DNA from: a virus
Lineage: Duplodnaviria > Caudoviricetes
IMG/VR virus record: IMGVR_UViG_3300031605_000003
Span: 1 to 54,190 of that record
DNA: 54,190 nt
Direction: 5' to 3' (one strand)
Shown here in pieces: positions 1 through 54,190 of this stretch. The notes under the pieces were generated by a model. It was not told where the DNA came from, made no database searches, and saw nothing but the letters and a program-made list of their open reading frames with translations. Made by a program: the position numbers and the translations under genes. How positions within the stretch are numbered: position 1 is the first letter of the stretch; each line of letters opens with the position of its first letter.

Positions 1-2
1 GG

Positions 3-365
3 CTCTGCTACTTGAATTTTTGCTAGTGCTGTATCGGCAATCGTTGTTGCTGTTGATATTGACGAAGTTAATACTGCTTTCCAAACATCGTCGCCCTCGT
101 TCCAGTAGAATGCCGCATTATTAGAACCATCTCGCTCTATCATTATACCAGAGTCGATATCAGCACCTGAGGAATTTCTGTTTAAAAGTAATGAGGAATC
201 TTCAACGCTTAAAGATGATGTATTCAATTCAGTTCGTGTACCATCAACAATTAAATCACCCATAACTCTTGTTGATTTTGAGTCTAGAAATACGGTATTT
301 GTACCACCAGCACCAATCCCGGTTTTTATAGTATAATCACTTGATGTACGTAAAGTCTTTGCCAT
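3..365 (-). CDS. Virion structural / fibre-associated protein, partial (runs off the window start)
   Basis: Not in the ORF track. ATG at 365 opens MAKTLRTSSDYTIKTG...GDLIVDGTRTELNTSSLSVEDSSLLLNRN...AAFYWNE. The GDLxVDG..T..NTS.LSVED..LNRN segment recurs in fibre protein 49077..50702. Preceded by TATAAATA. Confidence 0.75.
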   Translation of the reverse strand, partial: MAKTLRTSSDYTIKTGIGAGGTNTVFLDSKSTRVMGDLIVDGTRTELNTSSLSVEDSSLLLNRNSSGADIDSGIMIERDGSNNAAFYWNEGDDVWKAVLTSSISTATTIADTALAKIQVAE

Positions 366-372
366 TTGCTAT

Positions 373-380
373 TATTTATA
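373..380 (-). promoter_or_regulatory. T4-type late promoter TATAAATA
   Basis: Exact T4 gp55 consensus, 7 nt upstream of the ATG at 365; the window encodes a gp55-like sigma. Confidence 0.8.
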
Positions 381-382
381 TA

Positions 383-414
383 AAGAAAGGAGGAGCGTTG
401 AACTCCCCCTTCTT
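383..414 (-). terminator. Intrinsic terminator after the 443..868 gene
   Basis: Minus strand AAGAAGGGGGAG-TTCAACG-CTCCTCCTTTCTTT stem-loop with pyrimidine tail. Confidence 0.65.
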
Positions 415-442
415 ATTCTTATAAGCACGTGTCTAGTGACTA

Positions 443-868
443 TTACTCAGCTACTATATCTATATTACCTTTACCTGATGCAATTGAACCCGCGATATCA
501 GTTCCTAATGTGTAAGGAACTGTACCTGTGGCACCTGCCCCAGTTACATAGTGTACTGTACTATTGTAGAATTTTTCTACATAAGCCACAGTAGAGTCAT
601 CTAATGTGATTTGTACACAGAATTGGTTTGATGTATTAAGTAGTGAAGCTGGTGCTACTGCTTTTAATTCATAAACGCCTTCAGATGAATCTTCTAAGTG
701 AATCTTGAATAATTTTGATCCTCTTTGAGATACAACGTATGCTGTTGTTGAACTAACTAAAGATCCACCACTTGGTCGATATCCAGTTACTGCAATTTTA
801 CCAGAAAGGTCACCACCGAATGCGCCTGAGGCACCCGACATTTTTGATTTCTTGATTGGTCTTCCCAT
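443..868 (-). CDS. Hypothetical protein, probably virion/head-associated
   Basis: 141 aa, MGRPIKKSK start, AGGAGA SD, late promoter upstream, just downstream of the capsid gene. Confidence 0.6.
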   Translation of the reverse strand: MGRPIKKSKMSGASGAFGGDLSGKIAVTGYRPSGGSLVSSTTAYVVSQRGSKLFKIHLEDSSEGVYELKAVAPASLLNTSNQFCVQITLDDSTVAYVEKFYNSTVHYVTGAGATGTVPYTLGTDIAGSIASGKGNIDIVAE

Positions 869-880
869 TTGTTTTCTCCT

Positions 881-961
881 GTTCAGAGCCTAATGTGAGT
901 TCTACTCACTACGCGGTTAATTCCGCATAAGTCTCTACTTGTTGTAGAGCTCTGTTTGAAC
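881..961 (-). ncRNA. Candidate structured 5' leader RNA (four-way junction)
   Basis: Closing stem GUUCA..CAGAGC / GCUCUGAAC encloses three hairpins: UCUAC-AACAA-GUAGA, UAUGCGG-AAUUAA-CCGCGUA, GUGAG-UAGAA-CUCAC. It lies between a late promoter and the SD. Confidence 0.6.
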
Positions 962-967
962 TGTATG

Positions 968-975
968 TATTTATG
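968..975 (-). promoter_or_regulatory. Late promoter variant CATAAATA
   Basis: 7/8 match to TATAAATA, 6 nt upstream of the structured leader. Confidence 0.65.
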
Positions 976-988
976 ATTTTAGCAAGGT

Positions 989-1028
989 AAAGAGTGGAGT
1001 AAAATTAGTAGTAGTTACACCACTCTTT
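989..1028 (-). terminator. Stem-loop downstream of the 1055..1288 gene (probable terminator)
   Basis: Inverted repeat AAAGAGTGG(A)GTAA / TTAC(A)CCACTCTTT; short U tail. Confidence 0.5.
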
Positions 1029-1054
1029 CCGGTTAACGTATATTAAGATTTATA

Positions 1055-1288
1055 TTATTTTCTATTGTAGATATGATATAAAATCCATACTGCTACTAAA
1101 CCAATCAACCCTTGATCAGAAAAGCCTTGTAGTACACCCTGAATATTTCCTATTACAGAAACATTTGGCCAGAATGGTACATTTTGACCTTTGAAAAGAA
1201 TTTCTAAAACAATTCCTAACGCTATAAGTGAAACACCTACATCAGCTAAAGATTTTGCCCATCCTTTTATTTTCATTGCGATATCCAT
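1055..1288 (-). CDS. Small membrane protein
   Basis: 77 aa with two hydrophobic segments (VGVSLIALGIVLEILF; GLIGLVAVWILYHIY); GGGAGG SD upstream. Confidence 0.75.
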   Translation of the reverse strand: MDIAMKIKGWAKSLADVGVSLIALGIVLEILFKGQNVPFWPNVSVIGNIQGVLQGFSDQGLIGLVAVWILYHIYNRK

Positions 1289-1310
1289 ATTGAGGACCTC
1301 CCTTTGATTA

Positions 1311-1328
1311 AAGTTCCTTAAGGAACTT
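1311..1328. promoter_or_regulatory. Perfect 18 bp palindrome AAGTTCCTTAAGGAACTT (operator or leader hairpin)
   Basis: Exact inverted repeat between a minus-strand CTAAATA box (1334-1340) and the SD of the 77 aa gene. Confidence 0.5.
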
Positions 1329-1437
1329 AGAATTATTTAGAAGTATAATCTACAAGTAAAACTATACTATTTGGTTTATGAAGAGTATGAATACGAAAAT
1401 ATTTTTTTATATATGTATAGAAAGAAAATATAGTCAC

Positions 1438-1464
1438 AAAAAAAGGCGACATAAAGCCGCCTTT
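1438..1464 (-). terminator. Intrinsic terminator after the major capsid gene
   Basis: Minus strand AAAGGCGGC-TTTAT-GTCGCC followed by a T-run. Confidence 0.9.
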
Positions 1465-1489
1465 CTTTGAAAATAAAATAAGCCTGGGC

Positions 1490-2662
1490 TTATTTGAATT
1501 TTAAGTTTCCTGAAGTGATCGCTACTTTTCCAACGTAATCAGCCGCATTACCAAGAGATGATGCAGTGTTTGTTAACTCTACATAGCCATATCTTGTTAA
1601 GAAGCCAACAACTGGTTCGAAAGTTGCAGGATCAAGTACAACGCCTGAAGACATTAAAGGAATGTAAGGACAATAAAACGCTGGTGCGTCTGCCTCACTT
1701 GCTCCTTTATAGCCAACTAAAACGTCGGTTGCGTCCACGGCATATGCGTCAACGTATACTCTCATAGAAGCATTTAACGTACCAACAAATTTAGTGTTAG
1801 TAGGTGCTTCGAAAGTACCTTCAGTTGATCTAGCAAATGCTGATGTTGTAGCAGATTGAAGAATAGTTAAAGCAGTTGGAGAAACTACTGACCAGTTTCC
1901 AGCTCCTCTTCTAGTTCTTGTAGCAATCTGGTTAGCAACTCTGTTGATTAACACAGCCAAAGCCGCGTGTTCGTCACCAACGAATGTTGCAGTACCTGAT
2001 ACAGCCGCTTGGTCAAAAGTTTCAGTAGCTGTTCCAGCCAATGTTCTTAATGATCCAATAACTTCTTGGTCGATCTCAGCCGTAATTTCTTGAGCTAATG
2101 CCGCCATGATTTCTGCTTCTACATCTATACCTTGTTGTGCTTGAGCATCTTGAGCCGCTTCAAAAGTCCATCTAGCTGATAGTTTTCTAGATTTCGCTTC
2201 TACCGGTTGTTTCAAGATCTGGATTGAAAGTCTGTTTCCAGCCGTACCCTCTTTAGCCGCTGTTGTAGCCGCCTTAGGTGTACTTTCATTTTCATTACCA
2301 GAGTAAGCTCTTGCAATTTTGAATGGAGATAATGCTTCTTCACCTGCTGTCGTGTTCGACGCAACTGTGTCTGCATATCTTATTCTTAGTGTGTGAATCT
2401 GTCCAACCGGACCAGTCATTGGTTGTACACCAACGATCTCGTTCGCTATAACAGTAGGCATAACCCTACGTATTACTGGAAGAATCACTCTGTTTAGAGT
2501 AGCAACGTTACCGGCAGATGTAGCACCTGCAGTAGCTTGTTCTGACAAGTATCTTTTAGTATTTTCTAAAATAACACCCATCACTTTTTTCTTGTTGCCG
2601 TCTAAACCTTCAGTTAGGGCTGATTTAGTTTCGCCCCATTTAGATTCAAATATTTCTGACAT
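1490..2662 (-). CDS. gp23: Major capsid protein (T4 gp23-like)
   Basis: Motifs IRRVMP..IANEIVGVQPMTGPVGQI, SRKLSARWTFEAAQD, EITAEIDQE, FYCPYIPL, TFEPVVGFLTRYG. Confidence 0.97.
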   Translation of the reverse strand: MSEIFESKWGETKSALTEGLDGNKKKVMGVILENTKRYLSEQATAGATSAGNVATLNRVILPVIRRVMPTVIANEIVGVQPMTGPVGQIHTLRIRYADTVASNTTAGEEALSPFKIARAYSGNENESTPKAATTAAKEGTAGNRLSIQILKQPVEAKSRKLSARWTFEAAQDAQAQQGIDVEAEIMAALAQEITAEIDQEVIGSLRTLAGTATETFDQAAVSGTATFVGDEHAALAVLINRVANQIATRTRRGAGNWSVVSPTALTILQSATTSAFARSTEGTFEAPTNTKFVGTLNASMRVYVDAYAVDATDVLVGYKGASEADAPAFYCPYIPLMSSGVVLDPATFEPVVGFLTRYGYVELTNTASSLGNAADYVGKVAITSGNLKFK

Positions 2663-2688
2663 TTGTATCTTTCCCCTTTAGTTTATAA

Positions 2689-3756
2689 TTATATACCCGC
2701 CAAGTGACGAATATCTGTTAAATCAGCATCTTCTCTAACGTTACGTCCACCTTTTGCTTCTGTCATAACTTTTGGAGTTTTAACAGTTGCTACTGGTGTA
2801 TCGTTCATAACGTGTGGTAGATACTTGTTAAATGAAGCTTCAAGTTTAGCTGTTGAAACTGATTCCAACAATTGACTCATTACTTCACTTTTCTCTTTGC
2901 CCAATGGTTTGAGCATCTCAGCCATCTTTTCCTTGCGTTCCATCAAATCTGCTTGTTTTTTAGACTTCGCATTAATTGATTCAATCACCGCTTCTTTTTC
3001 ATTGACAGCCTTCTCCGCGTCTGCTAATTTTAGAGTTGTTTCATCAACAACTTTCAAAAGTTTGCTAGTTTCAGATTTCTCATTTAAGTAAGATGCCTGA
3101 TACTCGCTCGCAAATGCTTCGAATATTTTTTTGCCGAAGTTGACAGTTCTTGCTTTTGTGATGTCTTCTTTTAACGTGCTTAATTCTTCAGCAAGTTTTT
3201 TATTCACAGCAGATTCTACAACTTTAGCAGATTTAGTTATGAAAGCTTCTTTCATCTTAGCCATTTGTTTTTTGGCTTCGGCTACTAGTTTAACTTTCGT
3301 TTCCACAACGCCTTTTTTGTCTTCATGGAATTCTTTGATTTCTTTTGCAAGAGCGTTTACTACAAACTCTTCCATTTTACCAAAGTTTTCATGAACACCT
3401 TTACGGTCGCCATGTAGTTCTTTTAACTCTTCTGACAATTTAGTAAGAACGAATTCTTCTAATTTGGCAGAGTGTGAGCCTACGTTTTCTTTGTAGGATA
3501 TTTTTTCTTGTGCAAGTGCTTTTCTATCTTCTATAAATTTAGAGATTTCTTCGCTTAACTTTTCAGACATCATTTTATCGATTGCTTCGATCATGTTGCC
3601 TTTATCGTGTTCGTATCTTTTAGCAAATTCTTCTCTTAATTCAGCACCTATTGTTTCTTTATTTTCTTTGATTTTCGATTCCCAAGCTTCTTGGATGCTT
3701 TTATTAACATCTTCTGAAATTGCTCCAGACTCTACTAGTTTTGATATATCAAACAT
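2689..3756 (-). CDS. gp22: Prohead core scaffold protein (gp22-like)
   Basis: Glu/Lys-rich coiled coil between protease and capsid genes; ends IRHLAGI. Confidence 0.8.
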   Translation of the reverse strand: MFDISKLVESGAISEDVNKSIQEAWESKIKENKETIGAELREEFAKRYEHDKGNMIEAIDKMMSEKLSEEISKFIEDRKALAQEKISYKENVGSHSAKLEEFVLTKLSEELKELHGDRKGVHENFGKMEEFVVNALAKEIKEFHEDKKGVVETKVKLVAEAKKQMAKMKEAFITKSAKVVESAVNKKLAEELSTLKEDITKARTVNFGKKIFEAFASEYQASYLNEKSETSKLLKVVDETTLKLADAEKAVNEKEAVIESINAKSKKQADLMERKEKMAEMLKPLGKEKSEVMSQLLESVSTAKLEASFNKYLPHVMNDTPVATVKTPKVMTEAKGGRNVREDADLTDIRHLAGI

Positions 3757-4385
3757 TATTTTAGGTCCTTTATTATATTGGTTAATGCCTCTTTGAGGTA
3801 TTTTTGTGCTTTTGCGTCATTTCTAACTTCAGCCGCCAGTCCCTTCGCCTTTAATCCACCTTTTGTGTTTAAAAGATGTTCATAAATTGGCGTTGGATAA
3901 GCACCCGGTGCCGAAGGTTGGGCCACAACATCAACTGTTATGATCTCAAAGTCTGAAACTTCGCCGTTACCGTACTCTGACATATTGCCAGAGCCACGAG
4001 AACTAACTCCAAGTTTCACACCTGATTCCAACATTGTCTTGACAAGTTGGCCCATCGGTGTTGGCAAAACTTTCATTTTGCCGTATCCATTTGGTCCGTC
4101 CATCCACATTTCTGTAATCATGTGAGACACACGGTCCAAATTAATTTTTAAATCGTCTGGATGATCTACTTCTCCTAGAACAGAATAACCAGAACTAATC
4201 TGGTCATTAAGAGTTTTTACTGCTTTTCCTATTTCATTAACAGGATAAACTCTTTCATTAGCATTTTTAATCCCACCTTGAATACAAATGCCTTTCATAA
4301 ACAAATCTTTGCCTTCTTTTCCTTCGTGCAAGACCTGTATTCTGGCTTGATTAAATGATAACTCTTCTCTAAGATATACTGACAT
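3756..4385 (-). CDS. gp21: Prohead maturation protease (gp21-like)
   Basis: NANERVYP, LGEVDHP, TPMG, GVSSRGSG, DVVAQPSAPGAY motifs. Confidence 0.95.
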   Translation of the reverse strand: MSVYLREELSFNQARIQVLHEGKEGKDLFMKGICIQGGIKNANERVYPVNEIGKAVKTLNDQISSGYSVLGEVDHPDDLKINLDRVSHMITEMWMDGPNGYGKMKVLPTPMGQLVKTMLESGVKLGVSSRGSGNMSEYGNGEVSDFEIITVDVVAQPSAPGAYPTPIYEHLLNTKGGLKAKGLAAEVRNDAKAQKYLKEALTNIIKDLK

Positions 4386-4425
4386 CTGACAATCCCTTTT
4401 TTGTTAAATCAACAACTGCTAACAA

Positions 4426-5448
4426 TTACTTGCCGGCTACTGGTGATTTCGCAGATTTATCTGAACCATCTTTTGAATCAGCTTTCTCTTGCTTCTTAAA
4501 TGAAGTAGATTTAGCTTTTCCACCTGTGTTCTCAAAATCGCCTGCTATTTTGCCTGCTGTTGGTGCCGCTCTTCCTGTGTCGTCTGCGCCTGAACCTGTT
4601 TTAACAGGAGTTCCGCCGCCTTTGGCTCCACCTTTACTTGCAACTGGTGATTTTGCACTTTTATCATCTCCGCCACTCATGTCGCCTTTAACTGGATTTT
4701 TATATTCTTTCACAGTTTCTTTTGTTTCTTTAGCGTCTTTGGCTTCAAATGGTAATGGTTGTGCAGTTGTTTCTGCTGGGACAACTGGTGCTAAAGCATT
4801 TTCTTCTGCTTCTCCACCGTTTTTGTCATTCATCATTGCTTCGAATTCTGCTTTAAGTTCGTCTAAAGCGTTTTCTAAATCAACAACTCTGTCTTCAACT
4901 TCGCCTTCTTCACCGTTTTCACCGTTTTCAGAATCAACATCCATGTCAGTTGCCATATCGTCGGCCGCCGCATCGCCTTCACCGTCTTGGTCAGCTGAAA
5001 TATCTTTGATTAATTCATCAGTAGCGTCGCCACCAACTTCTTCAATCGTTTCTTCAGATGATTTTTGAGGTGCAACCTGAGTAGGTGCTGTTTTAGTAAA
5101 AACACCTTCATCTTTAATTTTTTCTTCTGCAGGTTTGTCGTCAGTTTCTTTAACTGCTTCTTTAGTGTCTTCAGCTTTGTCTTCAACTTTTTCAGCTACT
5201 ACTTCTTCTGTAGCTTCTGTTTTGCTGTCTTCTTTAGTTTCTTCTTTAGTTTCTTCTTTAGTTTCTGTTGTAACAGTTTCTTGAGCTACTGGCGTTTCCG
5301 CTGTTGCTTCTGAGTCTGCTAAACCTTCGTAGATGTCTCTAGACTTTTCTACTACTATTTCATGAAATAATTGTTCTGCTTTGTCAGTTTCTTCATTGAC
5401 TAAAAGCTCTAACAACGATTCAAATTTATTTTGTTTTTCGTTTGACAT
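4426..5448 (-). CDS. Acidic low-complexity head/prohead-core protein
   Basis: Very E/D-rich, with ETKE repeats and DKSAKSPVA twice; lies in the head module. ATG at 5448 is preferred given the AAGGAG SD spacing. Confidence 0.6.
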   Translation of the reverse strand: MSNEKQNKFESLLELLVNEETDKAEQLFHEIVVEKSRDIYEGLADSEATAETPVAQETVTTETKEETKEETKEDSKTEATEEVVAEKVEDKAEDTKEAVKETDDKPAEEKIKDEGVFTKTAPTQVAPQKSSEETIEEVGGDATDELIKDISADQDGEGDAAADDMATDMDVDSENGENGEEGEVEDRVVDLENALDELKAEFEAMMNDKNGGEAEENALAPVVPAETTAQPLPFEAKDAKETKETVKEYKNPVKGDMSGGDDKSAKSPVASKGGAKGGGTPVKTGSGADDTGRAAPTAGKIAGDFENTGGKAKSTSFKKQEKADSKDGSDKSAKSPVAGK

Positions 5449-5549
5449 TTGCACGTGCTCCTTTATTGTGGCAAGTTTACTTATAAGTGTTTGTATTTAC
5501 GTTTAAAACACAAAAGGTGCCTATATTTGGTGAAAAACCAATCTTTTGG

Positions 5550-6173
5550 TTATTTTTTTATTGTGATGTTGAATTTAGCTAAAAAATCGGGGGTTATAAT
5601 AGTAGATAAGTTGTCTTGCCACAATAAATCTTTAGGAGCAAACCAATCTTTAGGTATTATACGAATAAATTTTGCATCTTTAAAATCTAGTAGGCACCTC
5701 TTCGTTTGACTCATCCAGTTGCCATAGAAAGTTGCTTCTTCTGTGCCTTTTTTATAGTTACGAGTATCTTTAAACAAATTATTAAATTTATTCAATGATC
5801 CACCGTTAACGTTAAACCCTTTATAATCAAATCCTAACATATAAATTTCTGTAAAGCCTTGCTCCAGTGCTAATCTCAATGCTGTTGGCCCAGAACTCCA
5901 ACCTAAGCTAGGTTTAAACCATTGTACATGATCTAATATTTTTTGATTTTTGTCGTATTGCACATTATAATTTGAATACACTTTATTATGTACAACATAT
6001 TCGGTCTCACCAATCTCTAACATCATTTTAGGATCTACAGCAACCAAAAAATCTGGTCGCTCAGTTCTATATACACCGTTACAGGCAAACACTGTACCGT
6101 GTTTTTTTAAGTCTTCTATTTGGATTCCTTTTCGGGATTCGCCATTTCCTAATACAAAGGCTGTATTAGACAT
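5550..6173 (-). CDS. DUF115/MptE/Maf-like (sialyltransferase-like fold) protein
   Basis: AFVLGNGESR, ACN, PDFLVAVD, WSSG..AL, IYMLGFD motif series. Confidence 0.65.
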   Translation of the reverse strand: MSNTAFVLGNGESRKGIQIEDLKKHGTVFACNGVYRTERPDFLVAVDPKMMLEIGETEYVVHNKVYSNYNVQYDKNQKILDHVQWFKPSLGWSSGPTALRLALEQGFTEIYMLGFDYKGFNVNGGSLNKFNNLFKDTRNYKKGTEEATFYGNWMSQTKRCLLDFKDAKFIRIIPKDWFAPKDLLWQDNLSTIITPDFLAKFNITIKK

Positions 6174-6415
6174 TATATCGCTAAATCGTCTGTCTCTGCC
6201 GGTTGTCCGTACATCTTTTGTACAAATACGGCTTCGTCTTTTTGTTGTGAATCGTGTTCTTCTGAAGCTAATCTCATTGAATTAATATCAGAAAGTGTAA
6301 GTCTTGTTTTTCTTGTGTCGTCTTTATCTAATATGGAGATATCCTGATCAGGATCGTAAGTTTTATCTTGCTCAAACCCGTCTTCTCCGTATGTAAAAAA
6401 TTCGTTCAGTTTCAT
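6173..6415 (-). CDS. Head-module hypothetical protein
   Basis: 80 aa (MKLNEF...DTRKTRLTL...MYG); TTAAATA 5 nt upstream; follows the portal gene. Confidence 0.7.
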   Translation of the reverse strand: MKLNEFFTYGEDGFEQDKTYDPDQDISILDKDDTRKTRLTLSDINSMRLASEEHDSQQKDEAVFVQKMYGQPAETDDLAI

Positions 6416-6429
6416 ATTCGTATTTAACC

Positions 6430-8163
6430 TTAAATCTGTCCGCCGCCACCTGAGCCACCTGGTATAGTTCCACCACCTCCTGGTGTTGTTCCTGGTCCTC
6501 CTGGGTTTGGTGTTCCTGGTGCTGGTACTTCTGGGTCAGCTGTTGGCTCTTCAAATTGGTCTAGATCTGAAGTAATGCCCGATTGTGAAACTCCGCCACC
6601 TCTTAATTGTGACTGTTTACTTTGTTTACCTTTAGGTATAGCATTTTCTTCTGCCCAAAGATCGGCATTTCTTGCCATTTCTTCTTCACTTAATCCTAAA
6701 TATCTTTTTAACGCAAATCTTTTTGACATATATGGTAGTTCTGCTACCTGTGTAAATGTACCTACCCTACTTTGATCCATTTCAGTTTGTCTATAAGCCG
6801 CAAAGTTTTGTGGTGGGTTAAGTTTTAGTTCAAACATACCGTTGTCAATGTTGTAACCTTTACTTTTAATCCATAATTTAAATTCTGAATCAAATGTTTC
6901 CTTTAACATTGATTGTAATCTTGCACAATACTTGTTAAATCTTAATTCCTGTATGTAAGCAGTTCCAACTCTACCATCATTGTATTGTTGTCCACCATCT
7001 TCTGCGCCTGTTGGCAAATATGAACTTGGAATTCTTAATCCTCTAAACAATTTGTTTGTAAAAAATCTTAAATCGTCTATTTCACCTAAATTAGTACCAC
7101 CCGGTAGTGTATCAACTTTAGATCCTCTTCCTTCTGCTGTTTGCGGAAAGAAATAATCCTCATTAATGCTCATAGGGTTATATGTTGCATCAATATAGTT
7201 GACACCACCTGATGTGCTTGGAATTCTTCTTTGATTAATTTCGTTTTTAACTCTCTCAACGAATTGCATAGCCAAGTGTGTTGGCATATTACCTACGTCG
7301 ATATAAAATACCCTTCTTTCAGGTGCTCTTTGAACCCTGTAAATGATAATTGCATCTTCTAATAATTCTTTTTGTTTGTAAACTTTGAAAACTTGTTCTA
7401 ATACTGATTGTCCAAAAGGAAATAAGTTATCTAACCCATCTGACATTGACATATGGATAACGTTTTCTGCACCAATGGCATATTGATTCATTGTTCTATA
7501 AAATCTACCACCTGTTGCTCCAGCAAATCCTGACATATCAGATCCTCTACCAGCACCTGCATAACTTTGTGAGTACGCCGCAGTACCGCCACCTGTAGTT
7601 CCGCTACCACCAAATGTTTGATTTGGTGTTATTGACGTTACAGATAATTTTTGTAAGTTTGGATTAATATCTCTAATAACATATTGTTCAGGTTTTTTAC
7701 CCTCGGATTCGTTTACAATAATTCTATCTATTTTTGAAGCATCCATGTACAACCATTTTAATGTTTCTGGATCTCTTACAAAGAAACAATCTCCATATTT
7801 TAAAGCGTTTCTAAAAATTCTAAAAATTCTTTTTGAGAATTGGTTGGCGCTGGTCCACTGTTGTAATGCTTTCTTTAAAAGTTTTACTTCATGTTCAGTT
7901 GTTTCATCTTTAAAAACTAAATCAAAAGGTGTTTCATTTTCTGTATTAGATTGTGTAGAAAATTCTGCAAGAATATCTAGTGCCGCATTAATTTCTGAAT
8001 CTGAATCCATTTGATCATATTGAAAATATCTTTGAATTCTGTTAGGGTGTCCTGTATATACATCAGGTAGATATGATGAATAGTTTCTTTTTGCAAAGTT
8101 TGGTACTTTTTCACCAGATATTGGCGATAAGTTTGCGTCTCTAAAATATTTTTTCCAAGCCAT
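6430..8163 (-). CDS. gp20: Portal vertex protein (gp20-like)
   Basis: LLEDAIIIYRVQRAPERRVFYIDVGNMP, EDYFFP, TLPGGTNLGEIDD, LRIPSSYL hallmarks. Confidence 0.97.
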   Translation of the reverse strand: MAWKKYFRDANLSPISGEKVPNFAKRNYSSYLPDVYTGHPNRIQRYFQYDQMDSDSEINAALDILAEFSTQSNTENETPFDLVFKDETTEHEVKLLKKALQQWTSANQFSKRIFRIFRNALKYGDCFFVRDPETLKWLYMDASKIDRIIVNESEGKKPEQYVIRDINPNLQKLSVTSITPNQTFGGSGTTGGGTAAYSQSYAGAGRGSDMSGFAGATGGRFYRTMNQYAIGAENVIHMSMSDGLDNLFPFGQSVLEQVFKVYKQKELLEDAIIIYRVQRAPERRVFYIDVGNMPTHLAMQFVERVKNEINQRRIPSTSGGVNYIDATYNPMSINEDYFFPQTAEGRGSKVDTLPGGTNLGEIDDLRFFTNKLFRGLRIPSSYLPTGAEDGGQQYNDGRVGTAYIQELRFNKYCARLQSMLKETFDSEFKLWIKSKGYNIDNGMFELKLNPPQNFAAYRQTEMDQSRVGTFTQVAELPYMSKRFALKRYLGLSEEEMARNADLWAEENAIPKGKQSKQSQLRGGGVSQSGITSDLDQFEEPTADPEVPAPGTPNPGGPGTTPGGGGTIPGGSGGGGQI

Positions 8164-8168
8164 AATTT

Positions 8169-8197
8169 ATTTTACACTTTTTTGTAGCAAATAACAA
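8169..8197 (-). promoter_or_regulatory. Possible sigma70-like promoter of the portal gene (leaderless)
   Basis: TTGTTA-17 nt-TAAAAT, 5 nt before the ATG; AT-rich context weakens the call. Confidence 0.35.
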
Positions 8198-8202
8198 GTC
8201 AT

Positions 8203-10326
8203 TTATGCTGAAAGTATTTGCCCAGTTTGAGTTTTTTGTACTCTGAGCGTTCCTTCCGTAGATCTTGCAATTTTGCCGTTAACCCCTACAAGCATATTTA
8301 CGCCATCTACCATGTTTGTTAGCTTTTTATTTGCAGTGTTTAATTCTGTTACCATGTTAGTCATCTTAAGTTCTAATGGTTTAAAGTTTAGTGCAGAATT
8401 AAGATTAGCATTTGACGTAACTGAACTTCCTACGTTTGGTGTTACTATTTCCGGTCCTCGTTCACCTGTAAGATATGGAACACCTGCAGACATATTACCA
8501 CCAATAGATTTTTCACCACCGAACATTCCACCAACAGCTGATCCGGCCATATTTCCTAGTGTTGCACCTAACATAGCACCACCTGGTCCTCCTACCATGA
8601 AACCTGCTATTCCGCCAAGTACTGATCCAGCCAAACCTGTCCATGATGAAACGTCGTTTGACTTGTCATCATCGACTAATCCAGCAACACTCATACCTGC
8701 TGTTCCTATTGCTCCAATGGCGCCGAGGCCTTTTCCCATTTTTGAATTTAATCCACCTTTTATTCCTCCACCCATTCCACCAAACATACTTCCTGAGCTC
8801 AAGTTACCTGCTTTGGTTCCCATATACACTGCTGTATAAGTTGGTAATGTGTCTTTTAATAAATTGAGTCCTAAACCTGAAATAGTTTTTGTACCATATA
8901 ATATTGCTTTTGTAAAATTTGATGTACCTGTAATAAATTTGTCAGACATATCTCCTATAGAAGATACTACACTGTCAGTTCCTTCTCCACCTAAAGAACC
9001 TAACATACTATAAAATCCTGTTTCTAAACTTTGTGTTGCCGCTGATAACCTTTTTGCATTTTCTTGAAATTGCATTAATGAAGATGTACCACCTGCCTGT
9101 GCCTTTTGTTGTTCTTTTAATGCCGCCACCTGATCTAATGTTAATGAAGCCATTTCAATAATACCAGGAGTTAATTCTAAGAATGGAACTTGTCCAGTTG
9201 CCGCCGCCGCACTAAATCTTTGTAATGATTTGACTGATAGGTCTCTCACTTGCATTAACGCTTGTTCAGAATTTATTGTCCCAGCAATTAATGATTTAAT
9301 TGTTTGTTGTACTTCTGGAAAGTTCTGTACAAGTTGCATAGCGGCATCAGTTACAGGAACTCCGGCATTAGCAAGTAAGTCTTCCATGCCTTCATTTAAC
9401 ATTGGAGATATTGCTCCTATTGTAGCGGCAAAAGTTGATATTCTTTGGTCGGTCTCGTCATCAAGTGTTCTTCTAAAAGCGGCAAATCTAGCATTTGATT
9501 TTTGCTGATCTAGTTGGGCACGAAGTTCTGATCTTTGTTGACCTGTTAATTTTGCTAATCTATCAAGTTCTTTGGCAAGATTTGCGGCACTTTGCACTCT
9601 TTGTTGATTAGTCATACTATCAAAGAGACCTGTTCTTCTTTGTCTATCTAAATTTGTTAATAGTGTTTCGTTAATTTCGTCAACTGTAAAACCTAAACTA
9701 GCTAGTTCTGGAGTAGCTTGAGTTCTTAATGCTTCTCCTAATCCAGCAATACCCATAGCACCTTTAGTAGTTGTTCCGTAAAGTGCGGCTAGTGTTGTTG
9801 AATTATCTCTAACCAATTTAGCAAAGTCATCTAATGGCAAAGCGGCCATATGGGCGGCATTTCTCATTTCTACAATAGACTGATTAAAGTTACCACCAAC
9901 TTCGGCCAATCCTCTAAATGTTTCAGCATTAACGTCAAATGTTTTACCTAGGTCAGCAACAAAATTTAAAACTGTACTGCTACCTCGTAAACTTTCGGTA
10001 AATTCACTTATTGATCCTGTACCTGCATATGCGGCTGAACCAAAAGTTCTTAAACTAGATCTAACTGCTCTTAAATTATCATCTAATTTAGAGTATGTTA
10101 CGTTTATTTTTTTTAAATGATCTTCGTGTTCGGTTTCGTGCTTTTTTAAACTTTTGTTTAAACTGATTACTTTTTTAATTTCTCTATTACTGAGTTTTTG
10201 TATAGCGGCACCTTCTTTAGTAAGAGCAAGTTCTTCTAATGCTGTTTTTCTAGCAGTACGAGAATCTTTACCTTTAAGGGCATCTTCTATCGTTTTACCT
10301 AATTGTTTTAAATCTTCTGTATCCAT
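8203..10326 (-). CDS. Tape measure protein-like
   Basis: 707 aa helical A/L/Q-rich protein with a Gly-zipper segment (GGIAGFMVGGPGGAMLGATLG) and C-terminal YLTGERGPEIVTP motif; divergent from the gp26/gp51 pair. Confidence 0.75.
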   Translation of the reverse strand: MDTEDLKQLGKTIEDALKGKDSRTARKTALEELALTKEGAAIQKLSNREIKKVISLNKSLKKHETEHEDHLKKINVTYSKLDDNLRAVRSSLRTFGSAAYAGTGSISEFTESLRGSSTVLNFVADLGKTFDVNAETFRGLAEVGGNFNQSIVEMRNAAHMAALPLDDFAKLVRDNSTTLAALYGTTTKGAMGIAGLGEALRTQATPELASLGFTVDEINETLLTNLDRQRRTGLFDSMTNQQRVQSAANLAKELDRLAKLTGQQRSELRAQLDQQKSNARFAAFRRTLDDETDQRISTFAATIGAISPMLNEGMEDLLANAGVPVTDAAMQLVQNFPEVQQTIKSLIAGTINSEQALMQVRDLSVKSLQRFSAAAATGQVPFLELTPGIIEMASLTLDQVAALKEQQKAQAGGTSSLMQFQENAKRLSAATQSLETGFYSMLGSLGGEGTDSVVSSIGDMSDKFITGTSNFTKAILYGTKTISGLGLNLLKDTLPTYTAVYMGTKAGNLSSGSMFGGMGGGIKGGLNSKMGKGLGAIGAIGTAGMSVAGLVDDDKSNDVSSWTGLAGSVLGGIAGFMVGGPGGAMLGATLGNMAGSAVGGMFGGEKSIGGNMSAGVPYLTGERGPEIVTPNVGSSVTSNANLNSALNFKPLELKMTNMVTELNTANKKLTNMVDGVNMLVGVNGKIARSTEGTLRVQKTQTGQILSA

Positions 10327-10355
10327 ATGGTTTTAATACCGTCATTATCTACGCA

Positions 10356-10396
10356 TATAAATATAGACATATATACGCAATTAATGTATATTTATA
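10356..10396. promoter_or_regulatory. Face-to-face late promoters: TATAAATA (+, 10356-10363) and TATAAATA (-, 10389-10396)
   Basis: Two exact consensus copies in the 80 bp gap between divergent genes. Confidence 0.8.
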
Positions 10397-10406
10397 GAAG
10401 TAAAAA

Positions 10407-11261
10407 ATGACAGAAAACACAAACCCGTTAAACAAGTATTTTAGACAGCCAGCTGTATTTGTGACGTTACCGTCAGGTGGAGCATATCCTCCGCACGTTG
10501 TAACACAATCCCAAACAGGAGAAATAGGTGTACAACCAATGACTGCTCGTGATGAGATAGTGTTTAAAACGCCAGATGCACTAATGAATGGTCAGGGCAT
10601 GGTAGATGTGATCCAAAGTTGTGTTCCAGATATCAAAGATGCATGGCAAATTAGCAATTATGATTTAGATTCAATATTAATAGCAATACGTATTGCCACA
10701 TACGGTGAAACTATGAATATTTCTTTTACTGTACCAGGAACAACTGAAAAAGTAGACCACTCATTAAACTTACCAGCATTATTAGACCAAATTAAATCTA
10801 AAACAATAAAAAATGACATTGTATTAAAAGACGGATTAAAAATTGCAGTAAGACCTTTAACATACAAAGACATGACTACTACTGCTTTACAAACATTTAC
10901 ACAACAAAAATTATATACCACAGTGCAAAACGCAGATATGAAGCCAGAAGAAAAAGTAAAAAGGTTTAATGACAGTTTTAAAGCACTAACTGATTTAAGT
11001 CACACTATTTTGTTAAAAAACATTTATAATATAACAGTACCAGACGGAACAGAAGTTACAGACCCGGCACAAATTAAAGAGTTTGTAGAAAAAGCGAATG
11101 CAACACTAATAAAAGAGTTGCAAGATAAATTAATTGAACTGAGAACTCAAGGTGCAGTACAACCTGTAAAATTAAAAGCATCTGAAGAGCAGATCAAAAA
11201 AGGTGCACCGGTTTCTTATGAGATTCCAGTAACATTTGATACTGCAAATTTTTTCGTATAA
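10407..11261 (+). CDS. gp26: Baseplate hub assembly / tail assembly chaperone (T4 gp26-like)
   Basis: NPLNKYFRQP..TLPS, PMTARDE, ILIAIRIATYGE, RPLTYK; ends in NFF. Confidence 0.8.
   Translation: MTENTNPLNKYFRQPAVFVTLPSGGAYPPHVVTQSQTGEIGVQPMTARDEIVFKTPDALMNGQGMVDVIQSCVPDIKDAWQISNYDLDSILIAIRIATYGETMNISFTVPGTTEKVDHSLNLPALLDQIKSKTIKNDIVLKDGLKIAVRPLTYKDMTTTALQTFTQQKLYTTVQNADMKPEEKVKRFNDSFKALTDLSHTILLKNIYNITVPDGTEVTDPAQIKEFVEKANATLIKELQDKLIELRTQGAVQPVKLKASEEQIKKGAPVSYEIPVTFDTANFFV
11246..11255 (+). other. -1 programmed frameshift site (A AAT TTT / T TTT TTC)
   Basis: Two overlapping X XXY YYZ heptamers in phase at the end of gp26; the -1 frame is open through to stop 11485. Confidence 0.7.
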
Positions 11262-11308
11262 CATTACTGTCACAGTCGGAATCTGACATTATTATCACAT
11301 TACAAAAT

Positions 11309-11485
11309 ATGGAGAAGGATACTAAAGCATTACGACACGACCTTTTAAAAATATGCTGGTATATGCGAGGAGGAGTGACTTATTCCGAGGCCGCGGCAAT
11401 GTCCCCTACAGAACGTCAAATAGTGAGTCAATTAGTAAAAGAAAATTTAGAAACAACCAAAAAAACAGGTCAACCTTTCTTCTAA
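11309..11485 (+). CDS. gp51: gp51-like hub assembly protein (58 aa from ATG; likely the C-terminal part of a frameshift fusion)
   Basis: Missing from the ORF track: MEKDTKALRHDLLKICWYMRGGVTYSEAAAMSPTERQIVSQLVKENLETTKKTGQPFF. The Y.E...M...ER pattern resembles gp51; no SD before the ATG. Confidence 0.7.
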   Translation: MEKDTKALRHDLLKICWYMRGGVTYSEAAAMSPTERQIVSQLVKENLETTKKTGQPFF

Positions 11486-11538
11486 ATCAATATATAATAC
11501 TTTAATGGGTACTAAAAAACTGGATAATTATAATCTAT

Positions 11539-11880
11539 ATGTCTGATAAGGACCTAGTCCAAGAACTCAAGGCAACAATCTCCGATCTCGCAAAAGATAA
11601 GGATGATATGGCCAACACAATCAAAACGAAAGAGTCACGGATTAAGCAAACACTGATTAAATTAGAACACGCCACCGGCGACGTTAAAACGTGTGGACAC
11701 AAAATTGCCGACCAAGATAAAAAAATTAAAGACCTAGAAGAAAAACTTAAAGATAAAAATAAAATTGTTAAGAAAGAAATTGACGAGGAAATAGAAAAGT
11801 ATATAACGACAAACGGCACACTAGAAAATGACGATAGCACAACACACACACATCAGAAGAAGACTCGAAATAATCCTTAA
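11539..11880 (+). CDS. Coiled-coil hypothetical protein
   Basis: 113 aa with a K/E/D-rich heptad pattern. Confidence 0.65.
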   Translation: MSDKDLVQELKATISDLAKDKDDMANTIKTKESRIKQTLIKLEHATGDVKTCGHKIADQDKKIKDLEEKLKDKNKIVKKEIDEEIEKYITTNGTLENDDSTTHTHQKKTRNNP

Positions 11881-11893
11881 TACATATCATTAC

Positions 11894-11916
11894 AAAAAGA
11901 CGACTTACAGTCATCT
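11894..11916 (-). terminator. Intrinsic terminator closing the candidate ncRNA
   Basis: Minus strand AGATGAC-TGTAA-GTCGTCT-TTTT. Confidence 0.6.
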
Positions 11917-12299
11917 AAACTTCGCTTTCGCTCGTTTCTTTTAAAACTTACGTTACGCTCTAAAAAACTAAACGCACTATGCGTCCTATGTGCTAGACGT
12001 TAGTCATAGTTCTGCTATTTCTAGCAGAACGACTTACCCATGTGCTGAGCTTATAGTCACTGTATATTGCTGTCGTAACTGGGCGGTTGTGCGGTACCCA
12101 TTCGCTAGTTCTATTCAACGCGAGTTTACTAATTCTTTATACAGTAATTTTTAGTAAACCTGAGGATTATCTTTTTCTAAGAGCCTCATCTTTGCTGTCT
12201 GTTCTACAAGCAAGATCCGATCACGTTAAGTGACCTCAATGCTGTTGTAATATATAATGTAGATATGATTTGCCTGGTGGTTGGATGCTGTTCCCCAAC
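11894..12299 (-). ncRNA. Candidate large structured non-coding RNA (~400 nt) of unknown family
   Basis: No ORF of 60 aa or more, more GC-rich than flanks, about ten consecutive stem-loops, promoter upstream and terminator at the end. Confidence 0.6.
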
Positions 12300-12304
12300 G
12301 TTTA

Positions 12305-12333
12305 TATATAACATACAAAAAATAAACAGTCAA
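12305..12333 (-). promoter_or_regulatory. Sigma70-like promoter for the candidate ncRNA
   Basis: TTGACT (12328-12333), 17 nt spacer ending TGT, TATATA (12305-12310); points into the ORF-free region. Confidence 0.55.
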
Positions 12334-12358
12334 TCAAATTGAGTTTAAATATCACAAT

Positions 12359-13042
12359 ATGAAGATTTTATGTGCAGGCGATGGTTTTGGTAAAGGACAC
12401 ATATGGAAAATGTGGCCGCAAATACTAGAAAATATATGTGAAGTAGACAATGTATGTCAGGTTGGTGCAGGAAATGAATATATTATGAATGCAACAATAG
12501 ACGCTTGTACAAAGAATGATTATGATTTTGTTATTGTACAATGGGCTCAATCAAATAGATTAGATATTATTAATCAAAATCAAGGTGGATTAGTACAGAA
12601 AATATTAGATGATAAAGTGCATAGAACTAAATTTATGAATATTAGTTTGTCAAAAAGATTATGGTGGTTATCGAGCAGTAGTAGAATTAATTTTATAAAA
12701 GAGTATCATAACAATTATATTACACAAGATCAGCATTGTTTACGTACTATACATCAAATAAAGTATGTTGAGCTTTTTTTGAAAAGCAAAAATATAAAAT
12801 TTATGTTCATTAGTACACCAAATTTGGATTTTATGCATCTAGACGAACATAAAATTTTAGATTTTGAAGTCTGGGCATTCCATGAAAAGTATAAAGGAAT
12901 GGACGACTATGCTAGAAAATATCCTGAATATAAAGCAGACAAAGAACCAGCAAATTATAAACAACCCCAAACAAAAATACATAAACAGTTTGTAAAAGAT
13001 GTAATTTGTCCAAAAATTCCAAAAGATGATGAAGAAAATTAA
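12359..13042 (+). CDS. Hypothetical protein, SGNH/GDSL-like N-terminus
   Basis: ILCAGDGF..W...GAGNEYI...VIVQW...R pattern; the usual GDS serine is replaced (GDG). Confidence 0.5.
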   Translation: MKILCAGDGFGKGHIWKMWPQILENICEVDNVCQVGAGNEYIMNATIDACTKNDYDFVIVQWAQSNRLDIINQNQGGLVQKILDDKVHRTKFMNISLSKRLWWLSSSSRINFIKEYHNNYITQDQHCLRTIHQIKYVELFLKSKNIKFMFISTPNLDFMHLDEHKILDFEVWAFHEKYKGMDDYARKYPEYKADKEPANYKQPQTKIHKQFVKDVICPKIPKDDEEN

Positions 13043-13973
13043 AGTATATTACACGCCGGGGGCCTTTGGAAATTTCTTAGGCTACTTAATAGATTGTTAT
13101 AATAATAAAAAATTATTGCCGTCACCGTTATTACCAGCCGGAAGTTCACATGGTAGATATAGGTATGAACACAAAACACTTGTATATCCTATAAATTTAG
13201 ATCCAGAATATAAAGTTTTTTTAGAAGATAAAGAAGAAGGAATTGGGTTAACATGGAAATCACAATATTTTTTTTATATATTACACGCAGTATACAGTAG
13301 AACGAATAGTGGACAATATGGAGAGTGTGGAGTACGAGCCATGGAAAAAAACTTTTGGAAGTTTTATACAATGCACGACGCACCGTTAGAAAACCAATTA
13401 AAATATTGGAAATTATTATTAGTAAATTTGAAAGAATTTTATAATTTTGATTGTAATGAACAAAATCAAGTTGTACCAAAATTAATATTAAGGCAACTTT
13501 TCTTTTTTTATATGGTACAAAGTCAAACTAATATGGTTACAATTAGAAACAACGAAATATTAAAAAGAAGAGAGTTGCAATTAGTTGATATTGATGTTAT
13601 TTTTGATTATGAGCAATTAAAGAATTTGTTAGGGATAATGTTTGGTTATGATTTAGATTTTAGTAAGTTACATAAAAAATTTATAGAAGATAATATGTCT
13701 TTAAAAGCATTTAATTTAAAAAATTATATTGTTGATTGTGTTTTTAAAAAGATAAATGAACCAATTCCTGATATAGACGTTGTTACTGAAGCAGGTATAT
13801 TATTTGAATTAGAAAAACATTTTTATGATATTCCTTTTCATAATATCCCGGAATTTTTTAAAGATACAGGATCTATAATAACTTACATTAATAGTTTTCC
13901 AAACTTTATGAAACAACCTAATAAGTTATTTCAACAAGATTATAAAAGGTTTAAACCAGATGTGGATTTATAA
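13026..13973 (+). CDS. Hypothetical protein
   Basis: 315 aa AT-rich ORF overlapping both neighbours; N-terminal YTPGAFGNFL loop. Confidence 0.65.
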   Translation: MMKKIKVYYTPGAFGNFLGYLIDCYNNKKLLPSPLLPAGSSHGRYRYEHKTLVYPINLDPEYKVFLEDKEEGIGLTWKSQYFFYILHAVYSRTNSGQYGECGVRAMEKNFWKFYTMHDAPLENQLKYWKLLLVNLKEFYNFDCNEQNQVVPKLILRQLFFFYMVQSQTNMVTIRNNEILKRRELQLVDIDVIFDYEQLKNLLGIMFGYDLDFSKLHKKFIEDNMSLKAFNLKNYIVDCVFKKINEPIPDIDVVTEAGILFELEKHFYDIPFHNIPEFFKDTGSIITYINSFPNFMKQPNKLFQQDYKRFKPDVDL

Positions 13974-14403
13974 CAATAAACAAATAACTGAATTACCTGA
14001 AGATTGTGTAGGTTTTGTTTACCAAATAACAAATACAACTAATGGTAGGATGTACATAGGCAAAAAATTAGCACAGTTTAAAAGATCCCGTCCACCATTA
14101 AAAGGTAGAGTAAACAAACGTAGATACAAAGTTAATAGTGATTGGGAAGATTATTATGGTAGTAGTGATAACTTAACTATTGATATTAAAAGACTTGGTA
14201 AAGATAATTTTAAAAGAGAAATACTTTTTTACTGTAAATCAAAAGCAGAACTATCGTATATAGAAGCCAGAGAACAGTTTGCACGTAAAGTGCTAGAATC
14301 AAATGATTATTATAATGGTCATATTCGTGTAAGAATACACGGATCTGGAATACTCAGAGAAAAATCTACAAAAGGTATATTAAAAGAAAAAGCCTCCACT
14401 TAA
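13960..14403 (+). CDS. GIY-YIG family endonuclease
   Basis: GFVYQITNTTNGRMYIGKK, YYGSS, FKREIL, E...YYN motifs. Confidence 0.85.
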   Translation: MWIYNNKQITELPEDCVGFVYQITNTTNGRMYIGKKLAQFKRSRPPLKGRVNKRRYKVNSDWEDYYGSSDNLTIDIKRLGKDNFKREILFYCKSKAELSYIEAREQFARKVLESNDYYNGHIRVRIHGSGILREKSTKGILKEKAST

Positions 14404-14416
14404 AAAGTGAAGGCTT
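14389..14416 (-). terminator. Terminator hairpin between convergent genes
   Basis: AAGCCT(C)CACTT-AA-AAGTG(A)AGGCTT with a T-rich tail on the minus strand. Confidence 0.65.
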
Positions 14417-14442
14417 ATCCTAATTGGTCCAATTAGCAATTA

Positions 14443-14655
14443 TTACGCCGCAGTAGCAGTACTTGTTTTTGCAGTACTCGCCGCGTTTTTAGCCTCTTGA
14501 ATTTCTTTTCTTCTTAGTTTGATCAGTTTTGACAAAGACGCTAATGCTTTTCTGGCTCTTGTTGCCGAAGCCTTAACACCCTTCTCTGTGAACTTTCCGT
14601 TCTCTTCAGAGTAGTTTTGAATCTCTGTCATGATCGATTCATGCGTTTGTGACAT
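14443..14655 (-). CDS. Histone H1-like Hc1 family DNA-binding protein
   Basis: KFTEKGVKASATRARKAL..L.KL.K.RRKEIQE matches the Hc1 pattern; AAGGA SD. Confidence 0.75.
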   Translation of the reverse strand: MSQTHESIMTEIQNYSEENGKFTEKGVKASATRARKALASLSKLIKLRRKEIQEAKNAASTAKTSTATAA

Positions 14656-14701
14656 ATGTTTTTTTTTCCTTCCGTTGTCGTACGATATAATTAATTAACA
14701 T

Positions 14702-15262
14702 ATGTTTAATTTAAACACACTCGAAGTGGTTCTGTCAATAGAAAAATCTCCAATATTACGGAAAAATGGAATAATTTACCAAGAATATCATAATTTTTTT
14801 GGTAATAACATATTAAAAGAGTTAGAAACTTTGGTAAATTTGAATTTTGTACAGTTGGAAAAGCAATTGGACAGACCAAGACTTCGGGTTGACTATTCAG
14901 AAGAAGTAATGAAAAAAATAAAACTTTTCTTTATGCAAACTCCTATTACTAAGGCTTTAGAAAAAAAATTTAATACTAATTTAAGTTTTGATAGTGTTGA
15001 CATTTGGCAAGATGAACCAGGATATTATTTAGAACCTCACACAGATGATTCAAGAGTTAAACTTGCATTACAATTTTATTTAGGAAACGATAACAACGTA
15101 GGAACATCTTTATTTGACAAAGACGATAATGTTTTGAAAACATTTGAATATACATTTAATTCAGGTTATGCTTTATTGAATAACGAATTTAGTCGGCATG
15201 GAACAACAACTAAAGTTACAAATGGGATAAGAAAGAGTATGTATGTTAGATACAGTCAGTAA
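14702..15262 (+). CDS. 2OG-Fe(II) oxygenase
   Basis: HxD (PHTDD), distal His (RHG) and RxS (RKS) cosubstrate motif. Confidence 0.8.
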   Translation: MFNLNTLEVVLSIEKSPILRKNGIIYQEYHNFFGNNILKELETLVNLNFVQLEKQLDRPRLRVDYSEEVMKKIKLFFMQTPITKALEKKFNTNLSFDSVDIWQDEPGYYLEPHTDDSRVKLALQFYLGNDNNVGTSLFDKDDNVLKTFEYTFNSGYALLNNEFSRHGTTTKVTNGIRKSMYVRYSQ

Positions 15263-16076
15263 AAACGATTTAGATAAAACATTATTTCCAATAAATGATC
15301 CTTATCTACAAAAACTAAAAGACGATTGGTATACAAAGTCGCAAAAACCTATAGAACACGATGCGTTTATTAACAAGGCGTCGGAATGGTTTAGAAGCAC
15401 TAAAATAAATTCATTGTCAGGGGTTGATAAATTTCCTTGTGTCGATATTATAATGGGTTGTACACATTATATAGAAAGTTTAGTTTCTAAACATAGTTGG
15501 AACATACAAATTTTACCCAAAGATTATGCTTATTATAGAGTAATGGGAAAACAAACAACAAACCCAGGAGATTTAAAATCTAATATACCTTTAATTGTAT
15601 CATTGCCAAATTGGTATTACGGTGATCGTCCAGATTGGGAATCTGTTTTAAAAGAATGTGAAGAAAAAAATATAGATATTCATGTAGATTGTGCTTGGAT
15701 AACAGTTGCAAACGATTTTAATTTTAATTTTGATCATCCAAATATTAAATCATTTGCAATGAGTATGTCAAAATATGATATGACATGGAATAGAATTGGA
15801 TTACGTTGGTCAAGGCAACGAACAATGGATTCGTGTACGGTAATAAGTGCTCAAAGAAAATATAATGAACTTACAACTGCTTGTGGATCGTTTATAATGG
15901 ATAATATTGAAAGAGATTATGGATGGAACAAGTATGGAGAGTTGAATAAAAAAATATGCGAACAATTAGACGTATCACAAACAAAATTTGTATATGTGGT
16001 CAAAGATAAAAACAATGATTGTTATTCAATAGGAAAAATTTTAGGTGATATTAAACAAGTATCTCCACGTCATTAG
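15243..16076 (+). CDS. PLP-dependent (fold type I) enzyme-like protein
   Basis: IHVDCAW, SMSK (putative Schiff-base Lys) and RIGLR motifs of aminotransferase class I/II. Confidence 0.65.
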   Translation: MLDTVSKNDLDKTLFPINDPYLQKLKDDWYTKSQKPIEHDAFINKASEWFRSTKINSLSGVDKFPCVDIIMGCTHYIESLVSKHSWNIQILPKDYAYYRVMGKQTTNPGDLKSNIPLIVSLPNWYYGDRPDWESVLKECEEKNIDIHVDCAWITVANDFNFNFDHPNIKSFAMSMSKYDMTWNRIGLRWSRQRTMDSCTVISAQRKYNELTTACGSFIMDNIERDYGWNKYGELNKKICEQLDVSQTKFVYVVKDKNNDCYSIGKILGDIKQVSPRH

Positions 16077-17826
16077 CATAGCTTGTAAAACCATTTTCTT
16101 TTACTACTTTTAGTACGGAATCTACCCTAGAAATCAGCTCATCCTTGTGAGATATTAGGAAAATGTTCTTTTGTTGAGTTCTACTCATATCTTTTAATAC
16201 AGCCATAGCTGACTCTACGCCTGATACATCCATACCAGCATCTACTAATTCATCTATGAATAATAAGTTGATCTGTTGATAAAGTGATTCCCATACATCT
16301 CTAAATGCCCAACTTAAACTTAAAATTAATCTGTTTCTTTCACCTCTACTTAAATTATCAAAATCTAATTCTCTACCCAATTCCTCAATTTGTACAGTTA
16401 AGTCGCTTTGGAATGTAACTGTGTGTGGCAATTTTACTTGTCCTAGGTAGTATGCTAGACGTTGATTTAAGTATGTTAAGTTTTGTTCTATTATTCTTGT
16501 TCTTATAAATGAATCTTTTGCTGTTAACAACTTATATAAAAAGTCCTGGTGCCTGTTTAAGTCTTCTAGCTCATTTATTTGCACATAGCTAACTTTCTGA
16601 ATAGCACCTTTCTTTAATTCTGTAATTTGTTCTGCATAAGGATCTTCTTTAGTTTCTGATTGTGTTAATTGTCTTTTCAAATCTGCTAAAGAACCTTTAT
16701 GATTGTATGCTTCATCAATTATGTCGTAATATGTGTCGGGTATAACACCTATGTCGCCAATGTCATCAACATTGTGTTGCACATTTGCAAGATCACTTTT
16801 TAATTTTTTTGTGTAATCTGTTGATTCTGTTAGTGTAGTGTTTAATTTATTAACTAAATGTTCGTGTTTGTCATTGTGTAATGCTTGTTCACACGTTGGA
16901 CATTTAGCATCATTGGCAAATTCTAAATCTTTTATAGTTTTTTCAACTTGCGTTTGTGCTTTAGTTAAAGAATCTTCATGATATGCTTTCTCTTTTTCTA
17001 GGTTTCTTAATGTCTTTACATCATCGGTATGTTTTGCAAGTTTTTTGTGTGCTTTTAGTTCCGCATTAATATCAACCTTTTCAAGATCTGTTATTGCAGT
17101 TGTAAAATTTTTATTGTCTTCGTCTTTTTGTGTTTGCCATGCACTGCTTCTTATTTTTAATGATTCAATTGATTCTTGTATTTTTTCATTAGAAGCAATT
17201 TTTGAATCTATTTTTATTTTTTCTTCTTGCAGTTCAAGTTTAGTTGCTTTTTGTTGTTCTTTAAGTATATCTGCTTTTTGACTTAACAGTGTTATACCTA
17301 ATAATTGTTCAATAATTTCTCTTTGTTCTGCTTGTTTAGTTGCAAGAAACGGTTGTGTGTATGTGTTTAAAGCAATTATGTTTTTAAACATAGCATGGGT
17401 CATACCAAGTAATCTGTTTATTTCTTTTTGTGTTTCTTTATTTTCGCCTTGTGCTTCATTTGAGCCTGTATTTTGTTCTATATTGTTTGCATAAAATTTT
17501 AATGTTTGTGGCTTACGTCCTCTTTCAATTGTGTACGTAACATTATTTTTTACAAAATTTACAGAAACCAACATAGCTGTATTATTAGTTTTATTAACAA
17601 GGTTATCTCTTCTTATATTTGTTAATGCTTCACCAAAGAACACATACGATAGTGCATTGATAATTGTAGTTTTACCAGTACCGTTTCTTGCACCAGCATC
17701 GTCACCACCCAGATCTAGATTCTCACCTAGTACTAAAATTAAGTGCTTGTTATCAAACGTAATTGCTTGAGCTTGATTGCCTACGCTCATAAAGTTTGTT
17801 ACTGTAAGATTTTTAATTATTAACAT
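16051..17826 (-). CDS. gp46: Recombination endonuclease subunit, SbcC/Rad50-like
   Basis: Walker A NGTGKTT, zinc hook CPTC, signature LSRGE, Walker B LLFIDE, ISH. Confidence 0.95.
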   Translation of the reverse strand: MLIIKNLTVTNFMSVGNQAQAITFDNKHLILVLGENLDLGGDDAGARNGTGKTTIINALSYVFFGEALTNIRRDNLVNKTNNTAMLVSVNFVKNNVTYTIERGRKPQTLKFYANNIEQNTGSNEAQGENKETQKEINRLLGMTHAMFKNIIALNTYTQPFLATKQAEQREIIEQLLGITLLSQKADILKEQQKATKLELQEEKIKIDSKIASNEKIQESIESLKIRSSAWQTQKDEDNKNFTTAITDLEKVDINAELKAHKKLAKHTDDVKTLRNLEKEKAYHEDSLTKAQTQVEKTIKDLEFANDAKCPTCEQALHNDKHEHLVNKLNTTLTESTDYTKKLKSDLANVQHNVDDIGDIGVIPDTYYDIIDEAYNHKGSLADLKRQLTQSETKEDPYAEQITELKKGAIQKVSYVQINELEDLNRHQDFLYKLLTAKDSFIRTRIIEQNLTYLNQRLAYYLGQVKLPHTVTFQSDLTVQIEELGRELDFDNLSRGERNRLILSLSWAFRDVWESLYQQINLLFIDELVDAGMDVSGVESAMAVLKDMSRTQQKNIFLISHKDELISRVDSVLKVVKENGFTSYANDVEILV

Positions 17827-18832
17827 CTAAATTATTATAAATTGCCATTAAAATTGATTTGTCGTAAGTTTCCGAATCAACGCCTTCTAATTGTTTTAGC
17901 ACAATTTGATCTACCGAATCGAATTTCTGTATTTGTACTAGTGGTTGTTGTGCCTTATCAATTTGTTCAGGTATTAATTGTAATTCTCTTAATTCATATT
18001 TTTCTATAAACGTTTCTCTTATAAAATTTGCTTCTTCGTATGATATTTTAATATCTAATGTAACTCTTACATACATTTTTGGTTTTAATACTTTGTCTGG
18101 ATCTGCAAGGAGTTCAGATATTTTAATTGTTCTATATCTTGGCATATCTGGCCAGTTGATATACTTGGGTTCGTTGCCCCATTCTAACGTCATCATTCCT
18201 CGTTCATCATCCCAAGCGTCTGCGTAGTTGTGCGGAAATGCGTTACCCATGTATGTTATATTTTTATTGTATTGTCTTTTATGGAAGTGTCCAGACCAAA
18301 CTTTTTCACAACCTGCAAAATGACCGGCTTTAATTGTGCCAATGTCTGGCATCTCTACCATTGCATTCATTTTAAAATACGGAAGTTCAAAGTGTCCAAA
18401 TACATATTTCTTTTTCATCTTTGCAATCTTTTTCCACTCGTCTCCAACTACCCACGGAATAATTGCTGTATCATCATCTTCATACCACTGATTAACAATA
18501 TGTATGTTAGGAATATTTCTAATATATTCCATAGAATTAATTTCTCTTTTGTCTCTGTAAAATAAATCATGATTACCCATGATTACATACACATTTTCAA
18601 ATGCTTGTCCTAATCTTTCCATATTAGATACAGTGTAGTTCATTGTGGAAACATTAGTTACTGATCTATGATGATGCCAGTCACCTAGAAATATACAAGT
18701 TTCACAACCTTGTGCTTTGGCCTGTTCTATAAACCAATATATAAATGCTTCACAGTCGTCGTTGTGTACTCTAGAATTACCTTTCATACCAAAGTGTATG
18801 TCCGTGAAACAAGCTACTTTTTTAAATAACAT
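17813..18832 (-). CDS. gp47: Recombination nuclease subunit, SbcD/Mre11-like
   Basis: DIH, GDWHH, GNHD, GHFE, GHFH phosphoesterase motifs. Confidence 0.95.
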   Translation of the reverse strand: MLFKKVACFTDIHFGMKGNSRVHNDDCEAFIYWFIEQAKAQGCETCIFLGDWHHHRSVTNVSTMNYTVSNMERLGQAFENVYVIMGNHDLFYRDKREINSMEYIRNIPNIHIVNQWYEDDDTAIIPWVVGDEWKKIAKMKKKYVFGHFELPYFKMNAMVEMPDIGTIKAGHFAGCEKVWSGHFHKRQYNKNITYMGNAFPHNYADAWDDERGMMTLEWGNEPKYINWPDMPRYRTIKISELLADPDKVLKPKMYVRVTLDIKISYEEANFIRETFIEKYELRELQLIPEQIDKAQQPLVQIQKFDSVDQIVLKQLEGVDSETYDKSILMAIYNNLDVNN

Positions 18833-18835
18833 ATA

Positions 18836-19816
18836 TTACCATTTCTTTTTAACAGGTGGTACATGATTAGTCATATCTACTTCTTTATATCCCACATTAG
18901 AAAAATCTTTTGGTTTTAATTCTCCTTTTTTACGGAATGCTCGATTTAGTTTTATTAATCCTGTTTTGTTCACAGTTTTAACTGGACCGTGTGCAGTTAA
19001 CATACGTTTTTTATGAGCATCTGTATTATTTGAATTAGCCATTTGTCGAGTAGAAGAAGGCATCATATGATTTTGTTCTAAAATGTCATCACGTATGTTT
19101 TGATTTTTCTTTTCAATGTTTAATATCCTTGTGAAACTGTTTGTAATTGCCGCAGTGTAATATGCAAAAGGATTTTCTGATTTGCTTTCATCAAACTGTA
19201 AACCAATTTGTGATAGTTGCATTAATGCTTGTGATTGCATTTCATCATTATACGTATAACCTCTCCAGTTTGCTCTAGTACCATAACGTTCACACAATTT
19301 CATAAACATCATTGCAAGTGAGTTTGTTATTTTTCCGTATGCACAATCAAAATGTCCGTTTTCTAAACCGTCTTTCCAATGTGATTTGCCTATACAAGTT
19401 GGTTTACCTTTCTTATTAATCTTATAATGTTGAAATGGAGGAAAATTACATTTAGTATGATGATCTGCTACTGTTTTTGGATTCTTTTTTCTTCCTGGTT
19501 GTAAAGGGACATGGTCAAACATCATTACTCTAAATATTAGATCAGTTTTTTCAAGTGTTCTAGTACTAACTGTATAATCACCTAATTTTATTTTTTTTAG
19601 TCCGCTGTCTTTGGCTTTTTGCCAAGCTTCTTGTGTTAATCTTTTTGATTTATTTTTTCTTGCCTGTGCTATTGCAGAGGGGTTGATTTTTTTAAGATTT
19701 GGTACAATTACATCATAACGTGCATCTTCGTCTGTAATGTACGAACAAAATGTATTTTTGCTGGCGTGTATTTGTGCCAACAGATCCCGGTTGTTTAAGT
19801 ATTTCACTCTCTTCAT
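18836..19816 (-). CDS. gp55: Late-transcription sigma factor (gp55-like)
   Basis: YLNNRDL, NWRGYTYNDEM, FDESKSENPFAYYT, RILNIEKK; T4 synteny with gp47/gp46. Confidence 0.9.
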   Translation of the reverse strand: MKRVKYLNNRDLLAQIHASKNTFCSYITDEDARYDVIVPNLKKINPSAIAQARKNKSKRLTQEAWQKAKDSGLKKIKLGDYTVSTRTLEKTDLIFRVMMFDHVPLQPGRKKNPKTVADHHTKCNFPPFQHYKINKKGKPTCIGKSHWKDGLENGHFDCAYGKITNSLAMMFMKLCERYGTRANWRGYTYNDEMQSQALMQLSQIGLQFDESKSENPFAYYTAAITNSFTRILNIEKKNQNIRDDILEQNHMMPSSTRQMANSNNTDAHKKRMLTAHGPVKTVNKTGLIKLNRAFRKKGELKPKDFSNVGYKEVDMTNHVPPVKKKW

Positions 19817-19906
19817 AATTATCCTCTATATTAATGTAAGTGTGACCACAAACAGGTCTGTTAGAATTGTGTCGTATGAGTAATTAAGTGCGCCTTTAAT
19901 GATGCC

Positions 19907-19914
19907 TATAAATA
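19907..19914 (+). promoter_or_regulatory. Late promoter TATAAATA for the baseplate operon
   Basis: Exact consensus upstream of 19958. Confidence 0.8.
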
Positions 19915-19921
19915 TTGTTTA

Positions 19922-19950
19922 AGTATACAAAATTTAACAAGGAAACACAA
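19922..19950 (-). promoter_or_regulatory. Sigma70-like promoter for gp55-47-46
   Basis: TTGTGT-17 nt-TATACT on the minus strand, about 100 nt upstream of the gp55 ATG. Confidence 0.55.
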
Positions 19951-19957
19951 CTGAAAA

Positions 19958-20815
19958 ATGGCAACAATTAAACAAGCATTAGGTAAAGCAGGCGGGAATA
20001 TTTTTAACAGAACTTTAGGTAGACTGTTTGGATCGGGCATCTCACGAAATGACCACATCAGAAGCGCCACTGCCGCATGGTCTGGAAGAAAAGATGAAAG
20101 AGATTGGAGAGTTCGTCTTACAATACCACAAGACGGACCATTACAGAACTTCTTTTTTGAGCAAGAAAATTTAGGTAATAATCGACTTGCACCATTGCAT
20201 GATATTGGCGGAATTTTTTGGCCACTAACACCATCAATGATGATACAGCATACCGCTAATTATAATGCATTATCACAAACGCACAGTAACTATCCGTTTC
20301 AAGCGTATCAAAATTCACAAGTAGATCAAATGAATATTATAGGTGAGTTTCCGGTACAAAATCAACAAGACGCATTATATTGGGTAGCCGCTGTAAATTT
20401 TTTAAGAACAGTAACTAAAATGTTTTTTGGCAAAGACGAAGATAACTTAAAAGGTAATCCACCACCAATATTACATTTAAATGGATATGGTGACCATATG
20501 TTTCAAAACGTACCGGTTATTGTTAATACATTTAACGTTGAATTAAGATCAGGAATTGATTATATTTCTACAAGCCAAGATCAAAAATTTCAACGACACA
20601 GTCCATTATATAAACAAGAGGGTAACCCAAATATTCATGACGACACTACTCCTGTATATGATCCAAATCAATTAGACCAAACATGGGCACCAACAATTTC
20701 TAATATTTCAGTACTAGTAACACCAATTTACTCTAGAGAGTCAATTAAAAACTTTTCACTTAAAGATTTTGGAGCCGGCAGGTTAAGAGGCAAAGATCAG
20801 ATAGGATTTATTTAA
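19958..20815 (+). CDS. Baseplate / tail-tube initiator protein (gp48/gp54-like)
   Basis: FLRTVTKMFFG, GNPPPILHLNGYG..F.NVPVIV tube-initiator pattern; precedes the gp53-like gene. Confidence 0.65.
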   Translation: MATIKQALGKAGGNIFNRTLGRLFGSGISRNDHIRSATAAWSGRKDERDWRVRLTIPQDGPLQNFFFEQENLGNNRLAPLHDIGGIFWPLTPSMMIQHTANYNALSQTHSNYPFQAYQNSQVDQMNIIGEFPVQNQQDALYWVAAVNFLRTVTKMFFGKDEDNLKGNPPPILHLNGYGDHMFQNVPVIVNTFNVELRSGIDYISTSQDQKFQRHSPLYKQEGNPNIHDDTTPVYDPNQLDQTWAPTISNISVLVTPIYSRESIKNFSLKDFGAGRLRGKDQIGFI

Positions 20816-21114
20816 TGGCCAAATATAATATTACATCGCCGTATTTTGCTACAACACAAACTGATACAGCACTTGATATTTTTGTGCCTAGAACAATTAC
20901 AGCAGAAGGCGATGACCAAACGTACACAATAGAAAGAACATATGCGTATCGTCCAGATTTATTAGCATATGATTTATACGGCTCACCAAGACTATGGTGG
21001 GTTTTTGCACAAAGAAATCCAGATGAGATTGAGGACCCTATATATGATTTTAAACCGGGTGTAACAATCCAGTTACCTAAAAAGTCAAATATACAATCAG
21101 ATTTAGGAGTATAA
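20815..21114 (+). CDS. gp53: Baseplate wedge protein, LysM-like (gp53-like)
   Basis: YRPDLLAYDLYGSPRLWWVFAQRN. Confidence 0.85.
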   Translation: MAKYNITSPYFATTQTDTALDIFVPRTITAEGDDQTYTIERTYAYRPDLLAYDLYGSPRLWWVFAQRNPDEIEDPIYDFKPGVTIQLPKKSNIQSDLGV

Positions 21115-21118
21115 ATTA

Positions 21119-23854
21119 ATGAAAGTTTATACTAAGATAGTTTACGACAAAGACGATAATATCATAGAAGAACATTCCTACAATTATGAAGGTCTTGTTG
21201 CTCACGCGAAGACAAAAAAAGTAACACTAGGTGATGGCACAGTAGTTGATATGGGTCCTATGGAATATTCAAACTACATAAAAAAAATTAATTTAGATGA
21301 ACAAACGGCAGAGTATATAAAGTCGTCGACCCACACTGATTTCACAATAAAAGATCATATAAACACAACTTATACACCATACACCCCAACTATTAAAACA
21401 ACCACCCCAACCTCCATCTATTCTGGTGCACGTTCGCCAAAGTCATATAAAAAAGCTATATCATTAAGCGAAGAAAAATATCACCATGACTTTGACGGCA
21501 TTAATTTTTCTAAAACAGATTTAAGAAGATCAAGTGGTTTAGAATTAACTGAGTTAATTACTACACAAACAGATGGTGCAACGATACAAGATAGTACCGA
21601 GCAGTTTACCAAAGCTGACAATGAGCTACATCAGTTTGCTTCATACAATACTTTATTCACACTATCAGCTTTAACAGAAGAGGAAATTAAAAATCCAAGA
21701 ATGTATTTGAACGACCCAGTGCATGATGTTATAGCACAAAGCGCCGGCATTGGTCCAAACTTTAGGACAGCAGGCAAAGACCCATATAATATACATAAAA
21801 AAAAGGGTGTAGATCAGTATGCCACATCTGCAGAAAAAACAAAACAAGGATTTGATACAATTTCTGCATCGCAGGCCATACTAGCAAGAAATCATGATAT
21901 ATTTTTTGAGGATGTTAATATAACTTCTACAGTATCGCCAGGTGAAGAAAGAAATACAATGAGTTTTACAAAAATAGATTTTGAATTGCACGAACCATAC
22001 AGCATATCATTTGTAGAAAAAATGAGAGCCGCGGCATATAATAGTGGCTATAAGGATTATCTAGATGCACCTTTTTTATTAACCATTGAATGGAAAGGGT
22101 GGAGAGGAGAAAAAGCACACTCGATGGAAGTTAAGAGCGGTACAACTGGATCCCCTATATATAGAAAAATACCTATAGTAATATCTCGTGTTGAATTTGA
22201 TGTAAACGAAGGCGGGGCAAGATATCAAATACAAGGAACATCTCACGCAGAATTTGCCATGATGGACAGATTTCATGTGGTAAGACAAGAAATGACGATA
22301 CAAAAAACTCACCTGGCACAATGGGGAAAAGAATTTTCAATCCAAATGGAAAAACAACAGAAAAGTGAAGTTGAACAAGGCACTAGAACCCAAGGCTTTG
22401 AAGACGTATATGTATTTGAGTTTGACGAGAAGTTACAGCGATTGTGTGCCAATTTATATTCAGCTGAAGGTACAACTGTTACAGTAGGTCCTGGCAGTAG
22501 TAATCCTAGAAAAGTCGCTTCCCCGGGAGCCTCGTCTGCCCCTACAAATAAAACAAATATTCCTCCAAATACGTCAGTAATGAAAGTAATGGAAGATACT
22601 ATAATGGCAACACAGTTTTTTCAAGATTTAGTAAACGACTTTTGGCTAGAGTATCTTACAGGAACACAAATATTGAGTACTACTGCTAAAAAAAATCACG
22701 GATGGAGCAAGAAAGATATAGAAAATAAAGAACACTTTAACCCAGATAACCAAGACAAACTTGCTAATATAACTGCACAAAATACAATGATCCCTTGGTT
22801 TAAAATTATTAGCAGTGTGCATACTCAGATGAAAAAAGATTTAGATCCTATTACTAGAATGCAACCTAAAACAATAGTGTACAAAGCGGTCTATTACGAA
22901 TTTCATATTTTAAAATTACTGGTACCTGGCATGAGTATAGGAAGAGTTGATTGGGAAAAAACAGTTCAAAAAAGATACAATTATCTATATACAGGAGAAA
23001 ACTTAGATATACAAAATTTACGAATAAATTACAAAACCGGATACTACCATAGAAATGTTGTTACACCACCACCGTCAGGCCTGGACAAAGTATTTGATAC
23101 TGTACAACGAGGTTGGAGATTACTCCGGGGAAATGATCCAGCAACATCAGCCGAACTAACACCTTTAAGATCGTATCCGTCATTAATGAAATCAACAAAT
23201 ATAACATCTGGAATGGACGAACAGCAGAACGTAAAAGTTGTAGAATTTTATGATTATCTTGTGAATCCAACTGCAGATATGATGAGATTAGAAATGGAAA
23301 TTTTAGGAGATCCATGTTATGTTGCACAAGATATGTATGTTGGTCCTGGTGGCGACGTAAAAGCAAAAAAACCTATGGAAATGTCGGACGGCTCATGGAA
23401 CAAGGCACTAAATTGCTTTAACATAGATAATGCAATGCCTATAATACATTTAAAATACAGAATGCCTGCAGACCCAATAGAAAAGACAGGTACTATGTTT
23501 GATACCGATAGTGCTGGTAAATTAACAGCAGAGTCAAATTTATTCTTCTCAGGAATATACCAAGTAAGTAAAGTAGAAAGCAGTTTTAAAAGTGGACAAT
23601 TTATACAGATATTACATATGGTAAGATTAAACGGTCAACAAGGCCCAGGAACTGCACCGTTTAAAGTGAACCATGAAATTAAAAATATTGACAAAGTAAC
23701 CGAAGCAGGAGAGAACCAAAACATTACAGTTGATGATGTAAACATGGCAATAACACCACTGAATGAGGTTTTGAAAAATAACGAGAACCTATCTGGCTAT
23801 GCATTGAAAATAAAAAAATTGAATGAATTGAATGAGGCATTAAAAGAAAAATAG
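21119..23854 (+). CDS. Baseplate hub protein (gp27/phage late-control-D-like)
   Basis: Position between gp53 and gp5; EILGDP and FSGIYQVSKVESSFKSGQFIQ hub-type motifs. Confidence 0.55.
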   Translation: MKVYTKIVYDKDDNIIEEHSYNYEGLVAHAKTKKVTLGDGTVVDMGPMEYSNYIKKINLDEQTAEYIKSSTHTDFTIKDHINTTYTPYTPTIKTTTPTSIYSGARSPKSYKKAISLSEEKYHHDFDGINFSKTDLRRSSGLELTELITTQTDGATIQDSTEQFTKADNELHQFASYNTLFTLSALTEEEIKNPRMYLNDPVHDVIAQSAGIGPNFRTAGKDPYNIHKKKGVDQYATSAEKTKQGFDTISASQAILARNHDIFFEDVNITSTVSPGEERNTMSFTKIDFELHEPYSISFVEKMRAAAYNSGYKDYLDAPFLLTIEWKGWRGEKAHSMEVKSGTTGSPIYRKIPIVISRVEFDVNEGGARYQIQGTSHAEFAMMDRFHVVRQEMTIQKTHLAQWGKEFSIQMEKQQKSEVEQGTRTQGFEDVYVFEFDEKLQRLCANLYSAEGTTVTVGPGSSNPRKVASPGASSAPTNKTNIPPNTSVMKVMEDTIMATQFFQDLVNDFWLEYLTGTQILSTTAKKNHGWSKKDIENKEHFNPDNQDKLANITAQNTMIPWFKIISSVHTQMKKDLDPITRMQPKTIVYKAVYYEFHILKLLVPGMSIGRVDWEKTVQKRYNYLYTGENLDIQNLRINYKTGYYHRNVVTPPPSGLDKVFDTVQRGWRLLRGNDPATSAELTPLRSYPSLMKSTNITSGMDEQQNVKVVEFYDYLVNPTADMMRLEMEILGDPCYVAQDMYVGPGGDVKAKKPMEMSDGSWNKALNCFNIDNAMPIIHLKYRMPADPIEKTGTMFDTDSAGKLTAESNLFFSGIYQVSKVESSFKSGQFIQILHMVRLNGQQGPGTAPFKVNHEIKNIDKVTEAGENQNITVDDVNMAITPLNEVLKNNENLSGYALKIKKLNELNEALKEK

Positions 23855-23857
23855 AAA

Positions 23858-25351
23858 ATGACTGATCACAGAGGAGACGTATCCAGTAAAGGATTAGACA
23901 CAGATTTAAAATCTTACGTAAAAAGAAATCCTGGTCCGTATATAGGAAGAATAAAAAGTACAGCCGATCCTTTAAGAATGGGAAGATTAGGTGTAAACAT
24001 TATTGCAAAAACAGGAACCCTTACTCCAAAATTTGAACAGTTAACTTGGGCTAGTTACCTTTCACCTTTTTATGGAGCAAAAAGTAGAGAAGGAATTAGC
24101 ACAACAAGTGCATATGATCCACAATCTAACGGACACTCGTATGGAATGTGGTTTGTGCCACCAGATATAGACACAGATGTACTAGTGATTTATGTTGAAG
24201 GAAATCAAAAAGAAGAAAATGCATTTTGGCTTGGCTGTGTACAACAACCAGTAATGAATCATATGATTCCGGGTCATGCCGCAAATGACCAAGCTATGGA
24301 ACCACCTCCACCACCGTCATCTACAACAACTGAAGATTTATATGGTACAAAACAAGTACCAGCCGGAGAAATAAACAGAAAAATATGGAAAGATGCACAA
24401 CCAGGAGTAGTTGGGACAGGGTATTATCCAGTAAATGACAAATTAGCAGACCAATTAAAAACGCAAGGATTAATAAAAGATCCGATTAGAGGTACAACAA
24501 CTTCTTCAGCACAAAGAGAAGCACCAAGTCAAGTGTTTGGAATTAATACACCAGGTAGAATTAGAGCAGACAGTAGGACAATACCAATAGAAATAGATAC
24601 TAACAGTGCGTTTATAGAGACACCAGTTGACAGAGACCCTGGACACAGTTTTGTAATGGACGATGGAGATGAAACAGGAGAAAATCAATTAACAAGAATA
24701 AGAACTGCATCAGGACACCAATTATTAATGCATGACACAGAAGGTGTTGTGTATATTGCTAATGCATCAGGAAATGCATGGATTGAAATGACCAGAGATG
24801 GTAGAATAGATATCTATGCTGGAGCAGGCGGAATTAATTTAAGAACCGATGGAGATTTTAATTTACACAGTGAAACAAATATTAATTTTCACGCAAAAAG
24901 GAGTATTAATTTTTCATCACAACAAGATGTAGTAGTTAATGCAGAAAGATATTCATCAACAATAGGACAGCAAGGAATATTTGTAAATTCAGCAAACGGA
25001 AAAGTTATGACTCATGGTGCAAACGGAATATCATCGTACACACCTGCACAACAGACGCACGGGGCCAGTGGACAATTTCATCTTCAAGGATCGCAAGTAC
25101 GCTTTAACGATCCAATGGGTCCTCCAGGAGCAGGAACGTCACACTGGGGACCAACATGGTTAACACCAAATGCAATGGGCATAATGGATTTTGCCGCAGG
25201 TGATGTTGACATCACTGTAAAAGAAGGAACACAATTATTAGAAGCTAACAGTACAACAACAAAAACAACTGTGCATAGATTTGTAACACACGAACCAATG
25301 CAAAGGTTAAGAGGATTCCCATCAGAAGGAATACAACCATACGATTTTTAA
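23858..25351 (+). CDS. gp5: Baseplate spike protein (gp5/VgrG-like, no lysozyme domain seen)
   Basis: OB-fold DPLRMGRLGV, GMWFVPPDID..VLV; beta-helix region RTASGHQLLMHD. Confidence 0.8.
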   Translation: MTDHRGDVSSKGLDTDLKSYVKRNPGPYIGRIKSTADPLRMGRLGVNIIAKTGTLTPKFEQLTWASYLSPFYGAKSREGISTTSAYDPQSNGHSYGMWFVPPDIDTDVLVIYVEGNQKEENAFWLGCVQQPVMNHMIPGHAANDQAMEPPPPPSSTTTEDLYGTKQVPAGEINRKIWKDAQPGVVGTGYYPVNDKLADQLKTQGLIKDPIRGTTTSSAQREAPSQVFGINTPGRIRADSRTIPIEIDTNSAFIETPVDRDPGHSFVMDDGDETGENQLTRIRTASGHQLLMHDTEGVVYIANASGNAWIEMTRDGRIDIYAGAGGINLRTDGDFNLHSETNINFHAKRSINFSSQQDVVVNAERYSSTIGQQGIFVNSANGKVMTHGANGISSYTPAQQTHGASGQFHLQGSQVRFNDPMGPPGAGTSHWGPTWLTPNAMGIMDFAAGDVDITVKEGTQLLEANSTTTKTTVHRFVTHEPMQRLRGFPSEGIQPYDF

Positions 25352-25363
25352 AGAGGACAAACA

Positions 25364-26176
25364 ATGAGTAAAACATGGATAGACACTAGTGGACAAAAAT
25401 GGTATACCGCTGATAACGGAACTACGATTAAAGTTACTAAATCTATGGACAGACAAAAAGAATATTATCAAAACGTATATAAACCAGTTAAAGCAGACAC
25501 GAGAAATATTTCACTTAAACAAAAATTAATAGAAAATGCAAAATGGAATAGGCTTGCAAAACAACCCGGCACCCCAGAATTTATGGAGCAGAGGAACAGA
25601 ATTTCATCTACAGATACAATTAGGATAGCACAGTATCAATCAGATCTTATAACATACATTGATAAAAAAATGGGAAGTTCAACCGACACAACAAAAAGAA
25701 GAGCTCTAGCAGATGAATTTCGTTCAACATATGCTACAATGTATAAAGTACAAAGTTTCTCACCGGTGAGATTAACAGACATAAGTCACACATTAAATTC
25801 ATTAACAACAGAAACTATTGGAAAAATAACACTAGGAAACATTAACCAACTTAAAGATCAGTTATTAACAGATGTTTCAGGACAAATTTTTCAAATAGGA
25901 AAAAAGAAACTTGGGGATTTAACAAGCATTGGTAGACCAAATATGTTAGATGTTTCAGGATACATAGGTGGAAATGAGTTAGCATCAAAAATTTATGACG
26001 TACAAACAGTAACAAAAACTATCAACAATATTGTTGCAGGGCAGATAACAAGTGTAACACAAATAACAAACCTTGAAAGATTTATGCCATCAGGAAATTT
26101 TGCAGATTTTGGAATGAGTATAAAAACAATGGCTTCAAATTTAGGTGGAGCAATTAAGAGATTTTTTAAGTGGTAA
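25364..26176 (+). CDS. Hypothetical baseplate-region protein
   Basis: 270 aa, GAGGA SD, between gp5 and gp25. Confidence 0.65.
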   Translation: MSKTWIDTSGQKWYTADNGTTIKVTKSMDRQKEYYQNVYKPVKADTRNISLKQKLIENAKWNRLAKQPGTPEFMEQRNRISSTDTIRIAQYQSDLITYIDKKMGSSTDTTKRRALADEFRSTYATMYKVQSFSPVRLTDISHTLNSLTTETIGKITLGNINQLKDQLLTDVSGQIFQIGKKKLGDLTSIGRPNMLDVSGYIGGNELASKIYDVQTVTKTINNIVAGQITSVTQITNLERFMPSGNFADFGMSIKTMASNLGGAIKRFFKW

Positions 26177-26189
26177 ATATTGGTAATAT

Positions 26190-26579
26190 ATGGCTAACAA
26201 TTTAAACACAGTAACTTTTAAAGGGTTTAGTTCTCGTGCAGATAAAAAGAACTTTAAACTCTATGACTTTGAATGTGCAAAACAAGATTTGCTCAATAGA
26301 TTGTCTGTGAGAAAAGGTGAGAGAGTTGAAAATCCAGAATTTGGTACAATAATATACGATTGTATATTTGAACCACTAACAACACAACTTAAAGAAGCAA
26401 TAGTTTCCGACATAACAGAAAATTTAAACGCTGATCCTCGTATAAGCACTCAAGAAATATTGTTATCTGAGGCACATCATGGCATTGCCATACAAGCAAC
26501 AATAACATATGTTCCGTTAGATATTACTGAAAAACTTCGGTTTCACTTCGATGAAAACGCATTACTTCGTCTATCTTAA
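26190..26579 (+). CDS. gp25: Baseplate wedge subunit gp25-like
   Basis: RKGERVENPEFGT.I...IFEP, DPRI; GTAAATA upstream. Confidence 0.92.
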   Translation: MANNLNTVTFKGFSSRADKKNFKLYDFECAKQDLLNRLSVRKGERVENPEFGTIIYDCIFEPLTTQLKEAIVSDITENLNADPRISTQEILLSEAHHGIAIQATITYVPLDITEKLRFHFDENALLRLS

Positions 26580-26599
26580 TATACGCACATAATTAATAC

Positions 26600-26607
26600 T
26601 ATAAATA
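26600..26607 (+). promoter_or_regulatory. Late promoter TATAAATA
   Basis: Exact consensus upstream of gp6. Confidence 0.8.
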
Positions 26608-26623
26608 TTGATGTAAACGTATT

Positions 26624-29600
26624 ATGGCCACAACAGAACGACAAAACAGATTATTAGTTTCAGAGGATTGGAGAAAGATCTATCAATCTTTCCAACAAGC
26701 TGACTTTAAATCCTACGATTTTGAAACACTTCGTAGAACAATGGTCGCATATCTACGAGAAAACTATCCAGATGATTTTAACGACTTTGTAGAAAGCTCA
26801 GAGTATGTAGCACTTATTGATTTAATTGCCTATATTGCTCAGGCGCTATCGTTTAGAGTAGACTTAAACGCAAGAGAAAATTTTTTAGAAACAGCATCAA
26901 GAAGAAATTCTGTATTAACACTAGCAAGATTAATTAATTATAATGCAAAAAGAAATCAACCAGCAACCGGTTTACTTAAATTTGATACTATTTCAACAAC
27001 ACAAGATGTAAAAGATTCATCAGGAACAAATTTAGCTAACTCAACAGTAGTATGGAACGATTCAGCTAACTCGAATTATAGAGAACAATTTACAGCAATA
27101 TTAAATGCCGCTAATGTTTCTGGACAACTTTTTGGAAAACCAAGAGAGGCGTCAGCAATTGGCGGAATTACAACACAGGTTTATACGTTAAGTTCAACCC
27201 AATTAGACTTACCAATTTATGGTTTTAGAAAAACTATAGGTGGCATTAATAGAAAATTTGAAGTAGTATCATCATCGATTTCAGGCTCCGAGTCTATATA
27301 TGAATCAGATCCAATTGAAGGGTCAGGATTTACTTACACATACAGAACAGACGGGTCTGGTGATTCTTCAAACAACACAGGATTTTTCTTTTTATTCAAA
27401 CAAGGATTAATGCAAAAATCTGACTTTACAATAAATCAAAGTACAACAAATCATATTGAATCACTTTCTACTGCAAACATTAATAATAATGATATTTGGT
27501 TATATAAATTAGATCAGTTTGGACAACTTTCTCAAAGATGGAAACAAGTTCCATCGTTAGCTGGAAACAATGCAATATATAATTCATTGTCAAAAAGCGA
27601 AAGAAATATTTACAATGTAGTAACAAAAAATAACGACACAGTTGATCTTGTGTTTGGCGATGGAAACTTCTCAACTATACCTTTAGGATCATTTAGAACA
27701 TATTTTAGAACAAGCGATAATGCCAAGTATGCAATACAACCTAGCGAAATGCAAAATATTTTAATAGCAGTACCATATATGGATCTTAATGGAGGAAATC
27801 AAACTCTTACAATAGGTGTTAGTTTAAAAGCTAGTGTCTACAATGCAACAGCAACAGAATCAAATGCATCTATTAGAGAAAAAGCACCACAAGTTTATTA
27901 TACTCAAAATAGAATGATAACAGCAGAAGATTATCAAGTTATGCCGCTATCAGCTTCCCAAGAAATTATTAAAGTTAGATCAGTTAATAGATCAGCATCT
28001 GGTATAAGCAGAGCTAAAGAAATTTTAGATCCAACAGGAGCATATTCAAATGTATCTGTATTTGCAGATGACGGAATACTTTACAGAGAAGAAAAAACAA
28101 ATACTTTTACATTTACATTTACAAATAAAAATACAATTTTAAATACAATAAATTCATCTTTAGAAGCAAAATTAAAAAATGCATATTCAAGACAATTTTA
28201 TTACTTAAAATATAATACAAAAGATTTAAGTTCTTTAGTAGCAACATGGGTGTCAACAACAACAGGAACCAACACAAATACAGGATATTTTAAAGGAGTA
28301 GGACCTTTAGTAACAGGAGAGTTTGCTACATCTAATTTAAAATATGCTAAAAAAGGGGCACTTGTAAAATTTACATCTCCAGATACAAGAGAATTTTTAA
28401 ACAACAGTTTAGTAACTGCCGGATCCGATAATGCAGAAGATAGAGTGTGGGCAAAAATTGGTGCAGTTGCAGGTGATGGTGCTAACAGCGGAATAGGCAA
28501 TTTAGAGTCAGGAGTAGGACCAGTTACAATTAATAATATTATTCCAAACGGATCAGTAATATCTGCTTTATTCCCTTCATTTTCTACATCATTTAGTAAT
28601 ACAATTAAAAATGAATTAATTGAAAAAATTGACGCATATGAAACACTAGGAATAAGATACGACTTTGAGAACGAAATATGGAAAGTAATAACGTCAACAA
28701 ATGTATCTCCAAGTTCGGTTTTTAGTTTATCAAATGCAGGTTCAACTGCAGGTACAAACTTAGATGCAAGTTGGTGGTTCAAACTTACAAACGACGGTAA
28801 CACATACACAGTTACATATAGATCTTTAGATTATGTTTTTGAATCAGCAGGACAAAATAAATTTCATTATGATGCACAAGAAAAAATATATGATTATAAA
28901 ACAGGTAAAAGTGTAAAAGATACGGTAAGACTATTAAAAACAAATGCAGTAGTATCAACAGGTAATTCAGTTGGCTATTCAATTAATTGGCAAGTAGTAG
29001 ATACTGTTACAGAAGCAGACGGATTCCAAGACAATAGAAAAGTTAAAGTTGGATTTTATGACGATGACGATGATGGAGTTGTTGATAATCCAGAAATATA
29101 TGATATTATAGTTGAACCAGATACAGCACCAACAAGTAAATTTGTATTTTTCCAACAATATATTTCATATGATAACATTAAAAGATTTAAACCATATGCC
29201 GCAACAAATTTTATTGTAGCAGAAAAAGAAGCAGACATAACATTGTCTAGCATATATTCAGAAGGTCAATTATTTTATTTTTATGATTTAGCTGAAGATG
29301 TTATTAAAAAATATAACTCAACAACAAATACAATAACAACTACAACTGATTATTATGCTAGAAGAGGAAGAGCGTCTTTATCTTTCCAATATAAACATAA
29401 TGCAGGACAAGAAACTAGAATAGACCCGGCTGTATCAAATATTATAGATGTTTATATGTTAGAAAGAACGTATGATAATTTATATAGAATTTGGTTGCAA
29501 GACGGCGGAAGTAAACCAATATTAAGCACATCGGATCAGTTAAGAATTTCGTATGCCGGTACGCTTAATCCATTAAAATCATTATCAGATCAAATAATAT

Positions 29601-30103
29601 ATCATCCTGTAAAATATAAAATATTATTTGGTACAAATGCAGACGAAGAATTACAAGCAACATTTAAAGTTGTAAAAAACCCAGGAACCAATGTAACAAA
29701 TGCAGTTGTCCAGACAAGAACGATTGCGGCAATTAACGAATTTTTTGCATTGAATAATTGGGATTTTGGCGATACTTTTTATTTTACAGAATTAGCCGCT
29801 TACATACACAACAAACTAGCACCAGACTTACTAACAGTAGTAATAGTTCCAAATCAAGCTGGACAAGTTTTTGGTTCGTTATTTCAAGTTGCGTGTGCGG
29901 CAGACGAAATTTTTATCAGTGGGGCCACCGTTGATGATGTTACGATTATAAGTGCTTTAGGAGCCAATCAATTATTGGCATCGGGCACAGTAGTGACGTC
30001 AACTTCCACAAAAACTACAACAACATCATCTTCAGCAGTATCTGGCACCACTACAACATCTGGATCAGGATCATCCACAGGCAGTAGTGGAGCAGGATAC
30101 TAA
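26624..30103 (+). CDS. gp6: Baseplate wedge subunit gp6-like
   Basis: YDFETLR, ENFLETA.RR.SV..LA..INY, LVFGDG, QNRMITAEDY. Confidence 0.9.
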   Translation: MATTERQNRLLVSEDWRKIYQSFQQADFKSYDFETLRRTMVAYLRENYPDDFNDFVESSEYVALIDLIAYIAQALSFRVDLNARENFLETASRRNSVLTLARLINYNAKRNQPATGLLKFDTISTTQDVKDSSGTNLANSTVVWNDSANSNYREQFTAILNAANVSGQLFGKPREASAIGGITTQVYTLSSTQLDLPIYGFRKTIGGINRKFEVVSSSISGSESIYESDPIEGSGFTYTYRTDGSGDSSNNTGFFFLFKQGLMQKSDFTINQSTTNHIESLSTANINNNDIWLYKLDQFGQLSQRWKQVPSLAGNNAIYNSLSKSERNIYNVVTKNNDTVDLVFGDGNFSTIPLGSFRTYFRTSDNAKYAIQPSEMQNILIAVPYMDLNGGNQTLTIGVSLKASVYNATATESNASIREKAPQVYYTQNRMITAEDYQVMPLSASQEIIKVRSVNRSASGISRAKEILDPTGAYSNVSVFADDGILYREEKTNTFTFTFTNKNTILNTINSSLEAKLKNAYSRQFYYLKYNTKDLSSLVATWVSTTTGTNTNTGYFKGVGPLVTGEFATSNLKYAKKGALVKFTSPDTREFLNNSLVTAGSDNAEDRVWAKIGAVAGDGANSGIGNLESGVGPVTINNIIPNGSVISALFPSFSTSFSNTIKNELIEKIDAYETLGIRYDFENEIWKVITSTNVSPSSVFSLSNAGSTAGTNLDASWWFKLTNDGNTYTVTYRSLDYVFESAGQNKFHYDAQEKIYDYKTGKSVKDTVRLLKTNAVVSTGNSVGYSINWQVVDTVTEADGFQDNRKVKVGFYDDDDDGVVDNPEIYDIIVEPDTAPTSKFVFFQQYISYDNIKRFKPYAATNFIVAEKEADITLSSIYSEGQLFYFYDLAEDVIKKYNSTTNTITTTTDYYARRGRASLSFQYKHNAGQETRIDPAVSNIIDVYMLERTYDNLYRIWLQDGGSKPILSTSDQLRISYAGTLNPLKSLSDQIIYHPVKYKILFGTNADEELQATFKVVKNPGTNVTNAVVQTRTIAAINEFFALNNWDFGDTFYFTELAAYIHNKLAPDLLTVVIVPNQAGQVFGSLFQVACAADEIFISGATVDDVTIISALGANQLLASGTVVTSTSTKTTTTSSSAVSGTTTTSGSGSSTGSSGAGY

Positions 30104-33100
30104 TGGCAGATACTCCAATTAATTCACGTTCAGATCAAGAAGTAGTCGTTCAAAACGGTGTAGAGTTAAGAAGAACTATTGCTCATCTTCCTGCATTTTA
30201 TAGAACAGACGCTAATACAAGATTTTTATCTAGTACACTCGATCCACTTATTCAAAAAGGTGCATTAGAAAGATTAGATGGATATATTGGTAAACAAGAT
30301 GCTTACACAAGAAAACTAACTGATACATATGTTTCTGCTACTAATAGAGATAGGATGTCATATCAATTAGAGCCAACAGTAACGTACACAGACAAAGATA
30401 CAACATCAATTAATCCAGAAGACCAAGTACAATTTACTGGAACGTATGATGACTACATAAATCAAATAAAATATTTTGGCGGTAACATAGAGAACCATGA
30501 CAGATTAAACAAAGAAAATGTATATGCGTGGAACCCAGCAATTGACTTAGATAAGTTAGTTAATTACAGAGAATACTTTTGGATGCCAGAAGGTCCAAAT
30601 GCTATAACAATAGATTCAGTAGGACCATCCGCGGCAATAGAAATTGATGTAACAGCATGGCCAAATGATGGTAGCACAACAAAAGCATGGAAGTTTGGAA
30701 CAAAAGCATCAGAAACAAACCCTCAAATAAAATTATATAAAGGCAACACTTATAAATTTAAAGTAGACGCTTTAGGGCATCCATTCCACTTAATGACAGA
30801 ACCATATAAAGATGGATCTTCAAATCTTTTTTATACAACAGGAGTAACAAATGCAGGAACAGACAAAGGCACAGTTACTTTTACAGTACCAACAGATGCA
30901 CCAAATGTACTTTATTATCAGTGTGGCAATCATGATAGTATGTATGGAATCTTTACTCTTGATACAGTAAGCTCAACAACAAAAATTAATGTTGCTGACA
31001 ATATTTTAGGGACAAGAAATTATGCATTAAGAACATTAAATTTATCAAATGGAATGAAAATTAAATTTGAAGCAAATGTTACAGATAGCACATATGCAGG
31101 CAACGAATATTATGTTGAAGGAGTAGGAGATTCTATTACATTAACAAACATAGAAAGTTTAATGACACCGGAATCATATGCTACTGAAACAACTATTTTA
31201 TATGGCAGTACTGCTTACGATTCTAGACCATATGCAAAAGCATTTTATCGTCCGGAAACAAAAGATTACATTACAATTAAAAGAGATTCAAGGGATCAAA
31301 ATGCTTGGTCAAGATATAATAGATGGTTTCACAAATCTGTAATTAATGCAACAGCTAAAGCAAACGGATTTACACCAACGTTAATAGAATCAGATAGAGC
31401 TAAAAGACCAATTATAGAATTTGATTCGGGATTAGCATTGTACGATCACGGAACAGTTGCTAAAACATCTGTAACATTATTTGATACAACAACAACTGAT
31501 GCATTTTCAACAGTAGTAAAACAAACAGGTTACATTGTAGATGGAATAACAATAGCAAACGGAATGCGAGTAGTATTTTCTGCAGACACTGATACGCTTG
31601 TAAAAAATAAAATTTATGTAGTTAACTTTGTACAAGCAGGAGATTCAACGTCGGTAATCAATCTTACTGAAGCCACTGATTCTGTACCTGCAGATAATGA
31701 ATCTATTTTTATAGAATTTGGAACAAAAAATCAAGGTAAAACTTATTACTATAATAAAGCAACAACTACATGGAATTCAGGACAAACAAAAATTAAAATA
31801 AACCAAACACCGTTGTTTGGAATGTGGGATAACGATCATATCTCATTTGACGATGCAACAGCATATCCAAATTCTTCATTTAAAGGTGCAAAAGTTTTTG
31901 AATATAAAATATCTAACACAGCAACAACAGATACAGTTTTAGGATTAAAAGTAAAATACAACACAATTAATAATGTAGGAGATCTTGTTTTTGATTCGGA
32001 TCATACAGCAGGATCATTTACATATAGAATAGGTAACGCTACAAACACAAAAAAACTTTCCGAAGGTCATTTGCATTATACTACGAGCTTAACAACACAT
32101 AATTCAAAAGGTGCTTGGGTTAAAAGACTTGTTGAGAGTAAACAACGAGTAATTAGAACAGTTGTAGTAGATGATTCAGAAAAACAATTATTTCCAATAG
32201 ATTTTTATAAAGACTCTGTTTCTCTTACAGATTTAGAAGTCTCTGTAAGTGTTAATGGTATAAGAAAAAATTTAACAACAGATTATACTTTAGTTGATGG
32301 AACAGTAAACAAATATGTTAAATTTGTAAAAGAGTTAACGGTAGGCGATCAACTCAAGCTAGAAGGATATTCAAAAGTAAAAAAAATTGTAGGAAAAGGG
32401 ATTTATGAAGTTCCAGAAAATTTATCAGTCAATCCATTAAACGTACACCTAGGTACATTTACATACGGACAAGTACTAGGACACGTAAAAAATATTTTTA
32501 GCAAGAATACAAATCTTACAGGAAGTATGCCAGGAGAATCATCACTCAGGGATAATCCAGATGCCGATTTAATAGGCGGGTTAATACTTCAACACGAAGG
32601 AACATTATTACCTGCTGTGTTTGGGTTAATAGATCAAGAATCAAATGTATTAATGGCAATAGATTATTGTAATCATGAATATGAAAAATTTTATAATGCA
32701 TTTTTAACACACGGAACCGGTACAGCATATGAAGGCCTTGTTGCAGACAGAGTAGATGAGATAATAACAAAAATTAATCAAGGAAAAACTGTAACGTCCC
32801 CATTCTTTTATGAAGACATGATAGGAGTTGGAGAAAATTATTCTTTAAGAACATACACAGTACCTGATCCATCTGAAACAGAATACGCAATTGATTCATT
32901 ACATATAATGACAACAACAAATAATAGAGCAGTGTACGTTTATAAAAATGATGTACAGTTAATATTAGGTACAGATTATACAGTTAGCACAACAGACGAT
33001 AGTGTTAACATACTATCTACACTTGTTACAGGTGATATTATTAAAATTAGAGATTACAGCGATACAACCGGAAGTTACGTTCCTCCAACACCATCTAAAT

Positions 33101-36100
33101 TAGGATTGTATCCAGCATTTAAACCAGAGTCATTTACTGATGACACATATGTTACAAACATTACAGCAATTAGAAGACACGACGGTTCTATTATTAAAGC
33201 ATACGGAGATGAGAGAGATGAGTTAATAATTGAACTTGAAAAAAGAATTTACAATAATATCAAAACATCTTATGATTCTACTTTATTAGATATAGGTGAT
33301 GTTATTCCATCAGGATTTACAGCAACAGAATATACTTTAGATGAAACAAATAAAATTTTAGGGCCAGACTTTTATGTATGGGCCGGTAGAAATGGTGTGC
33401 AATATATTAATAATACAACGTTTAAAGACGGCTCACCATTTACATACAATTACTCAGCATCAACAGATCGAATAAGCAGTGCTAGTTTACCAGGACATTG
33501 GAGAGGCATATACAATTATTTTTATGATACAGACAGTCCACATATAAGACCATGGGAGATGTTAGGACATTCAGTAAAACCAAGTACTTGGGAAAGTACA
33601 TACGGAACAGCACCATACACTTCAGGTAATACAGTATTATGGGAGGCTGTGGCAGTACAACCAGGTAGATACGGCAAACCAAATATTACATCATATATTC
33701 CTGTTGACGCTTCGGGAAATTTATTAGATCCATTAGCGGCCAGACTTGTAGAAAATTTTGACATACCGGGTAGAAATAGAGCATGGAAGTTTGGTGACCA
33801 AGGACCAGCAGAAACAGCCTGGAGAAAATCATCGTCATATCCGTTTACTGTTATAAAAATGTTAGCAGTTACAAAACCAGCAAAATTCTTTAATTTATTT
33901 TTTGATAACAGTAGATTAACTAAAAATGCTTCAAACAACCTTATTAGTACAGACACACTTATAAGACAAAATTTAAGCACAGCAAAATATCATTTAGAAA
34001 CTTCAACAGATTCACAAACTGGAGTTGTAACAAGATATACAACAGCAGGATATCAACCATTTGTAGTAAATTATTTGTCATCAAAAACACTTGATCCTAA
34101 TGTATTCTTTTATACTAAAATGAAAGGATTAAATGTACAGTTAGCATACAAACTTGGCGGGTTTACTGATAAAAATAATTTAAAAGTTTTAACAGATTCG
34201 GTATCACCAGGGTCAGCATCAGGTTCTAAATTTATTCCAGATGAAAATTATAAAATTTTATTTAGAACATCAAATCCTGTAAACAGTTTACACTATTCGG
34301 GTGTTTTAATTGAGAAGAATACCGATTTATCAGTTGATGGATCTACATTAACTGGTGGATATAAAGTATTAGGGTATTCAACTACTAAACCGTTTTTTAA
34401 TTTTTATTGGCCTGTAAAAAATATAACAAGTGAAAAAATTTCTGTAGCAGGTGCAGAAGCATTAACTTATTCAAATTATGACAAAGCAGTACAAACTATA
34501 CCATATGGTCATGTCTTTGATACACGCCAAGAAGTTGTAGATTTTTTAATGGGATACGGAAAATGGCTAGGAACACAAGGATTTATTTTTGATAAGTTTT
34601 CAAATGAATTAAAAGAAGTATTAACTTGGAAAACATCAGTTAGTGAGTTTTTATTTTGGACAACGCAAGAATGGACAGCAGGCTCGGCAATTACAGTATC
34701 GCCAGGAGCAGAAGGATTTCAGTTAGATACAGAAAATTCAATTGTAGGAAAATTAAAAAATTTAGCAGGTGATTATTCTTTATTAGATGCAGGTGGAAGA
34801 AAAATTAATATTAAGGACATTAGTACTAAAAGATTAGGAAAAACATTTGATATTACTATTAACGATCCTGCAACAGGACTTTATAATGTAGCATTAAACA
34901 CAGTCCAAAAAGAACACATTTTATTATTTGATAACAAGACAGTGTTTTCGGATATTATATATGAGCCATATACAGGATATCGTCAAGCAAGATTAAAATT
35001 AGTTGGATGGAAAACAAGTAACTGGAATGGTGATTATTATGCTCCAGGATTTATGTTTGATACTGCACAGGTTACATATTGGGTAAAAAATACGGATTAT
35101 AAAATAGGTGACACAATAGAGTATCAAGGAAAATTTTATGTTTCAAAAGTAAATCATAATTCTTCTACAACGTTTATAAACGAAAGTTGGATGCAAAAAG
35201 ATGAAAAACCAGCACCACAATTAATACCAAACTTTGATTATAAAATTTCACGTTTTAATGATTTTTATAGTTTAGAATCAAATAATTTTGATGAATCACA
35301 GCAAAGCCTAGCACAGCATTTAATTGGTTATCAATCTAGAGATTATTTAGAAAATCTTTTTGTTAATGATATTTCACAATATAAATTTTATCAAGGATAT
35401 ATTCAAGAAAAAGGTACTCAAAATGCTATTGATAAATTATTAAAAGCAAAATACGAAGAACAAGATATTTCTTTAGATTTATATCCAGAATGGATGATTC
35501 GTACAGCTGACTTTGGAAACACAGATTCAAAAGAAAGCATTCAAATTACATTAGACGATGATACCTATACAGCAAATTCACAAAGTATTGAATTGTATGA
35601 TACTTCTAATGAATCACAACAATATGCTAGATCAGTTTATGTTGATAAAAATATTTTATATACTAAACCTGTAGAATATACAGCAAGTACAACGTTTTCA
35701 AGATACAATTATACTACAACAGGCATAGACAGAGATTTTGTGCAAGTTTACAAGACAGCAGGATATCCACAACTAACGCAAGTTCAACATACTGCATATG
35801 ATATAACAGACCTTTTAAATTTAGATGTTAATTCTGTAACAGCAAACGATTTAATATGGGTTGCAAATAAATCTAATTTAGATTGGGACGTATTCCGTTT
35901 AACAACTGTAGACTATAAAATTGCATATATGAAAGCAATTAATAGTAAAACGCAGTTAGAAATTACATTTACTAATTCTCATGGATTAACAGCCGGAAGT
36001 ACAACATCATTACCTGATTATTTTGCAATAGCAAGTTCTCAATCAACTGAATTAAATTCGGTTTATCTTGTACAATCTGTACCAAGCCATAAAACAGTAG

Positions 36101-39100
36101 TCATAGATTACACAGGCTCAACAGCATTCATGCCAACATTAGAAGATGGCTCAACAGCAGATTCGTTTGGCAATGTTTATAAATTTACATCTGTAAGAAT
36201 ATCATCAATGAATAATGTTAATGATATGTTATCTTACAGCGATTATAATGATTTAAATGATAGTATATTAAAAGAAGGCGACAAAGTTTTTGCAGATGCA
36301 GATGCATCTGGGTTATGGAGAGTTTATGAAAAACAAGATCCAAATACACAAATTAAAATGTTGTCACCATCAATGGTAGCAGATCAAGGATTTGGTTACA
36401 GCGTAGTTGCAAGGAACGACGGAAGAACAGTTGTAGTTGCGGCACCATCAACTGGACAAGGTACAATACACTTTTTATTTAGAAGAGAAAGTACAGCAGG
36501 AACATCATTTTTAACTACGGCATCACTTACTACAACTGCTGGTAATGATAATACTGGTAAGTTGGGTTATTCATTATCAATGAGTACAGATGAAAACTTT
36601 GTTGTAGCAGGCGGACCTTATACAAATTCACTTGGATCTGATGGTAGTACAAGATTTAACAATGCTGGTTTAATTAAAATGTTTGTGTGGGATATAACAA
36701 CTTTCAAATACGGAACATTAAGTACAATAACACCACCAACTGATGAAGCAAACCAACATTTTGGCTGGGCACATAAAATTTGCGAACCAACTGTTAGTTC
36801 TCTTAGAGCTACTCCGATAAAATATATGTTTGTATCAGCACCAGGACTTACAACTGATACAGGTAGAGTTTATATGTATGAATGGGGCGTTGGAGCAGAC
36901 GGCTCCACGTATGATACTTGGACACAATGTCTGACAATAGATTCAGCTGTCGCAGGAACAGGCAAAAAATTTGGACAAGCATTAGCTTCTAACGATAATG
37001 GTGATATTCTTGCAGTTAGATCTAAAGCACCAGGACAAGCAGGAATGGTAGAAATATTTGTAAGAACAACACAATCAAGTGATGATAGTACACAACACGC
37101 ATTTACTCTTGCACAAACGTTAACTGGTATATCTAATGACGGTTCTAGTTTGAACAGAGAGTTTGGTCAATCGTTAACGATGAATAAAGACGGAACAATT
37201 TTAATAATTGGTGCACCAGGAGCCGACAAAACAGAACAAGCAGATGCTGGAAAAATATATTATTACAAATGGAATGTAGATGGATCTACAAATACGTATA
37301 CTTTACAGCAAACAATAGAAGCACCTGATACTCAAGTTAATATGAGATTTGGAAGTTCTCTAGATATAAATGATTCAGGAACAAGAATAGTTATAGGTGC
37401 AGAAAAATTTTCAAATAGTAGAGAACATAAATTTGACGCAGGAGAAACAACATTTGATTTACAAGATACTAGATTTGTAGATGAAAATATTGGTTCAGGT
37501 GGTGCTTATACTGCCACTATGTATAATACAGAATTTGTAATTGACGATAGATTAATAACAACAAGTGTATCACCAGGCGACGATTTTGGTAGAGGTATTT
37601 GTATAATAGATCAATCAGTATTAGTTGGAGCTCCGGAAGATGACGGCAATTTGTCAAGCGACGGAAGTTCAATAGTTAGTAACGACGGAACAGTAACTTG
37701 TTTTGATTTAACAACTGATAACACATATGCATGGAAACAAATTGCTTACGAAACTGCATTAATCGATGATAACAAATTAGGACAAGTTTTTGATTTTAAT
37801 AAAGATAGTAAACAAATTTTAAATTACTTTGATTTGTACGATCCAATTAAAGGAAGAATATTAGGAATAGCAGACAGAGAAATTAATATTAAAACTGTTT
37901 ATGATCCAGCGTCATATAATTATGGTGAAAATATAAGAGGAGAGATTGCATGGGCAGAAGACCACATAGGAAAAATATGGTGGGATTTATCTACAGTCAA
38001 ATGGTTATGGTATGAGCAAGGAGATCAAGAATTTAAAATTAATAATTGGGGGAAAGTTTTCCCTGGATCATCTATTGATATCTATGAATGGGTTGAATCA
38101 ACAATGTTACCTAGTGAATGGAATGCCATGTCAACTAGTATTAACGTAGGCACGTCAGCAAATACAACAGGAAGTCCACAACATATAGACGATACACGTT
38201 ATACTGTTAAACAAAAATATAGTTCAGCATTAGACGGTTTTGTAAATTATTATTATTACTGGGTAAAAAATAAACAAACAATGCCAACCAATTCGGTAGT
38301 TATAAGAAAAAATACTGCGGCATTTATAGCAACTATAATTTTAAATCCTCAACATTCTGATATTAGACATTATTCAGTTACTGATAATAACAAACTGTTA
38401 GTATTTGGTGCAAAACAAGATCTTTCTAATGATGAAGTTGTTTTAAACATTGATATAAGAACAAATACATTTGAAGGTGAAGCACATTCCGTTTGGAAGT
38501 TAGCAAGAGAAGGAGATAAAGATTTCCGTCCAGGAACACAAATTGAAACACGTTGGTGGGATTCTTTAATTGGCACAAACAACGCAGGAGATATTGTTCC
38601 AGATTTAAATTTACCTATTAATGTAAAATATGGAAATAGAGTTAGACCAAGACAATCATGGTATGTTAATAGATTTGATGCATTAAAAGAAATAATAGAT
38701 TATGCTAATTCAGTTTTAAAAGGTAATCAACTTACAGGAATTATAAATTTAGATAATTTAAATGCCGCAGAAACAGAACCTACTGCACAAAGTTTAGAGT
38801 GGGATGAAAAAGTTGACACATATGCTGAGCTAACATATATTAATACTAACGATATATCAGGAACAGCAAATTATCTTGTACAAGCAGACGAAACAGTTAA
38901 TGGCTTTTGGGCAATATATAAATGGAACGGAACAAACTGGGCTAGAACAAAAGTACAAACGTATAACACAGCAAATTATTGGTCATACATTAATTGGTAT
39001 AAAGACGGATATAATGAAAATACACAAATAGACAAACAAGTAACATATCAATATGAATTAGATACTTTAGAGTTAGGAGTAGGAAAAATTGTAAAAGTTA

Positions 39101-42100
39101 CATCAGCTGATACAGGCGGATGGAAATTGTATTGCAAAAAAATTACCGAATGGGATAATATCGGAACTGAAAACGGTACAATTAGATTATCAACAAAACT
39201 TTATGATTATTCGCAAGATGCAACTGGATTTGCAGATGCTGATAATTTTGATGATAACTTCTTTGATCAAGAACCTGCAATAGAAACTCGTAAAATATTA
39301 ACAGCATTAAGAGACAATTTATTTGTAAACAATCTTGCAGTAGAATACAATACATTATTTTTTATTGGATTAAGAAGAGTGTTATCGGAACAAACTTATG
39401 TAGACTGGGTGTTTAAAACATCTTTTATTAATGCAAAAAATTCTGTAAGAACATTAGATCAAAGAAAAACATATACAGCAGGTACAGACAGTTGGATTGA
39501 AAGTTATATTAACGAAGTTAAACCTTTCCATACAAAATTACGAGAATATAAATTAGGATACACAGCATCTGAAATCGAAGACGTAGTATCTACAGACTTT
39601 GATAATCCACCTTTCTATGATACAACAACAGGTGCAATTAGAAATTTAAACATATCTGGTGATACCGGAAAGCAAACAGAATATCCTCATAAATTTTGGA
39701 GTGAATATTATAAAAAACACGTAGCAACAATTACAATATTTAAAGCAGGATCAGGGTATACAAAAATTCCAACAGTTACAATATTAGGCGGAACAATAGG
39801 CAGTACAGGTCCATTCCAAATATATGATACAGCATCAGCAGGAGTAAGTTCAGGGTCATTAGGATATTACTATCCACTGTACACATCAAAAGCACTAGCA
39901 AATATTGCCGATACACAAAACAGTGGATCAGGTACATCTAGAGAATTTACGTTTAATAGTCTTTCTGGAAAGTTTTATCAACCAACTTCAAATACAACAT
40001 ACGCACAAACGTTACAGTCCGGAACGTATAAAATGTATACAACACCAACTACAACAGCGGCAACAGCCACAGCAATTATTAAAAATGGGTCAGTGTCAGC
40101 AATTACAGTAACCGGTATAGGTGCAAATTATACAACAACTCCAACAGTAATGATTACAGGTGGAAAAGATGATGGCACAAATCCTACAGATCAGGCTAAA
40201 GCATATGCAAATTTAAACAACGACCTTGTAAGAGACTTTAGTACAACAGTTAAATTTGATAGAATATCAGCTACAAGTTCTGTTGTTGATTGGTTGGCAT
40301 TATCTAGTTACGCTTATGGAGATTTAATTAGATATAAAAATCAATTATACAAAGCAACAAGTGCCTTTATTGCAACATCAGATTTTGATGATAACTTAGA
40401 TGATGTATATAAAGTGTATGGAGACGAAACAGGATTATCAGCCGCAGACAGAACAAAAGGTTTCTATACGCCAACTTCTGGAATGGCGGGGAACGAACTA
40501 TCACAAGTTATGTCGGGTGTTGATTATGGTGGAACGATGGTTACAGGATTATTATTCTCACAAGGGCAAGGATGGGATAAAGCAGGTTGGTATGATTATG
40601 CCTGGGACTCTCATGGAGCAACAAAAATTAAAAAGTTTTATGGAGACGGTATTACAGTTGCATTTACATTTACATCAGCACCAGCTACTACTGAAGTTTT
40701 CCAGGTCTATATTAATAGTGTAAAACAAACAGACGTAGTTAAAGGCGACGGGTCAACAAAAACATTTACATTAAGTTCAGCACCAGCAGACGGAGTTTTA
40801 GTTGAGTTTATACCATTTGATGATGACGGTGTATTAACACCAACTGATGATAGAACATTAGATTCAATTGTTAAAGGCGGATTATTTAATTCAGCTTTAG
40901 GAACAGCGCCATCAGATATACTAATGGAAGGAGATGATTTTATTTCTCCTGAAACAAGTTATGCTCCAGAAGAAGCAGTTCCAGGACAAATGTTTGATAC
41001 AGTAGATATAAAAGTTTATACATCACCAGAATCAGGTGCACCATTTATTACAACAAAAAATTACCTAGTTGATAGTTCAACAACAACGTTCTCAACAGGA
41101 GAACATCCAGGAACATTAGCATCTGTTACAGTATCAGTGGACGGAGTAACTAAAAAAATTACAACAGATTATACAATTAATGTACAAAATAAAACAATTA
41201 CATTTAACATAGCACCAGCAACTAATAGTAACGTATCAATTAGAACGTTTGCAATATCAGGAGAAAATTATAGAGTTTTAGATACGTACACAGGAGATGG
41301 TAGTACAGTTGCATACATAACATCAACAAGAGAAAATTTTAATTTAGATTCTAGTAATTCACAAATTTATATTACAATTAATGGTATACCAGAGACAGCA
41401 TACACAACATCGTCATTAGGAAAATTATTAACTGTTACATTTAATTCTGCTCCGGCGGCAAATGCTTATGTTCAAGTTGCAGGATTTAATCAAACATCGG
41501 CAACAAGAGCGTATGCTCAAATTATGTCAAATACAATTACATATGATGGATCAACAGACAGATATACTTTAACATATCCACCAGGAGCAATTGGTCCTTA
41601 TTCAGGATTAACTATGATTGAACTTAATGGAAAAATGTTAAGAGGACCCGACAACACATATTATTTAGGTGATGGAAGTACATACAATTATGGTGTAGTA
41701 ACAGGCTTGGGCGACGACTCAACAGTAGATCCATCAAAAACTATTTCATCAGCAACTGATGTACAAGTATTTGTAAACGGAGTACAAAAAATATTAAACA
41801 CTGATTACACAGTTGATATTGGAGCACAAACAGTTTCAATGGTAACAGCACCAACAGTAACAGATGTAATTGCAATATCAACATTAGTTGATAATCATTA
41901 TTATAATGAAGGCAATGATATAATTTTAATTCCAAGTAGAATAACAAGTCCTTATAGTTTATCTGCAAGTGATATTATAACAGTAACAACATTTAATAAT
42001 GCACTTGGTACAAAATTAAGAAGAGAAGTGCTAGAAGGCAAATCAAACGGAATATTTAAATTAAGATTTGATCCGTTAAATTCAGATTACACAACAGTCT

Positions 42101-42897
42101 GGTTGAACGGAACACAATTAATAGAAGGACATGATTATCTATTATCAGGAAGTACAATAACAGTTGTAGGAAAAACGATAACAGCATCAGATAGATTAGA
42201 TGTAATGTATTTTGCCTTAGGATCAGCAACAAGTGCCACAGGATTTAGAATATTTAAAGATATGTTGAATAGAACATTCTACAAACGTATCTCCAAAACA
42301 AATACAACTGCAATAGCAAACGACATTATGCCAGAATCGTCTACGATTCAAGTTGTAGATGGAACAAAATTACCCGAAGTAACTGGAACAACGCCAGGAG
42401 TTATCTTTGTTGATAAAGAAAGAATAGAATACTTTATTAAATCAGGAGATACATTATCTCAATTAAGAAGAGGTACTTTAGGAACAGGAATTAAGGAGCA
42501 TAGTTCAGGAGCGGAAATTGTAGACGCATCTGGAACTCAAACTATCCCTTATGCTGATACAGTATATACTGACACTTATACAGGTGATGGTAGTACAGTA
42601 CAGTTTACTACAACAAAAACTGTAACCTCAGCTAGTCAATTAGACATATTCATTGGTGGCCAACGATTGTTGTTGACTAGCGAGGACGGTTCAACTATTA
42701 ACTATTCAGCGTCTGGAACAAATGTAACTTTAAGCACAATACCAGCATCTGGGACACAAGTTAAGATATTACACAAGAAAGGACAGGTCTGGTATACAGG
42801 GTTAGACGGTAATCCTGCTGACGGTAAAGGATTACAAGCATCAACAACTCAACAAGCTAAATTCATAGCAACGGAGCCAACAAATGCACCTGAATAA
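30103..42897 (+). CDS. Giant baseplate wedge/structural protein (gp7-like, 4264 aa)
   Basis: Follows gp6. Contains EVKPFHTKLR, an FG-GAP-like propeller, GSGYT..PTV repeats, GDGST..F / DYT beta-sandwich repeats and C-terminal LRRGTLGT. Confidence 0.75.
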   Translation: MADTPINSRSDQEVVVQNGVELRRTIAHLPAFYRTDANTRFLSSTLDPLIQKGALERLDGYIGKQDAYTRKLTDTYVSATNRDRMSYQLEPTVTYTDKDTTSINPEDQVQFTGTYDDYINQIKYFGGNIENHDRLNKENVYAWNPAIDLDKLVNYREYFWMPEGPNAITIDSVGPSAAIEIDVTAWPNDGSTTKAWKFGTKASETNPQIKLYKGNTYKFKVDALGHPFHLMTEPYKDGSSNLFYTTGVTNAGTDKGTVTFTVPTDAPNVLYYQCGNHDSMYGIFTLDTVSSTTKINVADNILGTRNYALRTLNLSNGMKIKFEANVTDSTYAGNEYYVEGVGDSITLTNIESLMTPESYATETTILYGSTAYDSRPYAKAFYRPETKDYITIKRDSRDQNAWSRYNRWFHKSVINATAKANGFTPTLIESDRAKRPIIEFDSGLALYDHGTVAKTSVTLFDTTTTDAFSTVVKQTGYIVDGITIANGMRVVFSADTDTLVKNKIYVVNFVQAGDSTSVINLTEATDSVPADNESIFIEFGTKNQGKTYYYNKATTTWNSGQTKIKINQTPLFGMWDNDHISFDDATAYPNSSFKGAKVFEYKISNTATTDTVLGLKVKYNTINNVGDLVFDSDHTAGSFTYRIGNATNTKKLSEGHLHYTTSLTTHNSKGAWVKRLVESKQRVIRTVVVDDSEKQLFPIDFYKDSVSLTDLEVSVSVNGIRKNLTTDYTLVDGTVNKYVKFVKELTVGDQLKLEGYSKVKKIVGKGIYEVPENLSVNPLNVHLGTFTYGQVLGHVKNIFSKNTNLTGSMPGESSLRDNPDADLIGGLILQHEGTLLPAVFGLIDQESNVLMAIDYCNHEYEKFYNAFLTHGTGTAYEGLVADRVDEIITKINQGKTVTSPFFYEDMIGVGENYSLRTYTVPDPSETEYAIDSLHIMTTTNNRAVYVYKNDVQLILGTDYTVSTTDDSVNILSTLVTGDIIKIRDYSDTTGSYVPPTPSKLGLYPAFKPESFTDDTYVTNITAIRRHDGSIIKAYGDERDELIIELEKRIYNNIKTSYDSTLLDIGDVIPSGFTATEYTLDETNKILGPDFYVWAGRNGVQYINNTTFKDGSPFTYNYSASTDRISSASLPGHWRGIYNYFYDTDSPHIRPWEMLGHSVKPSTWESTYGTAPYTSGNTVLWEAVAVQPGRYGKPNITSYIPVDASGNLLDPLAARLVENFDIPGRNRAWKFGDQGPAETAWRKSSSYPFTVIKMLAVTKPAKFFNLFFDNSRLTKNASNNLISTDTLIRQNLSTAKYHLETSTDSQTGVVTRYTTAGYQPFVVNYLSSKTLDPNVFFYTKMKGLNVQLAYKLGGFTDKNNLKVLTDSVSPGSASGSKFIPDENYKILFRTSNPVNSLHYSGVLIEKNTDLSVDGSTLTGGYKVLGYSTTKPFFNFYWPVKNITSEKISVAGAEALTYSNYDKAVQTIPYGHVFDTRQEVVDFLMGYGKWLGTQGFIFDKFSNELKEVLTWKTSVSEFLFWTTQEWTAGSAITVSPGAEGFQLDTENSIVGKLKNLAGDYSLLDAGGRKINIKDISTKRLGKTFDITINDPATGLYNVALNTVQKEHILLFDNKTVFSDIIYEPYTGYRQARLKLVGWKTSNWNGDYYAPGFMFDTAQVTYWVKNTDYKIGDTIEYQGKFYVSKVNHNSSTTFINESWMQKDEKPAPQLIPNFDYKISRFNDFYSLESNNFDESQQSLAQHLIGYQSRDYLENLFVNDISQYKFYQGYIQEKGTQNAIDKLLKAKYEEQDISLDLYPEWMIRTADFGNTDSKESIQITLDDDTYTANSQSIELYDTSNESQQYARSVYVDKNILYTKPVEYTASTTFSRYNYTTTGIDRDFVQVYKTAGYPQLTQVQHTAYDITDLLNLDVNSVTANDLIWVANKSNLDWDVFRLTTVDYKIAYMKAINSKTQLEITFTNSHGLTAGSTTSLPDYFAIASSQSTELNSVYLVQSVPSHKTVVIDYTGSTAFMPTLEDGSTADSFGNVYKFTSVRISSMNNVNDMLSYSDYNDLNDSILKEGDKVFADADASGLWRVYEKQDPNTQIKMLSPSMVADQGFGYSVVARNDGRTVVVAAPSTGQGTIHFLFRRESTAGTSFLTTASLTTTAGNDNTGKLGYSLSMSTDENFVVAGGPYTNSLGSDGSTRFNNAGLIKMFVWDITTFKYGTLSTITPPTDEANQHFGWAHKICEPTVSSLRATPIKYMFVSAPGLTTDTGRVYMYEWGVGADGSTYDTWTQCLTIDSAVAGTGKKFGQALASNDNGDILAVRSKAPGQAGMVEIFVRTTQSSDDSTQHAFTLAQTLTGISNDGSSLNREFGQSLTMNKDGTILIIGAPGADKTEQADAGKIYYYKWNVDGSTNTYTLQQTIEAPDTQVNMRFGSSLDINDSGTRIVIGAEKFSNSREHKFDAGETTFDLQDTRFVDENIGSGGAYTATMYNTEFVIDDRLITTSVSPGDDFGRGICIIDQSVLVGAPEDDGNLSSDGSSIVSNDGTVTCFDLTTDNTYAWKQIAYETALIDDNKLGQVFDFNKDSKQILNYFDLYDPIKGRILGIADREINIKTVYDPASYNYGENIRGEIAWAEDHIGKIWWDLSTVKWLWYEQGDQEFKINNWGKVFPGSSIDIYEWVESTMLPSEWNAMSTSINVGTSANTTGSPQHIDDTRYTVKQKYSSALDGFVNYYYYWVKNKQTMPTNSVVIRKNTAAFIATIILNPQHSDIRHYSVTDNNKLLVFGAKQDLSNDEVVLNIDIRTNTFEGEAHSVWKLAREGDKDFRPGTQIETRWWDSLIGTNNAGDIVPDLNLPINVKYGNRVRPRQSWYVNRFDALKEIIDYANSVLKGNQLTGIINLDNLNAAETEPTAQSLEWDEKVDTYAELTYINTNDISGTANYLVQADETVNGFWAIYKWNGTNWARTKVQTYNTANYWSYINWYKDGYNENTQIDKQVTYQYELDTLELGVGKIVKVTSADTGGWKLYCKKITEWDNIGTENGTIRLSTKLYDYSQDATGFADADNFDDNFFDQEPAIETRKILTALRDNLFVNNLAVEYNTLFFIGLRRVLSEQTYVDWVFKTSFINAKNSVRTLDQRKTYTAGTDSWIESYINEVKPFHTKLREYKLGYTASEIEDVVSTDFDNPPFYDTTTGAIRNLNISGDTGKQTEYPHKFWSEYYKKHVATITIFKAGSGYTKIPTVTILGGTIGSTGPFQIYDTASAGVSSGSLGYYYPLYTSKALANIADTQNSGSGTSREFTFNSLSGKFYQPTSNTTYAQTLQSGTYKMYTTPTTTAATATAIIKNGSVSAITVTGIGANYTTTPTVMITGGKDDGTNPTDQAKAYANLNNDLVRDFSTTVKFDRISATSSVVDWLALSSYAYGDLIRYKNQLYKATSAFIATSDFDDNLDDVYKVYGDETGLSAADRTKGFYTPTSGMAGNELSQVMSGVDYGGTMVTGLLFSQGQGWDKAGWYDYAWDSHGATKIKKFYGDGITVAFTFTSAPATTEVFQVYINSVKQTDVVKGDGSTKTFTLSSAPADGVLVEFIPFDDDGVLTPTDDRTLDSIVKGGLFNSALGTAPSDILMEGDDFISPETSYAPEEAVPGQMFDTVDIKVYTSPESGAPFITTKNYLVDSSTTTFSTGEHPGTLASVTVSVDGVTKKITTDYTINVQNKTITFNIAPATNSNVSIRTFAISGENYRVLDTYTGDGSTVAYITSTRENFNLDSSNSQIYITINGIPETAYTTSSLGKLLTVTFNSAPAANAYVQVAGFNQTSATRAYAQIMSNTITYDGSTDRYTLTYPPGAIGPYSGLTMIELNGKMLRGPDNTYYLGDGSTYNYGVVTGLGDDSTVDPSKTISSATDVQVFVNGVQKILNTDYTVDIGAQTVSMVTAPTVTDVIAISTLVDNHYYNEGNDIILIPSRITSPYSLSASDIITVTTFNNALGTKLRREVLEGKSNGIFKLRFDPLNSDYTTVWLNGTQLIEGHDYLLSGSTITVVGKTITASDRLDVMYFALGSATSATGFRIFKDMLNRTFYKRISKTNTTAIANDIMPESSTIQVVDGTKLPEVTGTTPGVIFVDKERIEYFIKSGDTLSQLRRGTLGTGIKEHSSGAEIVDASGTQTIPYADTVYTDTYTGDGSTVQFTTTKTVTSASQLDIFIGGQRLLLTSEDGSTINYSASGTNVTLSTIPASGTQVKILHKKGQVWYTGLDGNPADGKGLQASTTQQAKFIATEPTNAPE

Positions 42898-42907
42898 ATA
42901 CAATAAG

Positions 42908-43633
42908 ATGACAGAAGAAATTAAACAAAACGAGCATAAAGAAGAAATCAAAAAACCACAGGATAACAGTGGTGTTATGATGACTGGACACATTAAAATA
43001 TCTGATCCAGAAACAGGTGAAGTAATAGTAGATAAAAGTAATGCTATCCACTATGAAAATATGTCTACGGCATTAGCAAATTCATTAGCAAATAAAACAA
43101 CAGGATTTGTACACGAAATGGCATTTGGAAATGGTGGAACGTCAGTTGATCCAACAGGAATTATAACTTATCTAACGCCAAATTCAACAGGTACAAGTGC
43201 AACATTGTACAATCAAACATATTATAAAGTAGTAGATGATAATTCATCTACTAATAAAGACACTACAAGAAATAAAATGGAAGTAAGACACACAGCAGGT
43301 AACAAGTACACTGATATAGTTGTAACTTGTACATTAGATTATGGTGAGCCTACTGGACAATCAGCATTTGATAACACAACAAATTTTAATGGTGATTATG
43401 TGTTTGACGAACTAGGATTAAAAAGTTGGGAAGGAACGGAAAACGGGTCAACAAACAAATTGTTAACACACGTTGTATTCCACCCGGTACAGAAATCATT
43501 AAACAGATTAATACAAATCGATTATACTTTAAGAGTACAGTCATTAACAACATTCACTGAAACAAGTTCAACAGCAATAAGCACATCAAATACTGTAAGC
43601 GGAACAACAGCAGGTAGTAACACAGGATACTAA
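42908..43633 (+). CDS. Virion/baseplate protein
   Basis: ATAAATA box 7 nt before ATG 42908 favours this start over 42884; FDELGL, LLTHVVFHPVQKS motifs. Confidence 0.7.
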   Translation: MTEEIKQNEHKEEIKKPQDNSGVMMTGHIKISDPETGEVIVDKSNAIHYENMSTALANSLANKTTGFVHEMAFGNGGTSVDPTGIITYLTPNSTGTSATLYNQTYYKVVDDNSSTNKDTTRNKMEVRHTAGNKYTDIVVTCTLDYGEPTGQSAFDNTTNFNGDYVFDELGLKSWEGTENGSTNKLLTHVVFHPVQKSLNRLIQIDYTLRVQSLTTFTETSSTAISTSNTVSGTTAGSNTGY

Positions 43634-43635
43634 GA

Positions 43636-45135
43636 ATGGCATACACAGTAAACAAAACAAATAGTTCAGCATCTCCAAACCAGTATACGGTACAAGATGG
43701 GGTTGTCAATACACAAACTGATTTAAGTTTAATTGGAAAAGGCTATTCGGGTTATGGTGAGAGTATTGCAGAAAACTTTTTACACTTATTAGAAAACTTT
43801 TCAAACACAACTGAGCCAACGAAACCAGTTATTGGACAACTTTGGTTCGACTCGTCAAGCTCAAGAATAAAAGTTTACAACGGATCATTATGGGCACCAT
43901 TAGGTGGAGCATCTTTTCAATCAACTGCACCTGCATCGCAAGTGTCAGGAGATATTTGGATAGACTCAGATACTGGTCAAATGTTTTTTTATAACGGAAC
44001 AACAAATATTTTAGTAGGTCCACCAGCTGGTACAGGAACAACAAACGGATTTACATATGATGCAATATTAGACGCAACTGATTCTTCTAAAAATATTACA
44101 AAATGGTACAATGACGGAAGTTTAGTTGCAATAATTTCTGATTCAACATTTACACCAAAAGCTACAATTTCAGGTTTTGCAACAGTTAAAAAAGGAATAA
44201 CACTTTCAACTGCAATAACAGATTTTAAATTTCAAGGAACATCATCAGACTCAGATGCATTAGGCGGAGTTACCGCGGCAAATTTTTTGAGATCAAATGC
44301 TAATGATACAACAACAGGTACATTAGGTATTGTAACTGACTCAGGTATGACAGTTGGAACAGATAGTGATATATCTATAACAGTTGACGGTACTGGAGCA
44401 ATTATTGCCAATACAATACAAGATACAGATATTACGTTTAAAGTTAATAATGGAGGTGTTACTACAACAGTAATGACTTTAGATGGGTCTGAAGCAAGGA
44501 TAGGAATTGGAACAACAATACCTAGTACAAAATTAGAAGTAGCAGGTACAGTTACAGCAACAACATTTGCAGGAGCATTAACAGGAAACGTAACAGGAAA
44601 CGTTACAGGTACAGCAAGTTTAGATATGCCTTTAGCAGGTGGTACACTAACAGGAACATTAACATCTTTAAATATTCTTCCAGCGGCAAATACAACATAC
44701 GATATTGGATCTTCAAGTTATGGATACAACACAGTTTACGCCAAAGCAACATCGGCGCAATATGCTGATTTGGCTGAGAAATATGAAACAGACTCTACGT
44801 ATGACGTAGGTACAGTTGTTATATTTGGTGGAGAAAAAGAAATTACAAAATCAACAATAGCAAATGATTCAAGAGTTGCAGGTGTTATAAGTGAAGATCC
44901 TGCATACTTAATGAATAATTCTTCTGAAGGTCAAGCAGTAGCACTTGTAGGAAAAGTTAAGTGTAAAGTGCATGGCAATATTTCAAAAGGTGATTTGTTA
45001 ACTACTTGTGGAGACCACCCAGGATGTGCCAAAAAAGCAATCAATCCTGTATTGGGTTCTATTGTAGGAAAAGCAATGGAAAATAACGAAACAGCAAAAG
45101 AAAACACTATTTTAATAAGTGTAGGGAGACTATAA
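43636..45135 (+). CDS. Tail fibre / baseplate-attached protein with C-terminal autocleaving chaperone-like domain
   Basis: MAYTVNKT..GKGYSGYGE..ENF..GQLWFD N-terminus; C-terminal YADLAEKY...VAGVIS..PAYLMN..VALVG (peptidase G2-like). Confidence 0.7.
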   Translation: MAYTVNKTNSSASPNQYTVQDGVVNTQTDLSLIGKGYSGYGESIAENFLHLLENFSNTTEPTKPVIGQLWFDSSSSRIKVYNGSLWAPLGGASFQSTAPASQVSGDIWIDSDTGQMFFYNGTTNILVGPPAGTGTTNGFTYDAILDATDSSKNITKWYNDGSLVAIISDSTFTPKATISGFATVKKGITLSTAITDFKFQGTSSDSDALGGVTAANFLRSNANDTTTGTLGIVTDSGMTVGTDSDISITVDGTGAIIANTIQDTDITFKVNNGGVTTTVMTLDGSEARIGIGTTIPSTKLEVAGTVTATTFAGALTGNVTGNVTGTASLDMPLAGGTLTGTLTSLNILPAANTTYDIGSSSYGYNTVYAKATSAQYADLAEKYETDSTYDVGTVVIFGGEKEITKSTIANDSRVAGVISEDPAYLMNNSSEGQAVALVGKVKCKVHGNISKGDLLTTCGDHPGCAKKAINPVLGSIVGKAMENNETAKENTILISVGRL

Positions 45136-45138
45136 ATA
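45131..45138 (+). promoter_or_regulatory. Late promoter TATAAATA overlapping the upstream stop codon
   Basis: Exact consensus. Confidence 0.75.
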
Positions 45139-45151
45139 CTGGTATAATATT

Positions 45152-46543
45152 ATGGCATATACAATAAACAAAACAGACGGCTCAGTAATAGCTACAATAA
45201 CAGATGGAACAGTAGATAATAGTACATCATTAGCACTGTTTGGAAAATCTTATTCAGGCTTTGGTGAACATTTAAATGAAAATCTTGTTAAGCTACTAGA
45301 GAGTTCAGCTTCAACGGCACAACCAACAGCACCATTAAAAGGTGAGTTATGGTTTGATACAACAACAAATCAAATAAAAGTTTACGATGGTACATCATTT
45401 AAACCAACTGGTGGTGCAAAATCTCAAACAACTCAACCAAGTTCTGCATCAGCAGGTGATTTATTTCATGATACTGATGATGATCAAATATATTTTTATA
45501 CTGGTAGTGCTTGGCAATTATTAGGTCCAGTTTTTTCAAAAGGACAAACGTTATCAGGATGGAAGGTAGAAACACTTGGAAGCTCAGGTGGAAATAAAGT
45601 TGTATCTTCAATGTATGCAAATAGTACAAGAGTTGCAATTTTATCAAAAGAAACATTTACACCAACAGTAACACAAACAGGATTTGCTTCAATTAAAGCA
45701 GGACTAACATTAAATTCAAGTTTAGGTGCAGTGTTTGATGGAACAACTACTTCAGCAACAGCTTTGGATGTATCAGGAACAACTAATACTTCAAGCTCAA
45801 TAATTGCAGGTGGAAACTTTTTAAGAGCAGATGCGGCAGATACAACAACTGGTGCAATTACAATTGATGCAGACACAGGATTAATTGTAGGAGATGCACA
45901 AGAATTTTCAATTTCAGTAGCAAGTAATAATGTAACACTTGCACAAGGATCACAAGATAAAGACATTAGTATTACAACAAACACTGGTGGAACACCCACA
46001 ACTAGATTAGCAATTACAGGCGCCAGCGGTGCAATGGCACTTACAGGTAACGTTACAATTACAGGAAATTTAACAGTTTCAGGAGAATACGATACTGCTT
46101 CATCAAACGTATCAACATATGATGATGCATTTATTAAAGTAAACACAGGTAACTCAGAAGCAGATGCAGGATTGATTGTTGATACCAGTGATACTGATGA
46201 TGCAAGATTATTTTATCAAGTTTCGACAAATAATTGGGTAGCTGGAGAAAATCAAACATACTCTCAAGTTATTACATTAGCAGATGCAGTTACAGATGGT
46301 AATGCTACTAAATCAGCAGTATTAAAAACATCGGCGGCTGGACTAGTAACAGTAACTAACGTTTCGTTAGCGGCAGTTGGATCTATTACATACACTGATA
46401 CCTCAAATGTAAGTGTTCCGACAATTGGTGCAGTAGCCACTTTAAGTTTAAAATGGGGCGGATCATTAAAAACTGTTTCAACATCTAATCCAACAAGCGG
46501 TGATGGTAGCGACGGAGACTTTTGGTTTGTAAGGGAGAACTAA
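45152..46543 (+). CDS. Tail fibre-like paralogue
   Basis: Same MAYTINKT..GK.YSGFGE..NEN..GELWFD N-terminus; ends PTSGDGSDGDFWF. Confidence 0.7.
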   Translation: MAYTINKTDGSVIATITDGTVDNSTSLALFGKSYSGFGEHLNENLVKLLESSASTAQPTAPLKGELWFDTTTNQIKVYDGTSFKPTGGAKSQTTQPSSASAGDLFHDTDDDQIYFYTGSAWQLLGPVFSKGQTLSGWKVETLGSSGGNKVVSSMYANSTRVAILSKETFTPTVTQTGFASIKAGLTLNSSLGAVFDGTTTSATALDVSGTTNTSSSIIAGGNFLRADAADTTTGAITIDADTGLIVGDAQEFSISVASNNVTLAQGSQDKDISITTNTGGTPTTRLAITGASGAMALTGNVTITGNLTVSGEYDTASSNVSTYDDAFIKVNTGNSEADAGLIVDTSDTDDARLFYQVSTNNWVAGENQTYSQVITLADAVTDGNATKSAVLKTSAAGLVTVTNVSLAAVGSITYTDTSNVSVPTIGAVATLSLKWGGSLKTVSTSNPTSGDGSDGDFWFVREN

Positions 46544-46548
46544 CCCTT

Positions 46549-48633
46549 ATGTCAATTATAACTAAAGAATTTATATATACAGGCGGAGTACATTTAGCTC
46601 AAGTCCCTCATGGAACTACAACACTTACATTACATTTATGGGGTGGTGCCGGAGGTGGCGGAGGTGATGATGTTGGAGATGGTGGATCAGGATCATCTGG
46701 ACAATATGTTACAGTAACAAATTTAGATATACGTGCATATGCTGGAGTTAAACATATTACCGTTACAGTAGGTGGCGGTGGTGGTGGTGGAACAACTGGC
46801 CTCGGCGCCGATGGTGGCGAACTTGGAAATAGTTTAACAGCCTACTCAGGTGGTAAAGGCGGGTCGTCAGGTCCAAACAATCCATCAGGATCAGGAGGTG
46901 GCGGTGGCGGAGCCACAGTAGTTACAGTTTTTGCAACTGGACAATCATTTGACAATACAATAGTAGCCATAGCCGGTGGTGGTGCTGGCGGTGGTGGAGG
47001 TGGTGCCAAGTCAGGTGGTGCCGCTGGATCTAATACAAATAGTGCCACAGTAAACGCAACAGGAACATTAGGAGAAAATGGTGCCCATCATAGTGCAGAA
47101 GGTGGAGGTGCAGGTGCTGGAGGCGGTGGAGCCGATGGTGGAAAGGGTGGTTCAGCAGATCAAGGAGATATAGGAGCATTTGGTGGAAGAGCAGGATCAA
47201 ATACTGTACCATCAGGCGGATCAGCTAATAATGGTTCAGGTATAACACCAGGCGGAACTGGAGTAAGTTATTATGCATCAAATATAGCAATTGGTGGTGC
47301 TCATGCCCAACCAGGTAATAACGGAAAAGCAGTTTTAATTTTTACAATACCAGCAGAAGCACATTATAAAGTTGGTGGTGCATGGAAAAAAATTACATCA
47401 ATACAACAAAAAGTTTCAGGAACATGGAAAAGTCTTGGTGCAGGATATACAAAAGTTTCAGGAGTATGGAAAGCCTTATTTGCTAACGATGTAAGTTTTT
47501 CTGTAAACTATGCAGGATTTGGTAATGATATTGGCGGAACAACGTCAGGTACGGTAGGAGTTCAAGGAGCCATACCAGCTTCTCCATCAGCGGTTGCCAA
47601 TCCACCCGGAGGCGGTGGAGAAAGCAGACCAGTTCCACCTAAAAAATGTCAAGTTGGTAGCTGGCCAGCTGATTACAATATCAACGATCCAGTATATGGT
47701 TATTGCCAGACAACTAATAATAATGGATCATCTTGTTTCATTGCAGGTACCATGGTCAAAATGGCGGACGGTACAGACATGAAAATAGAAGATGTTGTAC
47801 CAGGAGATTTAGTAAAAGGTAAAGACGGAAATAACAAAGTACGTTCATTAGATCCCACTACTCTAGGAAATAGAAAATTATATGCTTTTAACGGAAGTAA
47901 CAATTTCTTTGTTACAGCTGAACACCCATTCTGGACAACAGATGGTTGGAAGGCAATAAACCCAGAAGCAACAAAAGAAGAATCAGTAGATTTATATAAT
48001 GAATTAACAGGATCATTAGAAGTTGGACACGAAATACAAACATTAAATGGTATAGTAAGAATAAAATCAATAGAATCAAAAGAGATTAATAAGCCAGATT
48101 TACCATTATACAATTTTCATGTAGAAAACGATCACTCTTATTTTGCTGATGGATATTGTGTTCACAATAAAAAAATTATTTGTACAAAATTATTTGAGTT
48201 AGGTTATCTACCACAAGAAGTATACACAGCAGATCAACAATTTGGAGAATGGTTACGAGAAAACGATCCTTATGCATATTTTGGTTACGTCAAATGGGCG
48301 AGTGTTGTAGTTGAATGGATGGAAAAAGAAGGTCCACAATGTATGTTCTGGATTAAAGACAAAAAAGTACGAGGTGAGAAGCAAAAAGCTCTTGCTATAA
48401 GTTGGGCAAAAAGAATTGCTACTCCATGGGCACAACATATGGCTTATAGAATGGGAACATTACCAGAAGATAGCAAAGCAGGTAGAACAATAATGAAATT
48501 TGGTTTATGGTTAAGCCGTTTAATTGGTAAAACTACAAATACTACAACAAATACTAAATCTGTAAAACTTGGATATAGTATGTGGGCGATATTTGGAATA
48601 CTATACATAATGGCAGGAATAAAAGGAAAATAA
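46549..48633 (+). CDS. Glycine-rich fibre protein with Hint domain and membrane-anchored C-terminal domain
   Basis: ATG 46549 with GGGAGA SD; Gly-rich region, three KV.G.WK repeats, Hint domain, hydrophobic C-terminus. Confidence 0.8.
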   Translation: MSIITKEFIYTGGVHLAQVPHGTTTLTLHLWGGAGGGGGDDVGDGGSGSSGQYVTVTNLDIRAYAGVKHITVTVGGGGGGGTTGLGADGGELGNSLTAYSGGKGGSSGPNNPSGSGGGGGGATVVTVFATGQSFDNTIVAIAGGGAGGGGGGAKSGGAAGSNTNSATVNATGTLGENGAHHSAEGGGAGAGGGGADGGKGGSADQGDIGAFGGRAGSNTVPSGGSANNGSGITPGGTGVSYYASNIAIGGAHAQPGNNGKAVLIFTIPAEAHYKVGGAWKKITSIQQKVSGTWKSLGAGYTKVSGVWKALFANDVSFSVNYAGFGNDIGGTTSGTVGVQGAIPASPSAVANPPGGGGESRPVPPKKCQVGSWPADYNINDPVYGYCQTTNNNGSSCFIAGTMVKMADGTDMKIEDVVPGDLVKGKDGNNKVRSLDPTTLGNRKLYAFNGSNNFFVTAEHPFWTTDGWKAINPEATKEESVDLYNELTGSLEVGHEIQTLNGIVRIKSIESKEINKPDLPLYNFHVENDHSYFADGYCVHNKKIICTKLFELGYLPQEVYTADQQFGEWLRENDPYAYFGYVKWASVVVEWMEKEGPQCMFWIKDKKVRGEKQKALAISWAKRIATPWAQHMAYRMGTLPEDSKAGRTIMKFGLWLSRLIGKTTNTTTNTKSVKLGYSMWAIFGILYIMAGIKGK
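47734..48168 (+). other. Hint (bacterial intein-like / pretoxin-Hint type) autoprocessing domain, 145 aa
   Basis: Block A CFIAGT.V, block B TAEHPF, block F LYNFHV, block G VHN followed by Lys; no endonuclease. Confidence 0.9.
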
Positions 48634-48655
48634 ATAAGCGTAAGGAGACATTTAA

Positions 48656-48892
48656 ATGGCAACTAAAGAGCAAGTCACTGAATATATTGATGCACAATTT
48701 GTTGGTGATGAAGGTACAGAAATTCACACTTATTGGCAGGAACAACAGCTTTTTGTTGAACAAAGATATGCAGGTAATAGACTTGGTGTAATTCAGGAAT
48801 GGATGTCACCTGAAGTTGCAATAATATTACAGAAATTAATTGGTGATGCTGAGATGGTGTCACAAATTGCAAAGAATAGGAGTAATAGTTAA
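48656..48892 (+). CDS. Small hypothetical protein (paralogue of the next gene)
   Basis: TAAATA and AAGGAG upstream; MATKEQVTEYIDA...LIGDAEMVSQI. Confidence 0.7.
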   Translation: MATKEQVTEYIDAQFVGDEGTEIHTYWQEQQLFVEQRYAGNRLGVIQEWMSPEVAIILQKLIGDAEMVSQIAKNRSNS

Positions 48893-49077
48893 TGATAACT
48901 AAACAAGAATGTGCAGATTATATTAATGCAAATATGTCAGTAGCATTAACTCCTGAAGAAAAAGATACGCTTAGAAATTCAATAGTCGATAATAAAATTC
49001 CATTATTATTAGTTGAAACATTAATTGAAGTATTCGGTGATGTTACAATGTTAGTTGAAATAAGGGACGCTGGATAA
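48892..49077 (+). CDS. Small hypothetical protein
   Basis: TAATG coupling on both sides; MITKQECADYINA...VFGDVTMLVEI. Confidence 0.7.
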   Translation: MITKQECADYINANMSVALTPEEKDTLRNSIVDNKIPLLLVETLIEVFGDVTMLVEIRDAG

Positions 49078-50702
49078 TGGCATACGAAATTAACAACACA
49101 TTTGGAACTAAAATAGTTTCATTAGCAGATGGTACACTAGATACCACTACTACGGATCTTGCACTCTTTGGAAAAGGTTATGCAGGATTTGGTGAGAAGT
49201 TAAATGAAAACTTTGTAAAAGTTTTAGAAAATTTTAATAATACATCAGCACCAACAAATAAAATTCAAGGTCAAGTTTGGTTTGATCAAACAAATAAACA
49301 AATCAATGTATATACTGGTTCTAAATGGAAACCAGTTGGATCAACAACAAACTCAACTACATCACCAACAAACGCAGTATTAGGAGATATGTGGTTTGAT
49401 ACAAGTAACACTCAATTATATGTTTACACAGGAACAGCATGGTCATTAATTGGACCAACAACAATAGCAGGATCAGGTGTAACACAAATGGTTTCTGAAA
49501 CAATTTCAGATCAAACAGGTGTAAACAAAACAATATTAAAAGGTGTAACAAATGATACAGTTGTGTTTATTATATCAGCTGAAGCATTCACACCATCAAG
49601 TACAGAAACAAATGCCGCGGCATTAATTACAGCAGGATTTAATACAGTTGCACAAGGAATACAATTATCCTCATCAGTTGCTTCAGTAAAATTTAGAGGA
49701 ACGTCAACAGGTTCAGACGCATTAGGTGGAATAGCCGCGGCAAATTATTTGAGATCAGATCAAAATGATACAACAACAGGTTCGTTTAGTATTTTAAATG
49801 ACACAGGAATAATTCTAGGTGCTGGGTCAGACATTACTATGAGTTTAAGTAGTGATAATTTAACTATTGCAAACACAACAATAAACAAAGATATAAGTTT
49901 TACAGTAAACGATGGTGGTGTAACGAAAACTCCATTAGTAATTTCAGGTGCATCAGGAAGAATAGAACATTTAAGAGTAGGCGATTTAACAGTTGACGGA
50001 ACACATACTATTATTAACACATCAAATTTATCAGTTGAAGACAACATAATTGAATTAAACAGAAATATATCTAATAATGCAGGTATGCCAAACTTCACAG
50101 GTATTAAAGTAAACAGAGGAGCAACATCTACTGTTACTGAACAAGATTTATTTTGGGTTTGGGACGAAACATTTGCAGACGACGGAACAACTTTATATGG
50201 AAATGCAGGCGGTGCCTGGACAGCATTTAAATCAGGAGGCGGTGACGAATTATCAGCCGCAACATTAGTTGATATTAGAGCCAATGTAGTACACGCACAG
50301 GCCACAACGGCCATGTATGCAGATTTGGCAGAAAGATATGCTTCAGATATGACATTAGAAGTAGGTGATGTTGTAAAATTAGGTGGAGAAGAAGAAGTTA
50401 CTAGATGTGATGAAGCATTAAGCGATAAGGTGTTTGGAGTTGTAAGTGATTCGCCAGCATTTTTAATGAATGCCAACGCAGGTAACAATGATTCACATCC
50501 AATGATAGCATTAAAAGGACGTGTAATGGTTAAAATACAAGGAAAAGGAGAAGCTGGAGATCGTATTGTTTCAGCAGGAAACGGCGAGGCTAGAATTGTT
50601 AATTTAGATGAATGCACTGCTTTTAATACCATTGGAAGACTATTGAAGGCTAAATACAACGAAGATACAACATTAACGGAATGTGTAATAGGAGTTAAAT
50701 AG
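49077..50702 (+). CDS. Tail fibre-like paralogue with C-terminal autocleaving chaperone-like domain
   Basis: Same N-terminal family; YADLAERY...VFGVVS..PAFLMN..IALKGRV C-terminus. Confidence 0.7.
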   Translation: MAYEINNTFGTKIVSLADGTLDTTTTDLALFGKGYAGFGEKLNENFVKVLENFNNTSAPTNKIQGQVWFDQTNKQINVYTGSKWKPVGSTTNSTTSPTNAVLGDMWFDTSNTQLYVYTGTAWSLIGPTTIAGSGVTQMVSETISDQTGVNKTILKGVTNDTVVFIISAEAFTPSSTETNAAALITAGFNTVAQGIQLSSSVASVKFRGTSTGSDALGGIAAANYLRSDQNDTTTGSFSILNDTGIILGAGSDITMSLSSDNLTIANTTINKDISFTVNDGGVTKTPLVISGASGRIEHLRVGDLTVDGTHTIINTSNLSVEDNIIELNRNISNNAGMPNFTGIKVNRGATSTVTEQDLFWVWDETFADDGTTLYGNAGGAWTAFKSGGGDELSAATLVDIRANVVHAQATTAMYADLAERYASDMTLEVGDVVKLGGEEEVTRCDEALSDKVFGVVSDSPAFLMNANAGNNDSHPMIALKGRVMVKIQGKGEAGDRIVSAGNGEARIVNLDECTAFNTIGRLLKAKYNEDTTLTECVIGVK

Positions 50703-50706
50703 CATT

Positions 50707-51678
50707 ATGGCATACCAAGCTGGGGATAAAATTTTAGACGACCAATATAACTCGTTTGTGAACGGAAGTTCGGCAGGCGCATACGGAATTAATCATATAG
50801 GTGGAACGGGTGCATCAGAGTACGGTTTAGGCCAAGCTCATATTAGTGCAGTATCACCAGGCGATTCAGTAACAGCATCACAATGGAATGCATTGTTCAC
50901 ACAAATGGACAACATTGCCAATCATACAAACGACACATTAAGTTCAACACCACAAAGATCGGCAGGTAATCCAGTTGCGGTTATATCAGCTTTACAAACA
51001 GATTTAAATACACTTGCGGCATCAGTTGCGGCAGGTTGTCCAAGTGCAACAGCAGTTGCGGCAGGTTCAGAATTACAAAGTTCAGTTTCAAGTACAAGAT
51101 GGGTAGGCACACACACAGTAGAACATTCAATTACATTTGCATCTAATACTAATTTAAGATACTTTTTTAATGCAGGTGGAACAATGAGAATGTTATTTAC
51201 TAGAAATGGTAACGGTGGTAGTTCTGCAACATCAAAAGACAGTTCAGTTGATGAATTAATTGCGGCAATTGGTAACTTTGACTTAAAACAAACTACATCT
51301 ACTAGAACAGGTTCAGGTGAAACTGTAACAACAAACGGTTTAGCACTTGGTGTTAGAGATTTAACTGCAACTTATCAAACTTTATTAAGACTTACACAAT
51401 CTTCAGGAACATATACATCAATGTATATAGATATCCAAGCAAAGTTAGATGCCGTGATAGGATCAGCAGTAACAGTAGTAATGAAATACACATTAGTTGA
51501 TGCAGATTCTGGTGATGGTGATTATACTTCTGGTAATTTATCATCAGTTGATGTAAATGCGAACTACATTGGTATAACAGACTTTTCTACTCGTATAGTT
51601 GCTCCAACAACAGCACAAGGGTTGGCGTCAGTAACGACAATTGCCTCAAGTGCAGTAGTAAGTAACGCAACAACATAA
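50707..51678 (+). CDS. Virion structural protein
   Basis: MAYQAGD.I, VTASQWN, RYFFNAGG; S/T/G-rich; TTAAATA 5 nt upstream. Confidence 0.65.
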   Translation: MAYQAGDKILDDQYNSFVNGSSAGAYGINHIGGTGASEYGLGQAHISAVSPGDSVTASQWNALFTQMDNIANHTNDTLSSTPQRSAGNPVAVISALQTDLNTLAASVAAGCPSATAVAAGSELQSSVSSTRWVGTHTVEHSITFASNTNLRYFFNAGGTMRMLFTRNGNGGSSATSKDSSVDELIAAIGNFDLKQTTSTRTGSGETVTTNGLALGVRDLTATYQTLLRLTQSSGTYTSMYIDIQAKLDAVIGSAVTVVMKYTLVDADSGDGDYTSGNLSSVDVNANYIGITDFSTRIVAPTTAQGLASVTTIASSAVVSNATT

Positions 51679-51700
51679 TAATTAAAAATATTTTACCATA

Positions 51701-51729
51701 TTGACTATGTCAATAATTAACTGTATAAT
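51701..51729 (+). promoter_or_regulatory. Near-consensus sigma70 promoter with palindromes over both boxes
   Basis: TTGACT-17 nt-TATAAT, 6 nt before ATG 51736. Confidence 0.85.
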
Positions 51730-51735
51730 ACAGTT

Positions 51736-52056
51736 ATGGATATTGGCACTCTTAAAGACTATTCTGATCTAGCATATAATCTAGCTCAACTAAAAAAGAA
51801 CGCACTAGAAAAAATGCGTTCTAGACAGATTATAGCGTATAATGGCAGGCTCTTTCGAGCAGACGCCAATACCATAAATGTAGTTCAAACGTATAAAGCA
51901 CACTCTAAAAAGTTTTATATGTTAGACACTAATGACAATCCTTGTTATATAACTGATCCAGATGAATTTTTGAGAATGTTAATTGAAAGAAACCAAGAAA
52001 CACTCAACTCATATCATCAACTACACGAGGATCTAAAAAATAAAAGGTTAAAATGA
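51736..52056 (+). CDS. Hypothetical protein
   Basis: 106 aa, first gene after the sigma70 promoter; ATGA overlap with the next gene. Confidence 0.7.
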   Translation: MDIGTLKDYSDLAYNLAQLKKNALEKMRSRQIIAYNGRLFRADANTINVVQTYKAHSKKFYMLDTNDNPCYITDPDEFLRMLIERNQETLNSYHQLHEDLKNKRLK

Positions 52057-52817
52057 CCACAGGTGTATTAATGTATTGTTTTGATACGCCAGAGGTTAAC
52101 TATCATTTGTTAGCCGAACGTTGTGTAGCACAAATACGAAAATATCTAAAACTAGAAATTACTATTGTTACTAATATTGACACTTATAAAAAGTTTAAAC
52201 CATTAGGTATGATTAATTATAAGTTAGTTGACAATTACACACGTAATAGAAGAGGTTATAGAGGTAGAAATATTGCTTGGTATAATTTTGAAAGGGTAAT
52301 GGCATATGAACATTCACCTTATGATAACACTATTCTTATGGATTGTGATTATTTTGTTTTCACAGACAATTTATTAACTTACATTAATACAGATTATGAA
52401 TTTTTATTGCATAATAAAGTACATGACTTAACAGGAGAAAACATAATCGAAGGCAAAAACGAATCAACGATACCAATTGTGTGGGCTACTGTTACTATAT
52501 TTCGTAAAACAGAATTTGCTAAAAAAGTATTTGATTTAATTAAACATATACAAAAGCATTATGAACATTATAGAAACCTGTATCGTATAAAATATAGAAA
52601 TTATAGAAATGATTTTGCTTTTGCAATAGCATTACATCAATTAAACGGACATACTTCACACAAAAATTTTATTCCAACCCCAATGGCTATGTTAGCTCAT
52701 GAAGTTGATGCTATGGATATAACAGAAACCGGAATAATATTCAAGTATAATAATAAAGTTAATATGGTTGAAGAACAAGATGTTCATGTTATGGATAAGG
52801 AGTTTGTAAATGTCTAA
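52053..52817 (+). CDS. GT-A fold glycosyltransferase-like protein
   Basis: SPYDNTILMDCD (DxD), WATV, RNDFAFAIA. Confidence 0.7.
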   Translation: MTTGVLMYCFDTPEVNYHLLAERCVAQIRKYLKLEITIVTNIDTYKKFKPLGMINYKLVDNYTRNRRGYRGRNIAWYNFERVMAYEHSPYDNTILMDCDYFVFTDNLLTYINTDYEFLLHNKVHDLTGENIIEGKNESTIPIVWATVTIFRKTEFAKKVFDLIKHIQKHYEHYRNLYRIKYRNYRNDFAFAIALHQLNGHTSHKNFIPTPMAMLAHEVDAMDITETGIIFKYNNKVNMVEEQDVHVMDKEFVNV

Positions 52818-53619
52818 TAAAGGATATACTTGGTTTGCATTAAACAATTCTACTACTGATTATATAGAATTAAGCAAAAAACTTGCAAGGTCAATTAAAA
52901 AATATAATAAAGAAAACCAAGTTTGTATTATTACCGATAAACCAGTACAACATAATGAGTTTGATCATGTAGTTGTATTAGATCAAGATTATAGCAAAGA
53001 TCAGGAATGGAAGTTAAACAATGAGTGGCAAGTTTTTAATTTAACACCTTTTAAGCACACAATTAAATTAGAAGCTGATATGTTGTTTACAACTAATACC
53101 GATTGGTGGTGGAATTATTTGCACCAACACAATATGGTGTTTTCATATCATTGCAGATGTTATCGAGATAAAGTTATTAAACGTACACCTTATAGAAAAT
53201 TATTTGCAAAAAATAGTTTGCCAGATGTATATAACGGATTAACCTATTTTAGAAGAAGTAAAAAAGCAGAAGCATTTTATAATATTTGTCGAGATATTAT
53301 ATTAAATTGGAACAAAGTTAAAAGTACAATGTTAATAAATTGTCATGATAAAGAGCCAACAACAGATGTTGTATATGCTCTTGCACTTAAAATACAAGAT
53401 CCTTTACAAGAGAGTTGTATAAAATATGATTGGTTTAATTTTATGCATAACAAAAGTGGTGTAAATGGATTAAGTCAAGCATATAATAATGACCAATATC
53501 TATATACAATGACAGTAGGTCATCCTTTAGAAGGAGAATACATTTATTCAGGTGGTTATAAACAGTCTCGGATATTTCATTATCATAATAAAAAATTAAT
53601 AAAGGAATTATATGAGTGA
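52810..53619 (+). CDS. GT-A fold glycosyltransferase-like protein
   Basis: TPFKHTIKLEAD, TTDVVYA, FHYH; paralogous layout to the previous gene. Confidence 0.65.
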   Translation: MSNKGYTWFALNNSTTDYIELSKKLARSIKKYNKENQVCIITDKPVQHNEFDHVVVLDQDYSKDQEWKLNNEWQVFNLTPFKHTIKLEADMLFTTNTDWWWNYLHQHNMVFSYHCRCYRDKVIKRTPYRKLFAKNSLPDVYNGLTYFRRSKKAEAFYNICRDIILNWNKVKSTMLINCHDKEPTTDVVYALALKIQDPLQESCIKYDWFNFMHNKSGVNGLSQAYNNDQYLYTMTVGHPLEGEYIYSGGYKQSRIFHYHNKKLIKELYE

Positions 53620-53908
53620 GTTTTGGAAAGCACAGAAAGAATTTAAACCAACACCTACTAAAAAGCATTATCTTACGTTTAACAAAGAAGAAATAGAAGT
53701 AAGTTTGCAACAATATTTAGAAGTTACAAATGCAGGTATCGAGAATTTTGAATATAAGGATAAAAAAATTGTAAGAAAGAAACGTGTACCTGTAGAACAA
53801 CAACAACCAACGTTACATTCAGCTGATGTAGGATACCATTTTTATAATGGAGATCCGTTTTGGGTAGAAAAACATAATAGAGGAGGATTTGAATGGCGGA
53901 TAGAGTAA
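53612..53908 (+). CDS. Hypothetical protein
   Basis: 98 aa, overlapping both neighbours; AAGGA SD. Confidence 0.65.
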   Translation: MSEFWKAQKEFKPTPTKKHYLTFNKEEIEVSLQQYLEVTNAGIENFEYKDKKIVRKKRVPVEQQQPTLHSADVGYHFYNGDPFWVEKHNRGGFEWRIE

Positions 53909-54190
53909 GAGTTTCAGATTTAGATTTTGTTTACATTAGTTATAAAGAGCCTAATAAAGAAGAAAATTGGGCAGACTTGTTAAGCAAAGTACCTTGGGCA
54001 AAAAGAGTAGACGGGGTTGTTGGATTTGATTCAGCACACAAGGCCGCGGCTGAAAAAGCTGAGACAGATTTTTTTATATCAGTTGATGGTGACAACATAA
54101 TTGATGAAAGTTTTTTATTACAAACGTTAGATTGGTCAAAAACAGATTCAAAAGCAGTACATCGTTGGCGAGCAAGAAATAATATTAATG
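53893..54190 (+). CDS. GT-A fold glycosyltransferase-like protein, partial
   Basis: Not in the track. GGAGGA SD; MADRVRVSDLDFVYISYKEPN...GFDSAHKAAA...FFISVDGDN (DxD), open to the window end. Confidence 0.75.
   Translation, partial: MADRVRVSDLDFVYISYKEPNKEENWADLLSKVPWAKRVDGVVGFDSAHKAAAEKAETDFFISVDGDNIIDESFLLQTLDWSKTDSKAVHRWRARNNIN

What the first reader, a model, noticed from the sequence alone, without database searches (positions are those of the whole stretch)
11894..12333. Candidate novel ~400 nt ornate phage ncRNA with its own promoter and terminator
Seen: the largest ORF-free gap in a tightly packed window. On the minus strand it has a TTGACT-17-TATATA promoter and then back-to-back helices: GUUGG/CCAAC (12280-12299), GGUCAC/GUGAUC (12219-12235), AUCUUGCU/AGCAAAGAU (12188-12216), UGAGG/CCUCA with inner UCUU-AGAAA-AAGA (12161-12188), GUUUACUAA/UUAGUAAAC (12124-12159), UGGG/CCCA (12080-12100) and GUUCUGCUA-GAAA-UAGCAGAAC (12009-12030), ending in a U-tailed hairpin (11894-11916). 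G-U pairs and GAAA loops favour the minus strand, and UAGAAC T-loop-like segments occur twice. I do not recognise it as tRNA, tmRNA, RNase P or an intron. Inference: an undescribed large structured phage RNA (in the spirit of GOLLD/ROOL) or a replication primer RNA.
Basis: partly seen in the sequence, partly recalled or inferred. Interest (0 to 1): 0.85.

Follow-up and report, generated by a model that had tools for sequence, protein, structure and literature searches.

The report
New large structured RNA of marine jumbo phages
The gene-free gap encodes a roughly 400-base, intricately folded RNA that belongs to a large, apparently undescribed family found once per genome in uncultured marine giant phages, and it carries two always-identical six-letter loops whose binding partner is unknown.

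Summary
Window 11894-12299 (minus strand) is a member of a conserved RNA family. It occurs once per record in 5 of 5 larger records. It always lies between the gp46/gp47 recombination genes and the baseplate hub of PA5oct/Phosso-like T4-type jumbo phages.

On 78 aligned members a 17-helix structure gives 92.2% paired cells, against 33-39% when the partners are slid. 51 of 91 pairs change on both sides, and 0 of 500 shuffles reach this.

Two pseudoknots are supported by compensatory changes. G-U pairs and a conserved TTGAC-N17-TGnTATA promoter fix the strand.

No Rfam 15 family, tRNA or tmRNA matches. No cultured phage holds the RNA. Six literature searches found no description.

A hexamer occurs twice, about 55 nt apart. 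The two copies are identical in 78 of 78 members yet changed at least 10 times on the tree. No complementary site exists in cis.

Function is inferred: a trans-acting RNA that engages two copies of one partner. No transcript was shown.

The parts
12328..12333 (-). -35-like hexamer TTGACT
   Evidence: Read. TTGAC followed by 16-18 nt and TAnnn[TA] occurs in 54 of 78 members (alignment).
12305..12313 (-). Extended -10, TGnTATATA
   Evidence: Read. TGTTATATA is conserved in the alignments. The strict TTGACN + TGn form occurs in 25 of 78.
11894..12299 (-). Predicted RNA, about 405 nt. The 5' end is inferred from the -10 and the 3' end from the U tract.
   Evidence: Family alignment A2. Member lengths are 382-455 nt, median 425. 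The ends were not measured.
12280..12299 (-). P0 hairpin GUUGG/CCAAC, present in only part of the family
   Evidence: helix 1: 3 of 5 pairs change on both sides; 69% of cells paired; many rows lack it.
12203..12263 (-). 5' domain. P1 is UCUAC 12263-12259 with GUAGA 12207-12203. P2 is AGCA 12243-12240 with UGCU 12212-12209. The apical helix is GGUCAC 12235-12230 with GUGAUC 12224-12219.
   Evidence: helices 2-4: P1 96% and P2 94.7% paired, each with 3 pairs changed on both sides. The window pairs were set by hand because MAFFT misaligns this lineage here.
12161..12188 (-). P3 UGAGG/CCUCA with inner P3b CUU-AGAAA-AAG
   Evidence: helices 5 and 6: 98.9% and 87.1% paired. The pair at columns 172/199 shows AU 40, GC 29.
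12123..12160 (-). P4, a 10-11 bp helix GGUUUACUAA/UUAGUAAACU
   Evidence: helix 7: 9 of 11 pairs change on both sides; 96.2% paired.
12138..12145 (-). PK1 5' strand (loop of P4) ACUGUAUA, which pairs with 12059-12066
   Evidence: helix 8: 6 of 8 pairs change on both sides; 98.3% paired. Also kept in clade B: CUACAUAU/AUAUGUAG against CUACAUCU/AGAUGUAG (read).
12059..12066 (-). PK1 3' strand UAUACAGU
   Evidence: As above.
12116..12119 (-). PK2 5' strand GUUG in the invariant CGCGUUG, which pairs with CAAC 12086-12089 in the P6 loop
   Evidence: of 151 distinct sequences, 148 have GUUG(N)/ACAAC. All 3 variants keep 5 pairs: GUCAG/CUGAC, GUUUG/CAAAC, GUAGG/CCUAC.
12080..12100 (-). P6 hairpin UGGGU/GCCCA with the nearly invariant loop ACCGCACAACC. 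The 19-mer used to find the family lies at 12081-12099.
   Evidence: helix 10: the closing pair shows CG 54, UA 20. for the 19-mer.
12069..12105 (-). P5 (GC 12105-12104 with GC 12070-12069), which encloses P6 and P7 (GU-UACG-AC, 12079-12072)
   Evidence: helices 9 and 11: 100% paired. P7 is capped by GAAA, UACG, GACA or GCAA loops.
12031..12058 (-). P8 hairpin: GACU 12058-12055 with AGUC 12034-12031, and inner CUCA 12049-12046 with UGGG 12040-12037. It presents hexamer R1, AGCACA, at 12046-12041.
   Evidence: helices 12-14: 69-85% paired, weaker because of alignment. Window pairs were set by hand. Hexamer data.
12009..12030 (-). P9 hairpin GUUCUGCUA-GAAA-UAGCAGAAC with a GNRA loop
   Evidence: helix 15: 99.2% paired; 3 pairs change on both sides. 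The loop stays GNRA-like (GAAA, GCAA, GUAA, GAGA).
11989..11994 (-). Hexamer R2, AGCACA, identical to R1
   Evidence: R1 equals R2 in 78 of 78 members, with 7 types; at least 10 changes on the tree.
11972..11984 (-). P10 hairpin ACGCA-UAG-UGCGU at the start of a variable region
   Evidence: helix 16: 88.8% paired. The region is absent in some members. It is also listed as terminator-like.
11917..11937 (-). P12 AAAC/GUUU, which encloses the conserved loop GAGCGAAAGCGAA
   Evidence: helix 17: 3 pairs change on both sides (GAAAC/GUUUC against GCUU/AAGC). Window pairs set by hand.
11894..11916 (-). P13 hairpin AGAUGAC-UGUAA-GUCGUCU plus the U tract 11897-11894
   Evidence: helix 18: 6 of 7 pairs change on both sides. 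Terminator scan. A U run follows in only 14 of 78 members.

Best explanation
Window 11894-12299 (minus strand) is a single-copy gene for a stand-alone, highly structured RNA of about 405 nt. It belongs to a large RNA family of uncultured marine T4-type jumbo phages related to PA5oct, Phosso and Vibrio phage 2.275.O. I found no description of this family.

Shown:
- Homology over the full length in many contigs.
- A conserved syntenic place.
- A multi-helix fold with two pseudoknots, PK1 (loop of P4 with the strand before P8) and PK2 (CGCGUUG with the P6 loop).
- The strand of the RNA.
- No conserved reading frame.

Inferred:
- The host RNA polymerase transcribes it from its own sigma-70-type promoter with an extended -10, so it is probably made early. 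That early promoters of T4-type phages are sigma-70-like is established knowledge.
- It acts in trans as a folded RNA. The fold holds out two copies of the same lineage-specific hexamer, one in the P8 hairpin loop and one about 55 nt downstream after P9. In this way the RNA would engage two copies of one external partner, either a nucleic acid of 6-7 complementary bases or a dimeric protein. It would therefore work as a bivalent scaffold or decoy, not as a cis regulator, a primer or an mRNA.

My odds: it is a real structured RNA gene of a new family, about 0.95. It works by bivalent trans recognition, about 0.5.
For: Family and spread:
- Of 99 distinct full-length sequences, 84 match the profile of the first 17. 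Of these, 78 score above 150 bits.
- The core model R1 finds all 22 of 22 viral loci of the other clades that were given to it, and 5 of 16 genome-collection contigs.
- There is one copy in each of 5 larger records.

Synteny: gp55 sigma, gp47 (SbcD-like) and gp46 (SbcC-like) lie on the RNA's strand upstream. The baseplate hub (PF12322) lies beyond it.

Structure:
- 92.2% of 6545 cells are paired, against 33-39% when partners are slid.
- 51 of 91 pairs and 663 cells change on both sides.
- 0 of 500 shuffles reach any of the five measures.
- P4 has 9 of 11 pairs changed on both sides, PK1 6 of 8, and P13 6 of 7.
- PK2: all 3 variant sequences keep 5 base pairs.

Strand: many G-U cells, for example 54, 52, 55, 75 and 56 of 75 at five pairs. 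These would be A-C mismatches on the other strand. The minus strand also folds better (z -2.68 against -0.97).

Promoter: present in 54 of 78 members.

Not coding:
- None of the six frames is open through the invariant 19-mer in all members; the minimum is 8-20 codons.
- There is no period-3 signal (0.65 times the mean power).
- Gap runs are mostly not multiples of three (1126 and 533 against 344).

Twin hexamers:
- They are identical in 78 of 78 members, with 7 types.
- Three more sequences carry GGUACA, ACAUCA and AGUACA.
- An exact repeat of 7 nt or more lies at the same place in 17 of 21 sequences of the other clades.
- At least 10 changes of type are needed on a tree built without those columns.
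- No third covarying site exists, and no complementary site in cis.
Against: - No transcript was shown. The only RNA library that holds the region is an oligo-dT marine library. It has one 264-base contig of a relative at depth 2.1, no higher than the flanking genes (2.7 and 4.3).
- Both RNA ends are inferred.
- The last hairpin is followed by a U run in only 14 of 78 members.
- In clade B no sigma-70-like promoter is evident and the RNA directly follows a small gene on the same strand. The RNA may therefore be a processed 3' part of an operon there.
- The structure was derived partly from the same alignment on which it was counted. The sequences are related. Both facts inflate the controls, as the tool warns.
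- P8 and the proposed pairing around R2 are weakly supported.
- No partner was found. The complement of each phage's own hexamer is not enriched in its flanks. In a 196-kb record the 10-mer complement occurs only inside the RNA gene.
- Bivalent recognition is an inference from one pattern.
Confidence: 0.55

Rival explanations
1. Replication-origin transcript. The RNA would be a structured pre-primer, like ColE1 RNA II or the R-loop transcripts of T4 origins, which stays on the template and primes early DNA synthesis next to the recombination genes.
For: - It is a non-coding transcript with a sigma-70-type promoter, next to gp46/gp47 and at a switch of gene orientation.
- Cumulative GC skew has its minimum near 10-11 kb.
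- Direct repeats about 55 bp apart could also be read as protein-binding sites in DNA.
- Relatives encode RNase H: read in passages of PMC7318152 and in the Phosso annotation.
Against: - GC skew follows the coding strand everywhere in the window, so the minimum says nothing about an origin.
- Selection acts on about 90 base pairs and two pseudoknots along the whole 400 nt, with GNRA and UNCG loop caps. That is more than a primer needs.
- R1 sits in a covarying hairpin loop.
- No AT-rich unwinding element or initiator gene was identified.
Confidence: 0.1
2. Cis-acting or 3'-UTR element. The structure would be the processed or stabilising 3' end of the gp55-gp47-gp46 operon, or an antisense or termination buffer between convergent genes.
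For: - In clade B the RNA follows a 111-128 aa gene behind gp46 on the same strand, with no clear promoter.
- In the window it is convergent with the 113-aa gene and ends in a terminator-like hairpin.
Against: - In clade A, genes on the opposite strand separate it from gp46, and it has its own conserved promoter.
- It does not overlap neighbouring genes.
- A stabiliser or terminator does not need 400 nt with two pseudoknots and covarying twin loops.
Confidence: 0.08
3. Remnant or component of a mobile element or ribozyme: an intron fragment, a homing-endonuclease-associated RNA, or a guide RNA of a transposon-type nuclease.
For: - A SegE-type GIY-YIG homing endonuclease gene lies 1.6 kb away, in a low-GC island.
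- Twin short repeats recall template or guide boundaries.
Against: - The RNA is a single copy at a fixed syntenic place.
- It does not interrupt a gene.
- No intron, ribozyme or guide-RNA family of Rfam matches.
- No reverse transcriptase was found in 5 records, 513 kb in all.
- The endonuclease gene is absent from the clade B arrangement.
Confidence: 0.04
4. A small protein-coding gene on either strand, or a structure of single-stranded DNA rather than RNA.
For: - The opposite strand has stop-free runs with a median of 75 codons.
- Some loci show 62-98 aa frames there.
- G-T pairs are also tolerated in DNA hairpins.
Against: - No frame is open in all members, there is no period-3 signal, and gaps are not in threes.
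- A conserved promoter points into the structured strand.
- The loops are the RNA-type caps GNRA and UNCG.
Confidence: 0.02

Closest known systems
GOLLD and ROOL RNAs, large ornate RNAs often carried by phages. Their properties are recalled and taken from the abstract listing of PMC12286853.
   Same: Hundreds of nucleotides long, many helices with pseudoknots, phage-borne, no known function, found by comparative analysis.
   Different: No match to any Rfam model at E up to 10. This RNA is shorter (382-455 nt). It is not beside tRNA genes: none in the window or in 356 kb of three records. It lies in a different phage lineage and carries twin identical variable loops. Oligomer formation was not tested.
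T-box leader RNAs (recalled)
   Same: In the hexamer types seen in clades A and D, a variable triplet is followed by an invariant A and displayed in a loop: CAC-A, UAC-A, AUG-A, GUG-A, AUC-A. This is the form of a specifier codon plus purine.
   Different: This is a stand-alone gene with no downstream gene on its strand. It has no antiterminator or T-box sequence and no Rfam hit. It has two identical 'specifiers' instead of one. tRNA binding was not tested.
ColE1 RNA II and T4 origin transcripts (recalled)
   Same: Promoter-driven non-coding RNA of several hundred nt near replication or recombination genes.
   Different: No evidence of an origin here. The fold is conserved along the whole length.
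PA5oct ncRNA002, a 451-nt RNA abundant early in infection in the closest cultured phage family (passages and Table 1 of PMC7318152)
   Same: Similar size, early expression, unknown function, and a related jumbo phage (major capsid protein 67.9% identical). A sigma-70-like promoter precedes it (read).
   Different: Core model R1 has no match at that locus. The only hit in the PA5oct record lies elsewhere, at E 0.44. There is no shared motif beyond a short AGGCAA-like 5' stretch, and it sits in the terminal repeat of the genome. Homology is not shown.
Type III antitoxin RNAs such as ToxI, and phage pseudo-ToxI mimics (recalled)
   Same: Repeated, identical short motifs that bound an RNA unit of tens of nucleotides. 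A phage could use such an RNA as a decoy.
   Different: Only two motif copies, set in a 400-nt conserved fold. There are no tandem unit repeats and no toxin gene nearby. Processing was not tested.

Membership tests
Any family of Rfam 15 (4227 models) | Score at or above the family's gathering threshold | tested here: not met
   Whole window: only freshwater-2 at 866-949. Region at E up to 10: only STnc320 at 16 bits, E 4. A clade B member: two snoRNA models at E 0.16 and 3.9. Eight member loci, 78 kb: 0 matches.
GOLLD / ROOL | Match to the family covariance model; frequent place beside tRNA genes (the second feature is recalled) | tested here: not met
   No Rfam match. ARAGORN finds 0 tRNA genes in the window and in 18 stretches (356 kb) of three records.
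tmRNA / tRNA | tRNA-like domain and tag reading frame detectable by ARAGORN | tested here: not met
   0 genes in the window. No Rfam tmRNA hit.
T-box riboswitch | Specifier loop plus T-box/antiterminator sequence upstream of a regulated gene on the same strand | tested here: not met
   No Rfam hit. The next gene downstream is on the other strand. Only the 'triplet plus A' form of the twin loops resembles a specifier.
ColE1 RNA II-type primer / T4 origin transcript | Lies at a mapped replication origin; the RNA-DNA hybrid is processed to a primer | not testable with these tools
   GC skew follows gene strand and is uninformative. No replication data are available.
Protein-coding gene | A reading frame kept open in homologues, period-3 substitution pattern, indels in threes | tested here: not met
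   minimum open run through the anchor is 8-20 codons in all six frames. Period-3 power is 0.65 times the mean. Gap runs mod 3 are 1126, 533 and 344.
The new family described here (working definition) | P4 with PK1; CGCGUUG paired to the P6 loop (PK2); P6 19-mer GGGUACNGCACAACCGCCC; GNRA-capped P9; twin identical hexamers about 52-60 nt apart; place between gp46 and the baseplate hub | tested here: met
   The window row of A2 has all of them. R1 and R2 are both AGCACA, at 12046-12041 and 11994-11989, 52 nt apart. Synteny.

The most novel reading that the evidence does not exclude
The twin loops are codon-like 'specifiers' (a variable triplet followed by an invariant A). They would kiss the anticodon loops of two molecules of one host tRNA species: His for CAC, Tyr for UAC, Met for AUG, and so on. 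The phage would then make, early in infection, a trans-acting, T-box-like tRNA-capturing RNA. Its purpose could be to shield a tRNA from anticodon nucleases, to sequester it, or to sense its state. The triplet would be retuned whenever the phage lineage changes host or faces a different defence. The evidence does not exclude this reading. All nine hexamer types of clade A and its variants, and the clade D type, end in A. The type changed at least 10 times. No cis or phage-borne complement exists. The phage contigs carry no tRNA genes of their own.
Probability: 0.12. Interest if true: 0.95.

Novelty: categorically new. Interest (0 to 1): 0.82.

Why it matters
Large, intricately folded RNAs without a known function are rare. 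Past examples (RNase P, group I and II introns, tmRNA, and lately GOLLD, ROOL and OLE) have each opened new biochemistry.

This family has several useful properties:
- It is abundant in marine viral data.
- It is a single-copy gene at a fixed place.
- It has enough natural variation to define two pseudoknots.
- It shows an unusual signature: two distant hexamers that always change together. That signature points to a specific, testable recognition event.

It also marks an uncultured lineage of roughly 360-kb phages. That size follows from CheckV's estimates: 15% completeness for 54 kb and 55% for 196 kb. The invariant 19-mer is a simple probe for finding these phages and, through them, their hosts.

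Tried and rejected
Searches for relatives that found nothing:
- A single-protein search for relatives of the 227-aa neighbour in viral contigs found none. The alignment-based search worked, but only 1 of 24 loci held the RNA. The family was then found with exact DNA motifs instead.
- blastn of three members and of the 141-nt core against 50,697 cultured-phage records: no match, even at E up to 10.
- Core model R1 on the whole records of PA5oct, Phosso, Vibrio phage 2.275.O and Atu_ph07: best E 0.44, none, none and 3.6. Nothing convincing.
- Genome-collection scan with the 19-mer: 16 hits. About 17 are expected by chance for 18 fixed bases in 596 Gb (my estimate). Ten match only the 19-mer, and one (a Hymenobacter isolate) is a spurious extension.

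Expression:
- Of 24 runs listed, only one is RNA. Laid out, it gave low-depth contigs of a relative over both the RNA and the flanks, which is not informative.

Partner search:
- No cis complement of the hexamer and no third covarying column.
- No enrichment of the own complement in about 780 kb of flanks.
- No extra 10-mer complement in a 196-kb record.
- Nothing notable in the window.
- No reverse transcriptase family hit in 5 records.

Structure proposals that failed or stayed open:
- A stem around R2 is 66% paired, with no compensatory change.
- GACU(R2)/AGUU is 74% paired, with none.
- A long-range UGCA/UGCG pairing is 96.7% paired. It overlaps P1 and rests on one lineage for its only double change, so it is left open.
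- RNAalifold on the first rough alignment gave a poor structure.

Other:
- GC skew as an origin test is confounded by gene strand.
- Literature: and one full-text find returned nothing on this RNA.
Full report
What is in the window.

The stretch 11881-12358 lies between two + strand genes. One is 11539-11880 (113 aa, lysine- and glutamate-rich, no family hit). The other is 12359-13042 (227 aa, no family hit). The stretch holds no open frame of 60 aa or more.

On the minus strand the sequence shows TTGACT (12333-12328), a 17-nt spacer, and TATATA (12310-12305) preceded by TG. The scan lists two terminator-like hairpins on that strand, at 11986-11970 and 11916-11898.

The minus strand folds better than its shuffles (z -2.68). 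The plus strand does not (z -0.97). Rfam 15 has no match here at gathering scores or at E up to 10. ARAGORN finds no tRNA or tmRNA in the window.

The phage.

The window is a 54-kb fragment of a virus record, estimated 15% complete. Its genes include:
- a T4-type baseplate hub (PF12322) and a tape-measure-like protein;
- portal, major head protein, a late sigma factor, and SbcD-like and SbcC-like (gp47/gp46-type) nuclease subunits.

The nearest cultured phages are jumbo phages. The major capsid protein is 73.7% identical to Sinorhizobium phage Phosso, 68.6% to Vibrio phage 2.275.O and 67.9% to PA5oct. gp46 is 43-49% identical to these phages.

Contigs at 99% likeness or more lie in two seawater metagenome runs of different studies.

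A family.

The 227-aa neighbour has 25 relatives in metagenomes. Of 24 viral loci that encode one, a single locus carried a DNA homologue of the gap.

Two stretches identical between that homologue and the window were then used as exact probes:
- The 19-mer GGGTACCGCACAACCGCCC hit 20 viral contigs.
- A 21-mer of the GAAA-capped hairpin hit 12.

Of 99 distinct full-length sequences, window included, 84 match a profile of the first hits. Of these, 78 score above 150 bits over nearly the full 480 positions. The other 15 belong to more distant clades. Those clades share the same order of elements.

A covariance model of the 142-nt core (R1) finds all 22 of 22 such viral loci given to it. Each of five larger records (73-197 kb) holds exactly one copy.

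Five of 16 prokaryote-collection contigs with the 19-mer are true members. All five are short or medium contigs of marine MAGs of unrelated phyla, which I read as mis-binned phage DNA. The other 11 match only the 19-mer or are spurious.

Place in the genome.

In the distant clade B the order is: gp47, gp46, a small gene, then the RNA, all on one strand, facing the hub gene. In the window's clade a few genes on the other strand sit between gp46 and the RNA. In the window these form a low-GC island (0.29) with a SegE-type homing endonuclease gene.

Structure.

I aligned 78 members (A2). I derived helices from column statistics and had the tool count them.
- 91 pairs fall in 18 helix segments, and 92.2% of 6545 cells are standard pairs. 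When the 3' partners are slid by 1-3 columns, 33-39% are.
- 51 pairs and 663 cells change on both sides.
- None of 500 shuffles reaches any of the five measures.

The tool warns that related sequences, and a structure derived from the same data, inflate these controls. The per-helix counts are therefore the better evidence:
- P4: 9 of 11 pairs change on both sides.
- PK1, the pseudoknot between the P4 loop and the strand just before P8: 6 of 8.
- P13: 6 of 7.
- P1, P2, P3 and P12: 3 each.
- P7 always pairs, under GAAA, UACG, GACA or GCAA caps.
- P9 keeps a GNRA loop.

PK1 is also kept in clade B through a compensatory change (read).

A second pseudoknot, PK2, joins the invariant CGCGUUG to the ACAAC of the nearly invariant P6 loop. 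Among 151 distinct sequences, only three vary there. All three keep five pairs through changes on both sides: GUCAG/CUGAC, GUUUG/CAAAC and GUAGG/CCUAC.

Many positions are G-U in most members. This fixes the window's minus strand as the folded strand.

By homology that stretch belongs to P1 and P2.

Not a protein gene.

No frame on either strand stays open through the invariant core in all members. There is no period-3 pattern, and indels are mostly not multiples of three.

Signals.

TTGAC, 16-18 nt, then TAnnn[TA] precedes 54 of 78 members. A U run follows the last hairpin in only 14 of 78. The window's terminator is therefore not a family rule, and the hairpin itself is under selection.

The RNA is richer in G+C than its flanks: 0.397 against 0.305 in the window, and median 0.446 against 0.413 in the family.

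The twin hexamers.

Two segments with the shared start (G/A)UGACU each carry a hexamer. The first is the loop of hairpin P8. The second follows P9, 52-60 nt downstream.

- The two hexamers are identical in 78 of 78 members.
- They occur in seven types: ACCACA 40, GCCACA 15, AGCACA 11, AGUACA 4, ACAUGA 4, ACGUGA 3, ACUACA 1.
- Three further members add GGUACA and ACAUCA.
- In the distant clades an exact repeat of 7 nt or more sits at the same place in 17 of 21 sequences.
- On a likelihood tree built without those columns, at least 10 changes of type are needed. The two sites have therefore changed together many times.

They do not pair with each other, and nothing in the RNA is complementary to them. 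No third column covaries with them.

A search for complements gave nothing: in about 780 kb of flanks, in the window, and in a 196-kb record. No reverse transcriptase was found in 513 kb of member records, which speaks against a template with repeat boundaries.

How it most likely works.

Shown: a conserved, single-copy, non-coding, intricately folded RNA gene.

Inferred: the host polymerase transcribes it from a sigma-70-type promoter. By what is known of T4-type phages, that means early in infection. It acts in trans.

The concerted change of two displayed hexamers is best explained if both contact the same kind of external partner, which differs between phage lineages or hosts. The partner could be a short complementary nucleic acid or a dimeric protein. 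I put this bivalent scaffold-or-decoy reading at about 0.5.

All hexamer types of clades A and D end in A after a variable triplet. That is the form of a T-box specifier. This keeps open the bolder reading of a trans-acting RNA that captures tRNA anticodons, which I put at about 0.12. Rivals are given with their odds in their own section.

Known relatives and novelty.

- No Rfam family matches the window or eight member loci.
- No cultured phage genome of 50,697 holds it by blastn.
- The four closest cultured jumbo phages give no convincing match to the core model.
- PA5oct expresses a 451-nt early RNA of unknown function (passages and Table 1 of PMC7318152). It is not detectably related.
- Six literature searches and one full-text find gave no description. 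For most papers I saw only search listings and abstract starts. Subscription journals and supplements were not covered.

On this basis I rate the RNA as a new class, with the caution that absence from Rfam and from the held library does not prove that it is unpublished.

Limits.

- No direct evidence of the transcript or of its ends (one search was uninformative).
- The alignments are MAFFT alignments with hand-set helices.
- R-scape and a full-length covariance model were not available.

Noticed in passing
window 866-949 (-): Full-length match to the Rfam freshwater-2 RNA motif (76.9 bits, gathering score 49.9). It lies just upstream, on that strand, of the 141-aa gene 443-868 and downstream of the major head gene region. 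The phage is found in seawater runs.
   Followed up: no
window 12339-12351 (+): TTGAGTTTAAATA lies 7 nt before the ATG of the 227-aa gene. It is conserved in most clade A members as TATTTAAA(C/G)(C/T)CAA on the RNA strand, just upstream of the RNA's -35. It resembles the T4 late-promoter box TATAAATA (recalled). The RNA promoter and a late promoter therefore appear to sit back to back.
   Followed up: partly
window 12359-16076: A low-GC island (0.29 against 0.35-0.37 around it) of + strand genes. It includes a SegE-type GIY-YIG homing endonuclease gene (13960-14403) and lies between the RNA and gp46. Clade B contigs have no such insert.
   Followed up: partly
window 30103-42897 (+): A single open frame of 4264 aa, preceded by one of 1159 aa, in the structural region. 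Not examined.
   Followed up: no
RNA 5' region, window about 12250-12299; alignment A2 columns 15-80: The motif AGGCA(A/C)A occurs 2 to 4 times in the 5' part of the RNA. The copy number varies between members. No pairing partner was found.
   Followed up: no
L174, L175, L182, L183, L184: Contigs of marine MAGs labelled Neomarinimicrobiota, Rickettsiales (a 54-kb contig), Pacearchaeota, Pseudobdellovibrionaceae and Betaproteobacteria carry full-length members (118-164 bits). They are most likely phage contigs binned with cellular genomes.
   Followed up: partly
L188 6411-7424 (Sinorhizobium phage Phosso): A gap of about 1 kb without annotated genes lies between a Holliday-junction resolvase gene and an RNase HI gene, a few kb beyond gp46. 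The core model has no match in the record. Its content was not examined.
   Followed up: no
window 12359-13042 (+), protein P0001: The 227-aa neighbour has no Pfam or PHROG family. It has 25 metagenome relatives with an invariant G-A-G-N-E and W-W-L-S-S pattern. It adjoins the RNA only in the window's close kin.
   Followed up: partly
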